From Chloroflexota bacterium (GTDB lineage Bacteria; Chloroflexota; Limnocylindria; QHBO01): 64,000 nt of DNA. Within the stretch, counting starts at the first letter, position 1. Every line of letters begins with the position of its first letter. The stretch is from the NCBI GenBank assembly GCA_013816405.1, contig JACDEL010000002.1, positions 6,220 through 70,219 on the forward strand, given 5' to 3'. A model generated the notes under the pieces. That model did not search any database and had not been told where the DNA came from. It saw only the letters and a list, made by a program, of their open reading frames with translations. Shown here in pieces: positions 1 to 64,000 of this stretch. A program made the translations under genes and the position numbers.

Positions 1-2424
1 CGCGCCCTCGCGGCCGAGCCATGGGCGCCCGCGGCGGATGCCGTTCGCGTGCGCATGGGCCTGCATACCGGCGAGGGGACGCTCGGCGGGGACAACTACG
101 TTGGCATCGACGTGCACCGGGCGGCACGGATCGCGGCCGCCGCACACGGTGGCCAGGTAGTCATTTCGGAGAGCACGCGCATGCTGGTTTCAAGATCGCT
201 TTCCGACGACCTTCGGCTCCGCGACCTCGGCGAGTATCGGCTCAAGGACCTCGAGCAACCCGAGCGGCTGACCCAGCTTCTCGTCCAGGGCCTGCCCGAG
301 GATTTCCCGTCACCCCGCACGCTCGAGACACCATCCAATCTGCCGCCCCAGATGACGACCTTCATCGGCCGCGAACGCGAAGCCGAGGAGGTCGCCGAGC
401 TGGCCCGTCGCTCGCGCCTGGTGACCCTCAGCGGACCGGGCGGCACCGGCAAGACACGCCTCTCGCTGCAGGTCGCCGCGCAGCTGCGAGCGGAATTTGG
501 CGGCGGCGCCTTCTTCGTGGATCTCTCCCCGATTGTCGATCCTGCGCTCATCCCGACCACCATTGCCGCCGCGCTCGGACTGCGCGAGCAGCCAAATCGG
601 CCGGTGCTCGAGTCGCTGCAGGCGCACCTCCGGGACCTTCAGCTGCTGCTCCTGCTCGATAACTTCGAGCAGGTGCAGGCGGGCGCTCCGCTGGTAGGTC
701 ACCTGCTGGAGGCCGCGCCACAGCTCAGTATCCTGGTGACCAGCCGCGAGGTGCTGCACCTGCGCGGAGAGCAGGAGTATCCCGTGCCGCCGCTCGGCCT
801 GCCGGACCTCGCCATGCTGCCGCCGCTCGAGGCGCTCTCGCGATACGACGCCGTGGCGCTGTTCATTCATCGCGCCAGGGCCGTGCGCCCGGACTTCGCG
901 GTCGACAACGACAACGCGCCGGCGGTGGCCGCCATCTGCGCCCGCCTAGACGGCCTGCCGCTCGCGATCGAACTGGCAGCGGCGCGCGTCAAGCTCTTCG
1001 CTCCGAGCGCCATCCTGGCGCACCTCGAGAAGACGCTCGCCTTCCTGACCAGCACGGCGCGTGACCTGCCGGAGCGGCAAAGGACGCTGCGGGGCGCTAT
1101 CGACTGGAGCCATGACCTTTTGGATACCACCGAGCGGACCCTGTTCCGCCGGCTGAGCATCTTCGTCGGTGGCTGCGCCGCCGATGGCGCCCAGGCGGTC
1201 TGCGATCCGGACGGCGCGCTGGGCATCGACATGCTCGACGGGCTGGCCTCGTTCGTGGACAAGAGCCTCCTGACACAGGCGACGGGAGACGACGGTGAGC
1301 CACGCTTCGGCATGCTCGAGACGATCCGCGAATATGCCGCGGAACGGCTGGCCGCCAGCGACGATGCGGAGCCAGTCAGGCGCCGGCACGAGGATCTGTT
1401 TGCTGGCCTCGCCGAGCAGGCCGCCACCGAGCTGCTTGGTCCACAGCAGAAGGCGTGGGTCGATCGGCTGGATGCCGATCGCGACAACCTGCGAGCGGCA
1501 CTCCAGCACGCCGCCGACGACGGCCGGATTGAACTGGCGCTCGGACTGGGCGCCGCGTTGTGGCGGTTCTGGCAGCGGCGCGGGCAGCTTGCCGAGGGGC
1601 GAACCGCGCTTGAGGGGCTGCTCGGTCGGCCGGAGGCCGCCTCCCCGACGCAGGCTCGCGCCCGAGCGCTGGCGGGCCTCGGCGGCGTTACCTACTGGCA
1701 GAACGACATGGTGGCGGCGGGGCAGGCGTACGCCGAGGGTTTGGCCATCGAGCGAGCCCTGGAGGAACCGAGCGGCCTTGCGGATGCGCTCTACAACTCC
1801 GGCTTCGTGGCCGCCATCGGCGGGGATCACGCGACTGCGCGCGCCATGTATGAAGAGAGCCTCGAGATCTTCACGCGCCTCAGCGATCTGCCCGGGGTGC
1901 TGCGGTTGCGCGAGGCCCTTAGCTTCCTCCTATTCCTCCAGGGTGACTTTGCCGAAGCTCGCGCGCTCCAGGAGGAGAACGTTCGCGCCTTCCGAGAGGG
2001 CGCCGAGACATTCCGCGTCGCAATCGGATCCCCGATGCTGTCGCTGCTCCGGGCGAAGGACGGGGAGTTTGCATTCGCTCGCGAGCTCCAGGTCGAAGCC
2101 TTGGGCACTTTCCGCGCAGTGGGTGACACGCATAGCATGGTCAGGGTCCTGATCATGGCGGCTGCCACGGCCGTCCTGGAGGGCGACCTGGAGCGTGCCG
2201 CGACATTGAGCGGCGCGGGAGATGTCCTCCGCGAGCCGCTCGGCGAGATGGCCACGCCAATGACGACGCTTGGCATGGAGGATCCCGCCCTCGCATCGCG
2301 CGCGCGCCTGGGCGACGAGGCGTTCGAGCGGAGCTACCAGAAAGGGCGAACGCTCACCCTCGACCAGGCGAGCGACCTGCTGAGTGAGGCTGGTAGCAAC
2401 GCCGGTAGCAAAAGGGGCGAATAG
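1..2424 (+). CDS. Class III nucleotide cyclase-STAND/NB-ARC ATPase-TPR protein (5' truncated by window)
   Basis: Frame open from base 1; cyclase end GLHTGE...GIDVHRAARI; Walker A GPGGTGKT; LLLLDNFE; GLPLAIELAAAR; helical TPR-like C-terminus. Confidence 0.9.
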   Translation, partial: RALAAEPWAPAADAVRVRMGLHTGEGTLGGDNYVGIDVHRAARIAAAAHGGQVVISESTRMLVSRSLSDDLRLRDLGEYRLKDLEQPERLTQLLVQGLPEDFPSPRTLETPSNLPPQMTTFIGREREAEEVAELARRSRLVTLSGPGGTGKTRLSLQVAAQLRAEFGGGAFFVDLSPIVDPALIPTTIAAALGLREQPNRPVLESLQAHLRDLQLLLLLDNFEQVQAGAPLVGHLLEAAPQLSILVTSREVLHLRGEQEYPVPPLGLPDLAMLPPLEALSRYDAVALFIHRARAVRPDFAVDNDNAPAVAAICARLDGLPLAIELAAARVKLFAPSAILAHLEKTLAFLTSTARDLPERQRTLRGAIDWSHDLLDTTERTLFRRLSIFVGGCAADGAQAVCDPDGALGIDMLDGLASFVDKSLLTQATGDDGEPRFGMLETIREYAAERLAASDDAEPVRRRHEDLFAGLAEQAATELLGPQQKAWVDRLDADRDNLRAALQHAADDGRIELALGLGAALWRFWQRRGQLAEGRTALEGLLGRPEAASPTQARARALAGLGGVTYWQNDMVAAGQAYAEGLAIERALEEPSGLADALYNSGFVAAIGGDHATARAMYEESLEIFTRLSDLPGVLRLREALSFLLFLQGDFAEARALQEENVRAFREGAETFRVAIGSPMLSLLRAKDGEFAFARELQVEALGTFRAVGDTHSMVRVLIMAAATAVLEGDLERAATLSGAGDVLREPLGEMATPMTTLGMEDPALASRARLGDEAFERSYQKGRTLTLDQASDLLSEAGSNAGSKRGE

Positions 2425-2710
2425 TGGCGGTTGCGAGGGTTGCCAAAGGACCGGGATGATGCTCAGCCGGGGACAAGTGGACGCCAGCAAACGCTATCGC
2501 GCGCATTTGTAACCCGCCGGCTCAGCATTGGCGCATCGGATGAACTTCTTAGAGCGAGCCGCGGCCGCGAAGCACATCTGCCATGCGCGGGAGGGTACAC
2601 GGACGATGCATCGGCAGCGCGGAGCCACGAACTCAGCTGCGGTGCTAGCGTCCACCGCGGCGCCGCCGGCTCAAGGCGCCCGGATGCCGATGCGCACCGC
2701 CGCGGTCGAC

Positions 2711-2764
2711 GCCTTTGCGGCACACAAGAACGAAGTGACCGAGGGCTATATGGCCGCGGCCTAG
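2711..2764 (+). pseudogene. Probable C-terminal remnant of a group I truncated haemoglobin
   Basis: AFAAHKNEVTEGYMAAA* resembles a trHb C-terminus as I recall it; upstream in-frame sequence does not. Confidence 0.35.
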
Positions 2765-2819
2765 AGAGGCCGCCCACCTCTGGCTTCGAGGCCTCCCGCA
2801 CAGAGGCGCGTTCAAGACC

Positions 2820-3233
2820 CTAGTAGCGGATGACCTTCTCGACCCGCAGACGGATCGTCGCTCGCGGTTCGCCCTTGAATTGCTCTGGATCCGCGTCGTA
2901 GCGCTCGGCCAGCCCCTTGATGGTGGCCATTCCGCGTTCCGAATCCTCGTCTATTTCAACGGTTCCCTCCAGGGCAACCCACTCATAGCGGTCCTCGAAA
3001 CAAAGGCTGACCCGAGGGTCGCGCTTGAGCCAGCGGAACTTTGCCCGCCCCGTCATGGTGTTGAGCAGCACCGTGTCCGGCTGGTCCGGATCCAGGTCGA
3101 ACCACATCACCGACTGTGTCGGTCTCCCCTCATCATTGAGCACCGCCAGCACCGGAAACCGCAGCTCGGCGGTGAGCCACGCGCGCAGGTCATCGCTCAG
3201 CGAGTGCTCGATCCTCAGGGGCGGGTCGGACAG
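2820..3233 (-). CDS. PPOX-class (pyridoxamine 5'-phosphate oxidase-like) F420/flavin-dependent oxidoreductase
   Basis: GRPTQSVMWF, NTMTGRAKFRWLKRDPRVSL, VALEG motifs; likely CTG start at 3233 behind GAGGAGG (alternative ATG at 3263). Confidence 0.85.
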   Translation of the reverse strand: MSDPPLRIEHSLSDDLRAWLTAELRFPVLAVLNDEGRPTQSVMWFDLDPDQPDTVLLNTMTGRAKFRWLKRDPRVSLCFEDRYEWVALEGTVEIDEDSERGMATIKGLAERYDADPEQFKGEPRATIRLRVEKVIRY

Positions 3234-3393
3234 GGGTTGGCCTCCTCGTGCCTGGCTGTTCATGCTAATCCCGAGCGGGAGGCGCCATGCGGCGAGGTCT
3301 GACACGGTCCACCATGCTTGGCTGCTTGCCCCAATACCCGTCGTCGTGCTCGACCTACGTTGCTTCTCCGAGTTCAGCCGCGTAGCGGCAGAG

Positions 3394-3556
3394 TGTCAGC
3401 ATGAAATCTTGCCGCTGATCCAAGCGGTGCCGGTACGCAAATTGGCGGCCCTGACTGGGCTATCGGTCAGCTATTGCGCGCTCATCAGGCGCGGACTGCG
3501 GACGCCACATCCGCTGGTGGGAACCACTTGTTCGGACGGTGGGTCAGACCGAGTAG
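3394..3556 (+). pseudogene. Frameshifted HTH remnant resembling the C-terminal domain of solo Cas1/casposase
   Basis: EILPLIQAVPVRKLAALTGLSVSYCALIRRGLRTPHP, then after a frameshift WWEPLVRTVGQTE* (TAG 3554-3556); no start codon or Cas1 core upstream. Confidence 0.5.
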
Positions 3557-6162
3557 ACCTTGAGGATCTCGTCGCCGTAGTGGTTGATGACCTTAATTGC
3601 GATGGTCCCTGAGGCTGGACGCCGGAAAAAACGCGACGTTGCGGAGTTGAGCGAGGCCCAGGCGGCCTCATTAATGTCGGTACGCAGGGCACCCTTGAGC
3701 TTCTCGTAAGGGTCGTCGGCGCCGAGGAAGTACGCGTGGCGGACGAAAAACTGCTGGTTGTCGTAAGCGGTGTCGATGAACCAACAGGCGATGTCAGCAG
3801 TCGAGTCGCTGCGGACGACGCCTGTGGTTGGGTCGTAGACGTCAAGGCCGTGGATGTCCACCTGGAGTAGACCGTCGCCCGCCGAACGGATGTCGATGTC
3901 GGGCTGGCCGAAGATAGTGAACAAGTTTCCGCTGCGCGTTTTCTTGAGGATCTCATCGGCCATTGCGAGGTCAGGGTTCATCCTTGCCGTGAGGACTGTT
4001 AGTCGACCGTAGCGCATGGCTTTGCCGGTCTCCTCGTCAGCTAGAGCGTCGAAGGCAAAGCCGCAAACGACCAGCAGGTCGAAGTAGCCGCCAGCCTCGA
4101 GTGCCGCCTCTCGAACGAGGTCCGGGCCTACGGTCCCGTACTGGGGGCCAAGTGCTACAGCGACGCGTCGGTCAACATCACCCTCGCGGAACGTGCCAGT
4201 TGCTTGGAGGAAGCGCCCAGGGAGGGGCTCGAGCGTCTCGAAGCGTAGGCGCTCTCCCTTCACCCGATTGTCGACGCCGGAGGATCGGAGGTTATCGAGG
4301 ATCGTCTCGACGAAGCGGCCGGAATCTTCGACCGGCGCCGGCGGGTTGATGAGGTCCTCCGGGTTATCGGCGACGACACGATGAGGCGAAAGGCTCTCGA
4401 CGGTGAACGGCCCGGCGACCCGGACCACCTTGCTGTCGACGTACGGGCGGTCAAATAGCAGTTCCGTGTCGGCGTTGCCGGATATCGCGGCATCGATCTC
4501 ACCGCGCGTCAAGCCCTCGCGGATATCGGGGTTCTGTGCGATCGACTTCAGTGTGACGTGCGAGACGCGCTCGTAGACGAATCCCTTGCGGATGTCGCCC
4601 TCTGTCGAGCCGAGCGGCGGTGCGCCGCTGAGCTCGGCCTCGCGCCGCTGGCCATCGGGCGTGTCCGCCATGACGTAGTAGGGGAACTTCGCGGCCATCA
4701 GGCGTGTTCGAGCGAGCGCGAGCGCGACTCGGCTGGTGTCGATCGTGATCCAGCGCCGACCCCACAGCTCGGCGACGTATGCGGTTGTGCCGGATCCACA
4801 GGTTGGGTCCAAAACGAGATCGCCAGCATCCGTGGTCATTAATACGCACCGTTGGATGATGGTGTTGGAGGTCTGTACCACGTAAGTCTTGTCGCTTGCG
4901 CCTCCAACGTCGAACCAGAGATTCGTTAGAGGGAACGCGGCAAAGTCATCGATGAAACGCACGTAGTTGATGGTCCGTGACGATCCTTCTAACCGCCCGG
5001 CCAGCCTCAATCGCTCGATGCCTTCGGCGTTCGTCTTCCACTCACCCTTTCCAGGGAGAACGGAGTGCCCATCAACCTCGACCGGGAAGTAGCCCGAGCG
5101 GCTCTCCCTAACCCTGGATGACGTCATCCCGCTCAAGCGGTACGGTCGTGCGTGGTCTGGAAGTGGATCGGCACCGGATCGCTCCGACAAGGTCATCCGA
5201 CGGCGAAGACCACCCGGCAGCTCTACGAAACCGTACATGGCCGATCCTTCACCCCCGAGCGACTTATCCCGGAATAGCTGCCGGTACTTAACCTCGCTCT
5301 TTTCCCGAGCGAACCAGAGCACATAGTCGGTTGTGCCCGGAAGTAGTTCACCAGTCGTACTTGTCGTGGTCGCGAAGGTCACCTGGCTTACGAAGTTCTC
5401 GGCTCCGAAGACCTCGTCCATCAAACTCCGGACTAAATGCACGTTCTCGTCACCGATCTGGACGAATACGGACCCGGTCTCGGTCAACAGCTCTCGGGAT
5501 ATCACGAGTCTGTCTCTCAGGTAGCCGAGGTACGAGTGGATACCAAGCTCCCATGTATCGCGAAATGCCCGAATCTGCTCAGGCTGTCGGGTCAGGTCGA
5601 CGTCCTTGCCGTCACCCACTTCGCGCTTGCGGGTGCTGAGCTGCCAGTTGCTGCCAAACTTGATCCCGTAGGGCGGGTCGATGTAGATCGTCTGAACCTG
5701 ACCCTTTAGACCCTCCTTCTCGGCCAGCGAGCTCATCGCAAGGAGTGAGTCCCCGAGGATCATCCGATTCGACCACTTCATGGGATGGCGGTAGAAGTCC
5801 ACCCGCTCATCGAAGCCCATGCCGTTGAAATCGCTTGAGAAGAGGTCGAGTTGGGTGTCACGGCCTGCAGCGGTCGTCGCCCGAAGGTCCTCAATGATCG
5901 CCTTCGGGCTGATCTGTTCCTGGATATAAATCGGCACCGCTTGGACGACAAGATCTTCACCGTCTTGCTCATCCTTGCCTTTCCACACCAATTGCGGATC
6001 AAGAGACGGGTCGCGCGGATAGCGGAGCTTTTGCGGCCGCGTCTCGTCGCCCGTGACCAGCGACTGCGTCTCCGCAGTCGGGATGTTCGATCGACTGTCT
6101 CCGCTATGGCGGACGGCCTCGATGGCCTTTGGACCTGCGGGCTTCGATATCCTCTTGACCAA
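3544..6162 (-). CDS. mod: Type III RM modification subunit, N6-adenine DNA methyltransferase (long form)
   Basis: IYIDPPYG (motif IV) precedes VLDPTCGSGTT (motif I), beta-class order; TTG start with GGAGG SD. Confidence 0.93.
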   Translation of the reverse strand: MVKRISKPAGPKAIEAVRHSGDSRSNIPTAETQSLVTGDETRPQKLRYPRDPSLDPQLVWKGKDEQDGEDLVVQAVPIYIQEQISPKAIIEDLRATTAAGRDTQLDLFSSDFNGMGFDERVDFYRHPMKWSNRMILGDSLLAMSSLAEKEGLKGQVQTIYIDPPYGIKFGSNWQLSTRKREVGDGKDVDLTRQPEQIRAFRDTWELGIHSYLGYLRDRLVISRELLTETGSVFVQIGDENVHLVRSLMDEVFGAENFVSQVTFATTTSTTGELLPGTTDYVLWFAREKSEVKYRQLFRDKSLGGEGSAMYGFVELPGGLRRRMTLSERSGADPLPDHARPYRLSGMTSSRVRESRSGYFPVEVDGHSVLPGKGEWKTNAEGIERLRLAGRLEGSSRTINYVRFIDDFAAFPLTNLWFDVGGASDKTYVVQTSNTIIQRCVLMTTDAGDLVLDPTCGSGTTAYVAELWGRRWITIDTSRVALALARTRLMAAKFPYYVMADTPDGQRREAELSGAPPLGSTEGDIRKGFVYERVSHVTLKSIAQNPDIREGLTRGEIDAAISGNADTELLFDRPYVDSKVVRVAGPFTVESLSPHRVVADNPEDLINPPAPVEDSGRFVETILDNLRSSGVDNRVKGERLRFETLEPLPGRFLQATGTFREGDVDRRVAVALGPQYGTVGPDLVREAALEAGGYFDLLVVCGFAFDALADEETGKAMRYGRLTVLTARMNPDLAMADEILKKTRSGNLFTIFGQPDIDIRSAGDGLLQVDIHGLDVYDPTTGVVRSDSTADIACWFIDTAYDNQQFFVRHAYFLGADDPYEKLKGALRTDINEAAWASLNSATSRFFRRPASGTIAIKVINHYGDEILKVYSV

Positions 6163-6174
6163 CCGACGTCCTCC

Positions 6175-9126
6175 CTACACCGGCACGAGCGAATGCACGT
6201 GCGCTCGAATGAGATTTGCCGCGTCCCAAGGGTCGGACACCTCCAGGAACGACCAGCGGCCGAGGGCTCCGTGGTTGTTCACAGCGGGAATCCAGTAGGC
6301 GTCAGCAGTAGCGACCTTGGCTGCTTTATCGCGGCGGTGCTCACCTGTCACCTCGATGATGAGATTGAGTGGCTCAGCTCCGCCGGCGTTGATCCGTACC
6401 AGGAGATCGGGGATGTAATTCGCCGCCTCGCCCTCAAACGTGTACGGGATCTTGAAGTTCAGGCCCTGGTTCTTCGCGTAGGCGACGACCTCGTCCATGT
6501 CGTCGAGGACCTGCCCGAGTTTCGCCTCCCAGCCGGAGTCCATAACGAGGAAGTTGAGATGGCTCCGCTCTGTCTCGTAAACCTTCTTGGTGGTCGTGAA
6601 GTCGACGTCGCGGGTCGAGCCGATCGGGCCATACGGGCGCAATATGGGCATGATCCGTTTTTCGCCGGCCGTGCCGCGCAGGATCGCGCGGTGTATGCGG
6701 TCCGCGGCGTCGTGCTCCCACTCCGCGATCAGGAGCATCTGTGGAAAGGCGCTGTCTTTGAGGACAACGCACTCGGCGAGCCAGCGCTCGGTGATCGCGA
6801 GAAGCTGCGGAAAGAGCCAGGGCTGCTCGGCATCCTGAGCCGCCCGAAAGTACGTGTCGAGGACGCGCTTAGCTATCCGGAAAGCAACCTCTTGTGGCCG
6901 CCGCAGCCTCAGGTCATCGAGGTTGGTCTCGATCGATTCCCCAACGATCGGGTCGAGCACAGTGACGACCGGGACTTCGTCTGTCGCCAGGGTCCGTATC
7001 GAATCGGGCGTGAACGCAGCGCTCAGGCGCTCGGTCGGTAGGTCATAGCGGTAGGCAAGCAGGCGCGGGAATGTGAGCTCGAGCTCTGCCCGCTCCGGCA
7101 AAGCCCGGACGCGGTGGATCTCCTTCTGGACAATCGGCCCGGTCTGCCCACTTGTCGGCAGGAAACTGAACGGGACGCCATAGACCTCGGCGTATTCGGG
7201 AGCGAAGTGGCCGTCAGGGCCGGGCTCGTAGCTCACCCGGCGAAGACCGCGCCCGACGACCTGCTCGCACAGGAGCTGCGTCCCGAAGGCTCGCACGCCA
7301 AGGATGTGCGTGACGGTGTTTGCGTCCCAGCCCTCAGTTAGCATCGAAACAGAGACGACGCAGCGGACCTGCTCACCGAGTCGGTCCCGTTTGCCGATCG
7401 TGTTCATCACCTCGCGCAGAAGATCCTCGTCGGTAATCTCATCCACCGAACGACCAGGGAAGCGAGCCTGGTGCGCGGCCTTGAACTCGTCGATCTCGGC
7501 TGCGGCGATCTTCTTGAAAGCCGGATCCATCGCGTCGCCTGATTCGAGCTGAGCGGAGTCGATGAGCAAGGCATTGGGCCGCTCCGACCACACCCCACCT
7601 TCGACATTGCTGAAGATCGGAAGCGCACCAGGGACCGGGGCAGTTGAGCCGTCGGGCAGACGTTTCTCCCAGCCCGCGATCCAGTCGAAGACGAGTTTGC
7701 TGATGTTCGTGTTCTGGCAGACCATGATGAATACCGGCGGCGTGCCCGTCCCGCTTGTCTTCCAGGCGTCGAACGACTTCTGGTAGTTGCCGTACAGGCT
7801 GCGGAGAGCACCTTCGAGCTCCTTCGGCAGCTTTGGTTCGCCTTGGATCTCGTCGGTTGCTCGGCCCTTCTTGGGGAGGTCGTCGCGGATCCGCACCCAG
7901 AGGTCGCGGTACGTCGGGGAGGTTCCGGCAACCGCATCATCTGAGACCGGGACGCGGGGGATCTTCACGATCCCAGCCTCTATCGCGTCGATGAGGCTGA
8001 AGTCCGAGACAACCCAGGGGAACAGAGTTCCCTCCTTGTAGCCCGAGCCGCGGAGGAAAAACGGGGTCGCGCTCAGGTCATAGATCGCCCGGACACCCAA
8101 CTTTGTCCCAACCGCACGAAGGCCGTTGAGCCAAACGCGGGCCGCCTCCTCATCACGGCGTGCTTCCGAGCGCTCGTCGGCTGTTAGTGTCTCCTCCTCG
8201 CTTTGCGGCGCCGACTGGTAGCAGTGATGGGCCTCGTCGTTCAGGACGACGATGTTGCGCTTGGTCCCGAACACACGGCATACCCGCCGGACCATCTGGT
8301 CGGGGGTTTCCTTGAACTGGTCGGTGTTGCCGTCGGGGCCGGCTAAAACCTTCTTTGTAAGCGAGGCTGCCTCGAAGGTCTCTCGCCGGATGAAGCCATG
8401 GAAGTTGGCGATCTCGATCTTCACGGCCTGCAAAGCGTGAAGTTGGTCTGGCGTCAGGAGGTCACGCTCCTGGTAGTAATTGCCAGGCAGGTTCGGCCGA
8501 AGAACCTGGAGTCGATCGCGAATTGTGATGCCTGGCGTGACTACGAGGAAGGTGTCGCTAAAGCGCTTGTCCTTGGGGTTAGCGATTTTGTTGAGCGTCT
8601 GCCAGGCAATGATCATGGCCATGACGACGGTCTTGCCCGAACCGGTGGCCATCTTGAAGGCAATCCGATAAAGGCCAGGGTTGCGTGCTTGGCTATCCTC
8701 GCGCAGCTTGTTTTCGATCCACGGCTGGCGGTGCCCGGCGACCTCAGTCAGGAAGATAGCGGACTCGAGGGCCTCGATCTGGCAGAAGAACAGCGGCTTG
8801 TCCCGTGATGGTTCAGTCCAGTACGCGAGCAAATCGCGAGTGACCGCGGTGATTCCCGGATATCGGGTGCTCCGCCACGCGCCGACATGCTCGCGCACCT
8901 GGTTGATGAAGTCGTTGTCCGTCATTCGCTCGGAGACAAAATCCCCGGGCAGGGAGAGCTGAGCGCCGCCTGTGGTCTTGGGTTTCGGGATCGGCATGAA
9001 GTACGTGCTCCGGCGGCGGCCGTCGGTCACTTCATTCGTGATCCCATCGTCGTTGAACCGGAAATGCCGCGTAGGCTCGCGGAAAGGCGAGTTGAGAATC
9101 GGGTTCTCGATCACCGTTTGGGGCAA
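6175..9126 (-). CDS. res: Type III restriction subunit (SF2 helicase + PD-(D/E)xK nuclease; BPTD_3080-like)
   Basis: MATGSGKT, DEAHH, SATP, SVSMLTEGWD, QVVGRGLRR; C-terminal YIPDLLVRI...IIEVTG. Confidence 0.93.
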   Translation of the reverse strand: MPQTVIENPILNSPFREPTRHFRFNDDGITNEVTDGRRRSTYFMPIPKPKTTGGAQLSLPGDFVSERMTDNDFINQVREHVGAWRSTRYPGITAVTRDLLAYWTEPSRDKPLFFCQIEALESAIFLTEVAGHRQPWIENKLREDSQARNPGLYRIAFKMATGSGKTVVMAMIIAWQTLNKIANPKDKRFSDTFLVVTPGITIRDRLQVLRPNLPGNYYQERDLLTPDQLHALQAVKIEIANFHGFIRRETFEAASLTKKVLAGPDGNTDQFKETPDQMVRRVCRVFGTKRNIVVLNDEAHHCYQSAPQSEEETLTADERSEARRDEEAARVWLNGLRAVGTKLGVRAIYDLSATPFFLRGSGYKEGTLFPWVVSDFSLIDAIEAGIVKIPRVPVSDDAVAGTSPTYRDLWVRIRDDLPKKGRATDEIQGEPKLPKELEGALRSLYGNYQKSFDAWKTSGTGTPPVFIMVCQNTNISKLVFDWIAGWEKRLPDGSTAPVPGALPIFSNVEGGVWSERPNALLIDSAQLESGDAMDPAFKKIAAAEIDEFKAAHQARFPGRSVDEITDEDLLREVMNTIGKRDRLGEQVRCVVSVSMLTEGWDANTVTHILGVRAFGTQLLCEQVVGRGLRRVSYEPGPDGHFAPEYAEVYGVPFSFLPTSGQTGPIVQKEIHRVRALPERAELELTFPRLLAYRYDLPTERLSAAFTPDSIRTLATDEVPVVTVLDPIVGESIETNLDDLRLRRPQEVAFRIAKRVLDTYFRAAQDAEQPWLFPQLLAITERWLAECVVLKDSAFPQMLLIAEWEHDAADRIHRAILRGTAGEKRIMPILRPYGPIGSTRDVDFTTTKKVYETERSHLNFLVMDSGWEAKLGQVLDDMDEVVAYAKNQGLNFKIPYTFEGEAANYIPDLLVRINAGGAEPLNLIIEVTGEHRRDKAAKVATADAYWIPAVNNHGALGRWSFLEVSDPWDAANLIRAHVHSLVPV

Positions 9127-9170
9127 AAGGTCACTCCCACCTATTCGAATCTACCTTACCCACCGGCGCA

Positions 9171-10274
9171 CTAGATCGCTTCCGGAAGGTCACCACCAAA
9201 GCCATGAAGCACATACTCCGGCCGTGCGGGTGCCAGCCATCCGTCCACGACTGCCCGAAATGCTTCAGCTTCCGCGCCGGCCTTTTGATTGATTACTATC
9301 CACCGTCTTTCGGCCCCTCGAGCGGCGGCTTGGAGCCTGACGTTGACGGCCTCGTCGCGGAAGCTGTATCCAGCGACCACTACCGTGCGAGCGGATCTTG
9401 CTCGCTGCTCCAATTCAAGGAACGCATAAGCGAAAGGCCACTCGCGGCTCTTGGCGACCTTGCGTGAGCCGAGGATGACGGATGGGCTGAAATCGCTTGC
9501 CTCGGCGACAGCCAATCGTCCATAGACGTCTCCATCTCGGATGGCGACAGAATCGAACTTCAACACGGCCCCGTCAGACTCTCGTCTGAAATGCGTGAGG
9601 CATCCGTGCAGGTGGTGGAGCTGGATCGGCCTCGGCGGCGGATCCTCAGGATAATAGAGGCGGCCCGTCATGGATGGGGCACCGGCCACCAGTGTTACCT
9701 GCTCGGTTCGGGGATCGAGCCCGGAGAAGAAGTCTGTCACGGCTGGGCCTAGCCGTAGAAGGTCGTCGCTAATGAAGATGCGCTCGAGAAGGAGATCGTA
9801 ATTGAGGGTGAATACGCCCATACGCTGGTGTGCTCGGTAGAGGTTTCGTAGCCATGCCCCAAAACGTTCGACGTCGGCGGGCAAAGTAACGCGAGCTCCT
9901 TCACCGATCGCCGACAGAATCTCTGCGCAGTACGCGTAATAGAGGCGGCGAACGAGCCCTGTGATCCCCCGCTCAGTTAGCAGCTCCGCCGCGTCTCGAA
10001 GGTCTGGATGTGACGATCGACTTGCCAGGTTGAGAAACGCAGCGATCACCTCAGTGGCGGCCTCAAGTCCGGCGACAACGCCTTCGAAATCCGCTGAGGG
10101 GTCGAGGTCACCTAGCCGTACTTCGGCAAGCAGGCGATCGAGATCCACACGGTCGCTGGCGTGGTGCTCTAAGAACCTCTGTGTGATGACATCAAGGCGC
10201 AAATCTGGGTTGACGGCAATCGAGAGTCCATTGCCCACCAGAACAACGAGGTCTGTGTTTGTGCTTTCGCTCAC
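9171..10274 (-). CDS. SIR2-like (SIR2_2/DUF4917-type) putative NADase
   Basis: LVGNGLS, FTLNYDLL, HHLHGCL, VVAGYSFRDEAVN sirtuin motifs; GTG start with AGGGGG SD. Confidence 0.85.
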   Translation of the reverse strand: MSESTNTDLVVLVGNGLSIAVNPDLRLDVITQRFLEHHASDRVDLDRLLAEVRLGDLDPSADFEGVVAGLEAATEVIAAFLNLASRSSHPDLRDAAELLTERGITGLVRRLYYAYCAEILSAIGEGARVTLPADVERFGAWLRNLYRAHQRMGVFTLNYDLLLERIFISDDLLRLGPAVTDFFSGLDPRTEQVTLVAGAPSMTGRLYYPEDPPPRPIQLHHLHGCLTHFRRESDGAVLKFDSVAIRDGDVYGRLAVAEASDFSPSVILGSRKVAKSREWPFAYAFLELEQRARSARTVVVAGYSFRDEAVNVRLQAAARGAERRWIVINQKAGAEAEAFRAVVDGWLAPARPEYVLHGFGGDLPEAI

Positions 10275-10315
10275 ACTTCACCCCCTAGTAAGGCACGAGG
10301 GGCCGTGATCAAGCC

Positions 10316-10592
10316 CTACAGTAGTCGTCCAAGTGCCGACCGGATGAACCCAGCTCGCTCAGCGACCCCTTCGCGGCTAAGCGGTAAGCGTAGGTCATCG
10401 TCGACGGCCAACACCTGCCAGGTCTCGAGGTCGATATACACGGGAATCCCCTCTCTCGAGGGCGGGCTCGAGCTCAGTGAGGGCTCGCCAGTCCCCCAGG
10501 AACTCGACGCGATGTCCATCGTCATCGAGCCCGATGCCGTAGCCGCTGCCGGCAGCCTTGAGAAACGCTACGGACCCGACCTTCACTCGCAT
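10316..10592 (-). pseudogene. Small hypothetical gene (~91 aa) split by a 1-nt frameshift near 10450
   Basis: MRVKVGSVAF...PALE joins EGIPVYIDLETWQVLAVDDDL...GRLL* if one base in GAGAGAGGGG is removed. Confidence 0.55.
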
Positions 10593-10860
10593 GCGGTGAG
10601 GCTAGCACCCAACCGTCCGCGCCCGCCCTCCCGCGCCGGCCCGGCCAGGTGCGACATTTCGAGCGCCTTATCTACTAACCCCCACAGCGATTGACCTTGG
10701 ATCCGCCCGCTGGTAGACAACCGTGGCTGGTGCGCTCGGAGAGCCGGCTCAGGTGGGCCGCGTTTCAGGACCTTGGGAGAGGCGATAGCCGGTGTGCCCC
10801 CGGGTCGAGCTGCTTGGGTTTGAGGGCGCGTCCTGCCCGACTGTACAATCGCGCCGTTAC

Positions 10861-10936
10861 GCGGGAGTAACTCAGTTGGCAGAGTGTCTGCTTCCCAAGC
10901 AGAATGTCGCGGGTTCGAATCCCGTCTCCCGCTCCA
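10861..10936 (+). tRNA. tRNA-Gly(CCC)
   Basis: Acceptor GCGGGAG/CTCCCGC, anticodon arm TCTGC-TTCCCAA-GCAGA, GGTTCGAATCC, encoded CCA; TACAAT -10 upstream. Confidence 0.97.
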
Positions 10937-10970
10937 TCGCCTAGCTGCAAGAATGCCGCCCGCCCCGCCG

Positions 10971-12053
10971 ATGGCAGCGCGCATGGTGGCGATCCTCGCG
11001 CTCGCCGTGGTGCTGAGCGGCTGCAGCCCGGCCGCACAGGCATCCCCGAGTGTGATGGGCAGCGAGCCCGCAACGACGGCGACCCTGGGGCAGTCCTCGC
11101 CCGCCATCGTCGGGTGGAGTGAGCTCGCCGTTGCCGGAGCCGTACCGGCCGCCCGCGAGGACCACACCTGGACGATCTCCCCGGACGGCGCCACCGCGTA
11201 CCTGTTCGGTGGGCGCGACGGCGGAACGGTCTACGGCGACCTCTGGAGCTATTCCCTTGGGAGCAACACGTGGAGTGCCGTGGCAGTCTCCGGCAAGGAG
11301 CCACCGGCACGATTTGGCCACAACGCAGCATGGGCCGACGGGATCGGGCTGGTCATCTTCGCGGGCCAGGCCGGCGGCGACTTCTTCAACGACCTGTGGG
11401 CATACGATCCCGCCACCAATGCATGGCGGTCGCTCCCCGCGAGCGGGTCCCTGCCCGTTGCGCGATATGGCAGCTGCGCCGCGGTCGGGCCGGATGGCCG
11501 ACTCTGGATGAGCCACGGCTTCACCAGCGAGGGGCAACGCTTCGCGGACACGCGTGCGTACGACTTCGTGGCAGGCAACTGGACCGATGAGACGCCTGCG
11601 GGAGATGCGCCGATCCAGCGATGCCTGCACGCCTGCTGGTGGACCGATGACGGCGCCCTGCGCCTGTACGGTGGCCAGACCACCCGGACGATTGCGCTCG
11701 GCGACCTCTGGCAGCTGACGCGCGGCGAACGACCCGGCACCAATGCATGGACCCAGACGGACGTGGTCCAGGGGATGCCACCCGCCCGCAACCTTTACGC
11801 CGCCTCGCACTGGGGCGACGGGGCCCTCGTCATCGGAGGCCAGGGGGCCGATGGCGACTACCTGGCCGACACCTGGTGGCTGGCCGATTCAACCACCGCC
11901 TGGGAGCAGGTCGACGCAACGGGTCCTTCGGCCCGGTCTGGGGCCGAGCTTATCGCCGACGCCGACGGTGGGCGACTCCTGCTCTTTGGAGGACGCGACA
12001 GCACCGTGGTGTTCGGCGACCTCTGGCAACTGGCCGTGCCCGACCAACCCTAA
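10971..12053 (+). CDS. Kelch-repeat beta-propeller lipoprotein
   Basis: Lipobox VLSGC; repeated LFGG...DLW Kelch units; start uncertain (10953/10971/10983). Confidence 0.85.
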   Translation: MAARMVAILALAVVLSGCSPAAQASPSVMGSEPATTATLGQSSPAIVGWSELAVAGAVPAAREDHTWTISPDGATAYLFGGRDGGTVYGDLWSYSLGSNTWSAVAVSGKEPPARFGHNAAWADGIGLVIFAGQAGGDFFNDLWAYDPATNAWRSLPASGSLPVARYGSCAAVGPDGRLWMSHGFTSEGQRFADTRAYDFVAGNWTDETPAGDAPIQRCLHACWWTDDGALRLYGGQTTRTIALGDLWQLTRGERPGTNAWTQTDVVQGMPPARNLYAASHWGDGALVIGGQGADGDYLADTWWLADSTTAWEQVDATGPSARSGAELIADADGGRLLLFGGRDSTVVFGDLWQLAVPDQP

Positions 12054-12162
12054 AGTGGGCGCGAAGGAATCAGGTGTTGGTAGCATGGGCGCGAACACCC
12101 CGCTCGAGCGCCACCATTGACCTGCGCTCGCATTGGCCCGCACAAGGAGACCGCCGCACCCG

Positions 12163-13752
12163 ATGAGCACGCTCGCCGAGCGCCCGACCGCCCCCCCGCC
12201 GATGGGACCGCATGGACGCCGCCTCCCGCCCGCGCGGAGCTTCCGATACAACCCCTCCCCCGAGGAGCTCCAGGCGCTCACCAGCCAAATGCCACAGGCG
12301 CGCCGCACCAGCTTCGCCAACTACAACGTCCAGACCAGGGTCGTGAGCCGATCGAAGGAATCGACCTACCTGGTGACCGATGACCCCGCGCAGACGACCG
12401 GCAAGGCGATCTCGCGGGCTGAGGCTGCCCGCATCGGCGGCCTCCAGGACGCGTACGTCGCCGAGACCAGCATGCTGGTCATCGATGGCTACCTGGGAAA
12501 CGATGAGGAGCAGCGATCCAGGGTCCGCCTCTACGTCGAGGAAGCCAACGCCAACATCGCCGGCATGCAGCAGCAGCTCTACTTCCCGCCGGATGCGCCC
12601 GCCGACGAGTGGGTGCCCGAGCTGTCGCTCATCTACACCCCCAACCTGCCGATGCCCGGCTACCCCGACGACCGGCTGATCTCGGTCGACGTCGAGGCTG
12701 GCGTGACCCGCGTCATGAACTCCGACTACTTCGGGGAGTCGAAGAAGGGCGGTCTGCGAATGTGGAACGCCCTCGTCTACGAGCGCGGCGGCCTCGCCAT
12801 GCACGCCGGCTGCAAGGTCGTCCCGACGGAGGGCGGCGAGCGCACGATGCTCATCATCGGCCTGTCGGGAACGGGCAAGACGACCACCACCTTCACCCGC
12901 CAGAACAACAGCCAGCCAGTTCAGGATGACTTCATCGGCCTCTTCGAGGGTGGCAAGGTGGTGGGGACCGAGAACGGCTGCTTCGCGAAGACCTTCGGCC
13001 TCGACCCGGCCCACGAGCCGGCGATCCATGGCGCCGTCGTCAAGCCCGATGCCTACCTCGAGAACGTCTCGCAGAAGGAAGCCGATGGGCCGGTCGACTT
13101 CTTCGACACCTCGTACACCAAGAATGGACGCGCAACCTTCCCGATGTCGTCGCTGGGGATCTGGCGCGATCCGCGTGAGATCGGCCCCGTCAACCATCTG
13201 CTGATCCTGAACCGCAACGACAACGTCATCCCGGCGGTGGCGCGCCTGTCGCGGGAGCAGGCGGCGGCCTACTTCATGCTCGGCGAGACGCAGGGGACGT
13301 CTGCGGGCGGAGCGGCCGAGGAGGGTCGGGCGCTGCGTGTGCCCGGCACCAATCCCTTCTACCCGTACCGGGATGAGCAGCAGGCGAATCGGTTCCTGGA
13401 GCTGATGGCGAGCAGCGACTTTGACGTCTTCCTGCTCAACACCGGCCGGGTGGGTGGGGGCGAGGGCGACCCGTCTTCCAAGAAGGTCGCCATCGAGCAT
13501 TCAGGGGCGATCGTCAAGGCCATCGCGGAAGGCACCATTCAGTGGGAGGCAGATCCCGACTTCGGCTACCTCGTAGCATCGCTCCTGCCCGGCGTGGATG
13601 ACCTCGAGCTGCTCCAGCCTCGGCTCCTGTATGAGCGCACGGGTCGCGCGGACGAGTATCGCGGCTGGGTCGAGCGGCTCAAGCACGAACGCATCGAGTT
13701 CCTGGAGGGGTACTCCGGGCTGGCGCCGGAGATCGTCGCCGCAGTCCGCTAG
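12163..13752 (+). CDS. pckA: Phosphoenolpyruvate carboxykinase (ATP)
   Basis: YFGESKKG, GLSGTGKTT, QDD, ENGCFAKT, NGRATF; AAGGAG SD. Confidence 0.92.
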   Translation: MSTLAERPTAPPPMGPHGRRLPPARSFRYNPSPEELQALTSQMPQARRTSFANYNVQTRVVSRSKESTYLVTDDPAQTTGKAISRAEAARIGGLQDAYVAETSMLVIDGYLGNDEEQRSRVRLYVEEANANIAGMQQQLYFPPDAPADEWVPELSLIYTPNLPMPGYPDDRLISVDVEAGVTRVMNSDYFGESKKGGLRMWNALVYERGGLAMHAGCKVVPTEGGERTMLIIGLSGTGKTTTTFTRQNNSQPVQDDFIGLFEGGKVVGTENGCFAKTFGLDPAHEPAIHGAVVKPDAYLENVSQKEADGPVDFFDTSYTKNGRATFPMSSLGIWRDPREIGPVNHLLILNRNDNVIPAVARLSREQAAAYFMLGETQGTSAGGAAEEGRALRVPGTNPFYPYRDEQQANRFLELMASSDFDVFLLNTGRVGGGEGDPSSKKVAIEHSGAIVKAIAEGTIQWEADPDFGYLVASLLPGVDDLELLQPRLLYERTGRADEYRGWVERLKHERIEFLEGYSGLAPEIVAAVR

Positions 13753-15452
13753 GCGGCGGGTACGCGCATGCTCTCGACGGCGAATGCCTTCAGAGCGTAG
13801 CTGAAGCCCTTCAGCGTCAGGTCTTCGACCGGTTCCGCAACTACCGCTTCCTCGATCACGGCGAGGACGCGCTGGCTGATCAAGATCTGTCCGGCCTTCG
13901 CCGCGTCCGACAGCCGCGAGGCGAGGATCACAGAGTTACCGATCGCCGCGTAGTCGTATCTCCCTTCGAAGCCGATGCGCCCGAGGGTCGCGAACCCCGA
14001 CGCGATCCCGATCCCAAGTCCCAGCTCGTAGCCGCGCTTGCGCCAGGCATTGGACAGCACGCCGAATCGCTCGCGCATGTCGCAGGCGGTGCGGACCGCG
14101 GCGAGCTGGTGATCGGCCACCTGCTGCGGGTCGTTGAAGAAGACCATCAGGCCGTCGCCGGCGAAGTGCTCCACCGTCCCGCCGTTCGCGACGGCCAGCT
14201 CGCCGACCGCTTCGTGGTACTGCCGCAGCACCCCCAGCACCTCCTCTGGCTCGGCCTGCTCTGCGAAGGCCGTGAAGCCACGCAGATCGGCGAAGAGGGC
14301 GGTGATCTCGCGCCGGTGGCCGGCAAGCAGCTGCTCGCCCTCAGCGCTCGACAGCAGCTGGGCGGCCTGCGGGGCGTAGCGGGCCAGCTCCGTGCGCTGC
14401 CGGTCGATCGTCTCGAACAGCCGGACGTTCTCGATGGCCAGCACGGCCTGGTCGGCGAACGTGCTCAGCAGGCTGATCTGGGAGGGGGTGAAGACCTCCA
14501 CGTGCCGTCGCCAGACAGAGAGGACGCCGATCGGCTCTCCATCGCGGAACATCGGGATCCCCAGCACTGTTCGAAAACCGGACAGGCGCTGCGCTTCCGC
14601 CAGCTCATAGTCCGGATCGGCCAGGACGTCCTCGATCTGGATGGGTGCGCGTTCGAGCAGGGCACGACCCATGGCCGATCCTCGGCCCGGTGCGGGGACG
14701 AACCCCATCATCAGCTCCCGGAAATCCTCTGGCACCTCCGCGCTGAAGACCCGTGCGCGAAACTCCCCGCCGATCTCGCGGGTGATGTTGCCCTGGTCGG
14801 CATGGGAGAGACGGACGGCGTTGTCGAGCACCGACTGGAGCACCGCGTCCAGCTCGAAGGTCGAGCGGCTGATGGACTGCAGGACATTGCCAACCGCCGT
14901 CTCCCGTTCAAGCGCCTCGTGGGTCTCCGCCAGCAGCCGACCCAGCCGGATCGCCACCGCCGCCTGATCGGCGAAGAGGCTGACGACCTCAATCTGCTCG
15001 TCGGTGAAGGGCTCCACCCTGGTTCGGCCCAGGCCAAATGCGCCGATCACACCCTCGTCAGTGCGGATCGGCACGCCCAGCATGGTTCGCACGCCCCCTA
15101 CCTGATATCCACCCGCCTCGTATTCCGGGTCGGCTGCGAGGTCTGCAACGTGCACGGGCTCGCCGCTGAGAGCCACCCGGCCCACTACGGACGTTCGGCC
15201 GATTCGATCCGGGTGATCGCGTTCATATGCCCAGTGCTCGGGCGTGCCGCCGGTCGCCGCGGCAAATCGAAACAGATCGCCATCGCGCAAGAAGACGAAT
15301 CCCATCTCTGCCCGGCACAGCGCCGCGGCCTCCGCGGAGATGCGATCCAGGATCGGCTGGAGCTCGAAGCCGGCTCCGGCCACCGCGGCCAAGACGTGAC
15401 CTACGGCCCCCAGGGCTTCCCGTTCGGAAGTGCGAGCCTCCTTTTCAGCCAT
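13749..15452 (-). CDS. GAF-GAF class III adenylate/guanylate cyclase
   Basis: Two GAF domains (FADQAAVAI, FADQAVLAIEN); LFADLRGFT, FAGDGLMVFF, GIASG, LASRL. Confidence 0.9.
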   Translation of the reverse strand: MAEKEARTSEREALGAVGHVLAAVAGAGFELQPILDRISAEAAALCRAEMGFVFLRDGDLFRFAAATGGTPEHWAYERDHPDRIGRTSVVGRVALSGEPVHVADLAADPEYEAGGYQVGGVRTMLGVPIRTDEGVIGAFGLGRTRVEPFTDEQIEVVSLFADQAAVAIRLGRLLAETHEALERETAVGNVLQSISRSTFELDAVLQSVLDNAVRLSHADQGNITREIGGEFRARVFSAEVPEDFRELMMGFVPAPGRGSAMGRALLERAPIQIEDVLADPDYELAEAQRLSGFRTVLGIPMFRDGEPIGVLSVWRRHVEVFTPSQISLLSTFADQAVLAIENVRLFETIDRQRTELARYAPQAAQLLSSAEGEQLLAGHRREITALFADLRGFTAFAEQAEPEEVLGVLRQYHEAVGELAVANGGTVEHFAGDGLMVFFNDPQQVADHQLAAVRTACDMRERFGVLSNAWRKRGYELGLGIGIASGFATLGRIGFEGRYDYAAIGNSVILASRLSDAAKAGQILISQRVLAVIEEAVVAEPVEDLTLKGFSYALKAFAVESMRVPAA

Positions 15453-15894
15453 CCGTTTCGAGTGTTGCGTCCACCGAGAGCTCGACGTTCCCGGCCAGTG
15501 CCCGCGAGATCGGACAGCCGTCCTTCGTGCCCTCCGCAATCCGGTCGAACTCCTCGGGCGTGATCCCATGGACGTGACCGAGGACGGTGAGGGCGGAGCG
15601 CGTGACCGTCCAGCCGCCGTCGATCTTGTCAAAGGTCACCTCGGCCTCGACATGCATCTCCTCCGGCGTATGGCCCGCCCGGCCCAGGTCGGCCGAGAAG
15701 GCCATGGCAAAACAGGTGGCATGCGCGGCGGCGAGCAGCTCTTCTGGCGAGGTGCGGCCATCGGGCGCCTCGGTGCGCGACGCCCACGACACGGGCAGAT
15801 CGGTGAAGGTGCCGGATGAGCCGGCGGTGACAGTGCCGTCGCCGGTGGCGAGCGGGCCCTGCCAGGTGACGGTGGCGGTGCGGACGGCGGCCAT
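15445..15894 (-). CDS. osmC: OsmC family peroxiredoxin
   Basis: TSPEELLAAAHATCFAMA and CPISRAL. Confidence 0.93.
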   Translation of the reverse strand: MAAVRTATVTWQGPLATGDGTVTAGSSGTFTDLPVSWASRTEAPDGRTSPEELLAAAHATCFAMAFSADLGRAGHTPEEMHVEAEVTFDKIDGGWTVTRSALTVLGHVHGITPEEFDRIAEGTKDGCPISRALAGNVELSVDATLETDG

Positions 15895-15949
15895 TGAATC
15901 GGTCCTCCTTGTATCCTGCGGGGACTTCAGCCTACCGCACGCAGGACCG

Positions 15950-16567
15950 ATGTCGAGCGCCGAGCCAAGCCTCCCCCGACCCATCCCCAGCATCCGCGGC
16001 GAGATGGTCTACCTGCGCCCCGCCGAGCGGGACGACATCGACCTGTTCGTGCGCTGGTTTGCCGATGCCGAGACCACTCGCTACCTGGCCACGCGCGCCC
16101 CGTTCAGCAAGGCGATGGAGGAGCGCTGGTTCGACTCGATGCTCGAACAGCAGGGCAGGCGAAGCTACCACTTTGTCATCTGCCTGCTGGCCGACGATCG
16201 GGCGATTGGCACCGCGGGCTTCCACCATGTGAACCAGGAGGACGGCAACGCCTCGTTCGGCATCAGCATCGGCGAGAAGGCGGAGTGGTCCAAGGGCTAC
16301 GGGACCGATGCGCTGCGCGCCATCTGCGACTTCGGCTTCGGGCAGCTACGCCTGGAACGGATCGAGCTGGACGTCTACGAGCCGAACCGGCGCGCCCAGC
16401 GCTCCTACGAGAAGGCCGGCTTCGTGAAGGAGGGAACGCTCCGCCACGCGCACTTCTCCGATGGGGCCTTCCACGATGTAGTGCGGATGTCCCTCCTGCG
16501 CGAGGAGTGGGCGTCGCAGCCACGCTCCCGGCCGTGGGACGAGCCGATCACCGACCACGGAGCGTAG
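15950..16567 (+). CDS. GNAT N-acetyltransferase (RimJ/RimL type)
   Basis: VYLRPAE, WSKGYGTDAL, NRRAQRSYEKAGFVKEG. Confidence 0.9.
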   Translation: MSSAEPSLPRPIPSIRGEMVYLRPAERDDIDLFVRWFADAETTRYLATRAPFSKAMEERWFDSMLEQQGRRSYHFVICLLADDRAIGTAGFHHVNQEDGNASFGISIGEKAEWSKGYGTDALRAICDFGFGQLRLERIELDVYEPNRRAQRSYEKAGFVKEGTLRHAHFSDGAFHDVVRMSLLREEWASQPRSRPWDEPITDHGA

Positions 16568-17557
16568 GTGTTCGAGCTGCGTCGCGACCCGGTCACCGGC
16601 TGGTGGTCGGCGATCGTCACGGACCGGACCTTCGAGCACGCCTCGTTCGTCGTGCAGGCAACCCCGATCGAGGGGACCCACTGCCGGCACTGTGACGACG
16701 ACCCAACGCCCTCCGCGGACGCCGCGGAGGAGACCGCCATCCGGCGCGTCACGCTCCGCCAGGACGCCTTCCACCGGATCGACACCGGCCAGGAGCGGAC
16801 CGGCCAGCTCTCCGTCGAGCAGGCGATGGCCGCGAGTGGCTCGTGGGAGATCCTGGTCGCGCCGCGCGAGCACCACGAGCGCCTGGCCGATGCCCCGCCA
16901 CGACTCGCGGTGAACCTGCTGCGGGCCCTGCGCGACACGATGCGCGAGATGGCCGCCGAGCCGCGGCCCGACGACGAGCCTCGCTACATCCAGGCCGTGC
17001 AGAGCTACGGCATGCAGGCCGGCTCGCGGAGCAGCCATCTGAACATGGAGCTGTACTCGATCCCGCAGGTCCCCCACTGGGTGGCCGAGGAGATCGGTGG
17101 GGGCGCTCGATACGTCATCAAGACGCGCTCCTGCGTGTGGTGCAGCCTCGCCCGGAGCGAAGAGGAATCGGGGGAGCGACTCGTCCTGGCCGAGGAGCGC
17201 TTCGTGGTCTTCGCGCCTGCCGCCAGCCGCTCGGCATTTGAGCTGATGATCGTGCCGCGCGCGCACGCCGCCGACTTCACAACGCTCGACGATGACGACA
17301 TCGCGGCGGCCACCGCCACCCTGCAGCGGACCCTGGGTGCGCTCGATGCCCTGGGCGACCCTCCGTACAACCTGTTCCTGCACACGGCTCCCGTCGGGGA
17401 GCGACTGGACGAGACCTTCCACTGGCACTGGGAGGTCCATCCGCGACTGCGCGTGATCGCCGGGCTCGAGCGCGCGACCGCGCTCGCGGTCAACCCGGCG
17501 GCACCGGAATACGCGGCCGGCCTGCTGCGTGAGCACCTTGGCAAGGGGAGCGTGTAA
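16568..17557 (+). CDS. GalT/HIT-superfamily protein with degenerate active site
   Basis: ELRRDPVTGWW, CxxC, CVWC, PYNLFLHTAP, HWHWEVHPR, AGLERAT; catalytic HxH reads HLN. Confidence 0.85.
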   Translation: MFELRRDPVTGWWSAIVTDRTFEHASFVVQATPIEGTHCRHCDDDPTPSADAAEETAIRRVTLRQDAFHRIDTGQERTGQLSVEQAMAASGSWEILVAPREHHERLADAPPRLAVNLLRALRDTMREMAAEPRPDDEPRYIQAVQSYGMQAGSRSSHLNMELYSIPQVPHWVAEEIGGGARYVIKTRSCVWCSLARSEEESGERLVLAEERFVVFAPAASRSAFELMIVPRAHAADFTTLDDDDIAAATATLQRTLGALDALGDPPYNLFLHTAPVGERLDETFHWHWEVHPRLRVIAGLERATALAVNPAAPEYAAGLLREHLGKGSV

Positions 17558-17579
17558 CAGGTGCCTGCCGAGCGGCGTC
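17553..17579 (+). promoter_or_regulatory. Candidate ECF-type autoregulatory promoter
   Basis: TGTAAC-N17-CGTC directly upstream of the ECF sigma gene. Confidence 0.5.
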
Positions 17580-17589
17580 CACAGCACCA

Positions 17590-18171
17590 ATGGCGCTTGC
17601 ATCACGGCTCGCATGGCGTTCCGCGGAGATGACTGTTCCGCGGGACGGCTCCGACGCGCGCAAGGCCGAGTTCGATCGGATCTTCACGGAATACTCGGCG
17701 CCCATCTACAACTACGTATTGCGTATGGTGGGTGACCCGGATCGGGCGGCTGACATCGCGCAGGACACCTTCATCAAGGCGTACCGCAAGCTTGACACCC
17801 TGACCGATGCCTCCTCGACCCGCTCCTGGCTCTACCGGATCGCTACCAACACCGCGATCGACGAGATGCGCCGCCGCCGGAACGTCGTCAGGCTGGATGC
17901 CGACGAGGACCGCCCGGTCGAGCAGGCGGACGGCGGTCCCGGCCCGGAGACCCAGGTGCTGAGCGGCCTCATGGACGAGCGCATCAGTCGCGCCCTGCTC
18001 CATCTGAAGCCAAACCACCGACAGTGCCTGATCCTGTCGGACGTGGAGGACATGAGCGCGGTGCAGATCGGCGAGGTGATGGGCATGTCGAATGGCGCGG
18101 TGCGTGTCCTGCTGTGCCGCGCCCGGGGTGAGATGCGCCGCAGGCTGGCGGCGGAGGGCCTGGTCCGATGA
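17590..18171 (+). CDS. ECF RNA polymerase sigma factor
   Basis: DIAQDTFIKAY, WLYRIATNTAID, region 4 HTH; alternative start at 17629. Confidence 0.93.
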   Translation: MALASRLAWRSAEMTVPRDGSDARKAEFDRIFTEYSAPIYNYVLRMVGDPDRAADIAQDTFIKAYRKLDTLTDASSTRSWLYRIATNTAIDEMRRRRNVVRLDADEDRPVEQADGGPGPETQVLSGLMDERISRALLHLKPNHRQCLILSDVEDMSAVQIGEVMGMSNGAVRVLLCRARGEMRRRLAAEGLVR

Positions 18172-19757
18172 GACTCCGTGGCAACCACGTCGACGAGCTG
18201 ATCAGCGCATCGCTGACCGGCGACCTGACCGACGCGGAGCGCGTCGAGCTGGACTCCCATCTCGTTCGCTGCGAGACATGTCGCAACACCCTCGCCGCCT
18301 TCACCGCCGAACGCAGCATCCTGTCCGGATTGCCAGTTGCGGAGCCGCCTCGCGACCTCGGGGCGCGGGTTCGCAGTGGGATCGAGTCCGGTCGGCTCGC
18401 CCCGTGGTGGCGCCGGCCGGTGGGTCTGATCGCCATCGGCGCCTCGGCGGCAGTGGTTGCCGCCGCCATCCTCGCCGTCGTTGTCTTCCAGAACCTCGAT
18501 CTGGGCCCGGTTGGGCAAGCGAGCGGATCGCCGAAGGCATCTGTCTCGGCCGCTCCCTCCAGCAGTGCCGTCGCGTCAGTCGCCCCCAGCGTCGGGCCTA
18601 CCACTGCGCCAACCTTCCTGGGACCGGGCGGGCTCGGGTATCTCTCCCTGACGGGCGCACCCCTCGAGGCATTGCGCCTGTCGTTCATCGCCGATGCGAC
18701 TGGCGCCTCGGTGGATGCCGGCACGGTCTCCGGCCCGCCGATTGCCGCCGCCCTCTCGCCTGACGGCCAGTGGCTGGCATACATCACCCAGAAGGGAGAG
18801 ACCGGAGCCAACGAAGTCTGGGCCCTTCACCTGAACGATGGAAAGATCACGCATTTGGGCTGCTCCTCGGCCGCGCCGTTCACGAATCGGCTCGCCTGGT
18901 CGCCCGACAGCCGGTACCTGGCCTACACCCTGGTCGGCGTCGACCTGGGCGCCGATGCGGGTTGCGAGAAGCCGACCGATGGCGCCGACGCTTGGCTGTT
19001 CGATACGTCCACGGGGCAACGATCGAACTTCAGCAACCGGGGTAACGCGTACGCGGCGGACTTCGAGCCTATGAGCGTCGCCGATGTCCCAGTGCTCTGG
19101 GTGAGCATCGCTTCCGAGACCCCCGGGAGTGGCGCATTCGGGGTAGGAGCGGACATCAACGGCGCAGGACTGAGCAACATCTTCCTTCCGCTCTTCTCGC
19201 CGGACGGCAGCCGTGCGATCTTCTGGAGCGGGACGATGACCTCGAATGGCGGATCGTGGCACTTCTCAGTGGGCGGGATGCCGCAACTTTCCGGTGATTT
19301 CCGGGCCGCAGGCCCTGCCTCCCCGTGGGTCGGGACGCCACTCTTCACGGACCTGACGCCGGTTGGCGGTGAGGCGTTCGCATCCGGCGACTTCGCGTGG
19401 GGTCCCGATAACGATCATCTCGCCTTTTGGGATGGTGCCTGGACGGGTACACCGCAGAGTGCTGACGGAACCTATCCGAACCAGGCTGATGCCTACGTCG
19501 GCAGCTTCAGCAGTGGCCTTTTGAGCAGCGCCTCTGCGCTGGCCCTCGTCCGACCCGCTGATGCGTACCTTGTCGCCATCGCGTTCGCCCAGGACGGAAC
19601 CTCGGTCGCGGTAACCCTCGGCCTCCCTTCTGCGGGCATCGGGGATCCCCCATCCGCTCTCCTTCAGATCGTTCCGCTGGACGGCAGCGCGCCGCATGGC
19701 ATCGGCGGAGGCACGGACGCGCCGCCGTGGAACGGGCCGGCGGTCTACGGGTATTGA
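18168..19757 (+). CDS. Zinc-binding anti-sigma factor with TM helix and extracytoplasmic beta-propeller
   Basis: HLVRCETC (HxxxCxxC), one TM helix, S/P-rich linker, SPDG/WSPD repeats; 4-bp overlap with the sigma gene. Confidence 0.88.
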   Translation: MRLRGNHVDELISASLTGDLTDAERVELDSHLVRCETCRNTLAAFTAERSILSGLPVAEPPRDLGARVRSGIESGRLAPWWRRPVGLIAIGASAAVVAAAILAVVVFQNLDLGPVGQASGSPKASVSAAPSSSAVASVAPSVGPTTAPTFLGPGGLGYLSLTGAPLEALRLSFIADATGASVDAGTVSGPPIAAALSPDGQWLAYITQKGETGANEVWALHLNDGKITHLGCSSAAPFTNRLAWSPDSRYLAYTLVGVDLGADAGCEKPTDGADAWLFDTSTGQRSNFSNRGNAYAADFEPMSVADVPVLWVSIASETPGSGAFGVGADINGAGLSNIFLPLFSPDGSRAIFWSGTMTSNGGSWHFSVGGMPQLSGDFRAAGPASPWVGTPLFTDLTPVGGEAFASGDFAWGPDNDHLAFWDGAWTGTPQSADGTYPNQADAYVGSFSSGLLSSASALALVRPADAYLVAIAFAQDGTSVAVTLGLPSAGIGDPPSALLQIVPLDGSAPHGIGGGTDAPPWNGPAVYGY

Positions 19758-19805
19758 CCCGGGGATCGGGTGCGCGGTCAACCCATCGGGCTACACTCGG
19801 GCGCA

Positions 19806-20345
19806 ATGAGCGAACGGCAGATCCTCGACGCGGATGAGCTGCGACGCGCGCTTACCCGGATCGCCCACGAGATCGTCGAGCGCAACGGCGGAACCGATGA
19901 GCTGGTGCTCGTGGGCGTGCGCAGCCGCGGGGTGCCGCTGGCGCGACGGTTAGCGGGCCTGATCGAGCAGCACGAGGGTGTGAGCCTGCCGGTCGGGGCA
20001 CTCGACATCAGCTTCTACCGCGACGACCTGACCAAGGTGGCGCATGCGCCGATCGTCAAGAAGACCCAGGCGATGCCGGAGATCGCCGGGCAGACGGTCG
20101 TCCTGGTCGACGATGTTCTCTTCACCGGCCGCACGGTGCGGGCCGCGCTGGATGCCCTGACGGACCACGGGCGGCCGCGGGCGGTGCGGCTGGCGGTCAT
20201 CATCGACCGCGGCCACCGCGAGCTTCCGATCCGCCCCGACCACGTCGGCAAGAACCTGCCGACCTCGCGCGAGGAGATCGTCCACGTCCGAGTGATGGAG
20301 AACGACGGCAGCGACGAGGTTGTGCTCGAGCGAACTGGCGACTAG
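19806..20345 (+). CDS. pyrR: Pyrimidine operon attenuation protein / uracil PRTase
   Basis: [41 protein letters not shown]. Confidence 0.96.
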
Positions 20346-20731
20346 GCGACCTCGCCGCGCTCTAACGCCTCCCAGTATTCACGCCAGCCGCCGAACGATG
20401 TGATCTCGCGCTGGCCGCCGGTCATCGCCTCGGGAAAGAGGATGCCGTCCACCCAGCGGCCGTCGGAGAGCTCGATCGGTCCTCTGTAGAGTCCAGGCGG
20501 TTCCCCCGCCTCGACCCGGGCCCAGACCTCGTCGGGGAGCCGGTAGATCTCGCCCGGGACCGAGATTCCGCCCCGCTCGGCTCGGTACATCCCCGGATGG
20601 AGGTCGCCGATCGAGAAGATCCGGTACTTCGGGGCGGTTCGGAACTCACCCAGGAACTCAGCGCCGTCCAGGTTGTCGTGCAGCTTCAACCCTCGCATGA
20701 GGGTCCCGTTCACGAAGAGTTCGAGGGCCAT
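20342..20731 (-). CDS. GGCT-fold protein like the allophanate hydrolase C-terminal domain
   Basis: [38 protein letters not shown]. Confidence 0.8.
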
Positions 20732-20800
20732 CTCCCCTCCTTGGCTGAGGCTGCGACCGGGCCCTCGAGGGACCCGGCCGCATTGAACGGGAGAATGCGG

Positions 20801-22420
20801 TCAGGCCGCCCGCTCCTCCTCGGTTGGCGGCGTGGTGACGGCCCTCATGAGGTCCGAGGCCCCGACTCCGCCCTCGCGCATGGCCACGATCCAGATCACG
20901 ACGCCAGCCAGCAGGTAGCCGATCCACACCTCGTTTGGTGCTCGCACGCTGAAGCCGTCAGTGAACTGGAAGATCAACCCGGCCGGGTCGTGCATCAGGC
21001 CGACGGCCGCAAGAACCGCCGCTGCCACGCAATAGAAGATGGCCCGCGAGTAGGCCTTATCAATGATGAAGACGGCGATCGCCCCCAGCATCAACCCCGC
21101 GAGCACGGCGCCGGACCCGAGGATGGCCATCCCCTGGTAGACGACGCCGTTGCCATTCAGCGCGTCCATGATCGACCCGGCGTTCGTGCCGGCAGCGGCC
21201 AGGGAGTTGTCGATCTGGGTCTGCGCCCATTGCGCGATGTTCGGCACCAGGGCCAGCACGATCGCCGGCGCGTGCCGAGCGACCGATGTCTGGAACGCCT
21301 GTGCGCCGATCACCAGCCCAATGAACAGCAGGATCGGGAAGAGGGCCGCACCGGGGATCACGGCAAGGAAGAAGCTGACGAGTCCGGTGAAGCAGATCAG
21401 CGCGATGACGACGCCGGTCGCCAGCGAGTAGCCGATCCGACCACCGACGGCCTTCCAACCGGGATGGCCAATGTAGACGGCCGGCGGGAAGGGGCTTCCC
21501 AGGAAGGACCCGACCACCGCTCCCAGGCCATCGGCCAGCAGGATGGAGCGGAGGCTGTAGTTGTCACCGGCCGCCGAGGCGCTCTCGACGTTGTTCATCC
21601 CCTCAGTGAAGTTGTAGACGCCCAGAGGTATCGCCGTGGCCAGCAGCGGGGCTGCGTCGGAGAGGCCCGAGATCACCTCCGTGCCGAAGACCGGCAGGTG
21701 GATCCCAAATTGCTGGAAGGAGTCACTCACCTGCTGCGGGTCGAGCCCCTGCCAACCAAAGACGGCGTACGACAGCCAGCCGAGCGCCGTGCCGACCACG
21801 ATTGCCGCCAGCCCGCCCGGAATCCCGAACGGAAGGCGCACCCCGCCCGTCCAGGAGAGCAGGATGATGGCGAAAGTGGCGAGGGCGATCCACGCCGCCG
21901 TGAACATCTGGAACGCCGCGGCCATGCTGATGAACGCGATCGAGATGCCGGCCAGCGTGCCGAGCATCGCCGCGCGCGGGGTGTAGGCACGAATGGTGGG
22001 GCCGATGAAGGCGCCGATCAGCACCACCACCCCGATGAAGAAGGCCCATGCCAAGCCCGCCTCGTAGGCCTGCATCACGTCGCCGGTCTTGATGACGACT
22101 GGCAGCATGATCACGAAGGTCACGAAGAAGTAGTGCGGCACGCTCGGGCCATAGGGCATGGCGGCGACCGTGTCGCGGCCTTCCTTCTGGGACAGCCGAT
22201 ACGCGAGATACGCGTACCAGATGTTGCCGAGCGGCAGTGCGATGGCGAGCGCCGGCAGGATGCGCCCGAAGACGATGGTGTCCGGGTCGAGCTTGATGAC
22301 GAACAGCATCAGCCCTGACAGGACCAGCACGTTGAGCAGGACGTTGGTCCCCAGCCCGAAGAAGGCGTTCCAGTCGCCCGGAACCCACAGCTTCGGCTTG
22401 TATTCACTATTGGCTGTCAT
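20801..22420 (-). CDS. NCS2/AzgA-like nucleobase/ureide permease
   Basis: ~14 TM helices; GDWNAFFG, PYGPSVPH, NNVESASAAGD, PPAVYIGHPGWK. Confidence 0.85.
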   Translation of the reverse strand: MTANSEYKPKLWVPGDWNAFFGLGTNVLLNVLVLSGLMLFVIKLDPDTIVFGRILPALAIALPLGNIWYAYLAYRLSQKEGRDTVAAMPYGPSVPHYFFVTFVIMLPVVIKTGDVMQAYEAGLAWAFFIGVVVLIGAFIGPTIRAYTPRAAMLGTLAGISIAFISMAAAFQMFTAAWIALATFAIILLSWTGGVRLPFGIPGGLAAIVVGTALGWLSYAVFGWQGLDPQQVSDSFQQFGIHLPVFGTEVISGLSDAAPLLATAIPLGVYNFTEGMNNVESASAAGDNYSLRSILLADGLGAVVGSFLGSPFPPAVYIGHPGWKAVGGRIGYSLATGVVIALICFTGLVSFFLAVIPGAALFPILLFIGLVIGAQAFQTSVARHAPAIVLALVPNIAQWAQTQIDNSLAAAGTNAGSIMDALNGNGVVYQGMAILGSGAVLAGLMLGAIAVFIIDKAYSRAIFYCVAAAVLAAVGLMHDPAGLIFQFTDGFSVRAPNEVWIGYLLAGVVIWIVAMREGGVGASDLMRAVTTPPTEEERAA

Positions 22421-22512
22421 TGGTTCTCCTCTACCCTCCTTCCCCCTTGACGATCGACGCGGGTCTTACGGCGGATGGCTGACGGCGGCGTCGGGCATCA
22501 GTTCCTCCGGCG

Positions 22513-23202
22513 TCAGGCGGAGGCGCCGGCCATCGCCGGCTTGCCGAGTGCCTCGAGAAAGGCGGCGGAGTCGCTGACCCAGCCGAAGATGCCGCCCTGG
22601 GCCTTGATCATCTCCAGCGCGACGCGCTGGAACTCGGGGAAGTAGGACGCGACCGCGTCAGACAGCACGCAGACGTCGTAGCCGCGATCGTTCGCTTCGC
22701 GCACCGTGGTCTGCACGCAGACCTCGGTCGTCACCCCGCAGGCGATGATTCGCTCGATCCCCTTCATCTTCAGGATGGTGTCGAGGTCGGTCGCGTAGAA
22801 CGCCCCCTTGCCGGGCTTGTCGACGACCGGCTCGCCCTCAATCGGGTAGACCTCCTCGACGATGTCATGGCCGTGCGAGCCGCGGACGAGGAGGCGGCCC
22901 ATCGGTCCTTCGTCGCCGATGTGGATCGAGGGATTGCCACGCTCGTACTTGGCGCGCGGCAGGTCGGAGAGGTCGGGGCGGTGGCCCTCGCGCGTGTGGA
23001 TCACGAAGATTCCAGCCTCGCGGCTGGCCTTGAGAACGCGCTGTGCCGCCGGGAGCGCCGCCAGCAGGAACGACGTGTCGTTGCCGAGGGACTCACCGAA
23101 GCCGCCGGGGTACACGAAGTCGCGCTGGAAGTCGATCATCAGCAGCGCGGTCTTCTTGGGATCGAATTCGAAGTCGTACGGTTCCGCCTTCATGCTCAGC
23201 AT
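22513..23202 (-). CDS. trtA: Isochorismatase-family cysteine hydrolase, triuret hydrolase (TrtA)-like
   Basis: D-K-C triad (IDFQRDF, KPGKGAF, TTEVCV); GGFGESLGND, ASYFPEF and QGGIFGW match TrtA rather than BiuH (GGYVD, TTDVC, GATD, GGVFG) as I recall them. Confidence 0.75.
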   Translation of the reverse strand: MLSMKAEPYDFEFDPKKTALLMIDFQRDFVYPGGFGESLGNDTSFLLAALPAAQRVLKASREAGIFVIHTREGHRPDLSDLPRAKYERGNPSIHIGDEGPMGRLLVRGSHGHDIVEEVYPIEGEPVVDKPGKGAFYATDLDTILKMKGIERIIACGVTTEVCVQTTVREANDRGYDVCVLSDAVASYFPEFQRVALEMIKAQGGIFGWVSDSAAFLEALGKPAMAGASA

Positions 23203-23221
23203 GCGTTGACTTGGACCTCCT

Positions 23222-24205
23222 TCAATTGCCCGATGGACTGGCCGATGCCAATGCGGCGTCGGCGACGATGCGCGTCCCCGACGTGCCCGCGAATGCCTGC
23301 TCCAGGTTGGCCGGCGAGGTGATCAGCACCTCGGACCCGCCTCGCTCCAGGAATGTGATCGCAGCTTCGACCTTGGGGCCCATGCTCCCCTTCGGGAACT
23401 CGCCCTCGGCCAGGTAGCTGCGCGCCTCGGTGACGGAGAGCCGGTCCAGGAAGCGCTGGTCCGGCTGCCGGAAATGAATGGCGACCCGCTCGACCCCCGT
23501 CGACAGGACGAGGAGCGGGATCCCGAGGCTGCTCGCCAGCATTGCCGATGCCAGGTCCTTGTCGATCACCGCCTCCACGCCCCGATAGCCCCCGGGCTCA
23601 ACCTCGACGACCGGGATCCCGCCCCCGCCGGCGGCGATCACCACGAACCCGGACGAGACCAGGGTCCTGATCTGCTGCGCCTCCACGATCCGCAGCGGGT
23701 GGGGGGAGGGCACGATGCGCCGGTAGCCGCGGCCGGAGTCCTCGACCATCGCCCAGCCCTCGTGGCGGCGCTTGGCATCCGCCTCCTCGGCGTTGTAGGA
23801 AGGGCCAATCGGCTTGGTCGGCTCGCCGAAGGCGGGGTCCCTGGGGTCGACCACCACGTGCGTCAGGATGCAGGCCACCGTATCCGTCTGGCCAAGCCGG
23901 CCGAGCTCATTGAGGAGCGCATTGCCCAGGATGTGACCGATCCCGCCCTGTGAGTCGGCGACGCTCATGTCGAGCGAGAGGCGCGGGATCCCGGACGACT
24001 CCCCGATCAGCTCGGAGCGGAGCAGGATGAAGCCGACCTGCGGGCCATTGCCGTGGGTGACGACGACCCGCCAACCATCGGCGACCAGGGCGGCGATGTG
24101 GCCGGCCGTATCGGTTGCATTTGCAAACTGCTCGGCGATCGACCCCTTCTGCCCGTCCAGGATCAGGGCGTTGCCGCCGATGGCGATGACCGCGCTGCGC
24201 TCCAT
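23222..24205 (-). CDS. arcC: Carbamate kinase
   Basis: AIGGNAL, THGNGPQVG, PTKPIG, GGGGIPV, EAVIDKD, GSMGPK. Confidence 0.95.
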   Translation of the reverse strand: MERSAVIAIGGNALILDGQKGSIAEQFANATDTAGHIAALVADGWRVVVTHGNGPQVGFILLRSELIGESSGIPRLSLDMSVADSQGGIGHILGNALLNELGRLGQTDTVACILTHVVVDPRDPAFGEPTKPIGPSYNAEEADAKRRHEGWAMVEDSGRGYRRIVPSPHPLRIVEAQQIRTLVSSGFVVIAAGGGGIPVVEVEPGGYRGVEAVIDKDLASAMLASSLGIPLLVLSTGVERVAIHFRQPDQRFLDRLSVTEARSYLAEGEFPKGSMGPKVEAAITFLERGGSEVLITSPANLEQAFAGTSGTRIVADAALASASPSGN

Positions 24206-25629
24206 CAGGTCGCTCCTGGCACGTGCAGCTGCGCGGCGAGGGCCCGCAGCGCGTCGGCGAAGCAGCTCAGCGGGGCACGGGCAATCCCGGCGCCGATCTG
24301 GCCCACCCCGGGCAGCTTGTGGGCGATCCCGGTGTTGATCACCGGCTGGACGCCGCTCTCGACCACGCGACGCGCATCGATTCCGGTCGGCGAGCCCGCG
24401 AAACCGAGGGGTGGCAGAGCGAAGGCAGGGTTCCGCTCGAGCGTGATGCGATACATCTCACGCGTGTAGTTGAGGGCATCGGCAGCCGTGCCCCCCACGA
24501 AGCGGACGATCGCGGGGGCGGCCGCCATGGCGAAACCGCCGATTCCACAGGTCTCAGTGATGGCGCTGTCGCCGAGGTCGGGGTTCGCGTCCTCCGGCCC
24601 ATAGCCGGGGAAGTAGAGGCCGTCAGGGACCCCGACCGGTGCGGTGTACCAGGCGTTGCCGGTCCCCGACAGACGGACCCCGAAGTCCACGCCGTTGCGG
24701 CTCATGGCGGTCACGACGGTCGAGCCGGGGACCCCGTGCGCGGCATCCAGCGAGGCCTTGCAGGCGGCCATCGACAGGTTGAGGAAGAAATGGTCGTTGC
24801 CGCGCAGGAAGTCGAGGGCGGCCACGGCGTCAACTTCGCGGGCGGTACGCACCAGCGTGGGTGCGAGGCTGCGGACCAGGAGCGAGGTGGCGGCCACGTT
24901 GCGGTTGTGGCCCTCGTCGCCCATCTGCAGCGCCTGGCCAGTGATGCTCTTTAGGTCGATCGGGCCCGTCGCTTCCAGCGCTCGGCTGAGGGTCGGCCCG
25001 AAGGCGTCACGGAACCAGCGCAGCCGCTCGAGCACCGAATCATCGTAGGCACCGAAGCGCAGGACCTTGCCGAGCCCCTCGTTCAGCGTGGCGAAGGACC
25101 GGTTGCCGGCCGTCGTGTTCTCGACCACCACCACCGGCATCGAGGGTGACACGACCCCGGCCATGGGACCGACGGCCCCGTGGTGATGGCATGCGTCGAA
25201 GGCGATCTCGTTGCCCACAGCCAGGCGCTCGGCCTCCTCGGGGGTCGAGGCCCAGCCTTCGAACAGCAAGGCGCCGATGATCGCGCCGCGCATCGGCCCG
25301 CACATCCGTTCCCAACTGATCGGCGGCCCGGAGTGCAGGAGCATCCGGCCCTGCAGACCCGGGATGGCATCTCCTGCGGGCTGCACGTCGATCAGGAATG
25401 GGCTGGCGCCGAGGAGCCGATCGAGCGCTGTCCGATTAGCCGTGGCCACCGCGGCGCCGATCGCGTCGTCCGGATCGTCCTCGAGGCGGGCCACCAGCAT
25501 GCCCAGCTCCGCGTCGGCTCCGGCCGGCGGACGCCAGTCGAGGTTCAGGACGGCCGCGCCTGCCGCGGAGATCGGCTCGGCGAAGCCGGCAAGCCCGATG
25601 TTCAATGCCCGGACGCCATTGGCCAGCAT
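24205..25629 (-). CDS. DUF1116 protein (YahG/YlbE = AllG-like transcarbamylase subunit)
   Basis: LHSGPPISWERMCGPM, NEGLGKVLRFGA, MGDEGHNRN, DLGDSAITE, INTGIAH; ATG overlaps upstream TGA. Confidence 0.9.
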   Translation of the reverse strand: MLANGVRALNIGLAGFAEPISAAGAAVLNLDWRPPAGADAELGMLVARLEDDPDDAIGAAVATANRTALDRLLGASPFLIDVQPAGDAIPGLQGRMLLHSGPPISWERMCGPMRGAIIGALLFEGWASTPEEAERLAVGNEIAFDACHHHGAVGPMAGVVSPSMPVVVVENTTAGNRSFATLNEGLGKVLRFGAYDDSVLERLRWFRDAFGPTLSRALEATGPIDLKSITGQALQMGDEGHNRNVAATSLLVRSLAPTLVRTAREVDAVAALDFLRGNDHFFLNLSMAACKASLDAAHGVPGSTVVTAMSRNGVDFGVRLSGTGNAWYTAPVGVPDGLYFPGYGPEDANPDLGDSAITETCGIGGFAMAAAPAIVRFVGGTAADALNYTREMYRITLERNPAFALPPLGFAGSPTGIDARRVVESGVQPVINTGIAHKLPGVGQIGAGIARAPLSCFADALRALAAQLHVPGAT

Positions 25630-27146
25630 CAGGCGGGCACCCCGCGCATTGCGGTGTGCTGCACGACGAGGCCGGCCAGGCGCGCGGCCCGCGCGTTGCT
25701 GGCGACGAGACGCACCCCGGCGTCGGCCAGGATGGCGCGCTGCCCGACGAAGCCCTGGAGATCGTGTACCGTGCCGCACAGCGAGGCCACAACCGCCAGG
25801 CCGCGGCCGTCACGTCTTGCCGCCTCGCGGGCGGCCTCGATGGCAGGGATCAACGCGCCGGCAGGATCCGGGTGCGACGCGTATCCGAGGACGATGTCGA
25901 GCAGGATCACCGCCACCCGGGAATCGCCGCCCGCCTCCTCGATCTTCTCGCTGCGCAGCCGCGGATCGATCATCGGATGGGGCCGACCAACGGTGTACTC
26001 GTCGTCGCCGAGGTCGATGATCTGCTGCGCCCCGGCGACCTCGGCGCCGAGAAGCCCTTTCAGCACAACCTTGGCCTCGCTCGCCAGCGAGCCGCCGGAG
26101 TAGAGGCCCGCGATCCGGTCCTGGCCGGGCACGAGACCGGCGGCCAGCTCGGCTGGGTTGCCGTGGCCATCCTCGAGCGGCGGCAGCGGACTGCCCAGGA
26201 TCAGCCCCGCGGCCACCTGGGCCGCCTCCTCGAAGGTCGTGCCCGCGTGCGCGCCGGATGCGCGGATCGCCTCCGCATCCCCGCCCAGGAAGTTGACGAC
26301 GACCGGCTTGGTGGCAGTCGAGGCCGCGGCGAGTACCTTCGCGGCGACCGAGGGCGCCGGCGGCTTGGAGACCAGCACCACCACCTCTGTTCCCTGATCA
26401 GCCACCAGGCGCTCGAGGGCTGCCAGCATCATCAGGCCTCCGACCTCCTCGTGCAGGTCGCGACCACCGACCCCGATGGCCTGCGATACGCCCGCCCCGA
26501 ATGCATCGAGCAGACAGGTGACCTGCTGCAGGCCGGTGCCACTCGCGCCGACGAGCCCGACCCCGCCGCGCCGGACCTCGTTGGCAAAGCCCAGGGGCAC
26601 GCCGTCCAGGATGGCAGTCCCGCAATCAGGCCCCATCACCAGCAACCCCTTGAGAACGCCCAGCTGCTTGAGCTCGATCTCATCCTCGATCGAGACGTTG
26701 TCGCTGAACAGGAAGACATGCAGTCCCCGTTTCAGGGCCTTCATCGCCTCGGCAGTCGCGTATGTGCCGGGAGTTGAGATGAGGGCGACGTTCGCACCCG
26801 GAAGATCGGCGAGGGCTTCGGAGATCGTTGTGGGCACGAAACGCTGCCCTTCCCCCGCTGCCTCCGCAGCCGCGCCGCGCATCAGGGTCGCAGCGCGCTC
26901 GAACGCAGCGTCAGCAGCGGTGTCGTCGTCGGCCGCCAGGGCCACCGCCATGTCGTTCGGGCCCGCCGTAGGATCGAGGCCCTCGCTCAGGCCGGCCTCG
27001 GCGACGATCGCCAGGTTGGCGGGAGTGCACATCACCAGGCCGGCACGGATGACGCCGGGGAACCGCTCGACCTCGGCGGCGATGCGCATCAGCTCCACCG
27101 AGTCTCGATAGGCGTTGCGGAAGACCCGCTGCCGGACGACGCTCAC
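25629..27146 (-). CDS. fdrA: FdrA/YahF (AllF-like) acyl-CoA-synthetase-fold protein
   Basis: YRDSVELM, FSDNV, MGPDCGTA, GASGTGLQ, GVGGRDL, GRPHPMIDP. Confidence 0.92.
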   Translation of the reverse strand: MSVVRQRVFRNAYRDSVELMRIAAEVERFPGVIRAGLVMCTPANLAIVAEAGLSEGLDPTAGPNDMAVALAADDDTAADAAFERAATLMRGAAAEAAGEGQRFVPTTISEALADLPGANVALISTPGTYATAEAMKALKRGLHVFLFSDNVSIEDEIELKQLGVLKGLLVMGPDCGTAILDGVPLGFANEVRRGGVGLVGASGTGLQQVTCLLDAFGAGVSQAIGVGGRDLHEEVGGLMMLAALERLVADQGTEVVVLVSKPPAPSVAAKVLAAASTATKPVVVNFLGGDAEAIRASGAHAGTTFEEAAQVAAGLILGSPLPPLEDGHGNPAELAAGLVPGQDRIAGLYSGGSLASEAKVVLKGLLGAEVAGAQQIIDLGDDEYTVGRPHPMIDPRLRSEKIEEAGGDSRVAVILLDIVLGYASHPDPAGALIPAIEAAREAARRDGRGLAVVASLCGTVHDLQGFVGQRAILADAGVRLVASNARAARLAGLVVQHTAMRGVPA

Positions 27147-28123
27147 GTGGCCACGTTGCCTTCATCGCCGCACGCCCGGAGCCGGCCGGCCACGCCCGGA
27201 GCGGATGACTGGATGCCGACCAAAAGGCCCACCAGCAGGTCCGCTCCTGACGTGGCACCCCACGCCATCGCCGCCGTCACCGCACGGCCCAATTCCGCCT
27301 CGGGCCCGGTGAGGACTGCCACCGCCGCGGCATGAACATGCTCGGAGAATTCGAGTCGACCAGCGTGGAGGAGGTAGCTCTCTGCGACCGAGGTCGTCGA
27401 TCCCCTGGCGTTCCGCGCCACTCCGGCTGCGAAGACTGGAGCCAGTGGATGGTCGGTGACGGCCAGGCCCGCCGCGAGGCCCACCAGCAGGTCGTCACCC
27501 GACGGCGTGGCACCGGGGCCGAGCCCGATCAGCGGGAGGGCGGCGGAGATGGCGCGCTCGTCTTGTCCCTCGGCCAGGGCTTCCACGACCTTGGCGAGCG
27601 ATCTGGCCGAAGCTCGTCCCAGCGATCCGACGCTCGTACGACCATCCATGAGCCCCACCAGCAAAGGTCCCAGTCCGACTGGGGGCGCCTGTTCGGCAGC
27701 GAGTTTCAGGGCCTGCTCGGCGCGCTCGCTCCGCCCGGCCATGGTCAGCCCACGGACCACTGGCATCGCGGGTGACCAGCTGGCGGCTGCGGCCAGGAAG
27801 ACGACCATCGAGGCCCCGGGCACGCGGAGCGCGGTGCCGTCGCACTGGGCTCGCATCCCGAGGACCAGGCCGATCTGGTCGAAGGCGATCGGCGGATCCA
27901 CCAGGATCCCGTTCGGGACGCCTCCCATCCCCTCATGCGCCACGGTCAGCAGGCCTTCGCCCCACCGGATGTTGACGACCGATCGATAGACACCCTCGAT
28001 GGTCCCCTCGCCACCCGGCATTCGCAGGCGGCTTCCAATGGACTGACTGATCCGGGTTGCGGCGAATCGTCGCAGCGGGAACGCCCCTGCTGCGGCCGTG
28101 GTCATCGGCTCGGGAGCCTTCAT
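27143..28123 (-). CDS. DUF2877 protein (YahE/YlbF = AllH-like)
   Basis: LIGLGPGATPSGDDLLVG, TTSVAESYL, GATSGADLLVG. Confidence 0.9.
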   Translation of the reverse strand: MKAPEPMTTAAAGAFPLRRFAATRISQSIGSRLRMPGGEGTIEGVYRSVVNIRWGEGLLTVAHEGMGGVPNGILVDPPIAFDQIGLVLGMRAQCDGTALRVPGASMVVFLAAAASWSPAMPVVRGLTMAGRSERAEQALKLAAEQAPPVGLGPLLVGLMDGRTSVGSLGRASARSLAKVVEALAEGQDERAISAALPLIGLGPGATPSGDDLLVGLAAGLAVTDHPLAPVFAAGVARNARGSTTSVAESYLLHAGRLEFSEHVHAAAVAVLTGPEAELGRAVTAAMAWGATSGADLLVGLLVGIQSSAPGVAGRLRACGDEGNVAT

Positions 28124-28171
28124 CGGAGGGCCATGCTAGGGTCACCGCGCAGCCCAGTCATTGGCAATCTG

Positions 28172-28208
28172 TGTCACTCACGGCCCCTTGGCCTGTGAGA
28201 ATATGACA
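28172..28208. promoter_or_regulatory. Inverted repeat in the divergent allH-like/PucR intergenic region (candidate operator)
   Basis: TGTCA-CTCAC ... GTGAG-N4-TGACA. Confidence 0.35.
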
Positions 28209-28212
28209 GGCG

Positions 28213-29796
28213 ATGCGTGACTCCTCCATCACCCTTCGTCGGGCCCTCGACCTGCCCCCCCTGCAACACGCCCGCGTCCTGGCGGGGAACGCCGGGATCG
28301 AGCACCGAGTGCGCCACGTCAACGTGATGGAAGTACCCGACATCCTGCCGTGGGTGCAACCCGACGAGCTGCTGTTGACGACGGCATACCCCCTCCGCGA
28401 CGACCACGCGGCCCTGGGAACGCTCGTCCCCGAGCTTGCCGCCAAGGGCCTCGCCGGCATCGCGATCAAGCCCGATCGCTACCTCGGGAAGGTCCCGACG
28501 GCAATGCTCATCGCCGCCGACGCCTGCAGCTTTCCCCTGATCGAGCTGCCGCCCGAGAGCAGCTTCAACGAGATCATCAGCGCGGTGCTGAGCGTGATCC
28601 TCAACGAGCAGTCGCTGCGCCTGCAGCGCGCCGCCGAGATCCACGACCGATTCACACAGATCGTGCTGGGCGGTGGCGGGCTGCGCGAGATCGCCATGAC
28701 CCTGGCCCAACTCGTCGAGCGGCAGGTGCTGATCGTGGATCAGCATGGCGAGGTACTCACCGGGTCGGGAGAGCTCGACATCGAACGGCTCACCGACGAA
28801 GTGATGATGGCGGCACACGGGGACGGCGCGGAAGCCGGGCGATGGGTGTCCGTCAAGATCGGCGGCAGGGAGGCCACCTTGCAACCGATCATGGTCGACG
28901 GCGAGCCCTACGGCGCGATCGCGGCTCTCGCGCCGGCCGAGACGATGAGCACCGATGATCTGGAGGCCCTCCAGTTCGCGGCCACCGTGGCGGCGCTGCG
29001 TCAGGTGCAGGCTCGCGCCCTGGTCGAGGGCGACCGGCGCTTTCAGGCCGTGTGCCTGGAGGAGCTGGTGAGCGGTCATCTCACCGACCGGAGCGTCCTC
29101 TCCGAGCGCGCCGAGGCCTTCGGCTGGGACCTGTCGCTCCCCCGCGCCGTCCTTCTGGCGCAGGCCGGATCGTCGAGCGGTGGGGATGCCGACACCGTGC
29201 GGTCATTGGCCGACGCAGCACGGGTGGCCCTTGGCGGTGCCGCGATCGTCTGGGAGCGGAGCACCCAGGCCGCCGCCCTTGTGGCCCCGAGAGGGGCCGA
29301 TCCGGCGGCGCTGCTGGACGCCGCCGACAGCCTTCGGCGAGAGGCAGCCCGCCGCCTGCCGACGATGCCGGTCAGCATCGGCATCGGTCGGGTTCGGGGT
29401 GACCCGCTCGAGCTGCGAGAGAGTCACGCCGAGGCGCGTCGCGCGCTCGAGGTCGGTCGTTGGCGCAGCCCCGGCGAGGTCGTGACCTTCGAGAGGATGG
29501 GGCTGGACCGGCTGTTGGCTAGCGTCTCCGCCCCCGAGCTCTCCGCCTTCCGCCACACGATGATCGAGCCGCTCGCCGCCTACGATCGGGCCCATCGGTC
29601 GAACCTGCTCGACACCCTCGAGGCGTACGTCGCGACCCGCAATGCAGCCGAGGCGGCACGCCGCCTGTACGTCCACTACAACACGGTGCGCAGCCGGCTG
29701 GCGCGCATCGAGGAGCTCATCGGACCGTTCCTGGCCGACACCGAGCGCCTGACCGGCCTCGCGGTCGCGCTGCATATCCATCGCCGCGGGCACTGA
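28213..29796 (+). CDS. PucR/CdaR family transcriptional regulator
   Basis: VRHVNVMEVPDILPWV...ELLLTTAY PucR domain; C-terminal HTH AARRLYVHYNTVRSRL. Confidence 0.92.
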   Translation: MRDSSITLRRALDLPPLQHARVLAGNAGIEHRVRHVNVMEVPDILPWVQPDELLLTTAYPLRDDHAALGTLVPELAAKGLAGIAIKPDRYLGKVPTAMLIAADACSFPLIELPPESSFNEIISAVLSVILNEQSLRLQRAAEIHDRFTQIVLGGGGLREIAMTLAQLVERQVLIVDQHGEVLTGSGELDIERLTDEVMMAAHGDGAEAGRWVSVKIGGREATLQPIMVDGEPYGAIAALAPAETMSTDDLEALQFAATVAALRQVQARALVEGDRRFQAVCLEELVSGHLTDRSVLSERAEAFGWDLSLPRAVLLAQAGSSSGGDADTVRSLADAARVALGGAAIVWERSTQAAALVAPRGADPAALLDAADSLRREAARRLPTMPVSIGIGRVRGDPLELRESHAEARRALEVGRWRSPGEVVTFERMGLDRLLASVSAPELSAFRHTMIEPLAAYDRAHRSNLLDTLEAYVATRNAAEAARRLYVHYNTVRSRLARIEELIGPFLADTERLTGLAVALHIHRRGH

Positions 29797-29825
29797 GAGT
29801 AGCGCCGTGGCTATACTGCCTGAAA

Positions 29826-29927
29826 CCCTTTAAGGACGGTCCTGAGAGGCCGCCAAGGAGCGATCGGATGCTTGACGTCGCGAACGGTGACACCACTCGC
29901 CATCGGCCCATTGCCGGTGGCGTTGTC
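29826..29927 (+). promoter_or_regulatory. PyrR-binding loop plus SD-occluding hairpin in the pyrB leader
   Basis: CCCTTTAA-GGAC-GGTCCTGAGAGGCC-GCCAAGG matches the PyrR site consensus; hairpin CGCCATCGGC/GCCGGTGGCG at 29898-29922; TATACT at 29812. Confidence 0.8.
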
Positions 29928-30872
29928 GTGTCCCGGCCCGATCCCGACGTACCCCCTGCGACCGCCTGGCCGCATCGGCACCTGCTCGACGTCGATCAGC
30001 TCACCCGCGGTGAGATGGAGGCCTGCCTCGACCTTGCCGTCGAGATGCGCGAGCGGCGCCTGCGGCGCGAGACCCTCGACCTGCTGCGCGGCGAGGTGGT
30101 CGGGCTGGCCTTCTGCGAGCCATCGACCCGGACGCGCGTCAGCTTCGAGCTGGCCGCTGAGGCGCTCGGGGCGCAGGTGGTCGAGCTCCCCATCGACGTC
30201 AGCAGCGTCACGAAGGGCGAGTCGTTGGTCGACACGCTGCGCACGCTCGAGCGTACCGGCGTGACGACCGTAATTCTGCGGCATTCGATGAGCGGTGCTC
30301 CCTACCTTGCCGCGCGGAGTGTGCCGGTCCGGATCGTGAATGCCGGGGACGGGTCGCACGCTCACCCGACGCAGGCTCTGTTGGATGCCCTGACCCTGTG
30401 TGATGCCCTCGGATCACTCGAAGGCAGGAAGATCGCGATCGTGGGCGATATCGGTCATTCGCGGGTTGCCCGCTCGAACATCCACGCGCTGACAGCGCTG
30501 GGGGCGTCGGTCTGCCTGGCGGGACCTCCGGCCTGGGTGCGGGGCTTCGAAGCCTGGCCGGGCGTCACGGTCGCCGACCGCCTCCAGGACGCGCTTGCCG
30601 GTGCCGATGCGGTCATGACGCTCCGCATCCAGCTCGAGCGCGAGGCTGGCGGCGGCGTTCCTTCACTGCGCGAGTACACCGCCCGCTGGGGCCTGGATGC
30701 GGAGCGCCTTGCGGTCGCCCAGACTGGCGCTCCGGTGCTGCACCCCGGCCCGACCAACGAAGGAGTCGAGATCACAGCCGACCTGGCAGCCAGCGAGCGA
30801 AGCTTGATCGGTGCGCAGGTGGTGAACGGCGTGGCGATGCGAATGGCAGTGCTGGCGCTCCTCACCCAATGA
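29928..30872 (+). CDS. pyrB: Aspartate carbamoyltransferase catalytic subunit
   Basis: EPSTRTRVSFE, NAGDGSHAHPTQALLD, HSRVARS, LHPGP; GTG start chosen after the attenuator (ORF track start 29868). Confidence 0.95.
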   Translation: MSRPDPDVPPATAWPHRHLLDVDQLTRGEMEACLDLAVEMRERRLRRETLDLLRGEVVGLAFCEPSTRTRVSFELAAEALGAQVVELPIDVSSVTKGESLVDTLRTLERTGVTTVILRHSMSGAPYLAARSVPVRIVNAGDGSHAHPTQALLDALTLCDALGSLEGRKIAIVGDIGHSRVARSNIHALTALGASVCLAGPPAWVRGFEAWPGVTVADRLQDALAGADAVMTLRIQLEREAGGGVPSLREYTARWGLDAERLAVAQTGAPVLHPGPTNEGVEITADLAASERSLIGAQVVNGVAMRMAVLALLTQ

Positions 30873-32257
30873 GCTCCTTCGGGTCGCTCGGCGACCCGGC
30901 GGCGACCTTCGTGCTGACGGGGGTGCGGGTCATCGACCCCTGGAACGATGAGGATGCCGTTCGGGACATCGCTGTCGTCGAGGGCCAGCTGGTCGATCCA
31001 GCCAAGGCTCCATCCGATGCACCGCGCCTGGACGCCCGCGGCCTGGTCGTCGGGCCTGGCCTGTGCGACCTGCACGTGCACCTGCGCGAGCCGGGGATGG
31101 AACGAGCCGAGACGGTCGAGAGCGGCGCCCGCGCGGCGGCTCACGGCGGCTTCACCACTGTGTGCGCCATGCCGAATACCGACCCACCGCTCGACGAGCC
31201 GGCACGGGTGGCGATGGTTCTCGAACGCGCCCGGAACCGAGCGTGCCGGGTGCGGGTCATCGCCGCCGCAACGCGGGCCCGGGAGGGAGAGCGAATCACC
31301 GAGATCGGCGAGCTGGCCCGAATGGGGATCGCCGGCGTCAGCGACGATGGCTCGGTTGTGGCGTCGGCGCGGGTGGCGCGCGGGCTGCTGGCCTACCTGG
31401 CCCCGCTGGGGCTGCCTCTGATCGAGCACGCCGAAGATCCCGCACTCTCGGCGGGTTCAGTGATGCGCGCCGGTCCGACCGCCACGCGACTGGGGCTCGC
31501 CGGCTGGCCGGCCAGCGCGGAGCTTTCGATCGTGGACCGGGACATCGCCCTGGCCGAGGAGACCGGCGGCTGGGTCCACTTCACGCACCTCTCCACGGCG
31601 GGCGGGCTGGATGCCATCCGTCGCGCCAAGGAGCGGGGCATCCGGGTGACCTGCGACGTCACCCCGCATCACCTCGCCCTGACCGACGCGTGGGTGGCGG
31701 GCTGGCGTGGCTTTGCATGGGAAGAGCCGACCGGCGTCGCCGCGGATCCGTTCGGAGCTCCGTTGGATGCCACGCTCGCATACGACCCAGCCTGCCGGGT
31801 CAACCCGCCGCTCGCCCCACGCGCCGAGGCGCTCGCCCTCCTGGCCGGCGTCGCGGACGGCACGATCGACTCCATCGCCACGGATCATGCGCCGCATCCG
31901 CTCGAGCGGAAGCGAGTCGAATTCGGCGCAGCGGCGCCGGGGATGATCGGGCTCGAGACCGCCCTGTCGCTGGGCCTGGCGGCGGTCGAGGTAGGCGGCC
32001 TGGAGCTGGTGCGCCTGCTCGGAGCGCTCAGCACCCGCCCGGCCGAACTCATCGGCGAGGTCCGGACCCTCCAGCCAGGATCGCTCGCCGACCTGGTCGT
32101 CTTCGATCCCGTCGCCCGTTGGCGGGTCGAGGCATCCGGCCTGGCGTCGGCCTCGTCGAACACGCCGCTCCTCGGAGTGGAGCTGCCCGGCGTGGTCCGA
32201 ATGACGGTGGCGGGCGGGCGAATCACGTACCGCGACGGACTCGCCGCCGTCGACTGA
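30869..32257 (+). CDS. pyrC: Dihydroorotase
   Basis: DLHVHLREPG, AMPNT, TPHHL, NPPL, ATDHAPH, SNTP. Confidence 0.95.
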   Translation: MSSFGSLGDPAATFVLTGVRVIDPWNDEDAVRDIAVVEGQLVDPAKAPSDAPRLDARGLVVGPGLCDLHVHLREPGMERAETVESGARAAAHGGFTTVCAMPNTDPPLDEPARVAMVLERARNRACRVRVIAAATRAREGERITEIGELARMGIAGVSDDGSVVASARVARGLLAYLAPLGLPLIEHAEDPALSAGSVMRAGPTATRLGLAGWPASAELSIVDRDIALAEETGGWVHFTHLSTAGGLDAIRRAKERGIRVTCDVTPHHLALTDAWVAGWRGFAWEEPTGVAADPFGAPLDATLAYDPACRVNPPLAPRAEALALLAGVADGTIDSIATDHAPHPLERKRVEFGAAAPGMIGLETALSLGLAAVEVGGLELVRLLGALSTRPAELIGEVRTLQPGSLADLVVFDPVARWRVEASGLASASSNTPLLGVELPGVVRMTVAGGRITYRDGLAAVD

Positions 32258-32306
32258 GCGCCGGATGTGGGACCATGCGGACCGCCCACCCCGCAGCGAG
32301 CGATGG

Positions 32307-32645
32307 ATGTCGATCCGCACCAACGAGGAACTCGATCCGAATGAGGGACCAGGCTTCGGGTGCTTCGTCTGGCAGGCGCTCCTGTTCGCCGGCCTCCTCT
32401 TCCTCATCCCCATCGGCCTGTTCACCTTCAACTGGCCGGTCTGGCTGCTGGTCGTGCTCCTCTTCATCGACATGGTCCTGCTCTTCCTTGTCAGCATGAC
32501 CAGCGTCTTCCTGCTGCGCGTCTTCTTCGCCGACCGCCGTCGGGGTCGCGGACGGACCATCGGTCCCGCCGCTCCGACCCGGGTCATCACCGTGCAGCCG
32601 CCTGAGCAAGGTGAGCCGCCGACGAACGAGGGGGAGGCCGAGTAG
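32307..32645 (+). CDS. Hypothetical membrane protein (2 TM)
   Basis: Two hydrophobic segments followed by an Arg-rich stretch; stop abuts the next ATG. Confidence 0.7.
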   Translation: MSIRTNEELDPNEGPGFGCFVWQALLFAGLLFLIPIGLFTFNWPVWLLVVLLFIDMVLLFLVSMTSVFLLRVFFADRRRGRGRTIGPAAPTRVITVQPPEQGEPPTNEGEAE

Positions 32646-32972
32646 ATGCCACTGATGGTCACCTTCTTCAACGTCCGGAAGGGGCGCGACGCGCTCTTCA
32701 AGCGCGGGATGCGCCACTTCTTCCCGAGGACGGTGAAGCGCTACGAGGCCGAATACGGGATCCGCTTCATCGGCTGGTTCAACGTCACCGAGGGATCGGA
32801 ATGGAACAACGTTTTGATCCTGGACCTGCCGACGTATTCGGTGCTCGATCGCCTGTACGAGGATCCCGCCGCGCGCGGCCTGGGCCACCGGGTGGCCGAG
32901 TCGATCTTCGACAAGAAGCACATCATCTTCCTGCGCGAGCGGATGGGTCCGGACCTGGTCTACAAGCCGTGA
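32646..32972 (+). CDS. Hypothetical protein, possibly NIPSNAP/dimeric alpha-beta barrel
   Basis: Coupled to both neighbours; YGIRFIGWFNV pattern; GC3-biased codons. Confidence 0.7.
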   Translation: MPLMVTFFNVRKGRDALFKRGMRHFFPRTVKRYEAEYGIRFIGWFNVTEGSEWNNVLILDLPTYSVLDRLYEDPAARGLGHRVAESIFDKKHIIFLRERMGPDLVYKP

Positions 32973-33790
32973 GCGCGCCGCGCATCTCCGCGCTGCGCGA
33001 GCTGGCCGGCGAGGCTGAGCTCGAGCGCAGGGACTTCGTGTACGAGGCGACCGAGCAGCTGCGCCGCTTCCTGGCCGCGAACCGTGAGCGCCTGCTCGAG
33101 ATCGGTCCCATCAAGCTGGTCGACGACGAGCAGGACTACCTCCTGTTCGATCCTGTCGACGAGGTGTGGACCACACGGTTGACCTACCAGGATCCGGCGG
33201 ATAGCGAGTGGTACGACGAGGAGCAGACGGTCGAAGCGGTGAGCGAGGTGGTCGAGCTCTATAACCTGGCCGACATTCTCTCCTGGTTCATCGACGCCGC
33301 CCGCGACCCGACGAACCACCTGATATCGGCCGACAAGCTCGCCGCGCACGAGGCGGTCGCTGACGAGCCGAACGACGAGGATTGGCAGGCGGACCTGTCG
33401 ACGGCCCAGCAGGAGACGATCGCCGCGCAGCGACTCTGGCAGCTGGCCGACGCGTATCGCACCCAGATCGGCGACCAGCAGAAGCAGGTGCTGCGTGAGT
33501 TCGCTGCCAACGCCGAGGAGGTGCTGGCGCGGACCGGCGACCTGGTCCTGCTTGACGAGGAGACCGACACCCTCGTCCTGCGCGCGGATGGTCGGTTCGA
33601 GACAAGCCTCGACCTGTCAGACATGCCGAACGGAACGGCGCTCAACGACGAGCCGCACCGCATGGGCCTGACCGTCACCGACGCTCGCACCGTCGCCGAC
33701 GTGTACGACCCGACGGATGTCCTCCAATGGGTCACCGATGCCCTCACCGAACGCTATCCCGCGGTCGATTTCACCGCCGTCTACGAATAG
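32969..33790 (+). CDS. Acidic hypothetical protein with internal domain duplication
   Basis: GTG overlaps upstream TGA; the two halves align by eye. Confidence 0.75.
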   Translation: MSAPRISALRELAGEAELERRDFVYEATEQLRRFLAANRERLLEIGPIKLVDDEQDYLLFDPVDEVWTTRLTYQDPADSEWYDEEQTVEAVSEVVELYNLADILSWFIDAARDPTNHLISADKLAAHEAVADEPNDEDWQADLSTAQQETIAAQRLWQLADAYRTQIGDQQKQVLREFAANAEEVLARTGDLVLLDEETDTLVLRADGRFETSLDLSDMPNGTALNDEPHRMGLTVTDARTVADVYDPTDVLQWVTDALTERYPAVDFTAVYE

Positions 33791-33794
33791 CCAG

Positions 33795-34445
33795 ATGGAG
33801 CCGATTCCGGTCGCCACCAGCTCGCCGGGGCTTCCGCAGGGCGACGCATTGACCATGGCCGGAGTCGAGGAGCTGTTCGAGGTGGCCGGAGCCCTGCGCC
33901 GCGGGCACTTCGTGCTCAAGAGTGGACGCCACTCGGACCGCTATCTGGAGAAGTTCGCAGTGCTGCAGTACCCGTCCCTGGCGGTCGAGATCGGCCGGCG
34001 GCTGGCCGCCTCCCTCATCGATCGCGATCCGACCCTCGTGGTCGGGCCGACCACGGGCGGGGCGCTGCTCGCCGCCGAGACGGCACGCCAGCTGGAGGTT
34101 TCGCTCGGCCGGACCGTGCGGGGCGTGTTCGCTGAGCCGATGGAGCGGGGGGCTCGCGCGCTGCGCCGCGGCTGGCCGGTCAGCGGCGCCGACCGCGTCG
34201 TGCTGGTCGACGACATCCTGACCACTGGCGCGTCGCTGGCCGAGACCGTGCGGGCCGTCGGCCTGGCAGGGGCGACGCCATTGGTGGCGAGCGTGATCGT
34301 CGACCGCTCTACCGGTCCGGTGGAGATCGGCTGCCCGATCGTATCGCTTGGCAGGATCGAGATCACGTCGTGGACCGCTGACGAGTGCCCGTCCTGCAAG
34401 CGCGGTGAGCCTGTCGTCAAGCCGGGGAGCAGCGCCGCTAGCTGA
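33795..34445 (+). CDS. pyrE: Orotate phosphoribosyltransferase
   Basis: GHFVLKSGRHS, LVDDILTTGAS, CPSC...KPGS. Confidence 0.92.
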   Translation: MEPIPVATSSPGLPQGDALTMAGVEELFEVAGALRRGHFVLKSGRHSDRYLEKFAVLQYPSLAVEIGRRLAASLIDRDPTLVVGPTTGGALLAAETARQLEVSLGRTVRGVFAEPMERGARALRRGWPVSGADRVVLVDDILTTGASLAETVRAVGLAGATPLVASVIVDRSTGPVEIGCPIVSLGRIEITSWTADECPSCKRGEPVVKPGSSAAS

Positions 34446-35292
34446 CCACCGGCTCCTGCCAGTTGACCTGCGTCATGCGCGCCGGGGGAAACTCGCCATC
34501 CGGGGGGACGATCGCGGTCTCCGCCTCCAGGGGGATGCCGATCGGCGCCACGAAATAGCGGCCGGCCAGGCGCCGCGCCTCGGGATCAACGGCGAACCCG
34601 GCCTTCGCGCGGTGGAAGGTGATGGTCAAGTCGGCGACCACGACTGGATCGGAGCGGGTGCCATCGGTCAGGTCGATGCGGGTGGGGGTGTCGATGGCAA
34701 GGACGCGGCAGGGCCGCCCGGCGGCCCGGGCGTGGGTCACGATCGCGTTGAGCAGGTCCACGGCGCTGGAGATCGGCTCGCGCAGCGGGCCGGCCGCGCC
34801 GCTGCCGAGCAGCGCGTCGACGAGGAGGCTCGCCGGTGAGAGCCGTGCCCGCAGCTTGAGCAGCAGCTCAGGGGTGGGCGCCACGAAGAGCGACAGCGAG
34901 CCGGCCGATGCCATTGCCTGCAGCACGGCCCAGTTGTGTGCCGCGGCGACACCGCTGATCCGCGCGGGATCGCCCACTAGGACAGCGGTCACCGCGCGGC
35001 CCGTCGAGGCAAGGCGTCTGGCGGTCACGAAGCCGTCGCCTCCGTTGCTGCCCGGGCCGCACAGCACGACCGTCAACGGGGCCGCGGCGAGCGGCCCCCC
35101 TGGTCCGGTGACCGGCTCGGTCATGGTGGCCAGCTCAGCGAGGGCCAGCTCGGTGACGGCCGCGCCGGCGCTCTCCATCAGGGCATCGGGCGACAGGCCA
35201 AGGCCCTGCGCCGCCTCATCGATGCGCGCCATCTCGTCGCCGCCGATGAGGACCGTCACATTGCGTACCGGCCGTTCGGCCGGATCGGTCAT
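34438..35292 (-). CDS. nnrE: NAD(P)H-hydrate epimerase (stand-alone YjeF_N)
   Basis: LMESAG, CGPGSNGGDG, VDALLGSG, AIDTPT, TITFH, IGIP. Confidence 0.9.
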   Translation of the reverse strand: MTDPAERPVRNVTVLIGGDEMARIDEAAQGLGLSPDALMESAGAAVTELALAELATMTEPVTGPGGPLAAAPLTVVLCGPGSNGGDGFVTARRLASTGRAVTAVLVGDPARISGVAAAHNWAVLQAMASAGSLSLFVAPTPELLLKLRARLSPASLLVDALLGSGAAGPLREPISSAVDLLNAIVTHARAAGRPCRVLAIDTPTRIDLTDGTRSDPVVVADLTITFHRAKAGFAVDPEARRLAGRYFVAPIGIPLEAETAIVPPDGEFPPARMTQVNWQEPVVS

Positions 35293-35750
35293 GGCAGGGT
35301 CTTCAGGTACTCGACGACGGTGGCGATCTCCTCTGGGCTGAGGTTCGTCGGCGGGCCGGCGAAGACGGGCATGCCATTGCGGGCGATTCCGGCCACCGCC
35401 GGATCAGTGCCGGCAATCCAGAGGTTGGCCCAGTCATCGGGACGGTCCTTGCCCAGCTGTTGCAGGTTCGCGCTGGTCGGGCCGTTCTTCACGCCATGGA
35501 GGCTCGGGAAGGCGGCCTGTCCCGCCAGGTCCGGGCCATGGCAGGCCTGGCAGCCTGCCGCCTTGATGATGGACTGAGCATTGAGGCCGCCCGATCCCGA
35601 CGGCTGCGGCGTTCCGAGGATTGGCGGATTGGAGCCGCTCGGGTTGGTGGCGAAGAAGAGTGCGCCGGCGAGGACCATGCCCCCCGTCAGGGTCAGCGCC
35701 CAACCGGGGATGCCGCGCGTCCGTGACTCGATCGGGGTGGGGACCGTCAT
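35289..35750 (-). CDS. Membrane-anchored monohaem cytochrome c
   Basis: N-terminal TM helix, CQACH, distal Met in NGMPVF. Confidence 0.9.
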   Translation of the reverse strand: MTVPTPIESRTRGIPGWALTLTGGMVLAGALFFATNPSGSNPPILGTPQPSGSGGLNAQSIIKAAGCQACHGPDLAGQAAFPSLHGVKNGPTSANLQQLGKDRPDDWANLWIAGTDPAVAGIARNGMPVFAGPPTNLSPEEIATVVEYLKTLP

Positions 35751-35754
35751 TGGC

Positions 35755-37254
35755 TCAGTGCGCCGCCGGCACGGCAGCGGCGTCCAGGACGATGGCGTAC
35801 TCCGCGCGGCGGGCACTGGTGTACATCAGGAACACGTTCAGTGCCAGCACCGCTGCCGCCAATGCGGTGAGGCCGATTCCCGCCCCGAGCCCAAGCCGGA
35901 ACCAGAAGACGAACCCGTCCATCTCCGCGGGCGTCGCCGCCTGCGCCAGCAGCGAGCCATGCACGATTCCACCGGCGATCAGGGCCAGCCCTGCCACGGC
36001 GGCCCCGGCAAAGGCGGTCCACAGCGTTGCCTCGGCGAGCAGGGTCCCTCCCCAATCCCGTCGCAGCAGGCGCGGGAAGGCGTGATCCGCCAACGCCAGG
36101 AACGCGAACGTGGCCGTGCCAAGGAGCGCAAAGAGCCGGACGCCGATCCCCCACTCCGTGCTCCCGACGAGTGCCCGCACCGAGCCGAGGGAGCCGAGCG
36201 CCTCGAGCAGCGCGTTGGCCACCAGGAAGGTGAGGGCCACCAGCGCGAACGGGATCGTCCCCGGCGAGAGGACGAGCGTCCAGCGACCGCTGAGGCTGAG
36301 GAGCAGGTTCGCAACGACCAGGAAGGCGGGAAGAACCAGCAGGAAGGTCGCCACGTTGCCGATCTGGGTGATCGCGAACGGGACCGAGACATCCACCAGG
36401 CTGGCGAGGGGCGCCAGAGTGCTCAGCCCGAGCCACAGCAGCCAGCCGAGCATGGCCAGGCCCCATGAGTAGAGCGGGTTGGCGGCAGCGCGCGGGATGA
36501 CGTAATACAGGGTGCCGATGGCCATGCCGCCCAAGCAGAGGGTCTCCAGGGCACGCCCGTAGAAGGCGGTGGCAAGCGCCATCCCAGTTGCGGGCAGGCT
36601 GAACAGCTTCACGACGCTGAGCAGCTGCGCGAGGCTGATGAGACCGTAGAGCCCCAAGAGCGCGAGGAGCGCCACCCCGAAGTACCAGATGCTGACGTAT
36701 GGCTGCCGCTCCGCCGATGCCAGCACGGTTCGCCAGAAGGCCGCGTTGGCGAGGAGCAGGGCCAGCAGCAGGACGCCGGCCACCGGCAGCGGGAACTCCG
36801 TCAGCGCCCCGGACCCGGAGAGCTGCGGGACGTAGAGCGCCACCAGGCCGGCAGCCAGGCCGATGTTCCAGAGTGCCGCGGCGCCGGCCGCCATCGTCTC
36901 GCTGACCAATCGCCTGCCGAGCAGGCGGGGCGTGATGAAGAAGATCGCCCCTAGCCCGGCGTTGCCGAGCCAGCCATAGACCAGCGAGTTCCAGAAGCCG
37001 GAGGTCGTGGTTGCCGGGCTCAGCTCGAAGGTGAGCACTCCGCTGACCGTGGGCATCTCCAGGTGCAGAGTGAGCTGATCCGGGAAGAGCTGATAGGCCA
37101 CCCACAGCAACCCGATCCCCGCGGCGGCCAGGAACCAGACCAGTGCAGCGACCAGGAATGCGGTCGCGGCATTGTCCGGCTCGTTGGGAATGATCGGGCG
37201 ACGGACCTTGGGTGGCTGGTCGTAGGGTCGCAGCTTCTTGGGGTTCACGGCCAT
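35755..37254 (-). CDS. CcoN (cbb3 oxidase subunit I)-like membrane protein lacking the haem/CuB His ligands
   Basis: ~12 TM helices; YVSIWYF, YYVIPR..NPLYS and TEWGIG match CcoN; all six ligand His absent; TACAAT -10 near 37312. Confidence 0.75.
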   Translation of the reverse strand: MAVNPKKLRPYDQPPKVRRPIIPNEPDNAATAFLVAALVWFLAAAGIGLLWVAYQLFPDQLTLHLEMPTVSGVLTFELSPATTTSGFWNSLVYGWLGNAGLGAIFFITPRLLGRRLVSETMAAGAAALWNIGLAAGLVALYVPQLSGSGALTEFPLPVAGVLLLALLLANAAFWRTVLASAERQPYVSIWYFGVALLALLGLYGLISLAQLLSVVKLFSLPATGMALATAFYGRALETLCLGGMAIGTLYYVIPRAAANPLYSWGLAMLGWLLWLGLSTLAPLASLVDVSVPFAITQIGNVATFLLVLPAFLVVANLLLSLSGRWTLVLSPGTIPFALVALTFLVANALLEALGSLGSVRALVGSTEWGIGVRLFALLGTATFAFLALADHAFPRLLRRDWGGTLLAEATLWTAFAGAAVAGLALIAGGIVHGSLLAQAATPAEMDGFVFWFRLGLGAGIGLTALAAAVLALNVFLMYTSARRAEYAIVLDAAAVPAAH

Positions 37255-37364
37255 CGGCGTGCGCAGCCTCGCATCGATCGGAATGGGTCGCGACGGCGAA
37301 CCCGGCGGCATTGTAGCCGACCTCAGGGGTTTGACCGATCCGAGCGCGGTGCGTAGCATGGGCC

Positions 37365-37439
<75 letters not shown>

Positions 37440-37451
37440 CGCATTCACCTT

Positions 37452-37486
37452 CGAACGCCGCCTCCCGCCAGGCGGCGTTCGCCTTT
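37452..37486 (+). terminator. Hairpin after tRNA-fMet
   Basis: GAACGCCGCCT/AGGCGGCGTTC stem with a short T tract. Confidence 0.6.
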
Positions 37487-37612
37487 CCACCACATCGCCT
37501 GCTCACAGAATGCTCACAAACGCACCGACAGATCGCGTGGATCTGGCTCAACGTAGGCGTCCGCCACGCTTCTCGATGATGGGTAACAAAGGGGCGCTCG
37601 ACCCTGGGACTT

Positions 37613-38170
37613 CTACCCCAGGCGTTTGATCGCTTCATCGGTGGTGATGACATCCGCGAACTCGCCATGCACGCTTGCGAGCGCGGTCCGATGGACGAGC
37701 TCCGCCGGAAAGACTTCACCATCGGGACCCTCCCGGTCGTACGTAGAGCAGGCATCTCCGACGTACCAGGTCTCAAACCCGAGATTGCCAGACATCCGAA
37801 CCGTGGTCGAACCGCAGTGGTCGGTGGTGAACGCGGCGATCACCACGGTCGTCGCCCCCGTACTGCGCAGCCGTTCCTCGAGATCGGTGCCGATGAACGC
37901 GGAATTCACCTCCTTGGTGAGCACGAGCTCCCCTTCCTGCGGCACGACCTCATCCATGAACTCGAACCCGGGGTTGCCTTCGTGAAGCATCGGCCAGTCC
38001 GGATCCGTCTCGCGATGCCGAACGTGGATGATGGGTGCTTCGGCTGTGCGCCACGCTTGCAGTAGCCGGGCGACGTTCTCTTCAGCGCTGGGATCGTTGT
38101 TCCGCTGTCCGAACGCGGGGTCATCCCACGCATTCTGAACATCGACAACGAGCAAAGTGGGCTTCGCGAT
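37613..38170 (-). CDS. Isochorismatase-family cysteine hydrolase
   Basis: LVVDVQN, KEVNSAFIGTDL, TTDHCGSTT; probable ATC start at 38170 (TTG at 38155). Confidence 0.88.
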   Translation of the reverse strand: MAKPTLLVVDVQNAWDDPAFGQRNNDPSAEENVARLLQAWRTAEAPIIHVRHRETDPDWPMLHEGNPGFEFMDEVVPQEGELVLTKEVNSAFIGTDLEERLRSTGATTVVIAAFTTDHCGSTTVRMSGNLGFETWYVGDACSTYDREGPDGEVFPAELVHRTALASVHGEFADVITTDEAIKRLG

Positions 38171-38318
38171 GGTGGTTCCTCCTCAACGCGGGATCCCCCT
38201 CTTCCAAACCGGCAGCCACCGGATAGTTGGATGTTAGGCGTCGGGCGTCCCCCGCAACCACAGACCCTCAGAAACCGAACGCCGCCTCCCGCCAGGCAGC
38301 GTTCCCGTTTGCGCGCGC

Positions 38319-38666
38319 CTAGCGCCTGGCGGTCTTCTTGCGTGCCCTGGCGTTGGCCTTGGCGACCGAGCGGACAATCAGCAGGAAGACGATCGCCACC
38401 ACCATGGCCAGCGTTGCCAGGCGGGTGGCATCCACCGCCGGCTCCCAGGCGACCTGGCCATCGCGGATGATCCACGCTCCGGCAGGCGTGGCCCTCACAC
38501 CGAATCCGCCGCCGGCATTGGTCTCGCTGTCGCCGCCTCCCCCGCCGCCGCCAGCCACCTTGGCCGCGGGGATCACCAACACTCCATCGCGCTCGACCGG
38601 CTCGCCATACACTCGCTTCACGGTCATCACATCACGCGCGCCGCTGAGCAGCTCGTCAACGTTCAT
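38319..38666 (-). CDS. YtfJ/GerW-family protein
   Basis: VYGEPVERDGVLVIPAAKVAGGGGGGG...GGGFG; C-terminal TM helix. Confidence 0.85.
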   Translation of the reverse strand: MNVDELLSGARDVMTVKRVYGEPVERDGVLVIPAAKVAGGGGGGGDSETNAGGGFGVRATPAGAWIIRDGQVAWEPAVDATRLATLAMVVAIVFLLIVRSVAKANARARKKTARR

Positions 38667-38711
38667 CGGTCTGTCTCCTGTTCGGTCGGGGGACCCAGTC
38701 TAGGGCGTGCC

Positions 38712-39947
38712 TCAGGTTGGCCGATGCGCCCCCGGCTCCATCTCGACCATGGCGTGATGGATCCCGTAGTGGTCGAGCAGCGCCAGGTAAGGGTCCGGGT
38801 CGAAGGCCTCGGGCGCGTGCACGCCGCTCCCCGACCAGGCCCCGGTGGCGAGCAGCTCCATGGCGATCACCGGGTTGAAGCCGGTCTGCCAGCCGACCAC
38901 CTGCGAGCCGGTGGCGCGCAGGGTCTCTGCGGCATCGGCCATCTGGTACAGAAAGACCTCTCGTGGCTTGCCATCCTTTGAGCCGATGACCCAGGTCCCG
39001 ACCACCGCCTGGCCGACCATCTTGTCGCCCATGGTGATCGGGTCGGGCACGACTGCCGCGACCACGTCCCGGGGCGAGACTTCAACACCCCGGACGCGCA
39101 CCGGCTCCGTACGGTCGAGGCCGATGTCGTGGAGGAACTGCAGCTTCGCGATGAAGTCGCTCCCCAGCGCGTACTTGAAGGTGACCCGCCGCACGCCCTT
39201 CAGGTAGCGAGGCACGAGCAGCACCTCCTCGTGCTCGACGTTGACGCACTCGACCTGGCCGATCCCCTCGGGGAACGGGAAGGCCTCCGGCGCGCTGAAC
39301 GGTGGGGTGGTGACCCAGTCGCCCTGCTCTCCATCCCACTCGACCGGCGGGTTGAGGCACTCCTCGATCGTGGTCCAGATGCTGAAGACCGGGGCGAAGG
39401 CGTACCCGGGAATGTGCAGGTCGCCCCCGTCGCGGATGTGGACCTCGCGCACCTCGTCGAAGAGGTGCTTGGCGGCATGCGCGGCAAAGACGTCGGTCAG
39501 GCCCGGATCCATCCCCATCCCCAGGAGGGCGAGGCGTCCCGCCCGCTCCCACTCCTCCGCGCGGTCGAACTGTTCGTCGCCCAGTTTGACGCCGGGGAAC
39601 CGGAACGGGTCCTTGGGGTGCGGGCGCGACAGGCTGGTGGCCATGTCCATGTAGTGCACGCCCGCCGCGAGCGCCCCGTCGAAGATCGGCATCACGAAGC
39701 GGGGGTCGACGGCGTTCATCACCAGGTCGACCCGGTGCCGCCGCGCCAGGTCGGCAACCGCTACGGAATCGCGAGCGTCGATCCGCTCGCCGGGGAAGCG
39801 GTCGGCGTCGCCCAGCGTGGCCTGGAGCGCCATAACACGGGCGAAGTCGTAATCGGCCAGCACCATGAGCTCGCACCACTCCCGCTGCCCGCACATGCGG
39901 GCGATCGCTTCGCCAACCGTGCCGATCCCCACCAGCAATATGCGCAT
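38712..39947 (-). CDS. Saccharopine dehydrogenase family (carboxyspermidine synthase-like)
   Basis: GIGTVG Rossmann motif, NAVDPRF, GMDPG, IWTTIEECLNP, VNVEHEE. Confidence 0.88.
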   Translation of the reverse strand: MRILLVGIGTVGEAIARMCGQREWCELMVLADYDFARVMALQATLGDADRFPGERIDARDSVAVADLARRHRVDLVMNAVDPRFVMPIFDGALAAGVHYMDMATSLSRPHPKDPFRFPGVKLGDEQFDRAEEWERAGRLALLGMGMDPGLTDVFAAHAAKHLFDEVREVHIRDGGDLHIPGYAFAPVFSIWTTIEECLNPPVEWDGEQGDWVTTPPFSAPEAFPFPEGIGQVECVNVEHEEVLLVPRYLKGVRRVTFKYALGSDFIAKLQFLHDIGLDRTEPVRVRGVEVSPRDVVAAVVPDPITMGDKMVGQAVVGTWVIGSKDGKPREVFLYQMADAAETLRATGSQVVGWQTGFNPVIAMELLATGAWSGSGVHAPEAFDPDPYLALLDHYGIHHAMVEMEPGAHRPT

Positions 39948-39957
39948 GACTCTCTCC

Positions 39958-40875
39958 TCAGCCGAACATCTGGCGCAGCGCGAAGAGGACATTGGCAGGT
40001 CGCTCGGCCAGGCGTCGCATGTACCAGGCATACCAGGCCTCGCCGTAGGCGACCAGGGCGAGCACCCGGTATCCCTCCAACGCGAGGCGCAGCTGCTCCT
40101 TCTGGCGGATCCCGTACAGCATCTGGATCTCGAAGACGTTCTTCGCCACTCCCACCGCCTCGGCATGCGCCGCGACCCGCTCGATGAGCTTCGTGTCGTG
40201 CGTGCCCATCCCAAGTCGGAGATCGCCGCTCCCTGCGTGCGGGAGCATCAGCACGCACAGGGACTGGTAGGCGCCGTCCACCTCGTCCTTGCGCCGGAAG
40301 GCGATGCTGGACGGCTCGTCGTATGCGCCCTTGACCATTCGGATCGCCGGCTTGAGCGGCAGCAGGGCGTGGACATCGGCCGGTGTCCTCCGCAGGTAGG
40401 CCTGCAGGCAGATGCCGAAGTTCGGGTGCTTCTCCTTCAGGGACCGGTACAGATCGAGGGTGGCATCTGTGTACGCGCTCCCCTCCATATCGAGCCACAC
40501 CAGGCCGTTCCGTTGTGCTGCGTGGTCAGCCAGGCTGGAGAGGAGCCGCTCCGCGGCATCGCGGTCGAGGTCCAGGCCCAGCTGGGTGGGTTTGACGCTG
40601 ATCTCGGCATCCATGCCGCGCGCCGCGATCATTTCGAGCAGCCCGTGGTAATGGTCAGCGACCGCCTCAGCCTCGGAGAGGTCCGCCAGGTTCTCTCCGA
40701 GCTGGGTGAACAGGATCCCAATGCCGTGCGGTCGAAAGAACTCCGCGGCGTCCAGCGCCTCCTCCACGGTCTCCCCTGGCATGAAGCGGCGCACCGCCCG
40801 ACGCACGAACCAGATGCGAGGCAGCCAACGCTTCAGCAGGCGGTTGCGGGCCATCCAGAGGAGGAGCGGGCGCAT
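39958..40875 (-). CDS. Proline dehydrogenase (monofunctional)
   Basis: RFMPGE, SVKPTQLG, DMEGS, LQAYL, RMVKGAY, GTHD, RRLAERP. Confidence 0.93.
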   Translation of the reverse strand: MRPLLLWMARNRLLKRWLPRIWFVRRAVRRFMPGETVEEALDAAEFFRPHGIGILFTQLGENLADLSEAEAVADHYHGLLEMIAARGMDAEISVKPTQLGLDLDRDAAERLLSSLADHAAQRNGLVWLDMEGSAYTDATLDLYRSLKEKHPNFGICLQAYLRRTPADVHALLPLKPAIRMVKGAYDEPSSIAFRRKDEVDGAYQSLCVLMLPHAGSGDLRLGMGTHDTKLIERVAAHAEAVGVAKNVFEIQMLYGIRQKEQLRLALEGYRVLALVAYGEAWYAWYMRRLAERPANVLFALRQMFG

Positions 40876-40925
40876 GCCTCGATGATCGCACGCGATCGGC
40901 GTAACCGATGGCTATCCTCAGCGGC

Positions 40926-40997
40926 GGGCCGTTAGCTCAGTGGTAGAGCAGGGGACTTTTAATCCTCGTGCCGTGGGTTCGATCCCCACACGGCCCA
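40926..40997 (+). tRNA. tRNA-Lys(TTT), CCA not encoded
   Basis: Acceptor GGGCCGT/ACGGCCC, anticodon loop CTTTTAA, GGTTCGATCCC. Confidence 0.95.
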
Positions 40998-41015
40998 CAT
41001 CGCCGCGGGTGGTTG

Positions 41016-41204
41016 TCAGCCGTGCGGATCCTCGGTCGTGACCTGAATCTCCTCGTCACACGCGGAGCATCGGAAGAGGCGCTGGCCCCGGATGAGCTCA
41101 CGCTCGGGGTCGCGTGCGTCGGGAGAGTGGGAGTCGACGGGCCTCATCTCAACCCAGTCGTTGCCGTGCCGGTGCAGAATCCGGTTCGTCTCAAAGTTCA
41201 ACAT
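41016..41204 (-). CDS. 62-aa hypothetical protein with HxH and CxxC
   Basis: GGAGG SD; ILHRHG...FRCSACDEEI. Confidence 0.7.
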   Translation of the reverse strand: MLNFETNRILHRHGNDWVEMRPVDSHSPDARDPERELIRGQRLFRCSACDEEIQVTTEDPHG

Positions 41205-41435
41205 GCGCCTGGTCCTCCAATCGCCTCGATGTTCGTTCAGTAGTGTCCACGATCCGCCGGCAAGACGCCACCCCGAACACACGCCGAGGGCGGGTGGACT
41301 GGCCTTCGCTGCGGTGCAGCCGTGCACGTCGCGAGCGTGCCGAGACGTAGATACCCAAGCAGCACAGAACCGGTACGCTGCGCATCGGAGCCCCGGACCC
41401 CGACCGGCACAACGGTTGCAGCCACCTGGAGACCG

Positions 41436-42053
41436 ATGCGTTTCTCGCTGATTCCCCGCGAGACTAAGTTCTTCGACATGTTCGTCGAGGACGCTCGCAA
41501 CGTCTTGGGCGCGGCTCGCCTGCTCGAGCAGTTCTTCCGCAACTACGACGACCGCGAGCGGCTAGCCAGCCAGCTACGCGACGCCGAACATGCCGGCGAC
41601 CAGATGAGCCACGAGATCGGCCGCAAGCTGGAGTCGACCTTCGTCACGCCATTCGATCGGGAGGACATCCACGCGCTGATCAGCCGCCTCGACGACATCA
41701 TCGACCTGATCGAGGAGGTCGCCGATACCTGCATCCTCTACAACATCGACGCTCCGACGCCGCCGGCCATCCAGCAGGCCGAGATCATCGTGCGTCAATG
41801 CGAGCAGCTCGCACAGGGCCTCGAACGGCTGCGCCACTTCAAGGGCGTTGAGACCTTCTGGATCGAGATCCATCGGCTCGAGAACGAGGGGGACCGGATC
41901 GCGCGGCAGGCGGTCGCGGAGCTCTTCAAGCAGGGACAGGACCCGATGGACGTGATCAAGTGGAAGGACGTCTACGCGCTGCTCGAAGAGGCGATCGACT
42001 CCGCGGAGGACGCGGCCAACGTGATCGAGCGGATCGTCGTCAAGCATGCCTGA
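41436..42053 (+). CDS. DUF47 (PhoU-like) Pit accessory protein
   Basis: EHAGD, FVTPFDREDI, LENEGD, IKWKDVY. Confidence 0.93.
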   Translation: MRFSLIPRETKFFDMFVEDARNVLGAARLLEQFFRNYDDRERLASQLRDAEHAGDQMSHEIGRKLESTFVTPFDREDIHALISRLDDIIDLIEEVADTCILYNIDAPTPPAIQQAEIIVRQCEQLAQGLERLRHFKGVETFWIEIHRLENEGDRIARQAVAELFKQGQDPMDVIKWKDVYALLEEAIDSAEDAANVIERIVVKHA

Positions 42054-43047
42054 GGGCTTCACCGCGGTCCTGATCGCGGTGCTCGCCCTGGCGGTCCTGT
42101 TCGACTACATCAACGGTTTCCACGACACGGCGAACGCGATCGCCACCTCGGTCAGCACGCGGGCGTTGAGCCCGCGACTCGCCATCGCGATGAGCGCCGC
42201 CGCCAACTTCGCTGGGGCGCTGACCGGGACGGCGGTCGCCAAGACCATTGGCGCAGGTTTGATCGCACCGCAGGCTGAAGGCGGGCTGGTCGTCGCTGCC
42301 GCCCTCGTGGGCGCGATCGTGTGGAACCTGCTGACCTGGCGCCTTGGCATTCCGTCCTCGAGCAGCCACGCGCTGATCGGCGGCCTGCTGGGTGCGAGTG
42401 CTGCGGCTGTGGGATTCGGTGCCTGGCAGGTCGGCGGAATCCTCGGCAAGGTGATCCTGCCCCTCATCGGATCTCCGATCGTCGGCTTCATCGGCGGGTT
42501 TGCCCTGATGGTGCTCATCTTCAACCTGTTTCGGAGGGCACATCCGAAGACCATGAACGACCGATTCCGCCGCCTCCAGGTGCTGTCCGCAGCCTTCATG
42601 GCCTTCAGCCATGGAAGCAACGACGCGCAGAAGACGATGGGGGTGATGACGCTGGCGCTCCTCTCGGCGGGCGTCATCCCCGAATTCAAGGTGCCCCTGT
42701 GGGTCATCATCCTGGCAGCCAGCGCCATCTCGCTGGGGACGGCAGCGGGTGGCTGGCGAATCATCCGCACCATGGGCTCCAAGGTCGTCAAGCTCGACCC
42801 AGTGCATGGCTTCGCGGCGGAGACGACGGCTGCGACCATCATCTTCGGCGCCTCGGCGCTCGGGATGCCGGTGAGCACCACCCATGTGATCTCGAGCGCG
42901 ATCCTGGGGGTCGGCTCGTCAGACCGATTCCGCGCGGTGCATTGGGGCGTGGCGCGTCGCATTGGGATCGCCTGGGTGCTGACGCTGCCCGCCTCGGGGC
43001 TGGTTGCGGCGCTCGCCTACCTGCTGCTGAGGCCGATGCTCAGCTGA
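42046..43047 (+). CDS. pit: Inorganic phosphate transporter (PiT)
   Basis: NGFHDTANAIAT, PSSSSHA, HGSNDAQK, PVSTTH. Confidence 0.95.
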   Translation: MPEGFTAVLIAVLALAVLFDYINGFHDTANAIATSVSTRALSPRLAIAMSAAANFAGALTGTAVAKTIGAGLIAPQAEGGLVVAAALVGAIVWNLLTWRLGIPSSSSHALIGGLLGASAAAVGFGAWQVGGILGKVILPLIGSPIVGFIGGFALMVLIFNLFRRAHPKTMNDRFRRLQVLSAAFMAFSHGSNDAQKTMGVMTLALLSAGVIPEFKVPLWVIILAASAISLGTAAGGWRIIRTMGSKVVKLDPVHGFAAETTAATIIFGASALGMPVSTTHVISSAILGVGSSDRFRAVHWGVARRIGIAWVLTLPASGLVAALAYLLLRPMLS

Positions 43048-43060
43048 TCCCGCCCCTGGG

Positions 43061-43423
43061 CTAGCTGAAGAAGACGAACCGAATCCCCACGATCACCAGC
43101 AGCACGCCAAAGCCGCGCTGGACAACTTCAACCGGCAGCGAGATGCCGAGCCTCGCTCCGAGGTAAGCCCCGAGCAGGAGGCCAATCGCCAGCACTGCCG
43201 CAAAACGAAGGTCGACGAATCCGCCTCGCCAGTATTCCAGCGCACCCAGCGCGCCAACAGGCAGCAGCAGCACGGCCAGTGATGTCCCCGCCGCCTGGGT
43301 GGTCGTGAGTCCGACCGTTAGGACCAGTAACGGCACGATGACGATCCCGCCGCCGATCCCGAAGAGACCCGACAGGACACCGGCCAGCAGGCCGATGCCA
43401 CCGACGACCAGCAGCTGAACCAT
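43061..43423 (-). CDS. Half-size TauE/SafE (TSUP) membrane protein
   Basis: GLFGIGGGIVIVP, AAGTSL; GAGGAGG SD. Confidence 0.88.
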   Translation of the reverse strand: MVQLLVVGGIGLLAGVLSGLFGIGGGIVIVPLLVLTVGLTTTQAAGTSLAVLLLPVGALGALEYWRGGFVDLRFAAVLAIGLLLGAYLGARLGISLPVEVVQRGFGVLLVIVGIRFVFFS

Positions 43424-43490
43424 TGGGCCTCCTCGTATGCGGCGGGCCACGACCAATGCGGCGAGGATACACGCGCACATTTCACACGGC

Positions 43491-43519
43491 GTTGATGTTC
43501 CGATAAGGATCGGTTAAGG
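43491..43519. promoter_or_regulatory. Candidate Pho box (three repeats, 11-bp period)
   Basis: GTTGATG / GATAAGG / GTTAAGG at 43491, 43502 and 43513, upstream of pstS. Confidence 0.55.
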
Positions 43520-43571
43520 CCGAACCGGGATCCTCCGAGCGAATCCAAGGCACATGTTTGGAGGAATCCCG

Positions 43572-44603
43572 TTGACCCTTTCCCGACGAGTCCGGCCCAC
43601 CGTGGCCGGGATCCTGGCCGGAGCCGTCATCCTGGCCGCCTGCTCGAACACCGGATCACCCGACGAATCCTCCGGCCCATCGGTGGCGCCGGTTAGCGGC
43701 ACGCTCACCATCTCCGGCTCCTCGACCGTGGAGCCGATTAGCAGCATCGTGGCCGAAGACTTTCAGGCGCTGAATCCCGATGTCGAGTACAGCGTCAAGG
43801 GACCCGGCACCGGCGACGGATTTGCCAAGTTCTGCAATGGCGAGACCGACATCAGCGACGCCTCGCGCCCCATCAAGGACGAAGAGGCCACCGCGTGCGC
43901 CGATAAGGGGATTCATTACGTCGAGCTGAAGATCGGGATTGACGGGCTCAGCGTCATCACCTCCCCGGCCAACGACGCCGTCACCTGCCTGAGCTTCCTG
44001 GATCTCTATGCCCTGCTCGGACCCGAATCGCAGGGCTTCGCCAACTGGTCCGACGCGGATGCGCTGGCCGGCGAGCTGGGCAGCCTCGAAGGCTTCGGCG
44101 ATTCGCACGCCCCGTACCCGGACGTCGCGCTCGAAGTGACCGCCCCCGGCGAGGAGTCCGGCACCTACGACAGCTTCGTGGAGTTCGCCATCAGCAAGAT
44201 CGCAGGCGAGCGTGAGCAGGAAGCGGTGACGCGCCCCGACTACATCCCTTCTCCCGACGACAACATCATCATTGAAGGGATCGCAGGCTCGGACAGCTCG
44301 CTGGGCTGGGTTGGGTTCGCCTTCGCCGATGAGAGCAGCGATAGCGTCAAGTCGCTGGAGGTTGATGGCGGCAAGGGATGCGTGGCACCCACGCCGGAGA
44401 CCATCGCATCCAATGACTACCCGATGTCCCGACCGCTCTTCATCTACGTCAACATCGACAAGGAAGCAACGAATCCGGCCATCACCGCATTCGTCGATTA
44501 CTACCTCTCGGATGCCGGCATCGCCGCCGTGACCGAGGCCGATTACATCGCCCTCACCGCCGAGGAGCTGGCCGCAACCCGTTCCACGTGGGACAGCCAC
44601 TGA
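43572..44603 (+). CDS. pstS: Phosphate ABC transporter substrate-binding lipoprotein
   Basis: Lipobox LAAC, SGSSTVEP, GTGDGF, DASR, SGTYDSF; TTG after GGAGG. Confidence 0.93.
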   Translation: MTLSRRVRPTVAGILAGAVILAACSNTGSPDESSGPSVAPVSGTLTISGSSTVEPISSIVAEDFQALNPDVEYSVKGPGTGDGFAKFCNGETDISDASRPIKDEEATACADKGIHYVELKIGIDGLSVITSPANDAVTCLSFLDLYALLGPESQGFANWSDADALAGELGSLEGFGDSHAPYPDVALEVTAPGEESGTYDSFVEFAISKIAGEREQEAVTRPDYIPSPDDNIIIEGIAGSDSSLGWVGFAFADESSDSVKSLEVDGGKGCVAPTPETIASNDYPMSRPLFIYVNIDKEATNPAITAFVDYYLSDAGIAAVTEADYIALTAEELAATRSTWDSH

Positions 44604-44621
44604 CTGCTGCTCCACTACCTC

Positions 44622-44655
44622 GCGGGGGCCGGGCGATCCGTCGTCCGGCCCCCGC
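44622..44655 (+). terminator. Strong intercistronic hairpin after pstS
   Basis: GCGGGGGCCGGGCGA-TCCG-TCGTCCGGCCCCCGC with no long T tract, so possibly an mRNA stabiliser. Confidence 0.6.
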
Positions 44656-44681
44656 TGCTCCTTCGCTAGGATGATGATCCC

Positions 44682-45599
44682 ATGACGAGGCTCTCTGCCC
44701 TCGACCTGCGCGTGGCTCCGAGACGCCGCCGACGTGAGGCGATCGTTCGCGCCGCCTTTGCCGGCACCGCCGGCCTGACAGTCGTCATCAGCGGGGCGAT
44801 CGTCCTGTCGCTGGTCGGCAATGCGGTCTCGTTCATCGCGCAGGTGGACCTGGGTGCGCTCTGGTCGGATGGCTGGTTCCCGCGCCGCGGCATGTACGAC
44901 ATCAAGACGATCGTCGCGGGCACATTGATCATCGCCAGCATCGCGATGCTGGTGGCGGCACCGCTTGGCATCGCGACGGCGCTGTACCTCTCCGAGTACG
45001 CCGGTCGGCGTACCCGCAGCATCCTGAAGCCGGTTCTCGAGCTGCTGGCGGCGATCCCGTCGGTCGTGCTCGGTTTCTTCTCCCTGACCTGGATCAGCCC
45101 CAACCTGATCCAGGCGCTCACCGATGCGCCGCTCTTCAGCATGGCGTCGGCCGGGATCGCGGTAGGGATCCTGGTTACGCCCCTCGTGAGCTCGGTGGCC
45201 GAGGACGCCATGCACGCGGTTCCCGATTACCTGAGGGAAGCCTCCTACGGGCTCGGTGCTCGTCGGCGCACGACCAGCGTACGGGTCGTCGTCCCTGCAG
45301 CCGTGAGCGGGATCGTCGCGGCGTTGCTGCTGGGGGTATCACGCGCCATCGGCGAGACGATGATCGTCGCTATCGCCGCCGGCGCCACCGGGGGGTCCCT
45401 GTTCGGCCTCAATCCCCTGGAGCCCGGCCAGACCATGACGGCGGCCATGACCGCGCTGGCGATCGGCTCCGACCAGGTCCGCGGCGCGGCGCTGACGTTC
45501 GAGAGCCTCTTCCTTGTCGGGCTGCTGCTGTTCCTGATGACGCTCGCCCTGAACCTCGCCAGTGAGGCATTCGTGCGGCGCGTACGGAGGCAGTACTGA
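44682..45599 (+). CDS. pstC: Phosphate ABC permease
   Basis: LYLSEYA, ELLAAIPSVV, SRAIGETM. Confidence 0.95.
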   Translation: MTRLSALDLRVAPRRRRREAIVRAAFAGTAGLTVVISGAIVLSLVGNAVSFIAQVDLGALWSDGWFPRRGMYDIKTIVAGTLIIASIAMLVAAPLGIATALYLSEYAGRRTRSILKPVLELLAAIPSVVLGFFSLTWISPNLIQALTDAPLFSMASAGIAVGILVTPLVSSVAEDAMHAVPDYLREASYGLGARRRTTSVRVVVPAAVSGIVAALLLGVSRAIGETMIVAIAAGATGGSLFGLNPLEPGQTMTAAMTALAIGSDQVRGAALTFESLFLVGLLLFLMTLALNLASEAFVRRVRRQY

Positions 45600-46516
45600 T
45601 GAGCGCGGCTTCCTCCCCCTCCACCGCTGACCTGGTTGCTCTGCGCCTGCGCAGCGGCGGCTTCGATTGGCAGAGCTACGTCTTGCACGGAGCGATGCTG
45701 CTCGCGATGCTGCTCGCACTCGGGATCCTGCTAGTGCTGCTGGCCGATGTTGCCGTAAAGGCCCTCCCCGTCCTGACGCAGCGCCCCCTCGACTTTCTGA
45801 CCTCCGACCTGTCGTCGCGGCCCGCGCGCGCAGGGATCGCGCAGGGACTCGTCGGTTCGCTGCTGCTGGTGCTGTTTGTGGCCTTCCTCGCCCTCCCGAT
45901 CGGCGTCGGAGCTGCGGTCTACCTGGAGGAGTATGCCCGCGATACCCCGATCACTCGCTTCGTCCGCACCAACATCCGCAACCTGGCCGGCGTGCCCGCG
46001 ATCGTGTACGGCCTGCTGGGGCTTGCCGTATTCGTCACCCTGCTGGGACTGGGCGAAATCCTGGTCGTGGGCGGGTTGACACTCGCGATCCTGGTGCTCC
46101 CCATCGTGGTCATCACGACCTCGGAGGCGCTGCGCGCCGTCCCGGCCAGCATCCGTGAAGCTGCGCTGGGGGTTGGTGCGACCCGCTGGGAGACGGTCCG
46201 CAACCATGTGGTGCCGTACGCGGCGCCTGGCATCCTGACCGGCACCATCCTGTCCCTGGCGCGCGCCTTCGGCGAGACCGCGCCGCTGCTGATGGTCGGC
46301 GCGGTGGCGGGCACGTTCAGCGTGCACGGCGGCCTGATCGAACAGCTCACCGGCCCGTACACCGCGCTCCCCACCATCGTCTTCAACTGGGCGGGCCAGC
46401 CTCAGGACGAGTTCCGCAGCCTGACTGCCGCGACGATCGTTGTGCTGGTGGCCGTCATCCTGCTGGTCAACGGGACGGCCATCCTGCTGCGCAATCGGTA
46501 CGATAGGCGTTGGTAG
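45599..46516 (+). CDS. pstA: Phosphate ABC permease
   Basis: [29 protein letters not shown]. Confidence 0.95.
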
Positions 46517-46523
46517 CCCCAGC

Positions 46524-47378
46524 ATGACGATCACCGAACAGCGGCAAGCCGTGGAGGTTCGCCCGCGCATGACAATCGAGGCCCGCGAGGCGCCGCTCCC
46601 TGGGCTGGGCGACGCGGAGATCGTCTTCGACGTGCAGGCGTTCAGCGCCTACTACGGCGCGTTCCGGGCACTGAAGGAGATCACCTTCCAGATTCGCGAG
46701 CACCAGATCACGGCCATCATCGGTCCATCTGGATGTGGGAAGAGCACCCTCCTGCGCGGCTTCAACCGGATGAACGACCTCGTGCAGAGCGCGCACTCGG
46801 AGGGCCACATCCTCTATCACGGGGTCGACCTGTACGCTCCGCAGGTCGATCCGGTGGAGGTGCGCCGTCGGATCGGGATGGTCTTCCAGAAGCCCAACCC
46901 GTTCCCCAAGTCGATCTATGACAACGTGGCGTTCGGTCCCCGCGTGGCAGGCTACAAGGGCGACATGGACGAGCGGGTCGAGCAGTCGCTTCGCCGGGCA
47001 GCCATCTGGGACGAGGTCAAGGACAAGCTCACCACGCCGGGGACTGCCCTCTCGGGTGGGCAGCAGCAGCGCCTGTGCATCGCGCGCGCCATCGCGGTCG
47101 AGCCCGACGTCATTCTGATGGACGAGCCGTGCTCCGCCCTCGACCCGGTCGCCACCCTGCGGATCGAGGAGCTGATGCACGAGCTCAAGCAGAACTACAC
47201 GATCGTGATCGTGACCCATAACATGCAGCAGGCAGCCAGAGCCAGCGACGTCACCGCATTCCTGACAATGGGCGACGACCGTGCGGGCTATTTGGTCGAG
47301 ATGGACACCACCGACAAGATCTTCACTCGACCTGAGCATCGGCTGACGGAGGACTACATCACCGGCCGGTTTGGCTAG
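46524..47378 (+). CDS. pstB: Phosphate ABC ATPase
   Basis: [37 protein letters not shown]. Confidence 0.96.
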
Positions 47379-47388
47379 GAGGCGCGTC

Positions 47389-48096
47389 ATGGACAGAGGC
47401 AGCGGGCAGGCCGGGGTCAGCCTTGGCCATGGGCACGAGCGCCTGCGACCGACCTTCGAGCAGGCTCTCGCCAACGTCAAGGACAACGTGCTGCGCCTCG
47501 GCGCGTTGGTGGAGCGAGCCGTGGAGCGCGCCGCGCGTGCGCTCGTCGAGCGTGACGTCGAGCTGGCGGACCAGGTCCGCTGGGAGGACGCCGACGTCAA
47601 CGAGCTGCAGCGCTCGATCAACCAGGAGATCACCTCCCTGATCGCGCGGCAGGGACCGGTGGCCCGCGACGTCCGCGAGCTGCTCGCCCTCTATCACGCG
47701 GCAGCGGAGCTCGAGCGGATGGGCGACTACGCGACCAGCATCGCCAAGCTCGCCCAGCAGCTGGCCGCAGAGCCGGAGGAGCCGATTTTCCGCCAGATCC
47801 CAGAGATGGAGCGACTATGCCGCTCCCAGCTCCGCGCCGCCATGCGTGCCCTCGTTGACGTCAGCGAGCAGCAGGCGCGCGACGTGTGCGCGGGCGACGA
47901 CGAGCTCGACGCGCTGTACAAGAGCGTCTACGAAGCCTCCATCGCGCTGATGGAGAAGTCCCCGGATCGGGCGCGGCAGGCGACGCACATGCTCTTCGCC
48001 GCGCATCACCTCGAGCGGCTGGGCGACCGAGTCACGAACATCGGCGAGGACGTCGTCTTCCTGGTGACCGGGCAGATCGAGGACCTCAATCCCTGA
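47389..48096 (+). CDS. phoU: Phosphate signalling protein PhoU
   Basis: PVARDVR, LERMGDYA, LERLGDRVTNIGE. Confidence 0.93.
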   Translation: MDRGSGQAGVSLGHGHERLRPTFEQALANVKDNVLRLGALVERAVERAARALVERDVELADQVRWEDADVNELQRSINQEITSLIARQGPVARDVRELLALYHAAAELERMGDYATSIAKLAQQLAAEPEEPIFRQIPEMERLCRSQLRAAMRALVDVSEQQARDVCAGDDELDALYKSVYEASIALMEKSPDRARQATHMLFAAHHLERLGDRVTNIGEDVVFLVTGQIEDLNP

Positions 48097-48118
48097 GCAA
48101 CTGGTTCGGTTGCCCGGC

Positions 48119-48826
48119 GTGAAGAGGCGCATCCTGGTGGTGGAGGACGATCGCACGCTGCGTCAGGCGCTCGTCTTCAACCTCGAGCGAGAAGGCTACG
48201 AGGTCCGCAGCGCGGTCGACGGCGAGCAGGCACTGGACGCGGCGCGTGACGGAGGGGTCGACCTGATGCTGCTCGACCTGATGCTCCCCGGCATGAGCGG
48301 CCTCGAGGTGCTGCGGACGATGCGCGGCGACGGTATCGATACGCCAGTCGTGATCCTGTCAGCGAAGGGAGGGGAGATCGACCGGGTGGTTGGACTCAAG
48401 GTTGGAGCCGATGATTACATCCCCAAGCCATTCAGCCGCCCAGAGCTCCTCGCCCGGGTCGAATCCGTCCTGCGCCGCCAGCGCCGATCCGAGGCGGGTG
48501 AGGCCCAGCGGCTCGCCGAGGTCCGCAGCGGCGCACTCATGATCGATCTCGGCCGGCACCTGGCAACCTTCGACGGCGCGCCCCTGCGCCTGACGACCAA
48601 GGAGTTCGAGCTCCTCTCCCACCTGGCGGCACATCCCGGTCGCATATTCACCCGCGACCAGCTGCTGACCCGCATCTGGCCATACGACTTCGGGGGTGAC
48701 AGCCGGACCGTCGATGTGCACGTCAGCTGGCTGCGCTCGAAGCTGCGCGCGCTCGACGGGCACAACTACTTCCGGACCGTGCGCGGGGTCGGCTACGCCT
48801 TTTCGCCACGCCCAGATGTCGACTGA
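48119..48826 (+). CDS. phoB: OmpR/PhoB-family response regulator
   Basis: LLDLMLP, GADDYIPKPF, RTVDVHV, TVRGVGY; lies in the pst operon. Confidence 0.88.
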   Translation: MKRRILVVEDDRTLRQALVFNLEREGYEVRSAVDGEQALDAARDGGVDLMLLDLMLPGMSGLEVLRTMRGDGIDTPVVILSAKGGEIDRVVGLKVGADDYIPKPFSRPELLARVESVLRRQRRSEAGEAQRLAEVRSGALMIDLGRHLATFDGAPLRLTTKEFELLSHLAAHPGRIFTRDQLLTRIWPYDFGGDSRTVDVHVSWLRSKLRALDGHNYFRTVRGVGYAFSPRPDVD

Positions 48827-49883
48827 TCCGCTGGACGCGGCCGCATTCGCGGCGCTCCTCGAGCGCACCGCCGGCGACATCCTCCTGATCATCGACGACC
48901 AGCTGCGCATCACGCGGGCCGGCGCCGGTGCTGCCGTGCTTACTCAGCGCCCCGCGGGGGAGCTGATCGGCATGAGCCTGATCGCCGCTTTCGGGTCGGC
49001 GCCCCTGGATGCCCTGGCACGACGGGCGGCAAGCGAGCGCTCCCCGTCGCTTGGCGAGGCTGACCTGGGACCGCGCGGCGGACGGGCATTCGCCGTCGAC
49101 GCCGTCCCGCTCACCGGAGGAGAGCTGGTGCTGGCGCTGCACGAGATCACCGCCCTGCGCAGGGCGGAGCGCGTGCGCCGCGACTTCGTGACCAACATCA
49201 GCCACGAGCTCCGCACGCCGCTGGCCTCCGTCAAGCTAATGGCCGAGACGCTGTCCGCCGGCGCGGTCGAGGACGCGGCCACCGCGGGCCAGTTCGCCGT
49301 CCAGATCGAGCGGGAGGTGGATCACCTGGCGCAACTCGTGGCGGAGCTGCTCGACCTGTCCATGATCGAGTCTGGCGAGACCACGCTACGGCTCGAGCCG
49401 GTCGACCCGACCACGGTGATCGCCGACGTGGCCGAGCGAATCGGGCCGGTCGCCGCACGGAGAGGGATCGCCGTCCAGCTCCTCCCCGAGCCTGAAGGGG
49501 TGGAGGCCCGGGTCAGCGCCGACGCGGGCCGATTGGGCCAGGCGCTCCTCAACCTTGCCCACAACGCGGTCAAGTACAACCGGCCGGGCGGCGAGGTGCG
49601 GCTGGGCTGGGAGTCATCCGCGGGCGGAGTGCGGTTCACCGTCGCCGACGACGGGATCGGGATCTCCGAGCCGCACCAGCAGCGGATCTTCGAGCGCTTC
49701 TACAAGGTCGACCGTTCCCGGGCGCAGGAGTCCGACGACGCGACGGGTGGGGGCAGTGCCGGACTGGGGCTCGCCATTGTGCGGCACATCGCCGAGGCGC
49801 ACGGTGGCTCGGTTGGCGTGCGAAGCGTCGAGCGAGAGGGCTCGGTCTTCTGGGTCGAGCTGCCGCTCGCAGGACCCGCCTGA
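48816..49883 (+). CDS. phoR: PhoR-like sensor kinase (PAS-HisKA-HATPase, no TM)
   Basis: RRDFVTNISHELRTP, NAVKY, IFERFYKVDRSR, GLGLAIV. Confidence 0.88.
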   Translation: MSTDPLDAAAFAALLERTAGDILLIIDDQLRITRAGAGAAVLTQRPAGELIGMSLIAAFGSAPLDALARRAASERSPSLGEADLGPRGGRAFAVDAVPLTGGELVLALHEITALRRAERVRRDFVTNISHELRTPLASVKLMAETLSAGAVEDAATAGQFAVQIEREVDHLAQLVAELLDLSMIESGETTLRLEPVDPTTVIADVAERIGPVAARRGIAVQLLPEPEGVEARVSADAGRLGQALLNLAHNAVKYNRPGGEVRLGWESSAGGVRFTVADDGIGISEPHQQRIFERFYKVDRSRAQESDDATGGGSAGLGLAIVRHIAEAHGGSVGVRSVEREGSVFWVELPLAGPA

Positions 49884-49902
49884 TATAGTTGTCGGGTCAA
49901 CC

Positions 49903-50361
49903 ATGAGCACCCAGCACGCGATCCCTGGACCCCGCGACCCACGCCTCGAGACGTGGCGGTCGTTCCTGGTCGCGCATGCCCAGATTCGCCGCCAGCTCGA
50001 ACGGGAGCTGCAGGCTGAGCAATCGCTTGGCCTGGGCGAGTACGAAGTGCTGCTGCTCCTTGCACGCGCCGATGACCGCCAGCTGCGCATGAGCGAGCTC
50101 GCGGATCGGCTAGTGCTCTCGCGCAGCGGCGTGACGCGCCTGGTCGACCGACTGGAGGCGGATTCATTGGTCGAGCGCACCTCGTGCGCCACCGACCGGC
50201 GCGGCTCGTGGGCGACCCTGACCGACGCCGGGCACCAGCGGCTGCGACGCGCCTCTCCCACTCACCTCCGCGGAGTGGGAGCACATTTCCTCGACCGCAT
50301 CCCGCGTGCCGAGCTCGACGCCCTGCAGCGCACGCTCGACCGCGTCCTCGACGAGGCTTAG
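49903..50361 (+). CDS. MarR-family regulator
   Basis: YEVLLLL, LSRSGVTRLVDRLE, DRRG. Confidence 0.92.
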   Translation: MSTQHAIPGPRDPRLETWRSFLVAHAQIRRQLERELQAEQSLGLGEYEVLLLLARADDRQLRMSELADRLVLSRSGVTRLVDRLEADSLVERTSCATDRRGSWATLTDAGHQRLRRASPTHLRGVGAHFLDRIPRAELDALQRTLDRVLDEA

Positions 50362-51260
50362 CCCCCCGGCGCCGCGCTTGCTCCCAGCAGCTCCCCGGCG
50401 GCCTCCGCTCGCAGGCTGCTGACCATCGACGCGCGACCGTCGCCAGGCGCCAGCTGCAGGAACCGATCGAACTGGCGCACCGCCGTCGCATTGTCACCCC
50501 GTCGGAAGGCGATCACCCCAAGGTAGAACGGGATGTCCGGCTCATCGGGGCTGGCGATGGTGGCGTATGAATCGGTCGCCGCCTGAGCGTCGTCGTAGTG
50601 GGCCGTCACTAGGTACGCGTTGATCAGGCGCCGATATGCCGAATGGTTCTCAGGCTGCAGGGCAAGCAGGATCTGGAGCGCGACTGCCGCTCGCTGCAGA
50701 TCGTCCGACGAGTCACCCGCCAGGTAGGCATCGGCCAGGTCGGAGACCACCTTTGTGTCCTGCGGGTTCGCGGCGAACAGGTCCAGCAGCCGCTGGACCT
50801 CGGCCTGACGATCCGCCTCCTGCGCTCTGGCGTCGGCAAGCGCCTGGTTCACAACCGTGCGCTGGGACAGGCCGATGGAGCCGGGCAGGGCGAAGCCGAC
50901 CAGCAGGGCAAGCGCAATCAGCGCCCCGAGTCCCACGATCATTCCCCTGCCGTGCCGCTGCGGCACTGCGCTAGGCGAGGTTTCGACCGGCGTTGACTTG
51001 AGCGTTTCCGCCGCCCGCGCCTCGGCCTCGGCGCGCTCCCGCTCATACGATGCATCATCCAGCGATCCAGCCCGACGGTCCGCCTCAACGTCGAGCAACG
51101 CGTCCAGGGCGACCTGGTGGCGCAGCGCATGGCCCTCGGCCTCCGCCCGCGTGTCGAAGGTGACCGTCTGCGGGCCTGAACGCAGCAGTGGCCAGGCGAT
51201 GGCGGCCGCCACGGCCAGCCCAATCGCCGCCAGGAGGGCCCACTGCGCGAGGTCAGACAT
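50358..51260 (-). CDS. ccmI: Cytochrome c biogenesis TPR protein CcmI
   Basis: TM-WPLLR, DVEADRRAGSLD, second TM helix, TPRs. Confidence 0.8.
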   Translation of the reverse strand: MSDLAQWALLAAIGLAVAAAIAWPLLRSGPQTVTFDTRAEAEGHALRHQVALDALLDVEADRRAGSLDDASYERERAEAEARAAETLKSTPVETSPSAVPQRHGRGMIVGLGALIALALLVGFALPGSIGLSQRTVVNQALADARAQEADRQAEVQRLLDLFAANPQDTKVVSDLADAYLAGDSSDDLQRAAVALQILLALQPENHSAYRRLINAYLVTAHYDDAQAATDSYATIASPDEPDIPFYLGVIAFRRGDNATAVRQFDRFLQLAPGDGRASMVSSLRAEAAGELLGASAAPGG

Positions 51261-51714
51261 CGAGGCGCTCGACCTCGTCGCGGACCTGCTCACGGAGGCC
51301 CGGACCGGGGGCCGGCAGCGCGGACGCGACGGCCACTCCGCCTCGTCGCCACCACCAGGCGAAGACACCAACCCCCACCAGGATTGCCACGACCGGGACC
51401 CACCAGACGAATGGCGAAGTGGGCACCAGCAGGATCCAGTCCCCATATCGGGCCACGAAATAAGCGCGAACCTGTTCCGGCGTCCGGCCGGCATCCAGCT
51501 GCTCGACGATCTGGCGTCGAATGTTGGCGGCCGCGGCGGTCTGCGACTCGGCCACCGAGAGCGCCTGGCAGTCCGGGCAGCGCAGCTCCCGGGCCAGCTG
51601 CTGAGCCTGCTGGGCCTGGGTGGGCGCAGCGGCAGGCCGAACCAGTTCGAGCAGTACCACCCCGCCCAGAGCCAGCAGAGCAGCAATGGCCACCGGGAGC
51701 GCAAGGCGCCTCAT
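51253..51714 (-). CDS. ccmH: Cytochrome c biogenesis protein CcmH
   Basis: LRCPDCQ, YFVARYGDWIL. Confidence 0.92.
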   Translation of the reverse strand: MRRLALPVAIAALLALGGVVLLELVRPAAAPTQAQQAQQLARELRCPDCQALSVAESQTAAAANIRRQIVEQLDAGRTPEQVRAYFVARYGDWILLVPTSPFVWWVPVVAILVGVGVFAWWWRRGGVAVASALPAPGPGLREQVRDEVERLDV

Positions 51715-52244
51715 GGCTCTATCCCCAGCGCTGCAAGCTCCTCGGCGACCACGGCGGCGGTGAGCGGACCGACGTGGCGAGCAACCACGATCCCCTGCGA
51801 ATTCACGAAGAAGGTCTCCGGTGGACCGGTCACGCCGTAGTCGATCGAGACGCCGCCATCGGCGTTGAGGAGATTCGGCCAACTCACCTGTCCGTAGCGA
51901 GCCAGGAAGGCGCGGGCACCATCGGTGGTGTCATTGACCAACACCCCGACCATCTGCAGCTCCCCGACGTGGCGCGCGGCAAGATCCAGCAGGACCGGGT
52001 GCTCGTCCACGCACGAGGGAATGCAATAGCTGGCCCAGAAGTTGACGATCGCCGGCTTGCCGGCCAGCTCCGCTGACGAGAACTGGCCCCCTGCCAGGGT
52101 CGTCCCTGCAAAGGCGGGCATCGGCTTGCCGACCAGCGGAGACGGGATGAGCCGCGGGTCGTGCCCCAGCCCCGTGAACAGGAGCCAGCCGACCGGCACC
52201 ACCAGCAGTGGCACGAGGAGCCAGCGAAGCCAGCGGGTTCGCAT
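51711..52244 (-). CDS. ccmG: CcmG/DsbE thiol-disulfide oxidoreductase (CxxxC variant)
   Basis: PSPLVGKP, NFWASYCIPSC, YGVTGPPETF. Confidence 0.88.
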   Translation of the reverse strand: MRTRWLRWLLVPLLVVPVGWLLFTGLGHDPRLIPSPLVGKPMPAFAGTTLAGGQFSSAELAGKPAIVNFWASYCIPSCVDEHPVLLDLAARHVGELQMVGVLVNDTTDGARAFLARYGQVSWPNLLNADGGVSIDYGVTGPPETFFVNSQGIVVARHVGPLTAAVVAEELAALGIEP

Positions 52245-52247
52245 CGG

Positions 52248-54223
<1,976 letters not shown>

Positions 54224-54227
<4 letters not shown>

Positions 54228-54685
54228 GAGCCGGGGTCGAAGGCCCGGGTCGGCAGCCCGCCCTGGGACGGGGCGACGTAGTTCTCGTCGTGCTTGACAA
54301 TCACCTGGGATGCCTCGAAGACGCCATCGGCACCAAGCTCGCCCTCCACGACAGCCCCGATCCCCTCGCGGAACGATCGGGTCGGAGCGGTGGCCGCATG
54401 CACCGAGATCTCAGTGGTGCCATCGGTCAGGACGAAGGTCAGCTCAGGCGCCTCACCGGAGATGGTCCCGACCTTCACCAGGCCGCCGAGCCGCTCCGTC
54501 TTGCCCACCTCGGCCGGCCCGCGCGCCAGCAGCTCCGTCGGAGTCAGGTAGTAGACGAGCGCGTTGCCAACGCTGCTGAAGGCCAGGTAGGCGATCACGG
54601 CGACCACGATGGCCACGCCAATCAGGAGGCCCCATCGACGGCCACGCGGCGGCAGGGGCGGCAGGACCGGCCTAGCCAGGGTCAT
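54224..54685 (-). CDS. ccmE: Haem chaperone CcmE
   Basis: YYLTPTE, RLGGLV, FREG, KHDENY. Confidence 0.95.
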
Positions 54686-54819
54686 TCAGGAAGGTCGACG
54701 TTGTTGCGCCGCACTGTGTCGCGGGCGATGCGCAGCCGGCGCGCCAGAAGCGCGGCGTACAGGCCCATCCCGCCCAGGATCACTCCATAGGCAGCGAGCA
54801 CGAATCCGGCACTGGTCAT
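54682..54819 (-). CDS. ccmD: CcmD
   Basis: 45-aa TM peptide FVLAAYGV between ccmC and ccmE. Confidence 0.75.
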   Translation of the reverse strand: MTSAGFVLAAYGVILGGMGLYAALLARRLRIARDTVRRNNVDLPE

Positions 54820-55553
54820 CTCGCCGGCTCCTCGGCGGCTGCGGCGCCGGGGAGCGCCAGGCGGGCAGTCTGGACAAGGCCGCGGCGGGCATCCTCTTCC
54901 AGCTGCCATTCGAGGCGCGCCAGCTGGTAGCGCCGGATGAGGAGATAGGCCCAGACCAGCGTGAACGCGGCGAGCATGGCCAGCAGCGCCAGCACGAACT
55001 GGAGCGGGGCGCTGGGATTGAGGATCTTCGACGGGTCGCCGATGGTCGGCCCCTGGTGCAGGCCGCGCCACCACAGGACGCTGAAGTGCACGATCGGGAT
55101 GTCGACCGCCGCAATGAGCCCCACCACCGCGGCGCGCGCTGCACGGCGAGCGGGGTCATCGGTCAGCCGGCGCAGGAGGAGGTAGCCGATGTACAGCGCC
55201 AGCAACAGCGCGGTCGTGGTCAGGCGCGGATCCTCCCACTGCCAATAGACGCCCCACACTGGCCGGCCCCACATCATCCCGCCCCAGATGGCGAAGGCGG
55301 TGAACATAACCCCGACTTCGGCACCGGCCAGCGCCAGCGCGTCGAGGCGGAGGTCGCGCCGGATGAGGTAGCCAAGCCCGGCCAGCGCGGTCACGCCGAA
55401 CGAGGCATAGGCAATCCAGGCCGATGCAACATGCACATACATGATTCGCTGGGCGTCGCCCTGATTGAGGTCGGCGGGCACGACGAACAGCCCGTTGACC
55501 GCTGCCCCGATGACAGCCGCCAGCGCCACGAACCCCAGGATGCGGGTCTTCAT
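54816..55553 (-). CDS. ccmC: Haem exporter CcmC
   Basis: RIMYVHV, WGRPVWGVYWQWEDPRLT, WWRGLHQ. Confidence 0.95.
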   Translation of the reverse strand: MKTRILGFVALAAVIGAAVNGLFVVPADLNQGDAQRIMYVHVASAWIAYASFGVTALAGLGYLIRRDLRLDALALAGAEVGVMFTAFAIWGGMMWGRPVWGVYWQWEDPRLTTTALLLALYIGYLLLRRLTDDPARRAARAAVVGLIAAVDIPIVHFSVLWWRGLHQGPTIGDPSKILNPSAPLQFVLALLAMLAAFTLVWAYLLIRRYQLARLEWQLEEDARRGLVQTARLALPGAAAAEEPAR

Positions 55554-56242
55554 CAGTCCTCCAGCAGGAAGCCGTACGTGCCGGCCCCGACCACCAGCAT
55601 GATGACGTCGAACGCGACGAGCAGCTGGAGCCACGATCCCAGCTCCCCGAGCGGATCGCCGCTTAACGACGCGGCCGTAGCCTTCACGGCGGCAAGGAGG
55701 AGCGGCGCGACGACCGGCAGCATCAGGAGCGGCAGCATCACCTCGCGCGCGCGCATCCGCACCGTCAGTCCCGCGTACGCCGTGCCGATCGCCGCGAAGC
55801 CGATGGCGCCCAGCGCGACCGCAATGAGAAGCGGCAGCCAGGCTGTCCCGATCGGGATCGCATACAGGATCGCGACGATCGGCAGCAGGAGGCCCCCGAG
55901 TACTAGCATCACAGCCGCCCCGGCCAGGGCCTTGCCGGCGTAGATCGCGCGACGGTCGACGGGGTAAAGGGCGAGCTGCTCGAACGCCCCGTCATCGGCC
56001 TCGAGCTGGTGCAGGCGCGCCATGGTGAGCAGACCGCCGAAGACGATCGCCAGCCAGAGGAGGCCGGGCGCCGCTTCGGCGAGGCGCCGTGAATCAGGGC
56101 CGAGCGCGAAGCCGAAGAGGAGGAGCACCAATGCGGCGAAGAAGAGGGTCGAGCCTGCGGCCTGCCTGCCGCGCAGCTCGGAAATGGCGTCCTTGCGGGC
56201 AATCGCCATCGCCACCGCCAGGCCCTGCCGCAGGCCGTTCAT
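55553..56242 (-). CDS. ccmB: Haem exporter CcmB
   Basis: KDAISELR, PGLLW, REVMLPLLMLP. Confidence 0.93.
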   Translation of the reverse strand: MNGLRQGLAVAMAIARKDAISELRGRQAAGSTLFFAALVLLLFGFALGPDSRRLAEAAPGLLWLAIVFGGLLTMARLHQLEADDGAFEQLALYPVDRRAIYAGKALAGAAVMLVLGGLLLPIVAILYAIPIGTAWLPLLIAVALGAIGFAAIGTAYAGLTVRMRAREVMLPLLMLPVVAPLLLAAVKATAASLSGDPLGELGSWLQLLVAFDVIMLVVGAGTYGFLLED

Positions 56243-57018
56243 CGGTCCATCCTGGCGACGGCCACGCGTGGTCGCTGCCTGGCGCCGACCGGCCCCGCGC
56301 TGGCTCCAGCACCGCTCACCTCCGCCAGCAGCCCGCCCTCCAGTCGGACCGTGGCGTCAGCCATGCTGGACACGCGTTCAGCCTGGTGCGAGGCGACCAT
56401 GACGGTCACCCCCGCCTCCTTCCAGAGGCCGATGAGCCGATCCACGAGGGCCATCCCATCCCCGTCGAGGGCGGCGTGCGGCTCGTCGAGGAGGAGCAGC
56501 GACGGGCGCGCCACGAGGACGCGGGCCAGCGCGAGGCGCTTGCGCATCCCGGCCGAGAAGGTGCACACGCGTTGACCTGCATGGCCATCCAGCCCGACCG
56601 TTGCCAGGGCTTCGCGAGACACCTCGCCGCCTTCCCGCTCGCCCCAGCCGAACATGGTGGCCGCGAAGCGGAGGTTCTCCTCTGCGGTCAGGTCGTCGTA
56701 GTGCGCGGTGGCGTGCGATAGATAGACGGCACGTCCACGCACAAGCTCCGGCTCGCGGAGGGCATCGATGCCGTCGATTGCGAGGGTGCCGTACGACGGG
56801 CGGATGGCCGTGGCGAGGATCCGGAGCAGGGTCGTCTTGCCCGCCCCATTCGGTCCCAGGAGCGCGACGGTTCGACCGATCTCGACCGTCAACGAAACCC
56901 CGGCGAGCGCGGCGCTGCGACCAAAGAGGCGCGCCAGCTCGACGGTGGCAACCGCCGGAGGGATGGTCCCGAGCGTCCCGGCGAGCCGGGGCGCGACGTA
57001 GATGGTGGTCTGCGGCAT
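56239..57018 (-). CDS. ccmA: Haem ABC exporter ATPase CcmA
   Basis: GPNGAGKTT, FSAGMRKR, LLDEPHAALD. Confidence 0.92.
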   Translation of the reverse strand: MPQTTIYVAPRLAGTLGTIPPAVATVELARLFGRSAALAGVSLTVEIGRTVALLGPNGAGKTTLLRILATAIRPSYGTLAIDGIDALREPELVRGRAVYLSHATAHYDDLTAEENLRFAATMFGWGEREGGEVSREALATVGLDGHAGQRVCTFSAGMRKRLALARVLVARPSLLLLDEPHAALDGDGMALVDRLIGLWKEAGVTVMVASHQAERVSSMADATVRLEGGLLAEVSGAGASAGPVGARQRPRVAVARMDR

Positions 57019-57116
57019 GCTCGACGGCGGGGGCGGATGATGGATGGAGGCTGAGTGTGCGGCCCGGGATAATGGGCGTCAACTCGGGCGACCCCGAAAA
57101 TGGGCGATCATGAGGG

Positions 57117-57998
57117 ATGCTTCGCGAGCCGGACCTCGGAACAATCCTCTCGTCCTGGTCCGCCGACCCGATGCCGTGGATCGGGATCATCTTGGCGACG
57201 GCTCTTTACCTGGCCGCGGTGCGGATCGTCGATCGAGCTCACCCGGCGACCCGGGTGCCGAGATGGCGCATCGGCGCATGGCTGGCGGGCGTGGCCACGA
57301 TCGCGCTTGCCCTGGTCTCGGCGGTCGACATCTATGCCGAAAGCCTCTTCGCGGTGCACATGTTCCAGCACCTCCTGCTGGCAATGGTTGCCCCTCCGCT
57401 CCTGGCGCTCGGTGCGCCGATGACGCTCGCCCTGCGGGCCGCGAGCGCCAACCTCCGCCGCTCAATTCTTGTCCCCATCCTCCACTCCGGGCCAGTGCGG
57501 GCGATCTCGTTGCCCCCGGTCGGCTGGACCGTGTTCGCCGTCGTCATGTGGCTCACCCATTTCAGCCCGCTCTTCAATGCCGCCCTCGAGAACGAAGCGC
57601 TACATTCGGCCGAGCACCTGCTCTACCTGGTGGCGGGCGTGCTCTTCTGGTGGCCGGTGATCGGGGCCGACCCGATGCGATGGCGACTGAGCCCAATCGG
57701 GCGGATGGTCTACCTTGTCGCGCAGATGCCGATCAACACCGCGGTGGGGCTCGCGATCTACTTCGCGCCGGCCATCCTGTACCCTCATTACGCGTCCCTC
57801 GGCAGGACCTGGGGACCCGATCCGCTCACCGACCAGCAGCTCGCCGGCATCGTCATGTGGGGAATCGGGGACGTGATCCTGCTGGGCGCGCTGGTTCTCG
57901 CCATCGAAGCCTGGCTGAGGGCCGATGAGAAGCGCAGTCGCAGGACCCGGGAGCGAGCCGTCCAAGATGTGGAGCGAGCGTCAGTTGAAGGCAGCTAG
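57117..57998 (+). CDS. ctaG: Cytochrome c oxidase assembly factor (Caa3_CtaG)
   Basis: HMFQHLLL, WLTH, EHLLY, FWWPV, DQQLAGIVMW. Confidence 0.92.
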   Translation: MLREPDLGTILSSWSADPMPWIGIILATALYLAAVRIVDRAHPATRVPRWRIGAWLAGVATIALALVSAVDIYAESLFAVHMFQHLLLAMVAPPLLALGAPMTLALRAASANLRRSILVPILHSGPVRAISLPPVGWTVFAVVMWLTHFSPLFNAALENEALHSAEHLLYLVAGVLFWWPVIGADPMRWRLSPIGRMVYLVAQMPINTAVGLAIYFAPAILYPHYASLGRTWGPDPLTDQQLAGIVMWGIGDVILLGALVLAIEAWLRADEKRSRRTRERAVQDVERASVEGS

Positions 57999-58938
57999 CC
58001 GTCGTGGCTGGGCATGCGTCGCCGCCATCGGTCTCCTCCTGGTCGCCTGTTCGGGTCCGGCTGCCAGCGTCGCGCCTTCGGACGCTGGGCAATACCCGGG
58101 TTGGCCGGGAAGCGGCACCGTGGTCGCCAACGGCGACTTCATTCCGGTCATCGTCTCGGCCGAGGTCGGCACCGGCCACAGCCGCCTGATGATCACGCTG
58201 CAGGACGATGCCGGCCGTTCGCTCGCTGCTCCGGCAGTCACGGTTCAGGAGCGATTCTTCGACCTTGCCGCCAGCACCGACACGCCGGTCAGCCAGGTCG
58301 ACGGCACCTTCCGCTGGCTCATTCCGGACACAAAGGCGATCTACACCTCCTCCGCCGATTTCGCCCGTGCCGGCGAGTGGGGAATCGAGGTCATCGGCCA
58401 GGAGGCAGGCAAGCCGGATCGAACGGCTCGCGCGACCTTCTCAGTGCGCGAGAAGACGGATACGCCGGCGATCGGTGCGGACGCGCCCCCTTCCGACACG
58501 CTGACCGCGACCGATCCGACGGCAATTGCAGCGATCTCGACCGACACGGCACCTGATCCCGCCTTCTACGGCCTCTCGGTCAAGGGCGCCATCGCGACCG
58601 ACAAGCCATTCGTGCTCGTCTTCGCCACGCCGCTCTTCTGTACCAGCGGAACGTGCGGCCCGGCGCTCGACCTCGTCAAGCAGGTTGCGCCGGACTACGC
58701 CGGCCGGGTGACCTTTATCCACGTCGAGCCTTACCTGCTCCAGGTGATCGATGGGCGAACCCAGCCGAAGCTCGACGCACTCGGCCATCCGCAACCGGTC
58801 AGGGCCGCCGTGGAGTGGGGCCTTCCGACCGAGCCGTACGTATTCGTGGTGGACGCGCAGGGCAAGGTCGCCGCCAAGTTCGAGGGGATGGCCTACCCCG
58901 ATGAGCTGACAGCCGCCCTGGACGCCGCCCTCCCCTGA
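57985..58938 (+). CDS. Lipoprotein with Ig-like region and thioredoxin-like CxxxxC domain
   Basis: Lipobox LVAC; FATPLFCTSGTCGP, FIHVEPY, WGLPTEP; start uncertain. Confidence 0.75.
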   Translation: MKAASRRGWACVAAIGLLLVACSGPAASVAPSDAGQYPGWPGSGTVVANGDFIPVIVSAEVGTGHSRLMITLQDDAGRSLAAPAVTVQERFFDLAASTDTPVSQVDGTFRWLIPDTKAIYTSSADFARAGEWGIEVIGQEAGKPDRTARATFSVREKTDTPAIGADAPPSDTLTATDPTAIAAISTDTAPDPAFYGLSVKGAIATDKPFVLVFATPLFCTSGTCGPALDLVKQVAPDYAGRVTFIHVEPYLLQVIDGRTQPKLDALGHPQPVRAAVEWGLPTEPYVFVVDAQGKVAAKFEGMAYPDELTAALDAALP

Positions 58939-58948
58939 GTCGGGCCGG

Positions 58949-59566
58949 CTACAGCACGTACAGCGTCGAGAAGAGGATCACCCACACCACGTCGACGAAG
59001 TGCCAGTAATAGCTGGCCGCCTCGACCGCCGTGTGGTGCTCAGCCGAGATGAGCCCGTGGCGTGCCCGCGTGGCGACGATCGCGATGAAGCCCAGGCCGG
59101 CCAGGACATGGGCGCCATGGAAACCGGTCAGCGTGTAGAAGGTAGACCCGAACACCCCTGCATCCAGCCCGAAGCCGTTGGTCGCGAACTCGTAGCCCTG
59201 GACCAGGATGAAGATGCTGCCCAGCAGGAGTGTCACGCGCAGCGCCCGGCGCATGGTCGCCACCTCGCCGCGCCCGATCGCGCGGACGGCCCACTGCATT
59301 GTTACGCTGCTGGACACGAGCAGGAGCGTGTTCAGCCCCGGCAGGAGCAGCTCCGGCCGCTCGTGGCCCTCCGGCGGCCACCCGCCACTCTCCGAGCGGA
59401 TCACGAAGTAGGCCGCGAACAGGGCGCCGAAGAGCATCACCTCCGACAGGATCCCGAGCTTGACGCCGAGCAGCATGTTGCTGCGGCTGGCGGCGGGGTC
59501 CTCCTCGCCGAAGCCCATGTGGTCGTCATGCGCGCCCCCAGGAGCCGATCCCGCGTGAACGCTCAT
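58949..59566 (-). CDS. ctaE: Cytochrome c oxidase subunit III
   Basis: SEVMLFGALF, NTLLLVSSS, TGFHGAHV, YWHFVDVVW. Confidence 0.95.
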   Translation of the reverse strand: MSVHAGSAPGGAHDDHMGFGEEDPAASRSNMLLGVKLGILSEVMLFGALFAAYFVIRSESGGWPPEGHERPELLLPGLNTLLLVSSSVTMQWAVRAIGRGEVATMRRALRVTLLLGSIFILVQGYEFATNGFGLDAGVFGSTFYTLTGFHGAHVLAGLGFIAIVATRARHGLISAEHHTAVEAASYYWHFVDVVWVILFSTLYVL

Positions 59567-61395
59567 TGGGCGGCTCGCCCTTCCGCCGGGACGCCGACAC
59601 CACCGCCGTATTCGTAGGGTCCGGCGCTGACCATCGGGATGTGGTCGAAGTTCTGGATTGGCGGCGGGGACGAGATCTGCCATTCCAGCGTGTGTGCGCG
59701 CCATGGGTTCGGGGCCGCCCTGGGGCCCCGGCGCCACGACCAGACCATGTTGAAGACGAACACCGCCACCGACAGGAAGATGTTGAAGGCGGCGAAGCTG
59801 ATCCACAGGTTCAGGCCACCGAACTGGGAGGGATAGTCGGCGACGCGGCGGCGCATCCCCTCGATCCCCAACCAGAACATCGGCAGGAAGGTGGCGTTGA
59901 AGGCCAGGGTGAACCACCAGAAGTGGAGCTTGCCGAGCCGCTCCGAATACATCCGGCCGGTGATCTTGGGGTACCAGTAGTAGGTGCCCGCAAAGAGCCC
60001 GAAGATGGTGCCGCCCACGATCGTGTAGTGGAAGTGGGCGACCACGAAATACGTGTCCGAGAGAGTGATGTCGGTCGGCACATCGGCCAGGTAGACGCCG
60101 GTGATGCCACCGATCAGGAACGCCCAGATGAAGCCGAAGACCCACAGCATCGGCGTCTTGAAGTGGAGCTTGCCCATCCAGATCGTGCCGAGCGCCGACA
60201 GGAACACGATCCCGGTCGGGACCGAGATCAGCTCGGTCGTGAGCATGATCGGGATGTGGAAGAACTCGGCCATGCCGCTCACGAACATGTGGTGGGCCCA
60301 GACCATGAAGGACAGGACGCCGATGGAGATGAACGACAGGACCGCCAGCGGATAGGCGAAGAGCGGCTTGCGCGCGAAGACCGGCACCACCTCCAGGATC
60401 GCTCCCAGACCGGGCAATCCCATGATGTAGACGGCGGGATGTGAGTAGAACCAGAAGAGGTGCTCGAACAGGATCACGTCGCCGCCGCGGCTGGGTCGGA
60501 AGAACGAGGTGCCAAGGACCCGGTCGAAGAGGAGCATGGTGAAGGCCGCGGCCACGACCGAGGTGGCGATCAGGGCGAGGGTGGCGGTCACGGTCAGGGC
60601 CCAGACGAAGATCGGCATCCGCATCAATGACATACCTGGAGCACGCATGCGGAACACGGTCACCAGGAAGTTGATGGCGCTGATGATCGAGCTGATACCG
60701 ACGGTGACGAACGCCATCAGGTAGGCCTGCTGGCCCAGGTTTGCCTGCTGGCTGAGCGGCGGATAGGCGGTCCAGCCGCTGTCGAAGCCACCGAGCAGCG
60801 GATTGATCGCGACCAGCAGGATGGGCAGCGGCAGGAGCCAGTACGAGAGGGCGTTGGTCTTGGGGAACGCCATGTCGCGCGCCCCGATCATGATCGGGAC
60901 CAGGTAGTTGCCCAGGCCGCCGATGATCGAGATCAGGGCGACGGTGATCATCATCGCCCCGTGCGTGCTCATGACCGTGTTGTAGGCCTCCTTGCCGAGC
61001 ACGAGGCCGGGCTGCGCCAGCTCGAAGCGCATGAGCATCGCGAACGAGCCCGCGATCAGGAACAGGAGGAAGGCGGTGACGAGGTACTGGACGCCGATGA
61101 CCTTGTGATCGGTGGTGAAGCGGAAGTAGCGACGCCAATCACCCGCCGTTCCATGAGCGGCGTGCTCCTCGGCGGGATCCACCTGGCGCCCCGCCGCCCA
61201 GGTCACCCAGAATCGGAAGGCGCCGATGCCGAACAGGAAGCCGATCACGGCCAGCAGGTAGGCGAGGCCAAGGACCTGGCCGTCATCAATGATCAGACCT
61301 GCGCCGCGAGCGAGCGTCAGTGACCCAACCCCCACGGCAATGCCAGTGGCGGCGCCCAGCACGGCCCTCAGCATCCCGGGCCTCAGGATCCTCAT
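59563..61395 (-). CDS. ctaD: Cytochrome c oxidase subunit I, A2 type, with N-terminal 2-TM extension
   Basis: TTDHKVIG, STHG, WFYSHPAVY, VWAHHMF, VAHFHY, GMRRR. Confidence 0.96.
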   Translation of the reverse strand: MRILRPGMLRAVLGAATGIAVGVGSLTLARGAGLIIDDGQVLGLAYLLAVIGFLFGIGAFRFWVTWAAGRQVDPAEEHAAHGTAGDWRRYFRFTTDHKVIGVQYLVTAFLLFLIAGSFAMLMRFELAQPGLVLGKEAYNTVMSTHGAMMITVALISIIGGLGNYLVPIMIGARDMAFPKTNALSYWLLPLPILLVAINPLLGGFDSGWTAYPPLSQQANLGQQAYLMAFVTVGISSIISAINFLVTVFRMRAPGMSLMRMPIFVWALTVTATLALIATSVVAAAFTMLLFDRVLGTSFFRPSRGGDVILFEHLFWFYSHPAVYIMGLPGLGAILEVVPVFARKPLFAYPLAVLSFISIGVLSFMVWAHHMFVSGMAEFFHIPIMLTTELISVPTGIVFLSALGTIWMGKLHFKTPMLWVFGFIWAFLIGGITGVYLADVPTDITLSDTYFVVAHFHYTIVGGTIFGLFAGTYYWYPKITGRMYSERLGKLHFWWFTLAFNATFLPMFWLGIEGMRRRVADYPSQFGGLNLWISFAAFNIFLSVAVFVFNMVWSWRRGPRAAPNPWRAHTLEWQISSPPPIQNFDHIPMVSAGPYEYGGGVGVPAEGRAAQ

Positions 61396-62129
61396 GGGGG
61401 GGACCCGCTCGGCTGCGGCGACGGCTTCGGTTGCTGGCTCAGCCAGGATTCGAGAGCCGCGCGGCCACTCACCACGACGGTGAGATGCATGTCGGTATGG
61501 CCGAAGCCGCACAGCTCCGCACAGAGACCGGGATAGGTGCCCTCCACCGTCGCGGTCAGGTAGATCTGGGTCGGCCGCCCCGGGACCGCGTCCTGCTTTA
61601 CGCCAAATGCGGGCACCCAAAATGAGTGGATCACGTCGTCGGAGTTGATGACGAGGTGGACGCGCTCGCCGAGCGGGATGTGGAGCTCCTTCGAGACGAC
61701 GCCGGCGTCGGGGTACTCGAAGTGCCAGGCCCACTGCTCCGAACGCACCTGGACCTCGAAGTCCGAGCTCTGGGCCCCGCGGATGTCGATCAGCCCCACC
61801 GCGCCGTAGCCGAACAGGCCGATCACCAGCGCGAAGCTGACGCCGAGCCAGATCGACTGGAAGCCGCGACTGCCATGGACCGGCGGCCCATCGGTCTCAT
61901 CGCCATTCGCCCGAAAGCGCAGGGCCGAATAGGCAAGCCCTACCACCACAAACATGAGAACCGGGACCGACACGATGGTCAGCAGCACGAAGGCTGAGTT
62001 TTCGATCACCGCCTCTCGGGAGGCGATGACGGGGATGATCTGGATGCCCGCGACCAGGACGATTCCCACGATGGAGAGAACCGCCCAGGCCGCGGCCGCG
62101 ATCCAGAGGTGGCGCCGAGGACTGGTCAC
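61392..62129 (-). CDS. ctaC: Cytochrome c oxidase subunit II (CuA, no fused cytochrome c)
   Basis: QWAW, DVIHSFW, CAELCGFGHTDM. Confidence 0.95.
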   Translation of the reverse strand: MTSPRRHLWIAAAAWAVLSIVGIVLVAGIQIIPVIASREAVIENSAFVLLTIVSVPVLMFVVVGLAYSALRFRANGDETDGPPVHGSRGFQSIWLGVSFALVIGLFGYGAVGLIDIRGAQSSDFEVQVRSEQWAWHFEYPDAGVVSKELHIPLGERVHLVINSDDVIHSFWVPAFGVKQDAVPGRPTQIYLTATVEGTYPGLCAELCGFGHTDMHLTVVVSGRAALESWLSQQPKPSPQPSGSPP

Positions 62130-62144
62130 GCTGGACGAGGCAGA

Positions 62145-62582
62145 TCAGGTGACCGTGAAGTCGATGTGCATCCCCTTCTGGTAATGCACGAGGTCCTCGA
62201 CGTGCAGGTTGCAGAAGATGACGTAGTGCCCGGGCTGGAGCGTCAGCGTCAGGGAGCGGTCACTGCTGCCGGACTTGATCTCGGCAACCTCGCTCGGGTC
62301 GCCGACCTCTGACAGTTCGGGCGAGTCTTCGACCACGGTGCCGTCAGCGTTGGTCGGGAGCGCGTCCGCCTTTTTGTCCGTCTTGCGGACGACGAACTCA
62401 TGCTCCTTGTCGCCGTCGTTCTTGATGTTGAAGGTGAGCGAGCCGGCCTTGAGATTGGCCGAGCTCAGGGTGATCTGCCACTCCTTAACGGTCGCCGAGA
62501 CGGGACCGGCGGACGGCCCCGAACTCGTGCACGAGACAAGCAGACCGCCGATCGCGATCAGCGCCAATACTCTTCGCGCCAT
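62145..62582 (-). CDS. Cupredoxin (type 1 copper) lipoprotein
   Basis: Lipobox LVSC; HEFVV ... FCNLHVEDLVHYQKGM; GAGGAG SD. Confidence 0.85.
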   Translation of the reverse strand: MARRVLALIAIGGLLVSCTSSGPSAGPVSATVKEWQITLSSANLKAGSLTFNIKNDGDKEHEFVVRKTDKKADALPTNADGTVVEDSPELSEVGDPSEVAEIKSGSSDRSLTLTLQPGHYVIFCNLHVEDLVHYQKGMHIDFTVT

Positions 62583-62722
62583 TTCCGTATCTCTCCTCCT
62601 CGCCGCTTGACGTGGCGCATGGCATGACCATGAGACGCCGCCAGGTGCCGCGTTGAGGCCTAGCATCGGGGGCCATTGCGTCCGCTCATATACTCGCAAC
62701 GAGCCATTCTGGAGAACCGCAT

Positions 62723-63828
62723 TTGGCCATCCCACGCTACACGCCGCCAGTTGCAACCGAGCTGCTCTCGCCGAGTGCCGAGTGGGCGGCTGATCCGTCC
62801 GGGATCGGCATGGCCGCGCAGTCGCGCGCGGAGCGCTGGACTTCCCGCATCCGGGTCAACCGACGCGCAGCGCAGCTGGTCATCGACCTCGCCTCGGTCG
62901 TCACCATCGTCCTGACCTTCGCGTACCGCTTCTTCCCGGCGGAGGTCATGTTCCACGTCGTCTTCGTGCTGCTCACGGTGCAGGCATTTCTGTTCGGCCT
63001 GCGCGCGACGCTCCTGCGGATCGCCATCGTCTCGATCCCGCTGCTGGTGTACGCAAACGCACGCATCTTCGGCCTGAGCGAGCCCCGCTTCGACCTGTCC
63101 GAGTGGCCGCTCATGTTCGTGATCGCCGTTCTGGTCGCATGGATGGCCGATCGCGTGGACACGACCGCCAAGCGCTACGCGAGTCTCTTCCGACAGGCCA
63201 GCGAGCGCCTTCTCACCGTGGAGGAGGACGAGCGGCGGCGGATCGCGCTCGAGCTGCACGATGGGGTGGGGCAGGTCCTCACGGCGATGACGCTGACGCT
63301 CGACGCGGCCGACAGCTCGCTCGGGGCGAAGGCGGCCGGCCAGCGCATCGGCTCGGCGCGTCGCATGGCCGAGACAGCCCTCGCCGAGGTGCGCCACCTG
63401 GCCATCGCATGCGCCCGGCCCGGATCGAAGAGCGGGGCCTGACGGCGGCAATTCGTGACCTTGCGGGGCAATCCGGCTTTCCCGTCCGGGTTCACGTGGA
63501 CCCTCACGGGGATCCGACGCCGGCACTCGAGCCGACGGTCACCGTGGGCGTGTACCGGATCGTCCAGGAGGCGCTCGCAAACTCGGCCCGCCACAGCGGC
63601 GCCCCTGTGGCACATGTCTGGATCAGCTGCCGCGAGGGGAGGCTCCTGATCAAGGTGACCGATGAGGGGTGTGGGTTCAACCCAGGTGCGGTGGTGGACC
63701 CGGGGATCGGGCTTGCCGGCATGTACGAGCGCGCCGAGCTGCTGGGCGGGCGGCTTGCCGTTCAGTCCGCAGTGGCGAGCGGCACGCGGGTGACACTCGA
63801 CCTGCCGATCAGCTCGAAGGGACACTGA
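62723..63828 (+). pseudogene. NarX-like (HisKA_3) sensor kinase with a 1-nt frameshift near 63403
   Basis: EDERRRIALELHDGVGQ in one frame; HRMRPARIEERGL...QEALAN...DEGCGF...GLAGM in another; start uncertain (62723/62810). Confidence 0.8.
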
Positions 63829-64000
63829 TGGAACCCATTCGGGTCGGCATCGTCGACGATCACGCCCTGGTTCGGGACGGGCTTCGGCTGATCCTCGAGC
63901 GAGAGCCCGACATCGAGGTCGTGGGAGACGCGGCCGACGAAGCGGGTGCACTCGCGCTGGCGGCCAGCGGCAGGCCGCACGTGATGGTAGTCGACCTCAC
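63828..64000 (+). CDS. NarL/LuxR-family response regulator (3' truncated)
   Basis: MEPIRVGIVDDHALVRDGL...VMVVDL; ATG overlaps the kinase TGA. Confidence 0.88.
   Translation, partial: MEPIRVGIVDDHALVRDGLRLILEREPDIEVVGDAADEAGALALAASGRPHVMVVDL

Follow-up and report, generated by a model that had tools for sequence, protein, structure and literature searches.

Among enzymes of the AllFGH type, the E. coli enzyme is the sole representative that has been assayed, and its activity was measured only with carbamoyl phosphate and oxamate together (PMC11326118). In strain K-12, the genes for the FdrA/AllF, DUF1116/AllG and DUF2877/AllH subunits are followed by that for the carbamate kinase AllK in one operon, and the presumed logic of this system is that a ureide and phosphate give carbamoyl phosphate and then ATP. 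A paralogous three-subunit module with a carbamate kinase, YahEFG-YahI-YahJ, is of unknown function and includes the amidohydrolase YahJ. Triuret hydrolase (TrtA), in turn, is the first enzyme of the hydrolytic TrtA-(TrtB)-BiuH-AtzF pathway of Herbaspirillum sp. BH-1 and Rhizobium (PMC7948467). TrtA is "ultraspecific": no other compound that was tried reached more than 0.3% of the activity seen with triuret (PMC7948467, Table 2). Its product 1-carboxybiuret is also that of cyanuric acid hydrolase (PMC7948467, PMC6219798). The collocation of the two gene sets was already published for nitrifiers in 2025; according to the excerpted text of that report (PMC12625717), comammox Nitrospira and ammonia-oxidising archaea carry trtA/biuH and allFGHK on one contig together with atzF, an arrangement interpreted there, differently from our reading, as two pathways, one for triuret/biuret and one for oxalurate.

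Organization of the gene cluster

We analyzed a 64,000-nucleotide stretch of DNA from a soil member of the Chloroflexota (the window). Its minus strand carries, at positions 20342-28123, genes for AllH-, AllF- and AllG-like subunits, a carbamate kinase (CK), a TrtA-type cysteine hydrolase, a permease and a stand-alone AH_C protein, and this run is divergently oriented from a PucR regulator gene (28213-29796, plus strand). All eight genes that the preliminary description had reported as a co-oriented run DUF2877-FdrA-DUF1116-carbamate kinase-hydrolase-permease-AH_C and a divergent PucR gene were found at the positions it gave, as open reading frames with high GC3:

20342-20731, minus strand: AH_C/GGACT protein, stand-alone, allophanate hydrolase C-domain type, 129 aa (PF21986, 6e-33; PF06094, 1e-10)
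20801-22420, minus strand: permease, membrane protein, 539 aa (family without Pfam model; predicted UraA-type fold)
22513-23202, minus strand: TrtA-type isochorismatase-like cysteine hydrolase, predicted triuret hydrolase, 229 aa (PF00857, 2e-45)
23222-24205, minus strand: carbamate kinase, 327 aa (NF009007, 373.5 bits; cut-off 266)
24205-25629, minus strand: AllG-like (DUF1116) subunit, 474 aa (PF06545, 5e-96)
25629-27146, minus strand: AllF-like (FdrA) subunit, 505 aa (NF004760, 477 bits, cut-off 433; PF00549, PF02629)
27143-28123, minus strand: AllH-like (DUF2877) subunit, 326 aa (PF11392, 2e-22)
28124-28212: divergent spacer between the allH-like and pucR genes, 89 nt, presumed control region (from the coordinates)
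28213-29796, plus strand: PucR-family regulator, 527 aa (PF07905, 5.6e-33; PF17853, PF13556)

The AllH/AllF genes overlap by 4 nt and the AllF/AllG and AllG/CK pairs by 1 nt each; the remaining gaps measure 19, 92 and 69 nt, and this spacing fits a single operon. No sigma-70-type consensus was detected in the 89-nt spacer. The length of the AllG-like protein follows protein P0122 (100% identical, 474 aa), and a 524-aa reading frame for this gene was rejected as an upstream extension.

While the window shares the three subunits, the kinase and their presumed logic with the K-12 all operon, its gene order is H-F-G-K instead of F-G-H-K, its neighbours are a TrtA-type hydrolase, an AH_C protein and a permease, and it has neither allECD or other allantoin genes nearby nor AllD in the genome. 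With the hydrolytic pathway it has the first enzyme in common, with identical key residues and in a shared clade, whereas BiuH, TrtB and AtzF are missing and the AllFGH-like complex and kinase stand in their place. The nitrifier contigs of the excerpted report (PMC12625717) contain the same kinds of genes as the window but have biuH and atzF in addition. A further, uncharacterised counterpart is found in E. coli CFT073 (4529438-4535402; also in Nissle 1917), where a TrtA-type hydrolase (64% identical to that of the window and reading FNAEYI at the six positions discussed below), DUF2877, FdrA, DUF1116, carbamate kinase and AH_C occur together; this cassette differs in its NCS1 "cytosine permease" type transporter, in a LysR instead of a PucR regulator and in the hydrolase gene coming first.

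The cysteine hydrolase

The best solved relative of the hydrolase is Herbaspirillum TrtA (6XIX; 2e-81), with which it aligns without gaps over residues 1-213. Every residue named as catalytic, binding or TrtA/BiuH-discriminating (PMC7948467) is present: the catalytic triad D24/K129/C162, E72, K132 and Q202, and all six discriminating residues F35, N41, A134, E160, Y187 and I205 (FNAEYI). This six-residue rule held on independent data, since in 8/8 trtA-biuH pairs a gene with FNAEYI stands next to one with YYSDTV. The window protein scores 268.6 bits on the BiuH model, below the cut-off of 370, and falls inside the TrtA clade with a support of 100 in a tree in which the BiuH-linked TrtAs form a single clade nested within the AllFGH-linked ones. 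Hydrolases of the cassette clade, with identities of 61-90%, have kept every first- and second-shell TrtA residue. Judged by its sequence, the window hydrolase is thus TrtA-type, and the motifs from which the preliminary description had recognized it (GGFGESLGND, TTEVC, ASYFP, GGIFG) all occur in the translation.

Carbamoyltransferase-like subunits and carbamate kinase

The AllG-like subunit is 55% identical to the DUF1116 protein of CFT073, 52% to K-12 AllG/YlbE and 47% to YahG. The AllF-like subunit shares 40-42% identity with each of the three E. coli paralogues (K-12 AllF, 40%), identity of the AllH-like subunit to E. coli AllH, YahE and the CFT073 protein is weak, and the kinase is 51% identical to that of the CFT073 cassette, 48% to YahI and 38% to AllK. 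Being about equally close to K-12 AllG and to the other paralogues, the window AllG would, as far as its sequence goes, be compatible with oxalurate as substrate. In the AllG tree, K-12 AllG lies on a long branch outside all 83 other rows. YahG is found in another part of this tree, on a long branch beside an AtzD-linked clade; moreover, the yah cluster contains neither TrtA nor AH_C, and the TrtA-type cassette of E. coli is a third paralogue, separate from the K-12 all and yah modules. The earlier suggestion that the locus would point to what the orphan Yah-type complexes act on is therefore not supported. Related AllFGH clades adjoin molybdenum hydroxylases and cyclase-family hydrolases; hence, the family clearly handles several ureides.

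Permease and AH_C protein

The permease had no Pfam or NCBIfam match. Its AlphaFold model (pLDDT 77.6, pTM 0.76) gave BicA, SVCT1, UraA and UapA as best Foldseek matches (E about 1e-6), and a 7+7 UraA-type, NCS2/SulP-like fold is predicted for this presumed importer of the substrate. The AH_C protein is 50% identical to that of the CFT073 cassette and matches only the C-terminal part of allophanate hydrolase models. Its best 120 homologues of greater length include 60 permease-AH_C proteins and 11 fusions to a hydrolase, which occur in either order; nine of the 11 are TrtA-type. These fusions to permease and TrtA-type hydrolases are new in this analysis and tie AH_C to the cassette. Since a His common to all eight AtzF C-domain rows of our alignment is Leu in the stand-alone type, the chemistry of the latter may differ; it is a candidate N-carboxy decarboxylase or docking module.

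Missing partner genes and conservation of the cassette

The preliminary description noted that BiuH, AtzD, an AtzF amidase and allantoin enzymes are missing from the cluster; family searches of the cluster agree, and a search of the source genome (completeness 95.1%) extends this picture. It revealed no BiuH over the cut-off, no AtzF (the sole amidase is about 30% identical to cassette AtzFs) and no urease, urea carboxylase, AtzD or Ldh_2/AllD; allantoin genes, including allECD, were found neither in nor near the cluster. Without BiuH, urease, urea carboxylase and Ldh_2/AllD, biuret, urea and allantoin-derived oxalurate would all lack an enzyme in this organism. Should AH_C make biuret or urea, the urea would be unusable by the source genome.

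We surveyed 80 AllG loci, a biased sample since they were drawn as the most similar of 560 matches. A TrtA-type gene lies beside AllF/AllG in 35 of these best 80, and among these 35 loci CK is present in 33, the permease in 27 and AH_C in 25, while a PucR gene flanks 17. Recurrence of the gene set at this frequency, in this best-80 sample, is far beyond chance. The cassette taxa comprise Chloroflexota, Actinomycetota, Dormibacterota, Methylomirabilota, Clostridia and Proteobacteria, at least six phyla in all, and 1555 of 5426 complete E. coli genomes contain the E. coli cassette. In 36 cassette genomes, most of which are MAGs of unstated completeness, BiuH scored over its cut-off in one (35/36 without) and AtzF in eight; seven of these AtzF genes lie within about 3 kb of the TrtA-type gene, and the eighth (G012) is in cassette locus L021. 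No Ldh_2 was found in 21/36 and no urease match in 19/36 of these genomes. A 301-genome sample of the order Burkholderiales contained 12 genomes with a TrtA-type gene at most 7 kb from AllG, eight without BiuH and four with it. As BiuH also accompanies the comammox cassettes in the excerpted report (PMC12625717), the cassette is not always a replacement for BiuH. The neighbourhood survey proposed at the outset thus revealed a cassette kept as a unit across phyla, mostly without BiuH.

In four clostridial loci, a cyanuric acid amidohydrolase gene (NF052395, 536 bits, cut-off 360; best solved relative, the Moorella enzyme) precedes AllH-AllF-AllG(-CK). These four genomes contained no BiuH/TrtA-family gene and no AtzF over the cut-off, and AH_C is absent from their AtzD operons. 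The occurrence of an AllFGH-like complex and kinase behind cyanuric acid hydrolase in gut Clostridia is new in this analysis.

Proposed pathway and alternative readings

Set beside the observed gene content, TrtA-type active site, cassette conservation, missing hydrolytic partners and fusions, our preferred reading, which we advance tentatively, is that the operon serves a self-contained, energy-conserving catabolism of triuret (carbonyldiurea). The permease would bring in the substrate, and the TrtA-type hydrolase would take one ammonia off triuret to give 1-carboxybiuret. With phosphate, the three-subunit AllFGH-like carbamoyltransferase would then cleave the terminal carbamoyl group, yielding carbamoyl phosphate and allophanate, and carbamate kinase would convert carbamoyl phosphate and ADP to ATP, ammonia and CO2. 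Allophanate would be disposed of by a full allophanate hydrolase in the proteobacterial version and here by the stand-alone AH_C or a second phosphorolysis; its removal would pull the reversible carbamoyl transfer forward. Each of these enzymatic steps is our inference; this applies most of all to the phosphorolysis, which we derive only from gene context, and to the compound that it cleaves.

The ureide that is cleaved may be carboxybiuret, biuret or allophanate, and the evidence is divided. Where a cassette contains an AtzF but neither BiuH nor urea carboxylase, this AtzF needs allophanate, which carboxybiuret phosphorolysis would supply, and the proposed pathway is supported by cyanuric acid hydrolase as a second carboxybiuret-forming enzyme before the same complex and kinase. 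On the other hand, the TrtA-AH_C fusions (both orders, n=9), by analogy with allophanate hydrolase, whose N and C domains carry out successive reactions (PMC5770610), would favour biuret. AH_C, in the role of TrtB, would then decarboxylate the TrtA product to biuret, and the complex would work as a biuret phosphorylase, a urea carbamoyltransferase operating in reverse, that forms carbamoyl phosphate and urea, the latter being exported, or used only where urease exists. The hydrolytic pathway, too, decarboxylates carboxybiuret enzymatically before its next step (PMC7948467; excerpted text of PMC12625717), and urea, like oxamate, is an amide acceptor. We nevertheless regard this reversed order as rather unlikely: the source organism and isolates G026 and G028, which have neither urease nor urea carboxylase, would forgo half of the nitrogen; no allophanate would arise for cassettes with a full AtzF and without BiuH; AH_C is missing from the clostridial AtzD operons; and biuret is missing the carboxylate of oxalurate.

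That two unrelated neighbours are involved, a genuine oxamate (oxalurate) carbamoyltransferase plus kinase and a triuret hydrolase with a product that decays or is dealt with elsewhere, appears improbable to us, although it is the published reading for comammox Nitrospira and ammonia-oxidising archaea (excerpted text of PMC12625717). Pfam and NCBIfam do place the subunits in the AllF, AllG and AllH families, the identity to K-12 AllG reaches 52%, and BiuH is also present in some cassette genomes. But neither the source genome nor 21 of the 36 cassette genomes has Ldh_2/AllD, the cluster is devoid of allantoin genes, and K-12 AllG stands outside all other tree rows on its long branch. TrtA without BiuH or urease would lead to dead-end biuret only (PMC6219798), yet 35 of 36 cassette genomes are without BiuH; furthermore, at least six phyla have kept the tight operon with its translationally coupled genes, and the fusions of AH_C connect hydrolase and permease with the cassette. 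Retention of all first- and second-shell TrtA residues across the cassette clade, nesting of the characterised TrtA type within it and the narrow specificity of TrtA leave a similarly small probability for a substrate other than triuret. Such a ureide with a terminal carbamoyl-amide, e.g., a purine/pyrimidine oxidation product, would be deamidated and decarboxylated by the hydrolase and AH_C before the complex phosphorolyses the remaining ureido group. It would suit the purine-type PucR regulators, the nucleobase-type permeases (UraA fold here, NCS1 in E. coli) and the enzymes adjoining related AllFGH clades, and the origin of natural triuret is unknown (PMC7948467). Returning to triuret as the substrate that we prefer, the operon would probably yield ammonia and ATP from a urea-chain compound without the known hydrolytic enzymes.

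Gene Content and Organization of the Cassette

Gene families were named with Pfam and NCBIfam, and the reading frames were supported by the high GC3 of this DNA (window G+C 60-72%). The cassette comprises seven consecutive minus-strand genes, from position 28123 down to 20342, with a divergent gene at 28213-29796; the open reading frames and family matches bear out the gene content and coordinates given in the preliminary description.

27143-28123, minus strand: AllH/DUF2877 (PF11392, 2e-22)
25629-27146, minus strand: FdrA/AllF (NF004760, 477 bits; cut-off 433)
24205-25629, minus strand: AllG/DUF1116 (PF06545, 5e-96; 474 aa according to the identical database protein P0122)
23222-24205, minus strand: carbamate kinase (NF009007, 373.5 bits; cut-off 266)
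22513-23202, minus strand: isochorismatase-like cysteine hydrolase (Pfam/NCBIfam)
20801-22420, minus strand: membrane protein of 539 aa that matches no family
20342-20731, minus strand: 129-aa protein corresponding only to the C-terminal domain of allophanate hydrolase (AH_C; Pfam/NCBIfam)
28213-29796, plus strand: PucR regulator (Pfam/NCBIfam)

Four of the genes overlap by 1-4 nt, with the start of the carbamate kinase gene overlapping the AllG stop by 1 nt, and the remaining gaps measure 19-92 nt. The three families that characterize an AllFGH-type transcarbamylase (FdrA, DUF1116 and DUF2877) are thus encoded together by overlapping genes, and they share one operon with a catabolic carbamate kinase. 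This kinase scored 341.8 bits with the arcC equivalog TIGR00746, slightly below its cut-off of 358.25. Scanning of positions 19600-30000 returned no promoter-like sites and five terminator-like sites versus 2.4 expected, none of them at a gene end. A SucD-type 'GHAG' phosphohistidine motif was considered for AllF and dropped, since it is represented as AHAG in the window protein only and by none of the three E. coli paralogues.

The cassette and pucR are located exactly between pyrR (19770-20345, plus strand; NF003549, 249 bits with a cut-off of 138), which overlaps the end of the AH_C gene by 4 nt, and pyrB-pyrC (29868-32257, plus strand), which encode aspartate carbamoyltransferase and dihydroorotase. 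Because of this placement, a module that would produce carbamoyl phosphate resides inside an operon that consumes it. Among the loci fetched around AllG relatives, the order PyrC-PyrB-PucR-AllH is also present in L008-L010, and a pyrR-like gene is found on the PucR side in L011-L013 and L031. Elsewhere in the window, a second, distant isochorismatase-family gene is present at about 37733-38011 on the minus strand (G000:C12:43952-44230; 58.8 bits over positions 99-191 of the biuret hydrolase model), and the G+C content drops to 0.60-0.64 at positions 4001-10000, compared to 0.67-0.72 in the rest of the window.

The Cysteine Hydrolase Belongs to the Triuret Hydrolase Type

The best solved relative of the cassette hydrolase is the triuret hydrolase TrtA from Herbaspirillum (6XIX; E 2e-81), followed by the biuret hydrolases (BiuH) of Rhodococcus and Rhizobium (2e-69 and 8e-66, respectively). 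Since the alignment with 6XIX is gapless over residues 1-213, the TrtA numbering can be used directly. TrtA possesses the catalytic triad D24/K129/C162 and the binding residues E72, K132, and Q202, and its consensus differs from that of BiuH by F35, N41, A134, E160, Y187, and I205 versus Y, Y, S, D, T, and V (PMC7948467). The triad Asp24, Lys129, and Cys162 is complete in the window hydrolase, as are E72, K132, Q202, and the V157-T158 pair, which forms a cis-peptide in TrtA and is read here as residues, not as a conformation. Its six discriminating positions read FNAEYI, none of them being of the BiuH type, and its score with the BiuH equivalog NF050097 (268.6 bits) falls below the cut-off of 370.

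The six-residue rule also held in data independent of PMC7948467: eight genomes of the order Burkholderiales each encode two family members about 2.3 kb apart, and in 8/8 pairs one member reads FNAEYI and its neighbour YYSDTV. In a tree of 55 sequences rooted on BiuH (quick search, SH-aLRT support only), all FNAEYI-type proteins form one clade with a support of 100, while the nine BiuH-linked TrtAs form a single clade (96) nested within the AllFGH-linked TrtAs. Among 35 full-length hydrolases (33 from the loci of the best 80 of 560 AllG matches, plus those of the window and of E. coli CFT073), 29 carry FNAEYI, four FNSEYI, one FNMEYI, and one FNSHFI; the A134S exchange is reported to be neutral in TrtA (PMC7948467). 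The hydrolase is TrtA-type, as the preliminary description had proposed from its motifs: its best relative, its residues, its position in the TrtA clade apart from BiuH, and its sub-threshold BiuH score all agree, and hydrolysis of triuret to carboxybiuret is the activity predicted from its sequence.

The AH_C Protein and the Permease

The AH_C protein matches PF21986 (6e-33) over positions 2-122 of 123. Against allophanate hydrolase (AtzF), the 129-aa protein aligns to model positions 439-563 only, so that the N-terminal amidase-signature domain is absent. A histidine common to all eight AtzF C-domain rows of our alignment is a leucine in the stand-alone AH_C type. We inspected the 120 best longer AH_C homologues for fusion partners: 60 are permease-AH_C fusions, with AH_C at the C-terminus of the permease, and two more are fusions with NCS1 permeases. 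Eleven are joined to an isochorismatase-like hydrolase (eight AH_C-hydrolase, three in the reverse order), and nine of these 11 are TrtA-type by the six residues. Because of these fusions to the permease and to TrtA-type hydrolases, we regard AH_C as functionally part of the cassette and not of an allophanate hydrolase. A further 29 of the 120 (P0242-P0270, about 265 aa) are tandem AH_C-AH_C proteins, and cupin, VOC/glyoxalase, and SnoaL/NTF2-like domains occur as additional partners. The C-domain of allophanate hydrolase reportedly acts as a decarboxylase of N-carboxycarbamate. One sentence in PMC5770610 supports this role. Structure prediction for a complex of two TrtA copies with AH_C gave a score of 0.00, below the mark. 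Among solved structures, the window AH_C is closest to 5C5Z (2e-27), a stand-alone protein of 137 aa whose deposited name, 'Glutamyl-tRNA amidotransferase', looks wrong.

Searched up to E 0.1, the permease matched no Pfam family, PF00860 of the NCS2 family included, and an assignment to NCS2 by profile comparison was rejected since the hhalign probability (10.6%) was too weak. Its structure model (pLDDT 77.6) retrieved BicA, SVCT1, UraA, UapA, and SLC26 in Foldseek with E values of about 1e-6 and TM-scores of 0.39-0.64; a 7+7 inverted-repeat fold of the UraA/SLC26 type is therefore predicted from the model. In the protein atlas, the clusters nearest to the permease are unnamed, and the nearest named one (Xan_ur_permease, 0.89) is taken as a lead only. 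Although neither Pfam nor NCBIfam has a model for this permease family, the family is common, with members in 29 of the 80 loci from the best 80 of 560 AllG matches and 75-187 members in its atlas clusters.

Missing Follow-Up Enzymes in the Host Genome

The genome containing the window (2.5 Mb in 102 contigs, 95.1% complete) has near-identical proteins named Candidatus Limnocylindria, Chloroflexota. It encodes a single AllG copy. Apart from the cassette hydrolase, we found no match at the BiuH/TrtA level and no AtzF in it, the best allophanate hydrolase match being a generic amidase on another contig (197 bits; about 30% identical to cassette AtzFs); the genome-wide search for biuH and atzF that the preliminary description had called for thus returned neither. 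Urease and Ldh_2/AllD likewise gave no match in this 95% complete genome, no urea carboxylase exceeded the cut-off, and the cluster itself contains no allECD or ureidoglycolate dehydrogenase genes that would supply oxalurate from allantoin. No cyanuric acid hydrolase (AtzD) was matched either, though the control for the AtzD family also matched nowhere. Carboxybiuret decays to biuret and allophanate to urea, which are dead ends where biuret or urea cannot be used (PMC6219798). Since this genome cannot use either compound, a lone TrtA would make little sense in it.

Conservation of the Cassette

From 560 matches confirmed with the AllG alignment, we took the loci of the best 80 (51-88% identical) and compared their genes with the window proteins by crude ORF calling and BLAST; this sample is biased toward similar sequences, and most of the genomes are MAGs. 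The recurrence of trtA beside DUF1116, about which the preliminary description had asked, is evident in this set of the best 80 of 560 matches: 35/80 loci contain a TrtA-type gene with a query coverage of 60% or more (37/80 at 50% coverage; 33/78 without L027 and L028 from G016, a MAG flagged as unpublished). None of our conclusions depends on these two loci. Its companions in these 35 loci are carbamate kinase (33), AllF (31), the permease (27), AH_C (25), and PucR (17). Carriers belong to Limnocylindria and other Chloroflexota, Actinomycetota (including isolates of Terrimesophilobacter and Actinotalea), Dormibacterota, Methylomirabilota, one Clostridia MAG, and Alpha-, Beta-, and Gammaproteobacteria; MAGs labelled Verrucomicrobiia, Steroidobacteraceae, Eisenbacteria, and the like are Limnocylindria-like by sequence, and their labels were not counted as phyla.

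BiuH exceeded its cut-off in one of 36 cassette genomes (one of 35 without G016). For the host genome plus 35 carriers, G016 excluded, AtzF was over the cut-off in 8/36, lying within about 3 kb of the TrtA-type gene in seven and inside cassette locus L021 in the eighth (G012); any Ldh_2 family gene was present in 15/36, and urease alpha was over the cut-off in 10/36, with any match in 17/36. Since MAG completeness is not given, an individual absence is weak evidence, unlike the pattern as a whole. An amidase near the cassette in L011 was rejected as AtzF, since the alignment between the two spans only some 185 residues (36-37% identity); this amidase is unrelated and not part of the cassette.

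Within the window's class, a TrtA-type gene was found in nine of 201 genomes (the host genome counted) and BiuH in none, and within its genus in three of ten; the cassette is accordingly accessory. A 301-genome sample of the Burkholderiales, the order of one proteobacterial carrier, contained 41 genomes with a family member, 23 with BiuH, and 12 with a TrtA-type gene within 7 kb of AllG (three of them already in the locus set); eight of these 12 lack BiuH. One genome of this order carries both cassette types on one stretch (L099; G123:C3:84000-103999), where the AllFGH-linked TrtA is 68% and the BiuH-linked TrtA 56% identical to the window protein, with a third member reading YLAEAI and BiuH just beyond.

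In E. coli CFT073, positions 4528189-4535402 encode hydrolase-DUF2877-FdrA-DUF1116-arcC-AH_C-NCS1 permease-LysR. The 5965 bases from the hydrolase to AH_C are covered to at least 80% in 1555/5426 complete genomes of E. coli, including that of Nissle 1917. Of 1630 matching places, 127 are on plasmids, and an IS2-family element interrupts one chromosomal copy; the cassette is therefore mobile within the species.

Phylogeny of AllG and Other AllFGH-Type Neighbourhoods

Neighbourhood types are strongly clustered in a tree of 84 AllG rows (quick search, SH-aLRT support only). The TrtA-linked rows fall into four clades (actinobacterial; Limnocylindria plus Methylomirabilota; proteobacterial plus E. 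coli CFT073; and an Anaerolineae row joining the proteobacterial group) and the single rows L042 and L037; most rows classed as 'other/short' inside the TrtA clades come from contigs that break off ahead of the hydrolase position. The AtzD-linked rows group in a single clade (support 100), beside which K-12 YahG is placed on a long branch. Given this position of YahG, the extension of the proposed substrate to the orphan YahEFG complexes, made in the preliminary description, finds no support. The sole characterized member, K-12 AllG, lies outside the other 83 rows on a long branch, yet the window AllG is 52% identical to it, compared to 55% for the CFT073 paralogue and 47% for YahG; AllG sequence therefore cannot assign a substrate.

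The AtzD-linked operons of four gut Clostridia (L045, L050, L058, and L067; Flavonifractor, Hungatella, [Clostridium] asparagiforme, and a Clostridiales isolate) comprise PucR, an AtzD-family gene, an unnamed membrane protein of the 4-helix type (about 418 aa), a xanthine-type permease of the NCS2 family, and AllH-AllF-AllG; in three of the four a carbamate kinase gene follows, and in L045 we found none next to AllG. According to its NCBIfam equivalog match (536 bits; cut-off 360), the AtzD gene encodes a cyanuric acid amidohydrolase, and it is closer to the solved Moorella enzyme (3.6e-147) than to barbiturase (6e-95). No BiuH/TrtA-family gene and no AtzF over the cut-off was found in these four genomes. 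Both cyanuric acid hydrolase and TrtA yield 1-carboxybiuret (PMC7948467, PMC6219798). These operons suggest an anaerobic, ATP-yielding use of cyanuric acid, or of a natural triazine-like compound, by gut bacteria. L058 also carries a cytosine-deaminase-like amidohydrolase; we do not claim the gene of this kind in the C. asparagiforme locus as a YahJ orthologue, since its identity to YahJ is only 25%.

Sixteen AllG rows adjoin three-subunit molybdenum hydroxylases and a gene of the PF04199 cyclase family. The large AllG clade with these neighbours (L035, L040, L041, L049, L051, L059, L066, L077, L079, L080, L087, and others) has hydroxylases of the xanthine dehydrogenase type, and sometimes a thiolase, acyl-CoA synthetase, or amidase gene as well. 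This neighbourhood probably represents another route from an N-heterocycle to a ureide that feeds the same kind of complex. A small AllG clade adjoins NUDIX genes.

A Putative ATP-Yielding Route for Carboxybiuret

AllFGH interconverts a carbamoyl-amide and carbamoyl phosphate, and carbamate kinase makes ATP. In the accessible text of PMC11326118, AllFGH activity is described only for carbamoyl phosphate plus oxamate, with no other substrates discussed. TrtA releases carboxybiuret (PMC7948467), and we infer that the AllFGH-like complex of the cassette phosphorolyses a ureide of the biuret series. We favour carboxybiuret itself, which the three-subunit complex would convert to carbamoyl phosphate and allophanate. 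This substrate would retain the terminal carboxylate of oxalurate, would supply allophanate to AtzF within the BiuH-less proteobacterial cassettes, would explain AtzD operons without AH_C, and would avoid the slow decay to biuret, for which a half-life of about 20 min is given (PMC7948467).

The TrtA-AH_C fusions point to a different order of events, in which decarboxylation comes first and biuret is then phosphorolysed to urea. However, urea is unusable by the host genome, and the stand-alone AH_C proteins depart from the AtzF C-domains by the histidine-to-leucine exchange; their frequent tethering to the permease and their tandem forms are features from which AH_C may instead have a docking role. 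With carboxybiuret as the favoured substrate, the ATP-yielding triuret/biuret pathway envisaged in the preliminary description is the best available reading of the cassette, and we put it forward as a hypothesis. The cassette itself is real, conserved, and uncharacterized, and it combines an AllFGH-plus-kinase module with a known hydrolase.

Comammox Nitrospira and ammonia-oxidising archaea have already been reported to carry trtA/biuH next to allFGHK (PMC12625717); in that study, in contrast to our reading, the use of oxalurate and that of triuret/biuret are treated as separate capacities. Subscription journals and supplements aside, we found no printed proposal of biuret-series phosphorolysis, and the accessible texts of PMC12625717 and PMC12623156 contain none. 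The fusions and the clostridial convergence are two new lines of evidence.

Taken jointly, these data allow a broader reading that we advance tentatively, with more doubt than confidence. AllFGH-type complexes might constitute a broad ureide phosphorylase family, each clade being tuned to the product of the neighbouring ring-opening or deamidating enzyme. 1-Carboxybiuret, delivered by the unrelated TrtA and cyanuric acid hydrolase, would be the common substrate of a 'carboxybiuret phosphorylase', so that ATP is gained and an unstable intermediate is spared from ending as biuret. Of the two settings in which TrtA occurs, this one would be the older and the more widespread, the textbook TrtA-BiuH-AtzF route having branched off later; soil Chloroflexi, actinobacteria, gut Clostridia, and about 29% of E. 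coli strains would make use of it.

AllFGH-type transcarbamylase genes were identified only in 2024. Fertiliser and the oxidation of urate are sources of triuret; triazines and disinfectants are sources of cyanuric acid. At present, TrtA genes are read as markers of the BiuH/AtzF route and AllFGH genes as markers of allantoin use, which bears on annotation. The question is directly testable with TrtA and AtzD, both of which have already been cloned, and with a harmless strain of E. coli. If the proposed pathway is true, 'DUF' genes that are very common as a set, among them the cassette carried by about 29% of the complete genomes of E. coli (Nissle 1917 too), would gain a function, this type of transcarbamylase would have a second substrate class, and urea-chain compounds would be fermentable for ATP and not just hydrolysed.

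Follow-up and report, generated by a model that had tools for sequence, protein, structure and literature searches.

We identified in a soil Chloroflexota bacterium of the class Limnocylindria (genome completeness 95%) a conserved protein, here named HCOx, that resembles the cbb3 oxidase subunit CcoN and lacks every metal-ligand histidine of that subunit. We propose, with middling confidence, that HCOx is a redox-dead scaffold docking a tethered electron carrier, the cytochrome c encoded directly downstream. The arguments that we count towards docking are the fold, the ligand loss, the selection acting on the genes, the gene pairing, the haem c ligands of the cytochrome, a complex model, domain fusions in relatives and the genome context. 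The features of the locus, located in a stretch of 64,000 nucleotides that was analysed as a whole (the window), are listed in Table 1.

Table 1. Coordinates of HCOx and adjacent features within the window
Feature	Position	Strand	Description	Basis or remark
HCOx, ligand-less CcoN-like protein	35755..37254 (including stop)	(-)	499 aa, 12 TM helices	ORF, Pfam, NCBIfam, model
Membrane-anchored monohaem class I cytochrome c	35289..35750	(-)	153 aa, CQACH	Pfam, alignment, model
nnrE (YjeF_N, NAD(P)H-hydrate epimerase)	34438..35292	(-)	284 aa	Pfam and NCBIfam
tRNA-Met (CAT)	37365..37439	(+)		Divergent from the HCOx-cytochrome c-nnrE trio; marks the upstream boundary

Between the TGA stop codon of HCOx and the ATG of the cytochrome c gene lie 4 nt (gcca); the stop of the cytochrome c gene overlaps the start of nnrE, in the same orientation, as ATGA, and the three genes are probably co-transcribed. 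The N-terminus MAVNPKKLRPYD is identical in 27/27 aligned homologues, which fixes the start of HCOx, and a longer ATG at 37359 is ruled out by the position of the tRNA-Met gene. The trio is neighboured by phosphoribosyltransferase and isochorismatase genes as well as by the tRNA. NnrE was assigned by TIGR00197 (113.7 bits, cut-off 88.6) and PF03853 (103.6 bits); it is a housekeeping gene, and its linkage to the HCOx pair looks lineage-specific. We considered a functional tie between HCOx and nnrE and regard the arrangement as probable operon hitch-hiking, given that a separate NnrD (Carb_kinase) is encoded away from nnrE, on contig C81, and that in the one genome inspected from another family of the class (G020) nnrE lies behind a PEP carboxylase gene without the HCOx-cytochrome c pair.

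HCOx adopts the fold of subunit I of the haem-copper oxidases (HCOs). It matches Pfam COX1 (PF00115) with an E-value of 1.1e-22 (80.9 bits, cut-off 34.8), and its best relatives of solved structure in sequence searches are the CcoN chains 9g6b_A (E 2.9e-16) and 3mk7_A (E 1.1e-12); the alignment covers residues 32-435, and overall identity to CcoN is about 20%. The AlphaFold model (pLDDT 69.5, pTM 0.74) contains 12 long helices and is poor at residues 277-330, the former CuB region; its top Foldseek matches are again CcoN structures (9g6b_A, 6xkw_n, 8smr_E and 3mk7; E about 1e-12, TM 0.71-0.77), followed by cNOR NorB and then by subunit I of the A and B families. The cbb3 CcoN equivalog TIGR00780 scores HCOx far below its cut-off (86.4 bits against 583.15). 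In public sources the HCOx homologues are named "cbb3-type cytochrome c oxidase subunit I", the mislabelling that the initial annotation had predicted. HCOx shares with CcoN/FixN (3mk7, 9g6b, 8smr, 6xkw) both the 12-helix fold and a following gene for a membrane-anchored monohaem cytochrome c, and with 25 canonical CcoN representatives a set of framework residues (R110, N130, E153, Y186, S188, W190, Y251, P254, N316, T366 and P394). In contrast to CcoN/FixN, it has lost all six histidine ligands along with the Tyr of the cross-link column, and its partner cytochrome falls outside the CcoO/FixO family.

The motifs that carry the ligands have been rewritten throughout: RPLHTN reads TSGFWN, WYGHN reads FYGRA, GPHH reads APLAS, and WTIGHVH reads WGIGVRL, leaving F87, R234, A284, S285, V372 and L374 in the former metal-ligand columns and Ser278 in that of the cross-link Tyr. 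Exactly four histidines remain in the protein, none of them in a ligand column, so that of the six His that hold low-spin haem, high-spin haem and CuB/FeB in functional HCO/NOR proteins HCOx retains 0/6. The initial annotation had read an intact ORF of 499 aa with about 12 TM helices and CcoN likeness, these same four replacements, and a CQACH cytochrome c 4 nt downstream followed by nnrE, and each of these readings is borne out by the ORF, Pfam, alignment, structural and gene-boundary data given above. The loss extends to the entire family. Among 130 family sequences, His occurs at a haem column in none, these columns being occupied by F (128/128 filled), V (120/130) and L (115/130); the column of the CuB ligand H207 holds R in 123/130, against 3 sequences with His; and the cross-link Tyr (CcoN Y251), a mark of oxygen-reducing HCOs, is replaced by S, A or G in 129/130. 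Thus, judged from the alignment, HCOx is non-catalytic, as had been claimed initially, and probably carries neither haem b nor haem b3 nor CuB.

Ligand sets in this superfamily can drift. A recent survey (Murali et al. 2024, PMC11214002) reports HCO families whose low-spin haem is ligated by His/Met or His/Lys, as well as an active-site His-to-Asp change, and there the replacement of a single His is called a first; gNOR and other variant HCO/NOR families described in the same source resemble HCOx in having altered active-site ligands. Such drift lends some colour to the idea that HCOx binds haem or metal via non-His ligands and catalyses an unrecognised redox reaction, which we nonetheless consider very improbable. 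Unlike the gNOR-type variants, HCOx has lost all three CuB histidines together with all three haem histidines, and the six positions have changed at once, to F, R, A/G, S/A/T, V and L across the family, none of which is a usual haem or Cu ligand. The helices contain no invariant Met, Lys or Cys (Cys numbers 0-2 per protein and is not conserved), and the two conserved histidines, His391 and H432, lie at opposite membrane faces in the model topology.

HCOx is under purifying constraint rather than in decay, given NG86 dN/dS values of 0.10-0.25 against the 12 closest of 51 loci and copies free of internal stops among the matches listed. Over the same loci, the cytochrome c gave values of 0.13-0.28 and nnrE values of 0.07-0.15. 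There are 116 invariant columns among 27 HCOx sequences with identities down to 58%, and HCOx is present in 64/66 sampled genomes of one Limnocylindria family (60/62 without the unpublished G084, G093, G120 and G156), covering 15/16 genera of that family, with no match at E <= 1e-40 in 134 genomes from other families of the class. The possibility that HCOx is a relic in neutral decay, or else an artefact of annotation or of assembly, to which a 39%-identity outlier locus broken by frameshifts (L055) might seem to point, is negligible: in L055 the frames of the cytochrome c and nnrE are broken as well as that of HCOx, which indicates assembly indel errors and not divergence, and the constraint, the intact listed copies, the invariant columns and the breadth across genera already contradict it. 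The initial view that this is not a pseudogene accordingly stands, as does that of its pairing with the cytochrome, which directly follows HCOx in 46/51 loci, the contigs of the other 5 stopping inside HCOx.

No segment of HCOx is more conserved than the cytoplasmic N-tail, where 14/27 positions are invariant. Conservation also runs strongly through all 12 helices (mean column identity in TM segments 0.78), which might suit a channel or transporter without redox activity that passes protons, ions or a small solute, reusing polar pathways and the emptied haem and Cu cavities, with the cytochrome c regulatory or merely co-expressed. The buried Arg that takes the place of H207, the near-invariant D390-H391 pair (D in 124/130, H in 129/130), H432 (in 111/130) and polar framework residues kept as in the canonical C-family (N130, E153, N316 and T366) would all be at home in such a protein. 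We consider it unlikely, however: Pfam and NCBIfam profiles matched HCOx to no transporter family, and, as discussed below, its relatives point elsewhere.

The docking reading draws on the partner. In the cytochrome c, the N-tail (MTVHTPIE) is conserved and precedes a TM helix at about residues 16-34, a Gly/Ser/Pro linker and a haem domain with C67xxC70H71 and the axial Met127. These four residues (C67, C70, H71 and M127) are invariant in 31/31 sequences, and CxxCH with a distal Met, together with the PF00034 match (E 3.6e-10), makes it a class I c-type cytochrome; the haem domain is modelled at pLDDT > 90. Its sequence and fold matches are to generic class I cytochromes (best Foldseek E 0.028), with weak sequence similarity to chains of CcoP, CcoP-cy and QcrC (E 1e-4 to 1e-3) and no FixO match at E <= 1. 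The pair is not simply a relic ccoNO, as the cytochrome has no FixO match and only these generic class I relatives.

Cytochrome cy and CcoP (in the R. capsulatus CIII2CIV supercomplex, 6xkw and 6xkx) and QcrC (in actinobacterial bcc) are tethered cytochromes that serve complex III or oxidases. The cytochrome c described here is built like them, with its class I haem domain joined by a flexible linker to an N-terminal anchor; it differs in that the anchor is predicted to rest on a 12-helix dead oxidase serving as its dedicated scaffold, an arrangement not known from cytochrome cy, CcoP or QcrC.

That prediction comes from a model of the HCOx-cytochrome c complex, which scored 0.72 against 0.00 for the best of 3 controls, a result that may partly reflect likeness to known structures because CcoN-CcoO complexes have already been solved. 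The mark for this score is reached by 116/157 solved complexes and 2/215 mismatched pairs, a rough guide only, our own alignments having been used. Model runs agree in at least 54% of contacts, with a partner pLDDT of at least 73. Confident contacts connect cytochrome residues 4-45 with HCOx residues 222-230, 251-255, 260-273 and 286-315, placing the anchor on HCOx helices VI-VIII; confidence applies to the anchor and not to the haem domain. The model thus suggests that the two proteins bind each other physically.

The initial annotation had also raised the possibility that HCOx is a paralogue or partner subunit of an active cbb3 oxidase and had called for a search for canonical ccoNO elsewhere. 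We found no CcoO/FixO, no ccoP and no true ccoN elsewhere in this 95%-complete genome, so the encoding of CcoO/FixO with ccoN that defines a cbb3 CcoNO(P) is missing, and FixO was detected in only 1/201 sampled genomes of the class. On these grounds, we rejected a role for HCOx as a subunit of a working cbb3. The genome encodes one b6c-type complex III, on a separate contig. Searches of the genome detected just three class I cytochrome c domains and no NrfD/ACIII.

The small number of c-type cytochromes on which this genome relies, and the presence in the window, within about 25 kb, of Ccm (system I) maturation genes and the operon of an A-family oxidase, raise the question of whether HCOx might be a transient assembly or stability factor, for example, a chaperone-like platform that matures the cytochrome c or aa3 oxidases. 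We regard this as quite unlikely. No operon links the trio to ccm or cox genes in the window, and the tight coupling distances (4 nt and ATGA) and 1:1 pairing in 46/46 informative loci suit a stoichiometric partner, as do fusions to carrier domains, which would be unusual for a transient chaperone.

Such fusions occur among the wider relatives. The HCOx family is nested within a larger clade whose members all have zero His ligands (17 rows, SH-aLRT 100; 28 rows in FastTree), and 77 of the 102 nearest full-length representatives lack a complete ligand set. Within this clade, two members (P0155 and P0166) end in a haem c domain of FixO type that has CxxCH, and two others (P0176 and P0226) are fused to a cupredoxin, the domain of P0176 keeping the H...C..H..M copper motif, whereas in the HCOx family the cytochrome is a separate gene. 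These relatives, among them the P0143-P0178 clade, are like HCOx devoid of all ligand histidines, are labelled cbb3 subunit I where named, and share no more than about 30-46% identity with each other. Redox carriers recur in company with these proteins, whether encoded by a gene of their own or fused on, which points to electron transfer and away from a transporter; moreover, neither the Arg nor the D-H pair is conserved in other ligand-poor clades, both being peculiar to the HCOx family, so that nothing indicates transport by one shared mechanism across the wider radiation. Few of the distant ligand-less representatives carry names, one cluster being named Acidimicrobiia. The nearest Atlas clusters are mostly Verrucomicrobiota, which we note as a lead only. 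An alignment-based search of the genome contigs for relatives of the sister group (P0160 and P0148) found none. A search of the openly accessible literature returned no description of ligand-less HCO families; in one classifier paper (PMC3084760), sequences lacking the six His were discarded.

Taken as a docking scaffold, HCOx would descend from a C-family (cbb3-like) subunit I and, now redox-dead, would retain the 12-helix membrane framework and bind none of the ancestral cofactors. It would hold the N-terminal tail, TM anchor and juxtamembrane segment of the cytochrome c, leaving the haem domain on its flexible Gly/Ser/Pro linker at the outer face, where it would carry single electrons, most plausibly between the b6c-type complex III and aa3-type oxidases; these partners, and service to them, are what we infer. 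The initial annotation had proposed a repurposed scaffold; the complex model and the fusions point to one that docks a periplasmic electron carrier, and none of the particular roles offered for it (transporter, assembly factor or partner subunit) has been borne out. Several observations argue against docking: the conserved cytoplasmic N-tail of HCOx is unaccounted for by an electron-carrier role at the outer face, the trio does not adjoin complex III or oxidases, and the contacts modelled with confidence involve the anchor but not the haem domain. In addition, one TM helix suffices to anchor a cytochrome, so that anchoring alone leaves a conserved 12-helix protein unexplained.

A broader and more tentative possibility, which we think rather less probable than docking itself, is that ligand-less CcoN shells are an unrecognised, widespread respiratory component, in which a dead oxidase has been recycled at least twice independently as a membrane dock, through which complex III and terminal oxidases would be offered a carrier of single electrons, be it a tethered class I cytochrome c, a cupredoxin or a CcoO-type haem domain. 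In the Limnocylindria family, HCOx and its cytochrome c might then form an obligatory b6c-aa3 link, with the invariant N-tail coupling it to a further partner.

The six histidines have been treated as a defining, invariant feature of the HCO superfamily, and here a whole conserved family is devoid of all six. Metabolic reconstructions that trust the "cbb3" label in soil and freshwater Chloroflexota will falsely infer high-affinity oxygen respiration, and the same probably applies in other phyla. HCOx offers a clean case of a respiratory enzyme turned pseudo-enzyme yet keeping its redox partner, one on which the structural roles of oxidase scaffolds in electron-transfer chains can be tested independently of catalysis.

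The CcoN-like fold that the initial annotation proposed for HCOx, a protein encoded in the window, is borne out by sequence and structure comparisons, and its reading frame is intact as described. We place the start at 37254 because the N-terminus MAVNPKKLRPYD is identical in all 27 aligned homologues; an alternative in-frame ATG would abut a tRNA-Met gene. Against Pfam COX1 (PF00115) it scores 80.9 bits (E 1.1e-22, cut-off 34.8), and with the NCBIfam ccoN equivalog, whose cut-off is 583, only 86 bits. By sequence, its closest solved relatives are cbb3 CcoN chains (9g6b_A, E 2.9e-16; 3mk7_A, E 1.1e-12), aligned over residues 32–435. An AlphaFold model from an input alignment of 27 sequences contains 12 long helices (mean pLDDT 69.5, pTM 0.74; poor at residues 277–330), and with Foldseek CcoN chains rank first (E ~1e-12, TM 0.71–0.77), followed by cNOR NorB and then by A- and B-family subunit I.

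Unlike cbb3 CcoN, HCOx lacks all six ligand histidines and the cross-link tyrosine while keeping the fold. Based on a HMMER alignment to CcoN and a second alignment, made with MAFFT and including 25 canonical representatives, H60, H207, H257, H258, H345 and H347 (P. stutzeri numbering) correspond to F87, R234, A284, S285, V372 and L374, respectively, and S278 occupies the column of Tyr251. The four motif replacements and the total of four histidines reported initially are all correct. Among 130 sequences of the family, that is, the close relatives of HCOx, none has a histidine at the haem-ligand columns and three have a single one at the H207 column; of the substituting residues, F87 occupies all 128 filled positions of its column, and R234, V372 and L374 occur in 123, 120 and 115 sequences, respectively.

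A homologue search returned 413 matches; the 120 listed share 59–100% identity, contain 1–6 histidines each and are mostly ~490–520 aa long, apart from four fragments of 379–442 aa. The named homologues among them come from Chloroflexota or Candidatus Limnocylindria and are labelled cbb3 subunit I, the very mislabelling that had been predicted. NG86 dN/dS values, restricted to the 12 closest of 51 related loci because synonymous sites saturate beyond them, are 0.10–0.25 for HCOx, 0.13–0.28 for the downstream cytochrome c and 0.07–0.15 for nnrE. In a sample made up of the window's genome and 200 others from the class (E ≤ 1e-40), HCOx was found in 64 of 66 genomes and 15 of 16 genera of the window's taxonomic family (60/62 without the unpublished G084, G093, G120 and G156) and in none of the 134 genomes that belong to the other four families, with no internal stops among the matches listed in this 201-genome sample. 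As the initial annotation held, HCOx is therefore not a decaying pseudogene; it represents a conserved family rather than a relic. At one seemingly divergent locus (L055, on a long contig), HCOx, cytochrome c and nnrE are each broken across several frames; we set it aside as a probable assembly artefact (indel errors) rather than gene decay, since the frameshifts hit all three genes. In some family members' genomes the three-gene arrangement, or HCOx, is present twice in diverged form: L029 and L032 on two contigs of one MAG (54% and 51% identity to the window HCOx) and contigs C33 and C125 of genome G108.

Coordinates of the features discussed (window positions unless a locus or contig is named)
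Feature	Position	Strand	Remark
HCOx	35755–37254	minus	intact, 499 codons
Alternative in-frame ATG	37359
tRNA-Met	37365–37439
Cytochrome c	35289–35750
nnrE	34438–35292
ORFs of 126, 108, 329, 294 and 337 aa	32265–33790 and 57044–58938		no Pfam match (E ≤ 0.001)
Ccm system I genes and A-family oxidase cluster	52248–57018 and about 58949–62756		CcmF, CcmB, CcmA-like ABC; COX2, COX1, COX3
Extra cupredoxin ORF of the oxidase cluster	62145–62756
Complex III operon region	L058 (contig C18, window's genome) 4230–8554
Cyt b6	L058 6203–6937
Subunit IV	L058 6954–7568
Third class I cytochrome c	C12:83734–84045 (L059 13726–14220), window's genome	minus	164 aa; outside window, contig's very end
FixO/CcoO-like match	G069:C1:108255–108629 (L060)		within 488-aa open frame
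Frame-broken three-gene locus	L055 5800–8900

Ligand loss extends beyond this family. Searching 1.84 billion representatives with the family profile gave 808 matches at E ≤ 0.001, in which the family proper (P0122–P0130) scores 389–536 bits before a drop to 163 bits, below which canonical and ligand-poor proteins are mixed. The 150 listed matches, together with the window protein, yielded 102 full-length sequences (≥430 aa): 25 have six histidines at the ligand columns, 30 have one to four and 47 have none, in a sample biased toward ligand-less proteins because the query profile is itself ligand-less. In a FastTree phylogeny of these rows, the family falls within a 28-row clade (27 zero-histidine, one partial; local support 99), and another 39 ligand-poor rows form a second clade beside canonical sequences. 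A quick IQ-TREE search (LG+G4) on 46 of the 102 rows repeats this picture, with the family inside a 17-row all-zero clade (SH-aLRT 100) and a separate 13-row ligand-poor clade (99) nested beside canonical P0268 and P0242; the starred branches of this tree require at least two changes. Together with the histidine counts and the fusions described below, these quick trees, for which no root was inferred, indicate that ligand loss among CcoN relatives is a broad phenomenon. A passage in Sousa et al. 2011 (PMC3084760) describes an HCO database built without sequences lacking the six histidines, which were discarded. Our full-text searches of openly accessible papers retrieved no account of HCO families that lack the ligands.

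The gene order noted initially holds: the HCOx stop is followed after 4 nt by the ATG of a 153-aa cytochrome c, whose own stop overlaps the nnrE start (ATGA). Across the 51 related loci, taken from species-representative genomes, the cytochrome c gene follows HCOx in 46, the remaining five contigs ending within HCOx, so that the linkage is conserved; nnrE comes next in 43, the other eight contigs stopping short of its position. In the cytochrome, a conserved N-tail and one TM helix (~16–34) are joined by a linker rich in Gly, Ser and Pro to a class I cytochrome c domain, whose C67xxC70H71 and M127 are kept without exception by the 31 homologues compared. Family searches gave no match to CcoO/FixO; the nearest proteins by sequence and fold are generic small class I cytochromes and CcoP and QcrC domains (best Foldseek E 0.028). 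The nnrE product exceeds the TIGR00197 cut-off. Its gene has probably hitch-hiked with the pair; the genome encodes NnrD at another place, and in the one sister-family genome inspected (G020) nnrE lies behind PEP carboxylase without HCOx.

Structure prediction supports binding of the cytochrome by HCOx. The complex model scored 0.72, compared with 0.00 for the best of three controls, and passed a mark that 116 of 157 solved complexes attain, as do 2 of 215 mismatched pairs (approximate counts, because our own alignments were used), with contact agreement of at least 54% and partner pLDDT of at least 73 across runs. The pass may partly reflect likeness to known structures, since CcoN–CcoO complexes are solved. 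Confident contacts involve the N-tail, TM helix and juxtamembrane NLxGENPPI segment of the cytochrome (residues 4–45) and, in HCOx, helices VI–VIII with adjacent cytoplasmic loops (111, 113, 186, 222–230, 251–255, 260–273, 286–315); the haem domain is not confidently placed.

HCOx had also been considered a possible partner subunit of an active oxidase. In the 2.5-Mb, 95%-complete genome we found neither FixO nor a true ccoN, and when 201 genomes were sampled across the class, FixO was seen in only one, which speaks against HCOx being part of a working cbb3 oxidase. That sole FixO/CcoO-like match, in genome G069, which also carries HCOx, may represent a fusion or an atypical variant. Besides HCOx, the genome has two high-scoring A-family PF00115 genes (560 and 483 bits), both retaining HPxVY and WAHHMF, with AHLHY also visible in the copy on contig C2. 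The Ccm genes and A-family oxidase cluster in the window lie 15–25 kb from HCOx, cytochrome c and nnrE. Complex III is represented by a single b6c-type operon (cyt b6, subunit IV, Rieske, then a cytochrome c truncated at the contig end), and HCOx does not adjoin it; NrfD/ACIII was not found in the genome. Upstream of cyt b6, overlapping its start, ends the gene of a 658-aa flavoprotein with GltD-like Pyr_redox_2/Fer4_20 and two [4Fe-4S] domains; coupling of a b6c complex to such a flavoprotein, of the NAD(P)H type and with Fe-S domains, is unusual. Only three class I cytochrome c domains are detectable, including that encoded next to HCOx; the third is followed by two ORFs without family match, its upstream context being lost.

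Within the 28-row clade, four proteins are fused to electron carriers: P0155 and P0166 (both 0/6 ligand histidines) to C-terminal FixO-type haem c domains (CWNCH and CWYCH), and P0176 (0/6) and P0226 (1/6) to C-terminal cupredoxins. The first three also belong to the all-zero IQ-TREE clade; P0226 was not among its rows. P0155 and P0176 are sisters (SH-aLRT 99), and therefore the carrier domain differs between close relatives. The type-1 copper pattern H...C..H..M is retained in P0176 and, by its similar C-terminal sequence, in P0226; both have extra C-terminal TM helices. To judge from these sequences, the dead scaffold has repeatedly been joined to an intact periplasmic one-electron carrier, and this recurrent attachment is the strongest clue to its role.

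Of the non-catalytic scaffold originally envisaged, the ligand loss and intact gene stand, the active-cbb3 partner does not, and a docking scaffold for the tethered cytochrome c is most likely. HCOx would carry neither haem nor copper and would hold the cytochrome's anchor, while the tethered haem domain may shuttle electrons, with the b6c complex and the aa3 oxidases as its most plausible partners. One helix would suffice as an anchor, however, and docking leaves unexplained the retention of 12 helices, the conservation of the cytoplasmic N-tail (the most conserved segment, 14 of 27 positions invariant) and R234 and the D390-H391 pair, conserved in the HCOx family alone, so that HCOx might instead act as a channel or transporter, or might have another partner on the cytoplasmic side. 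The HCO fold thus has in HCOx a genuine, conserved and redox-dead member, which annotation wrongly labels a cbb3 oxidase.
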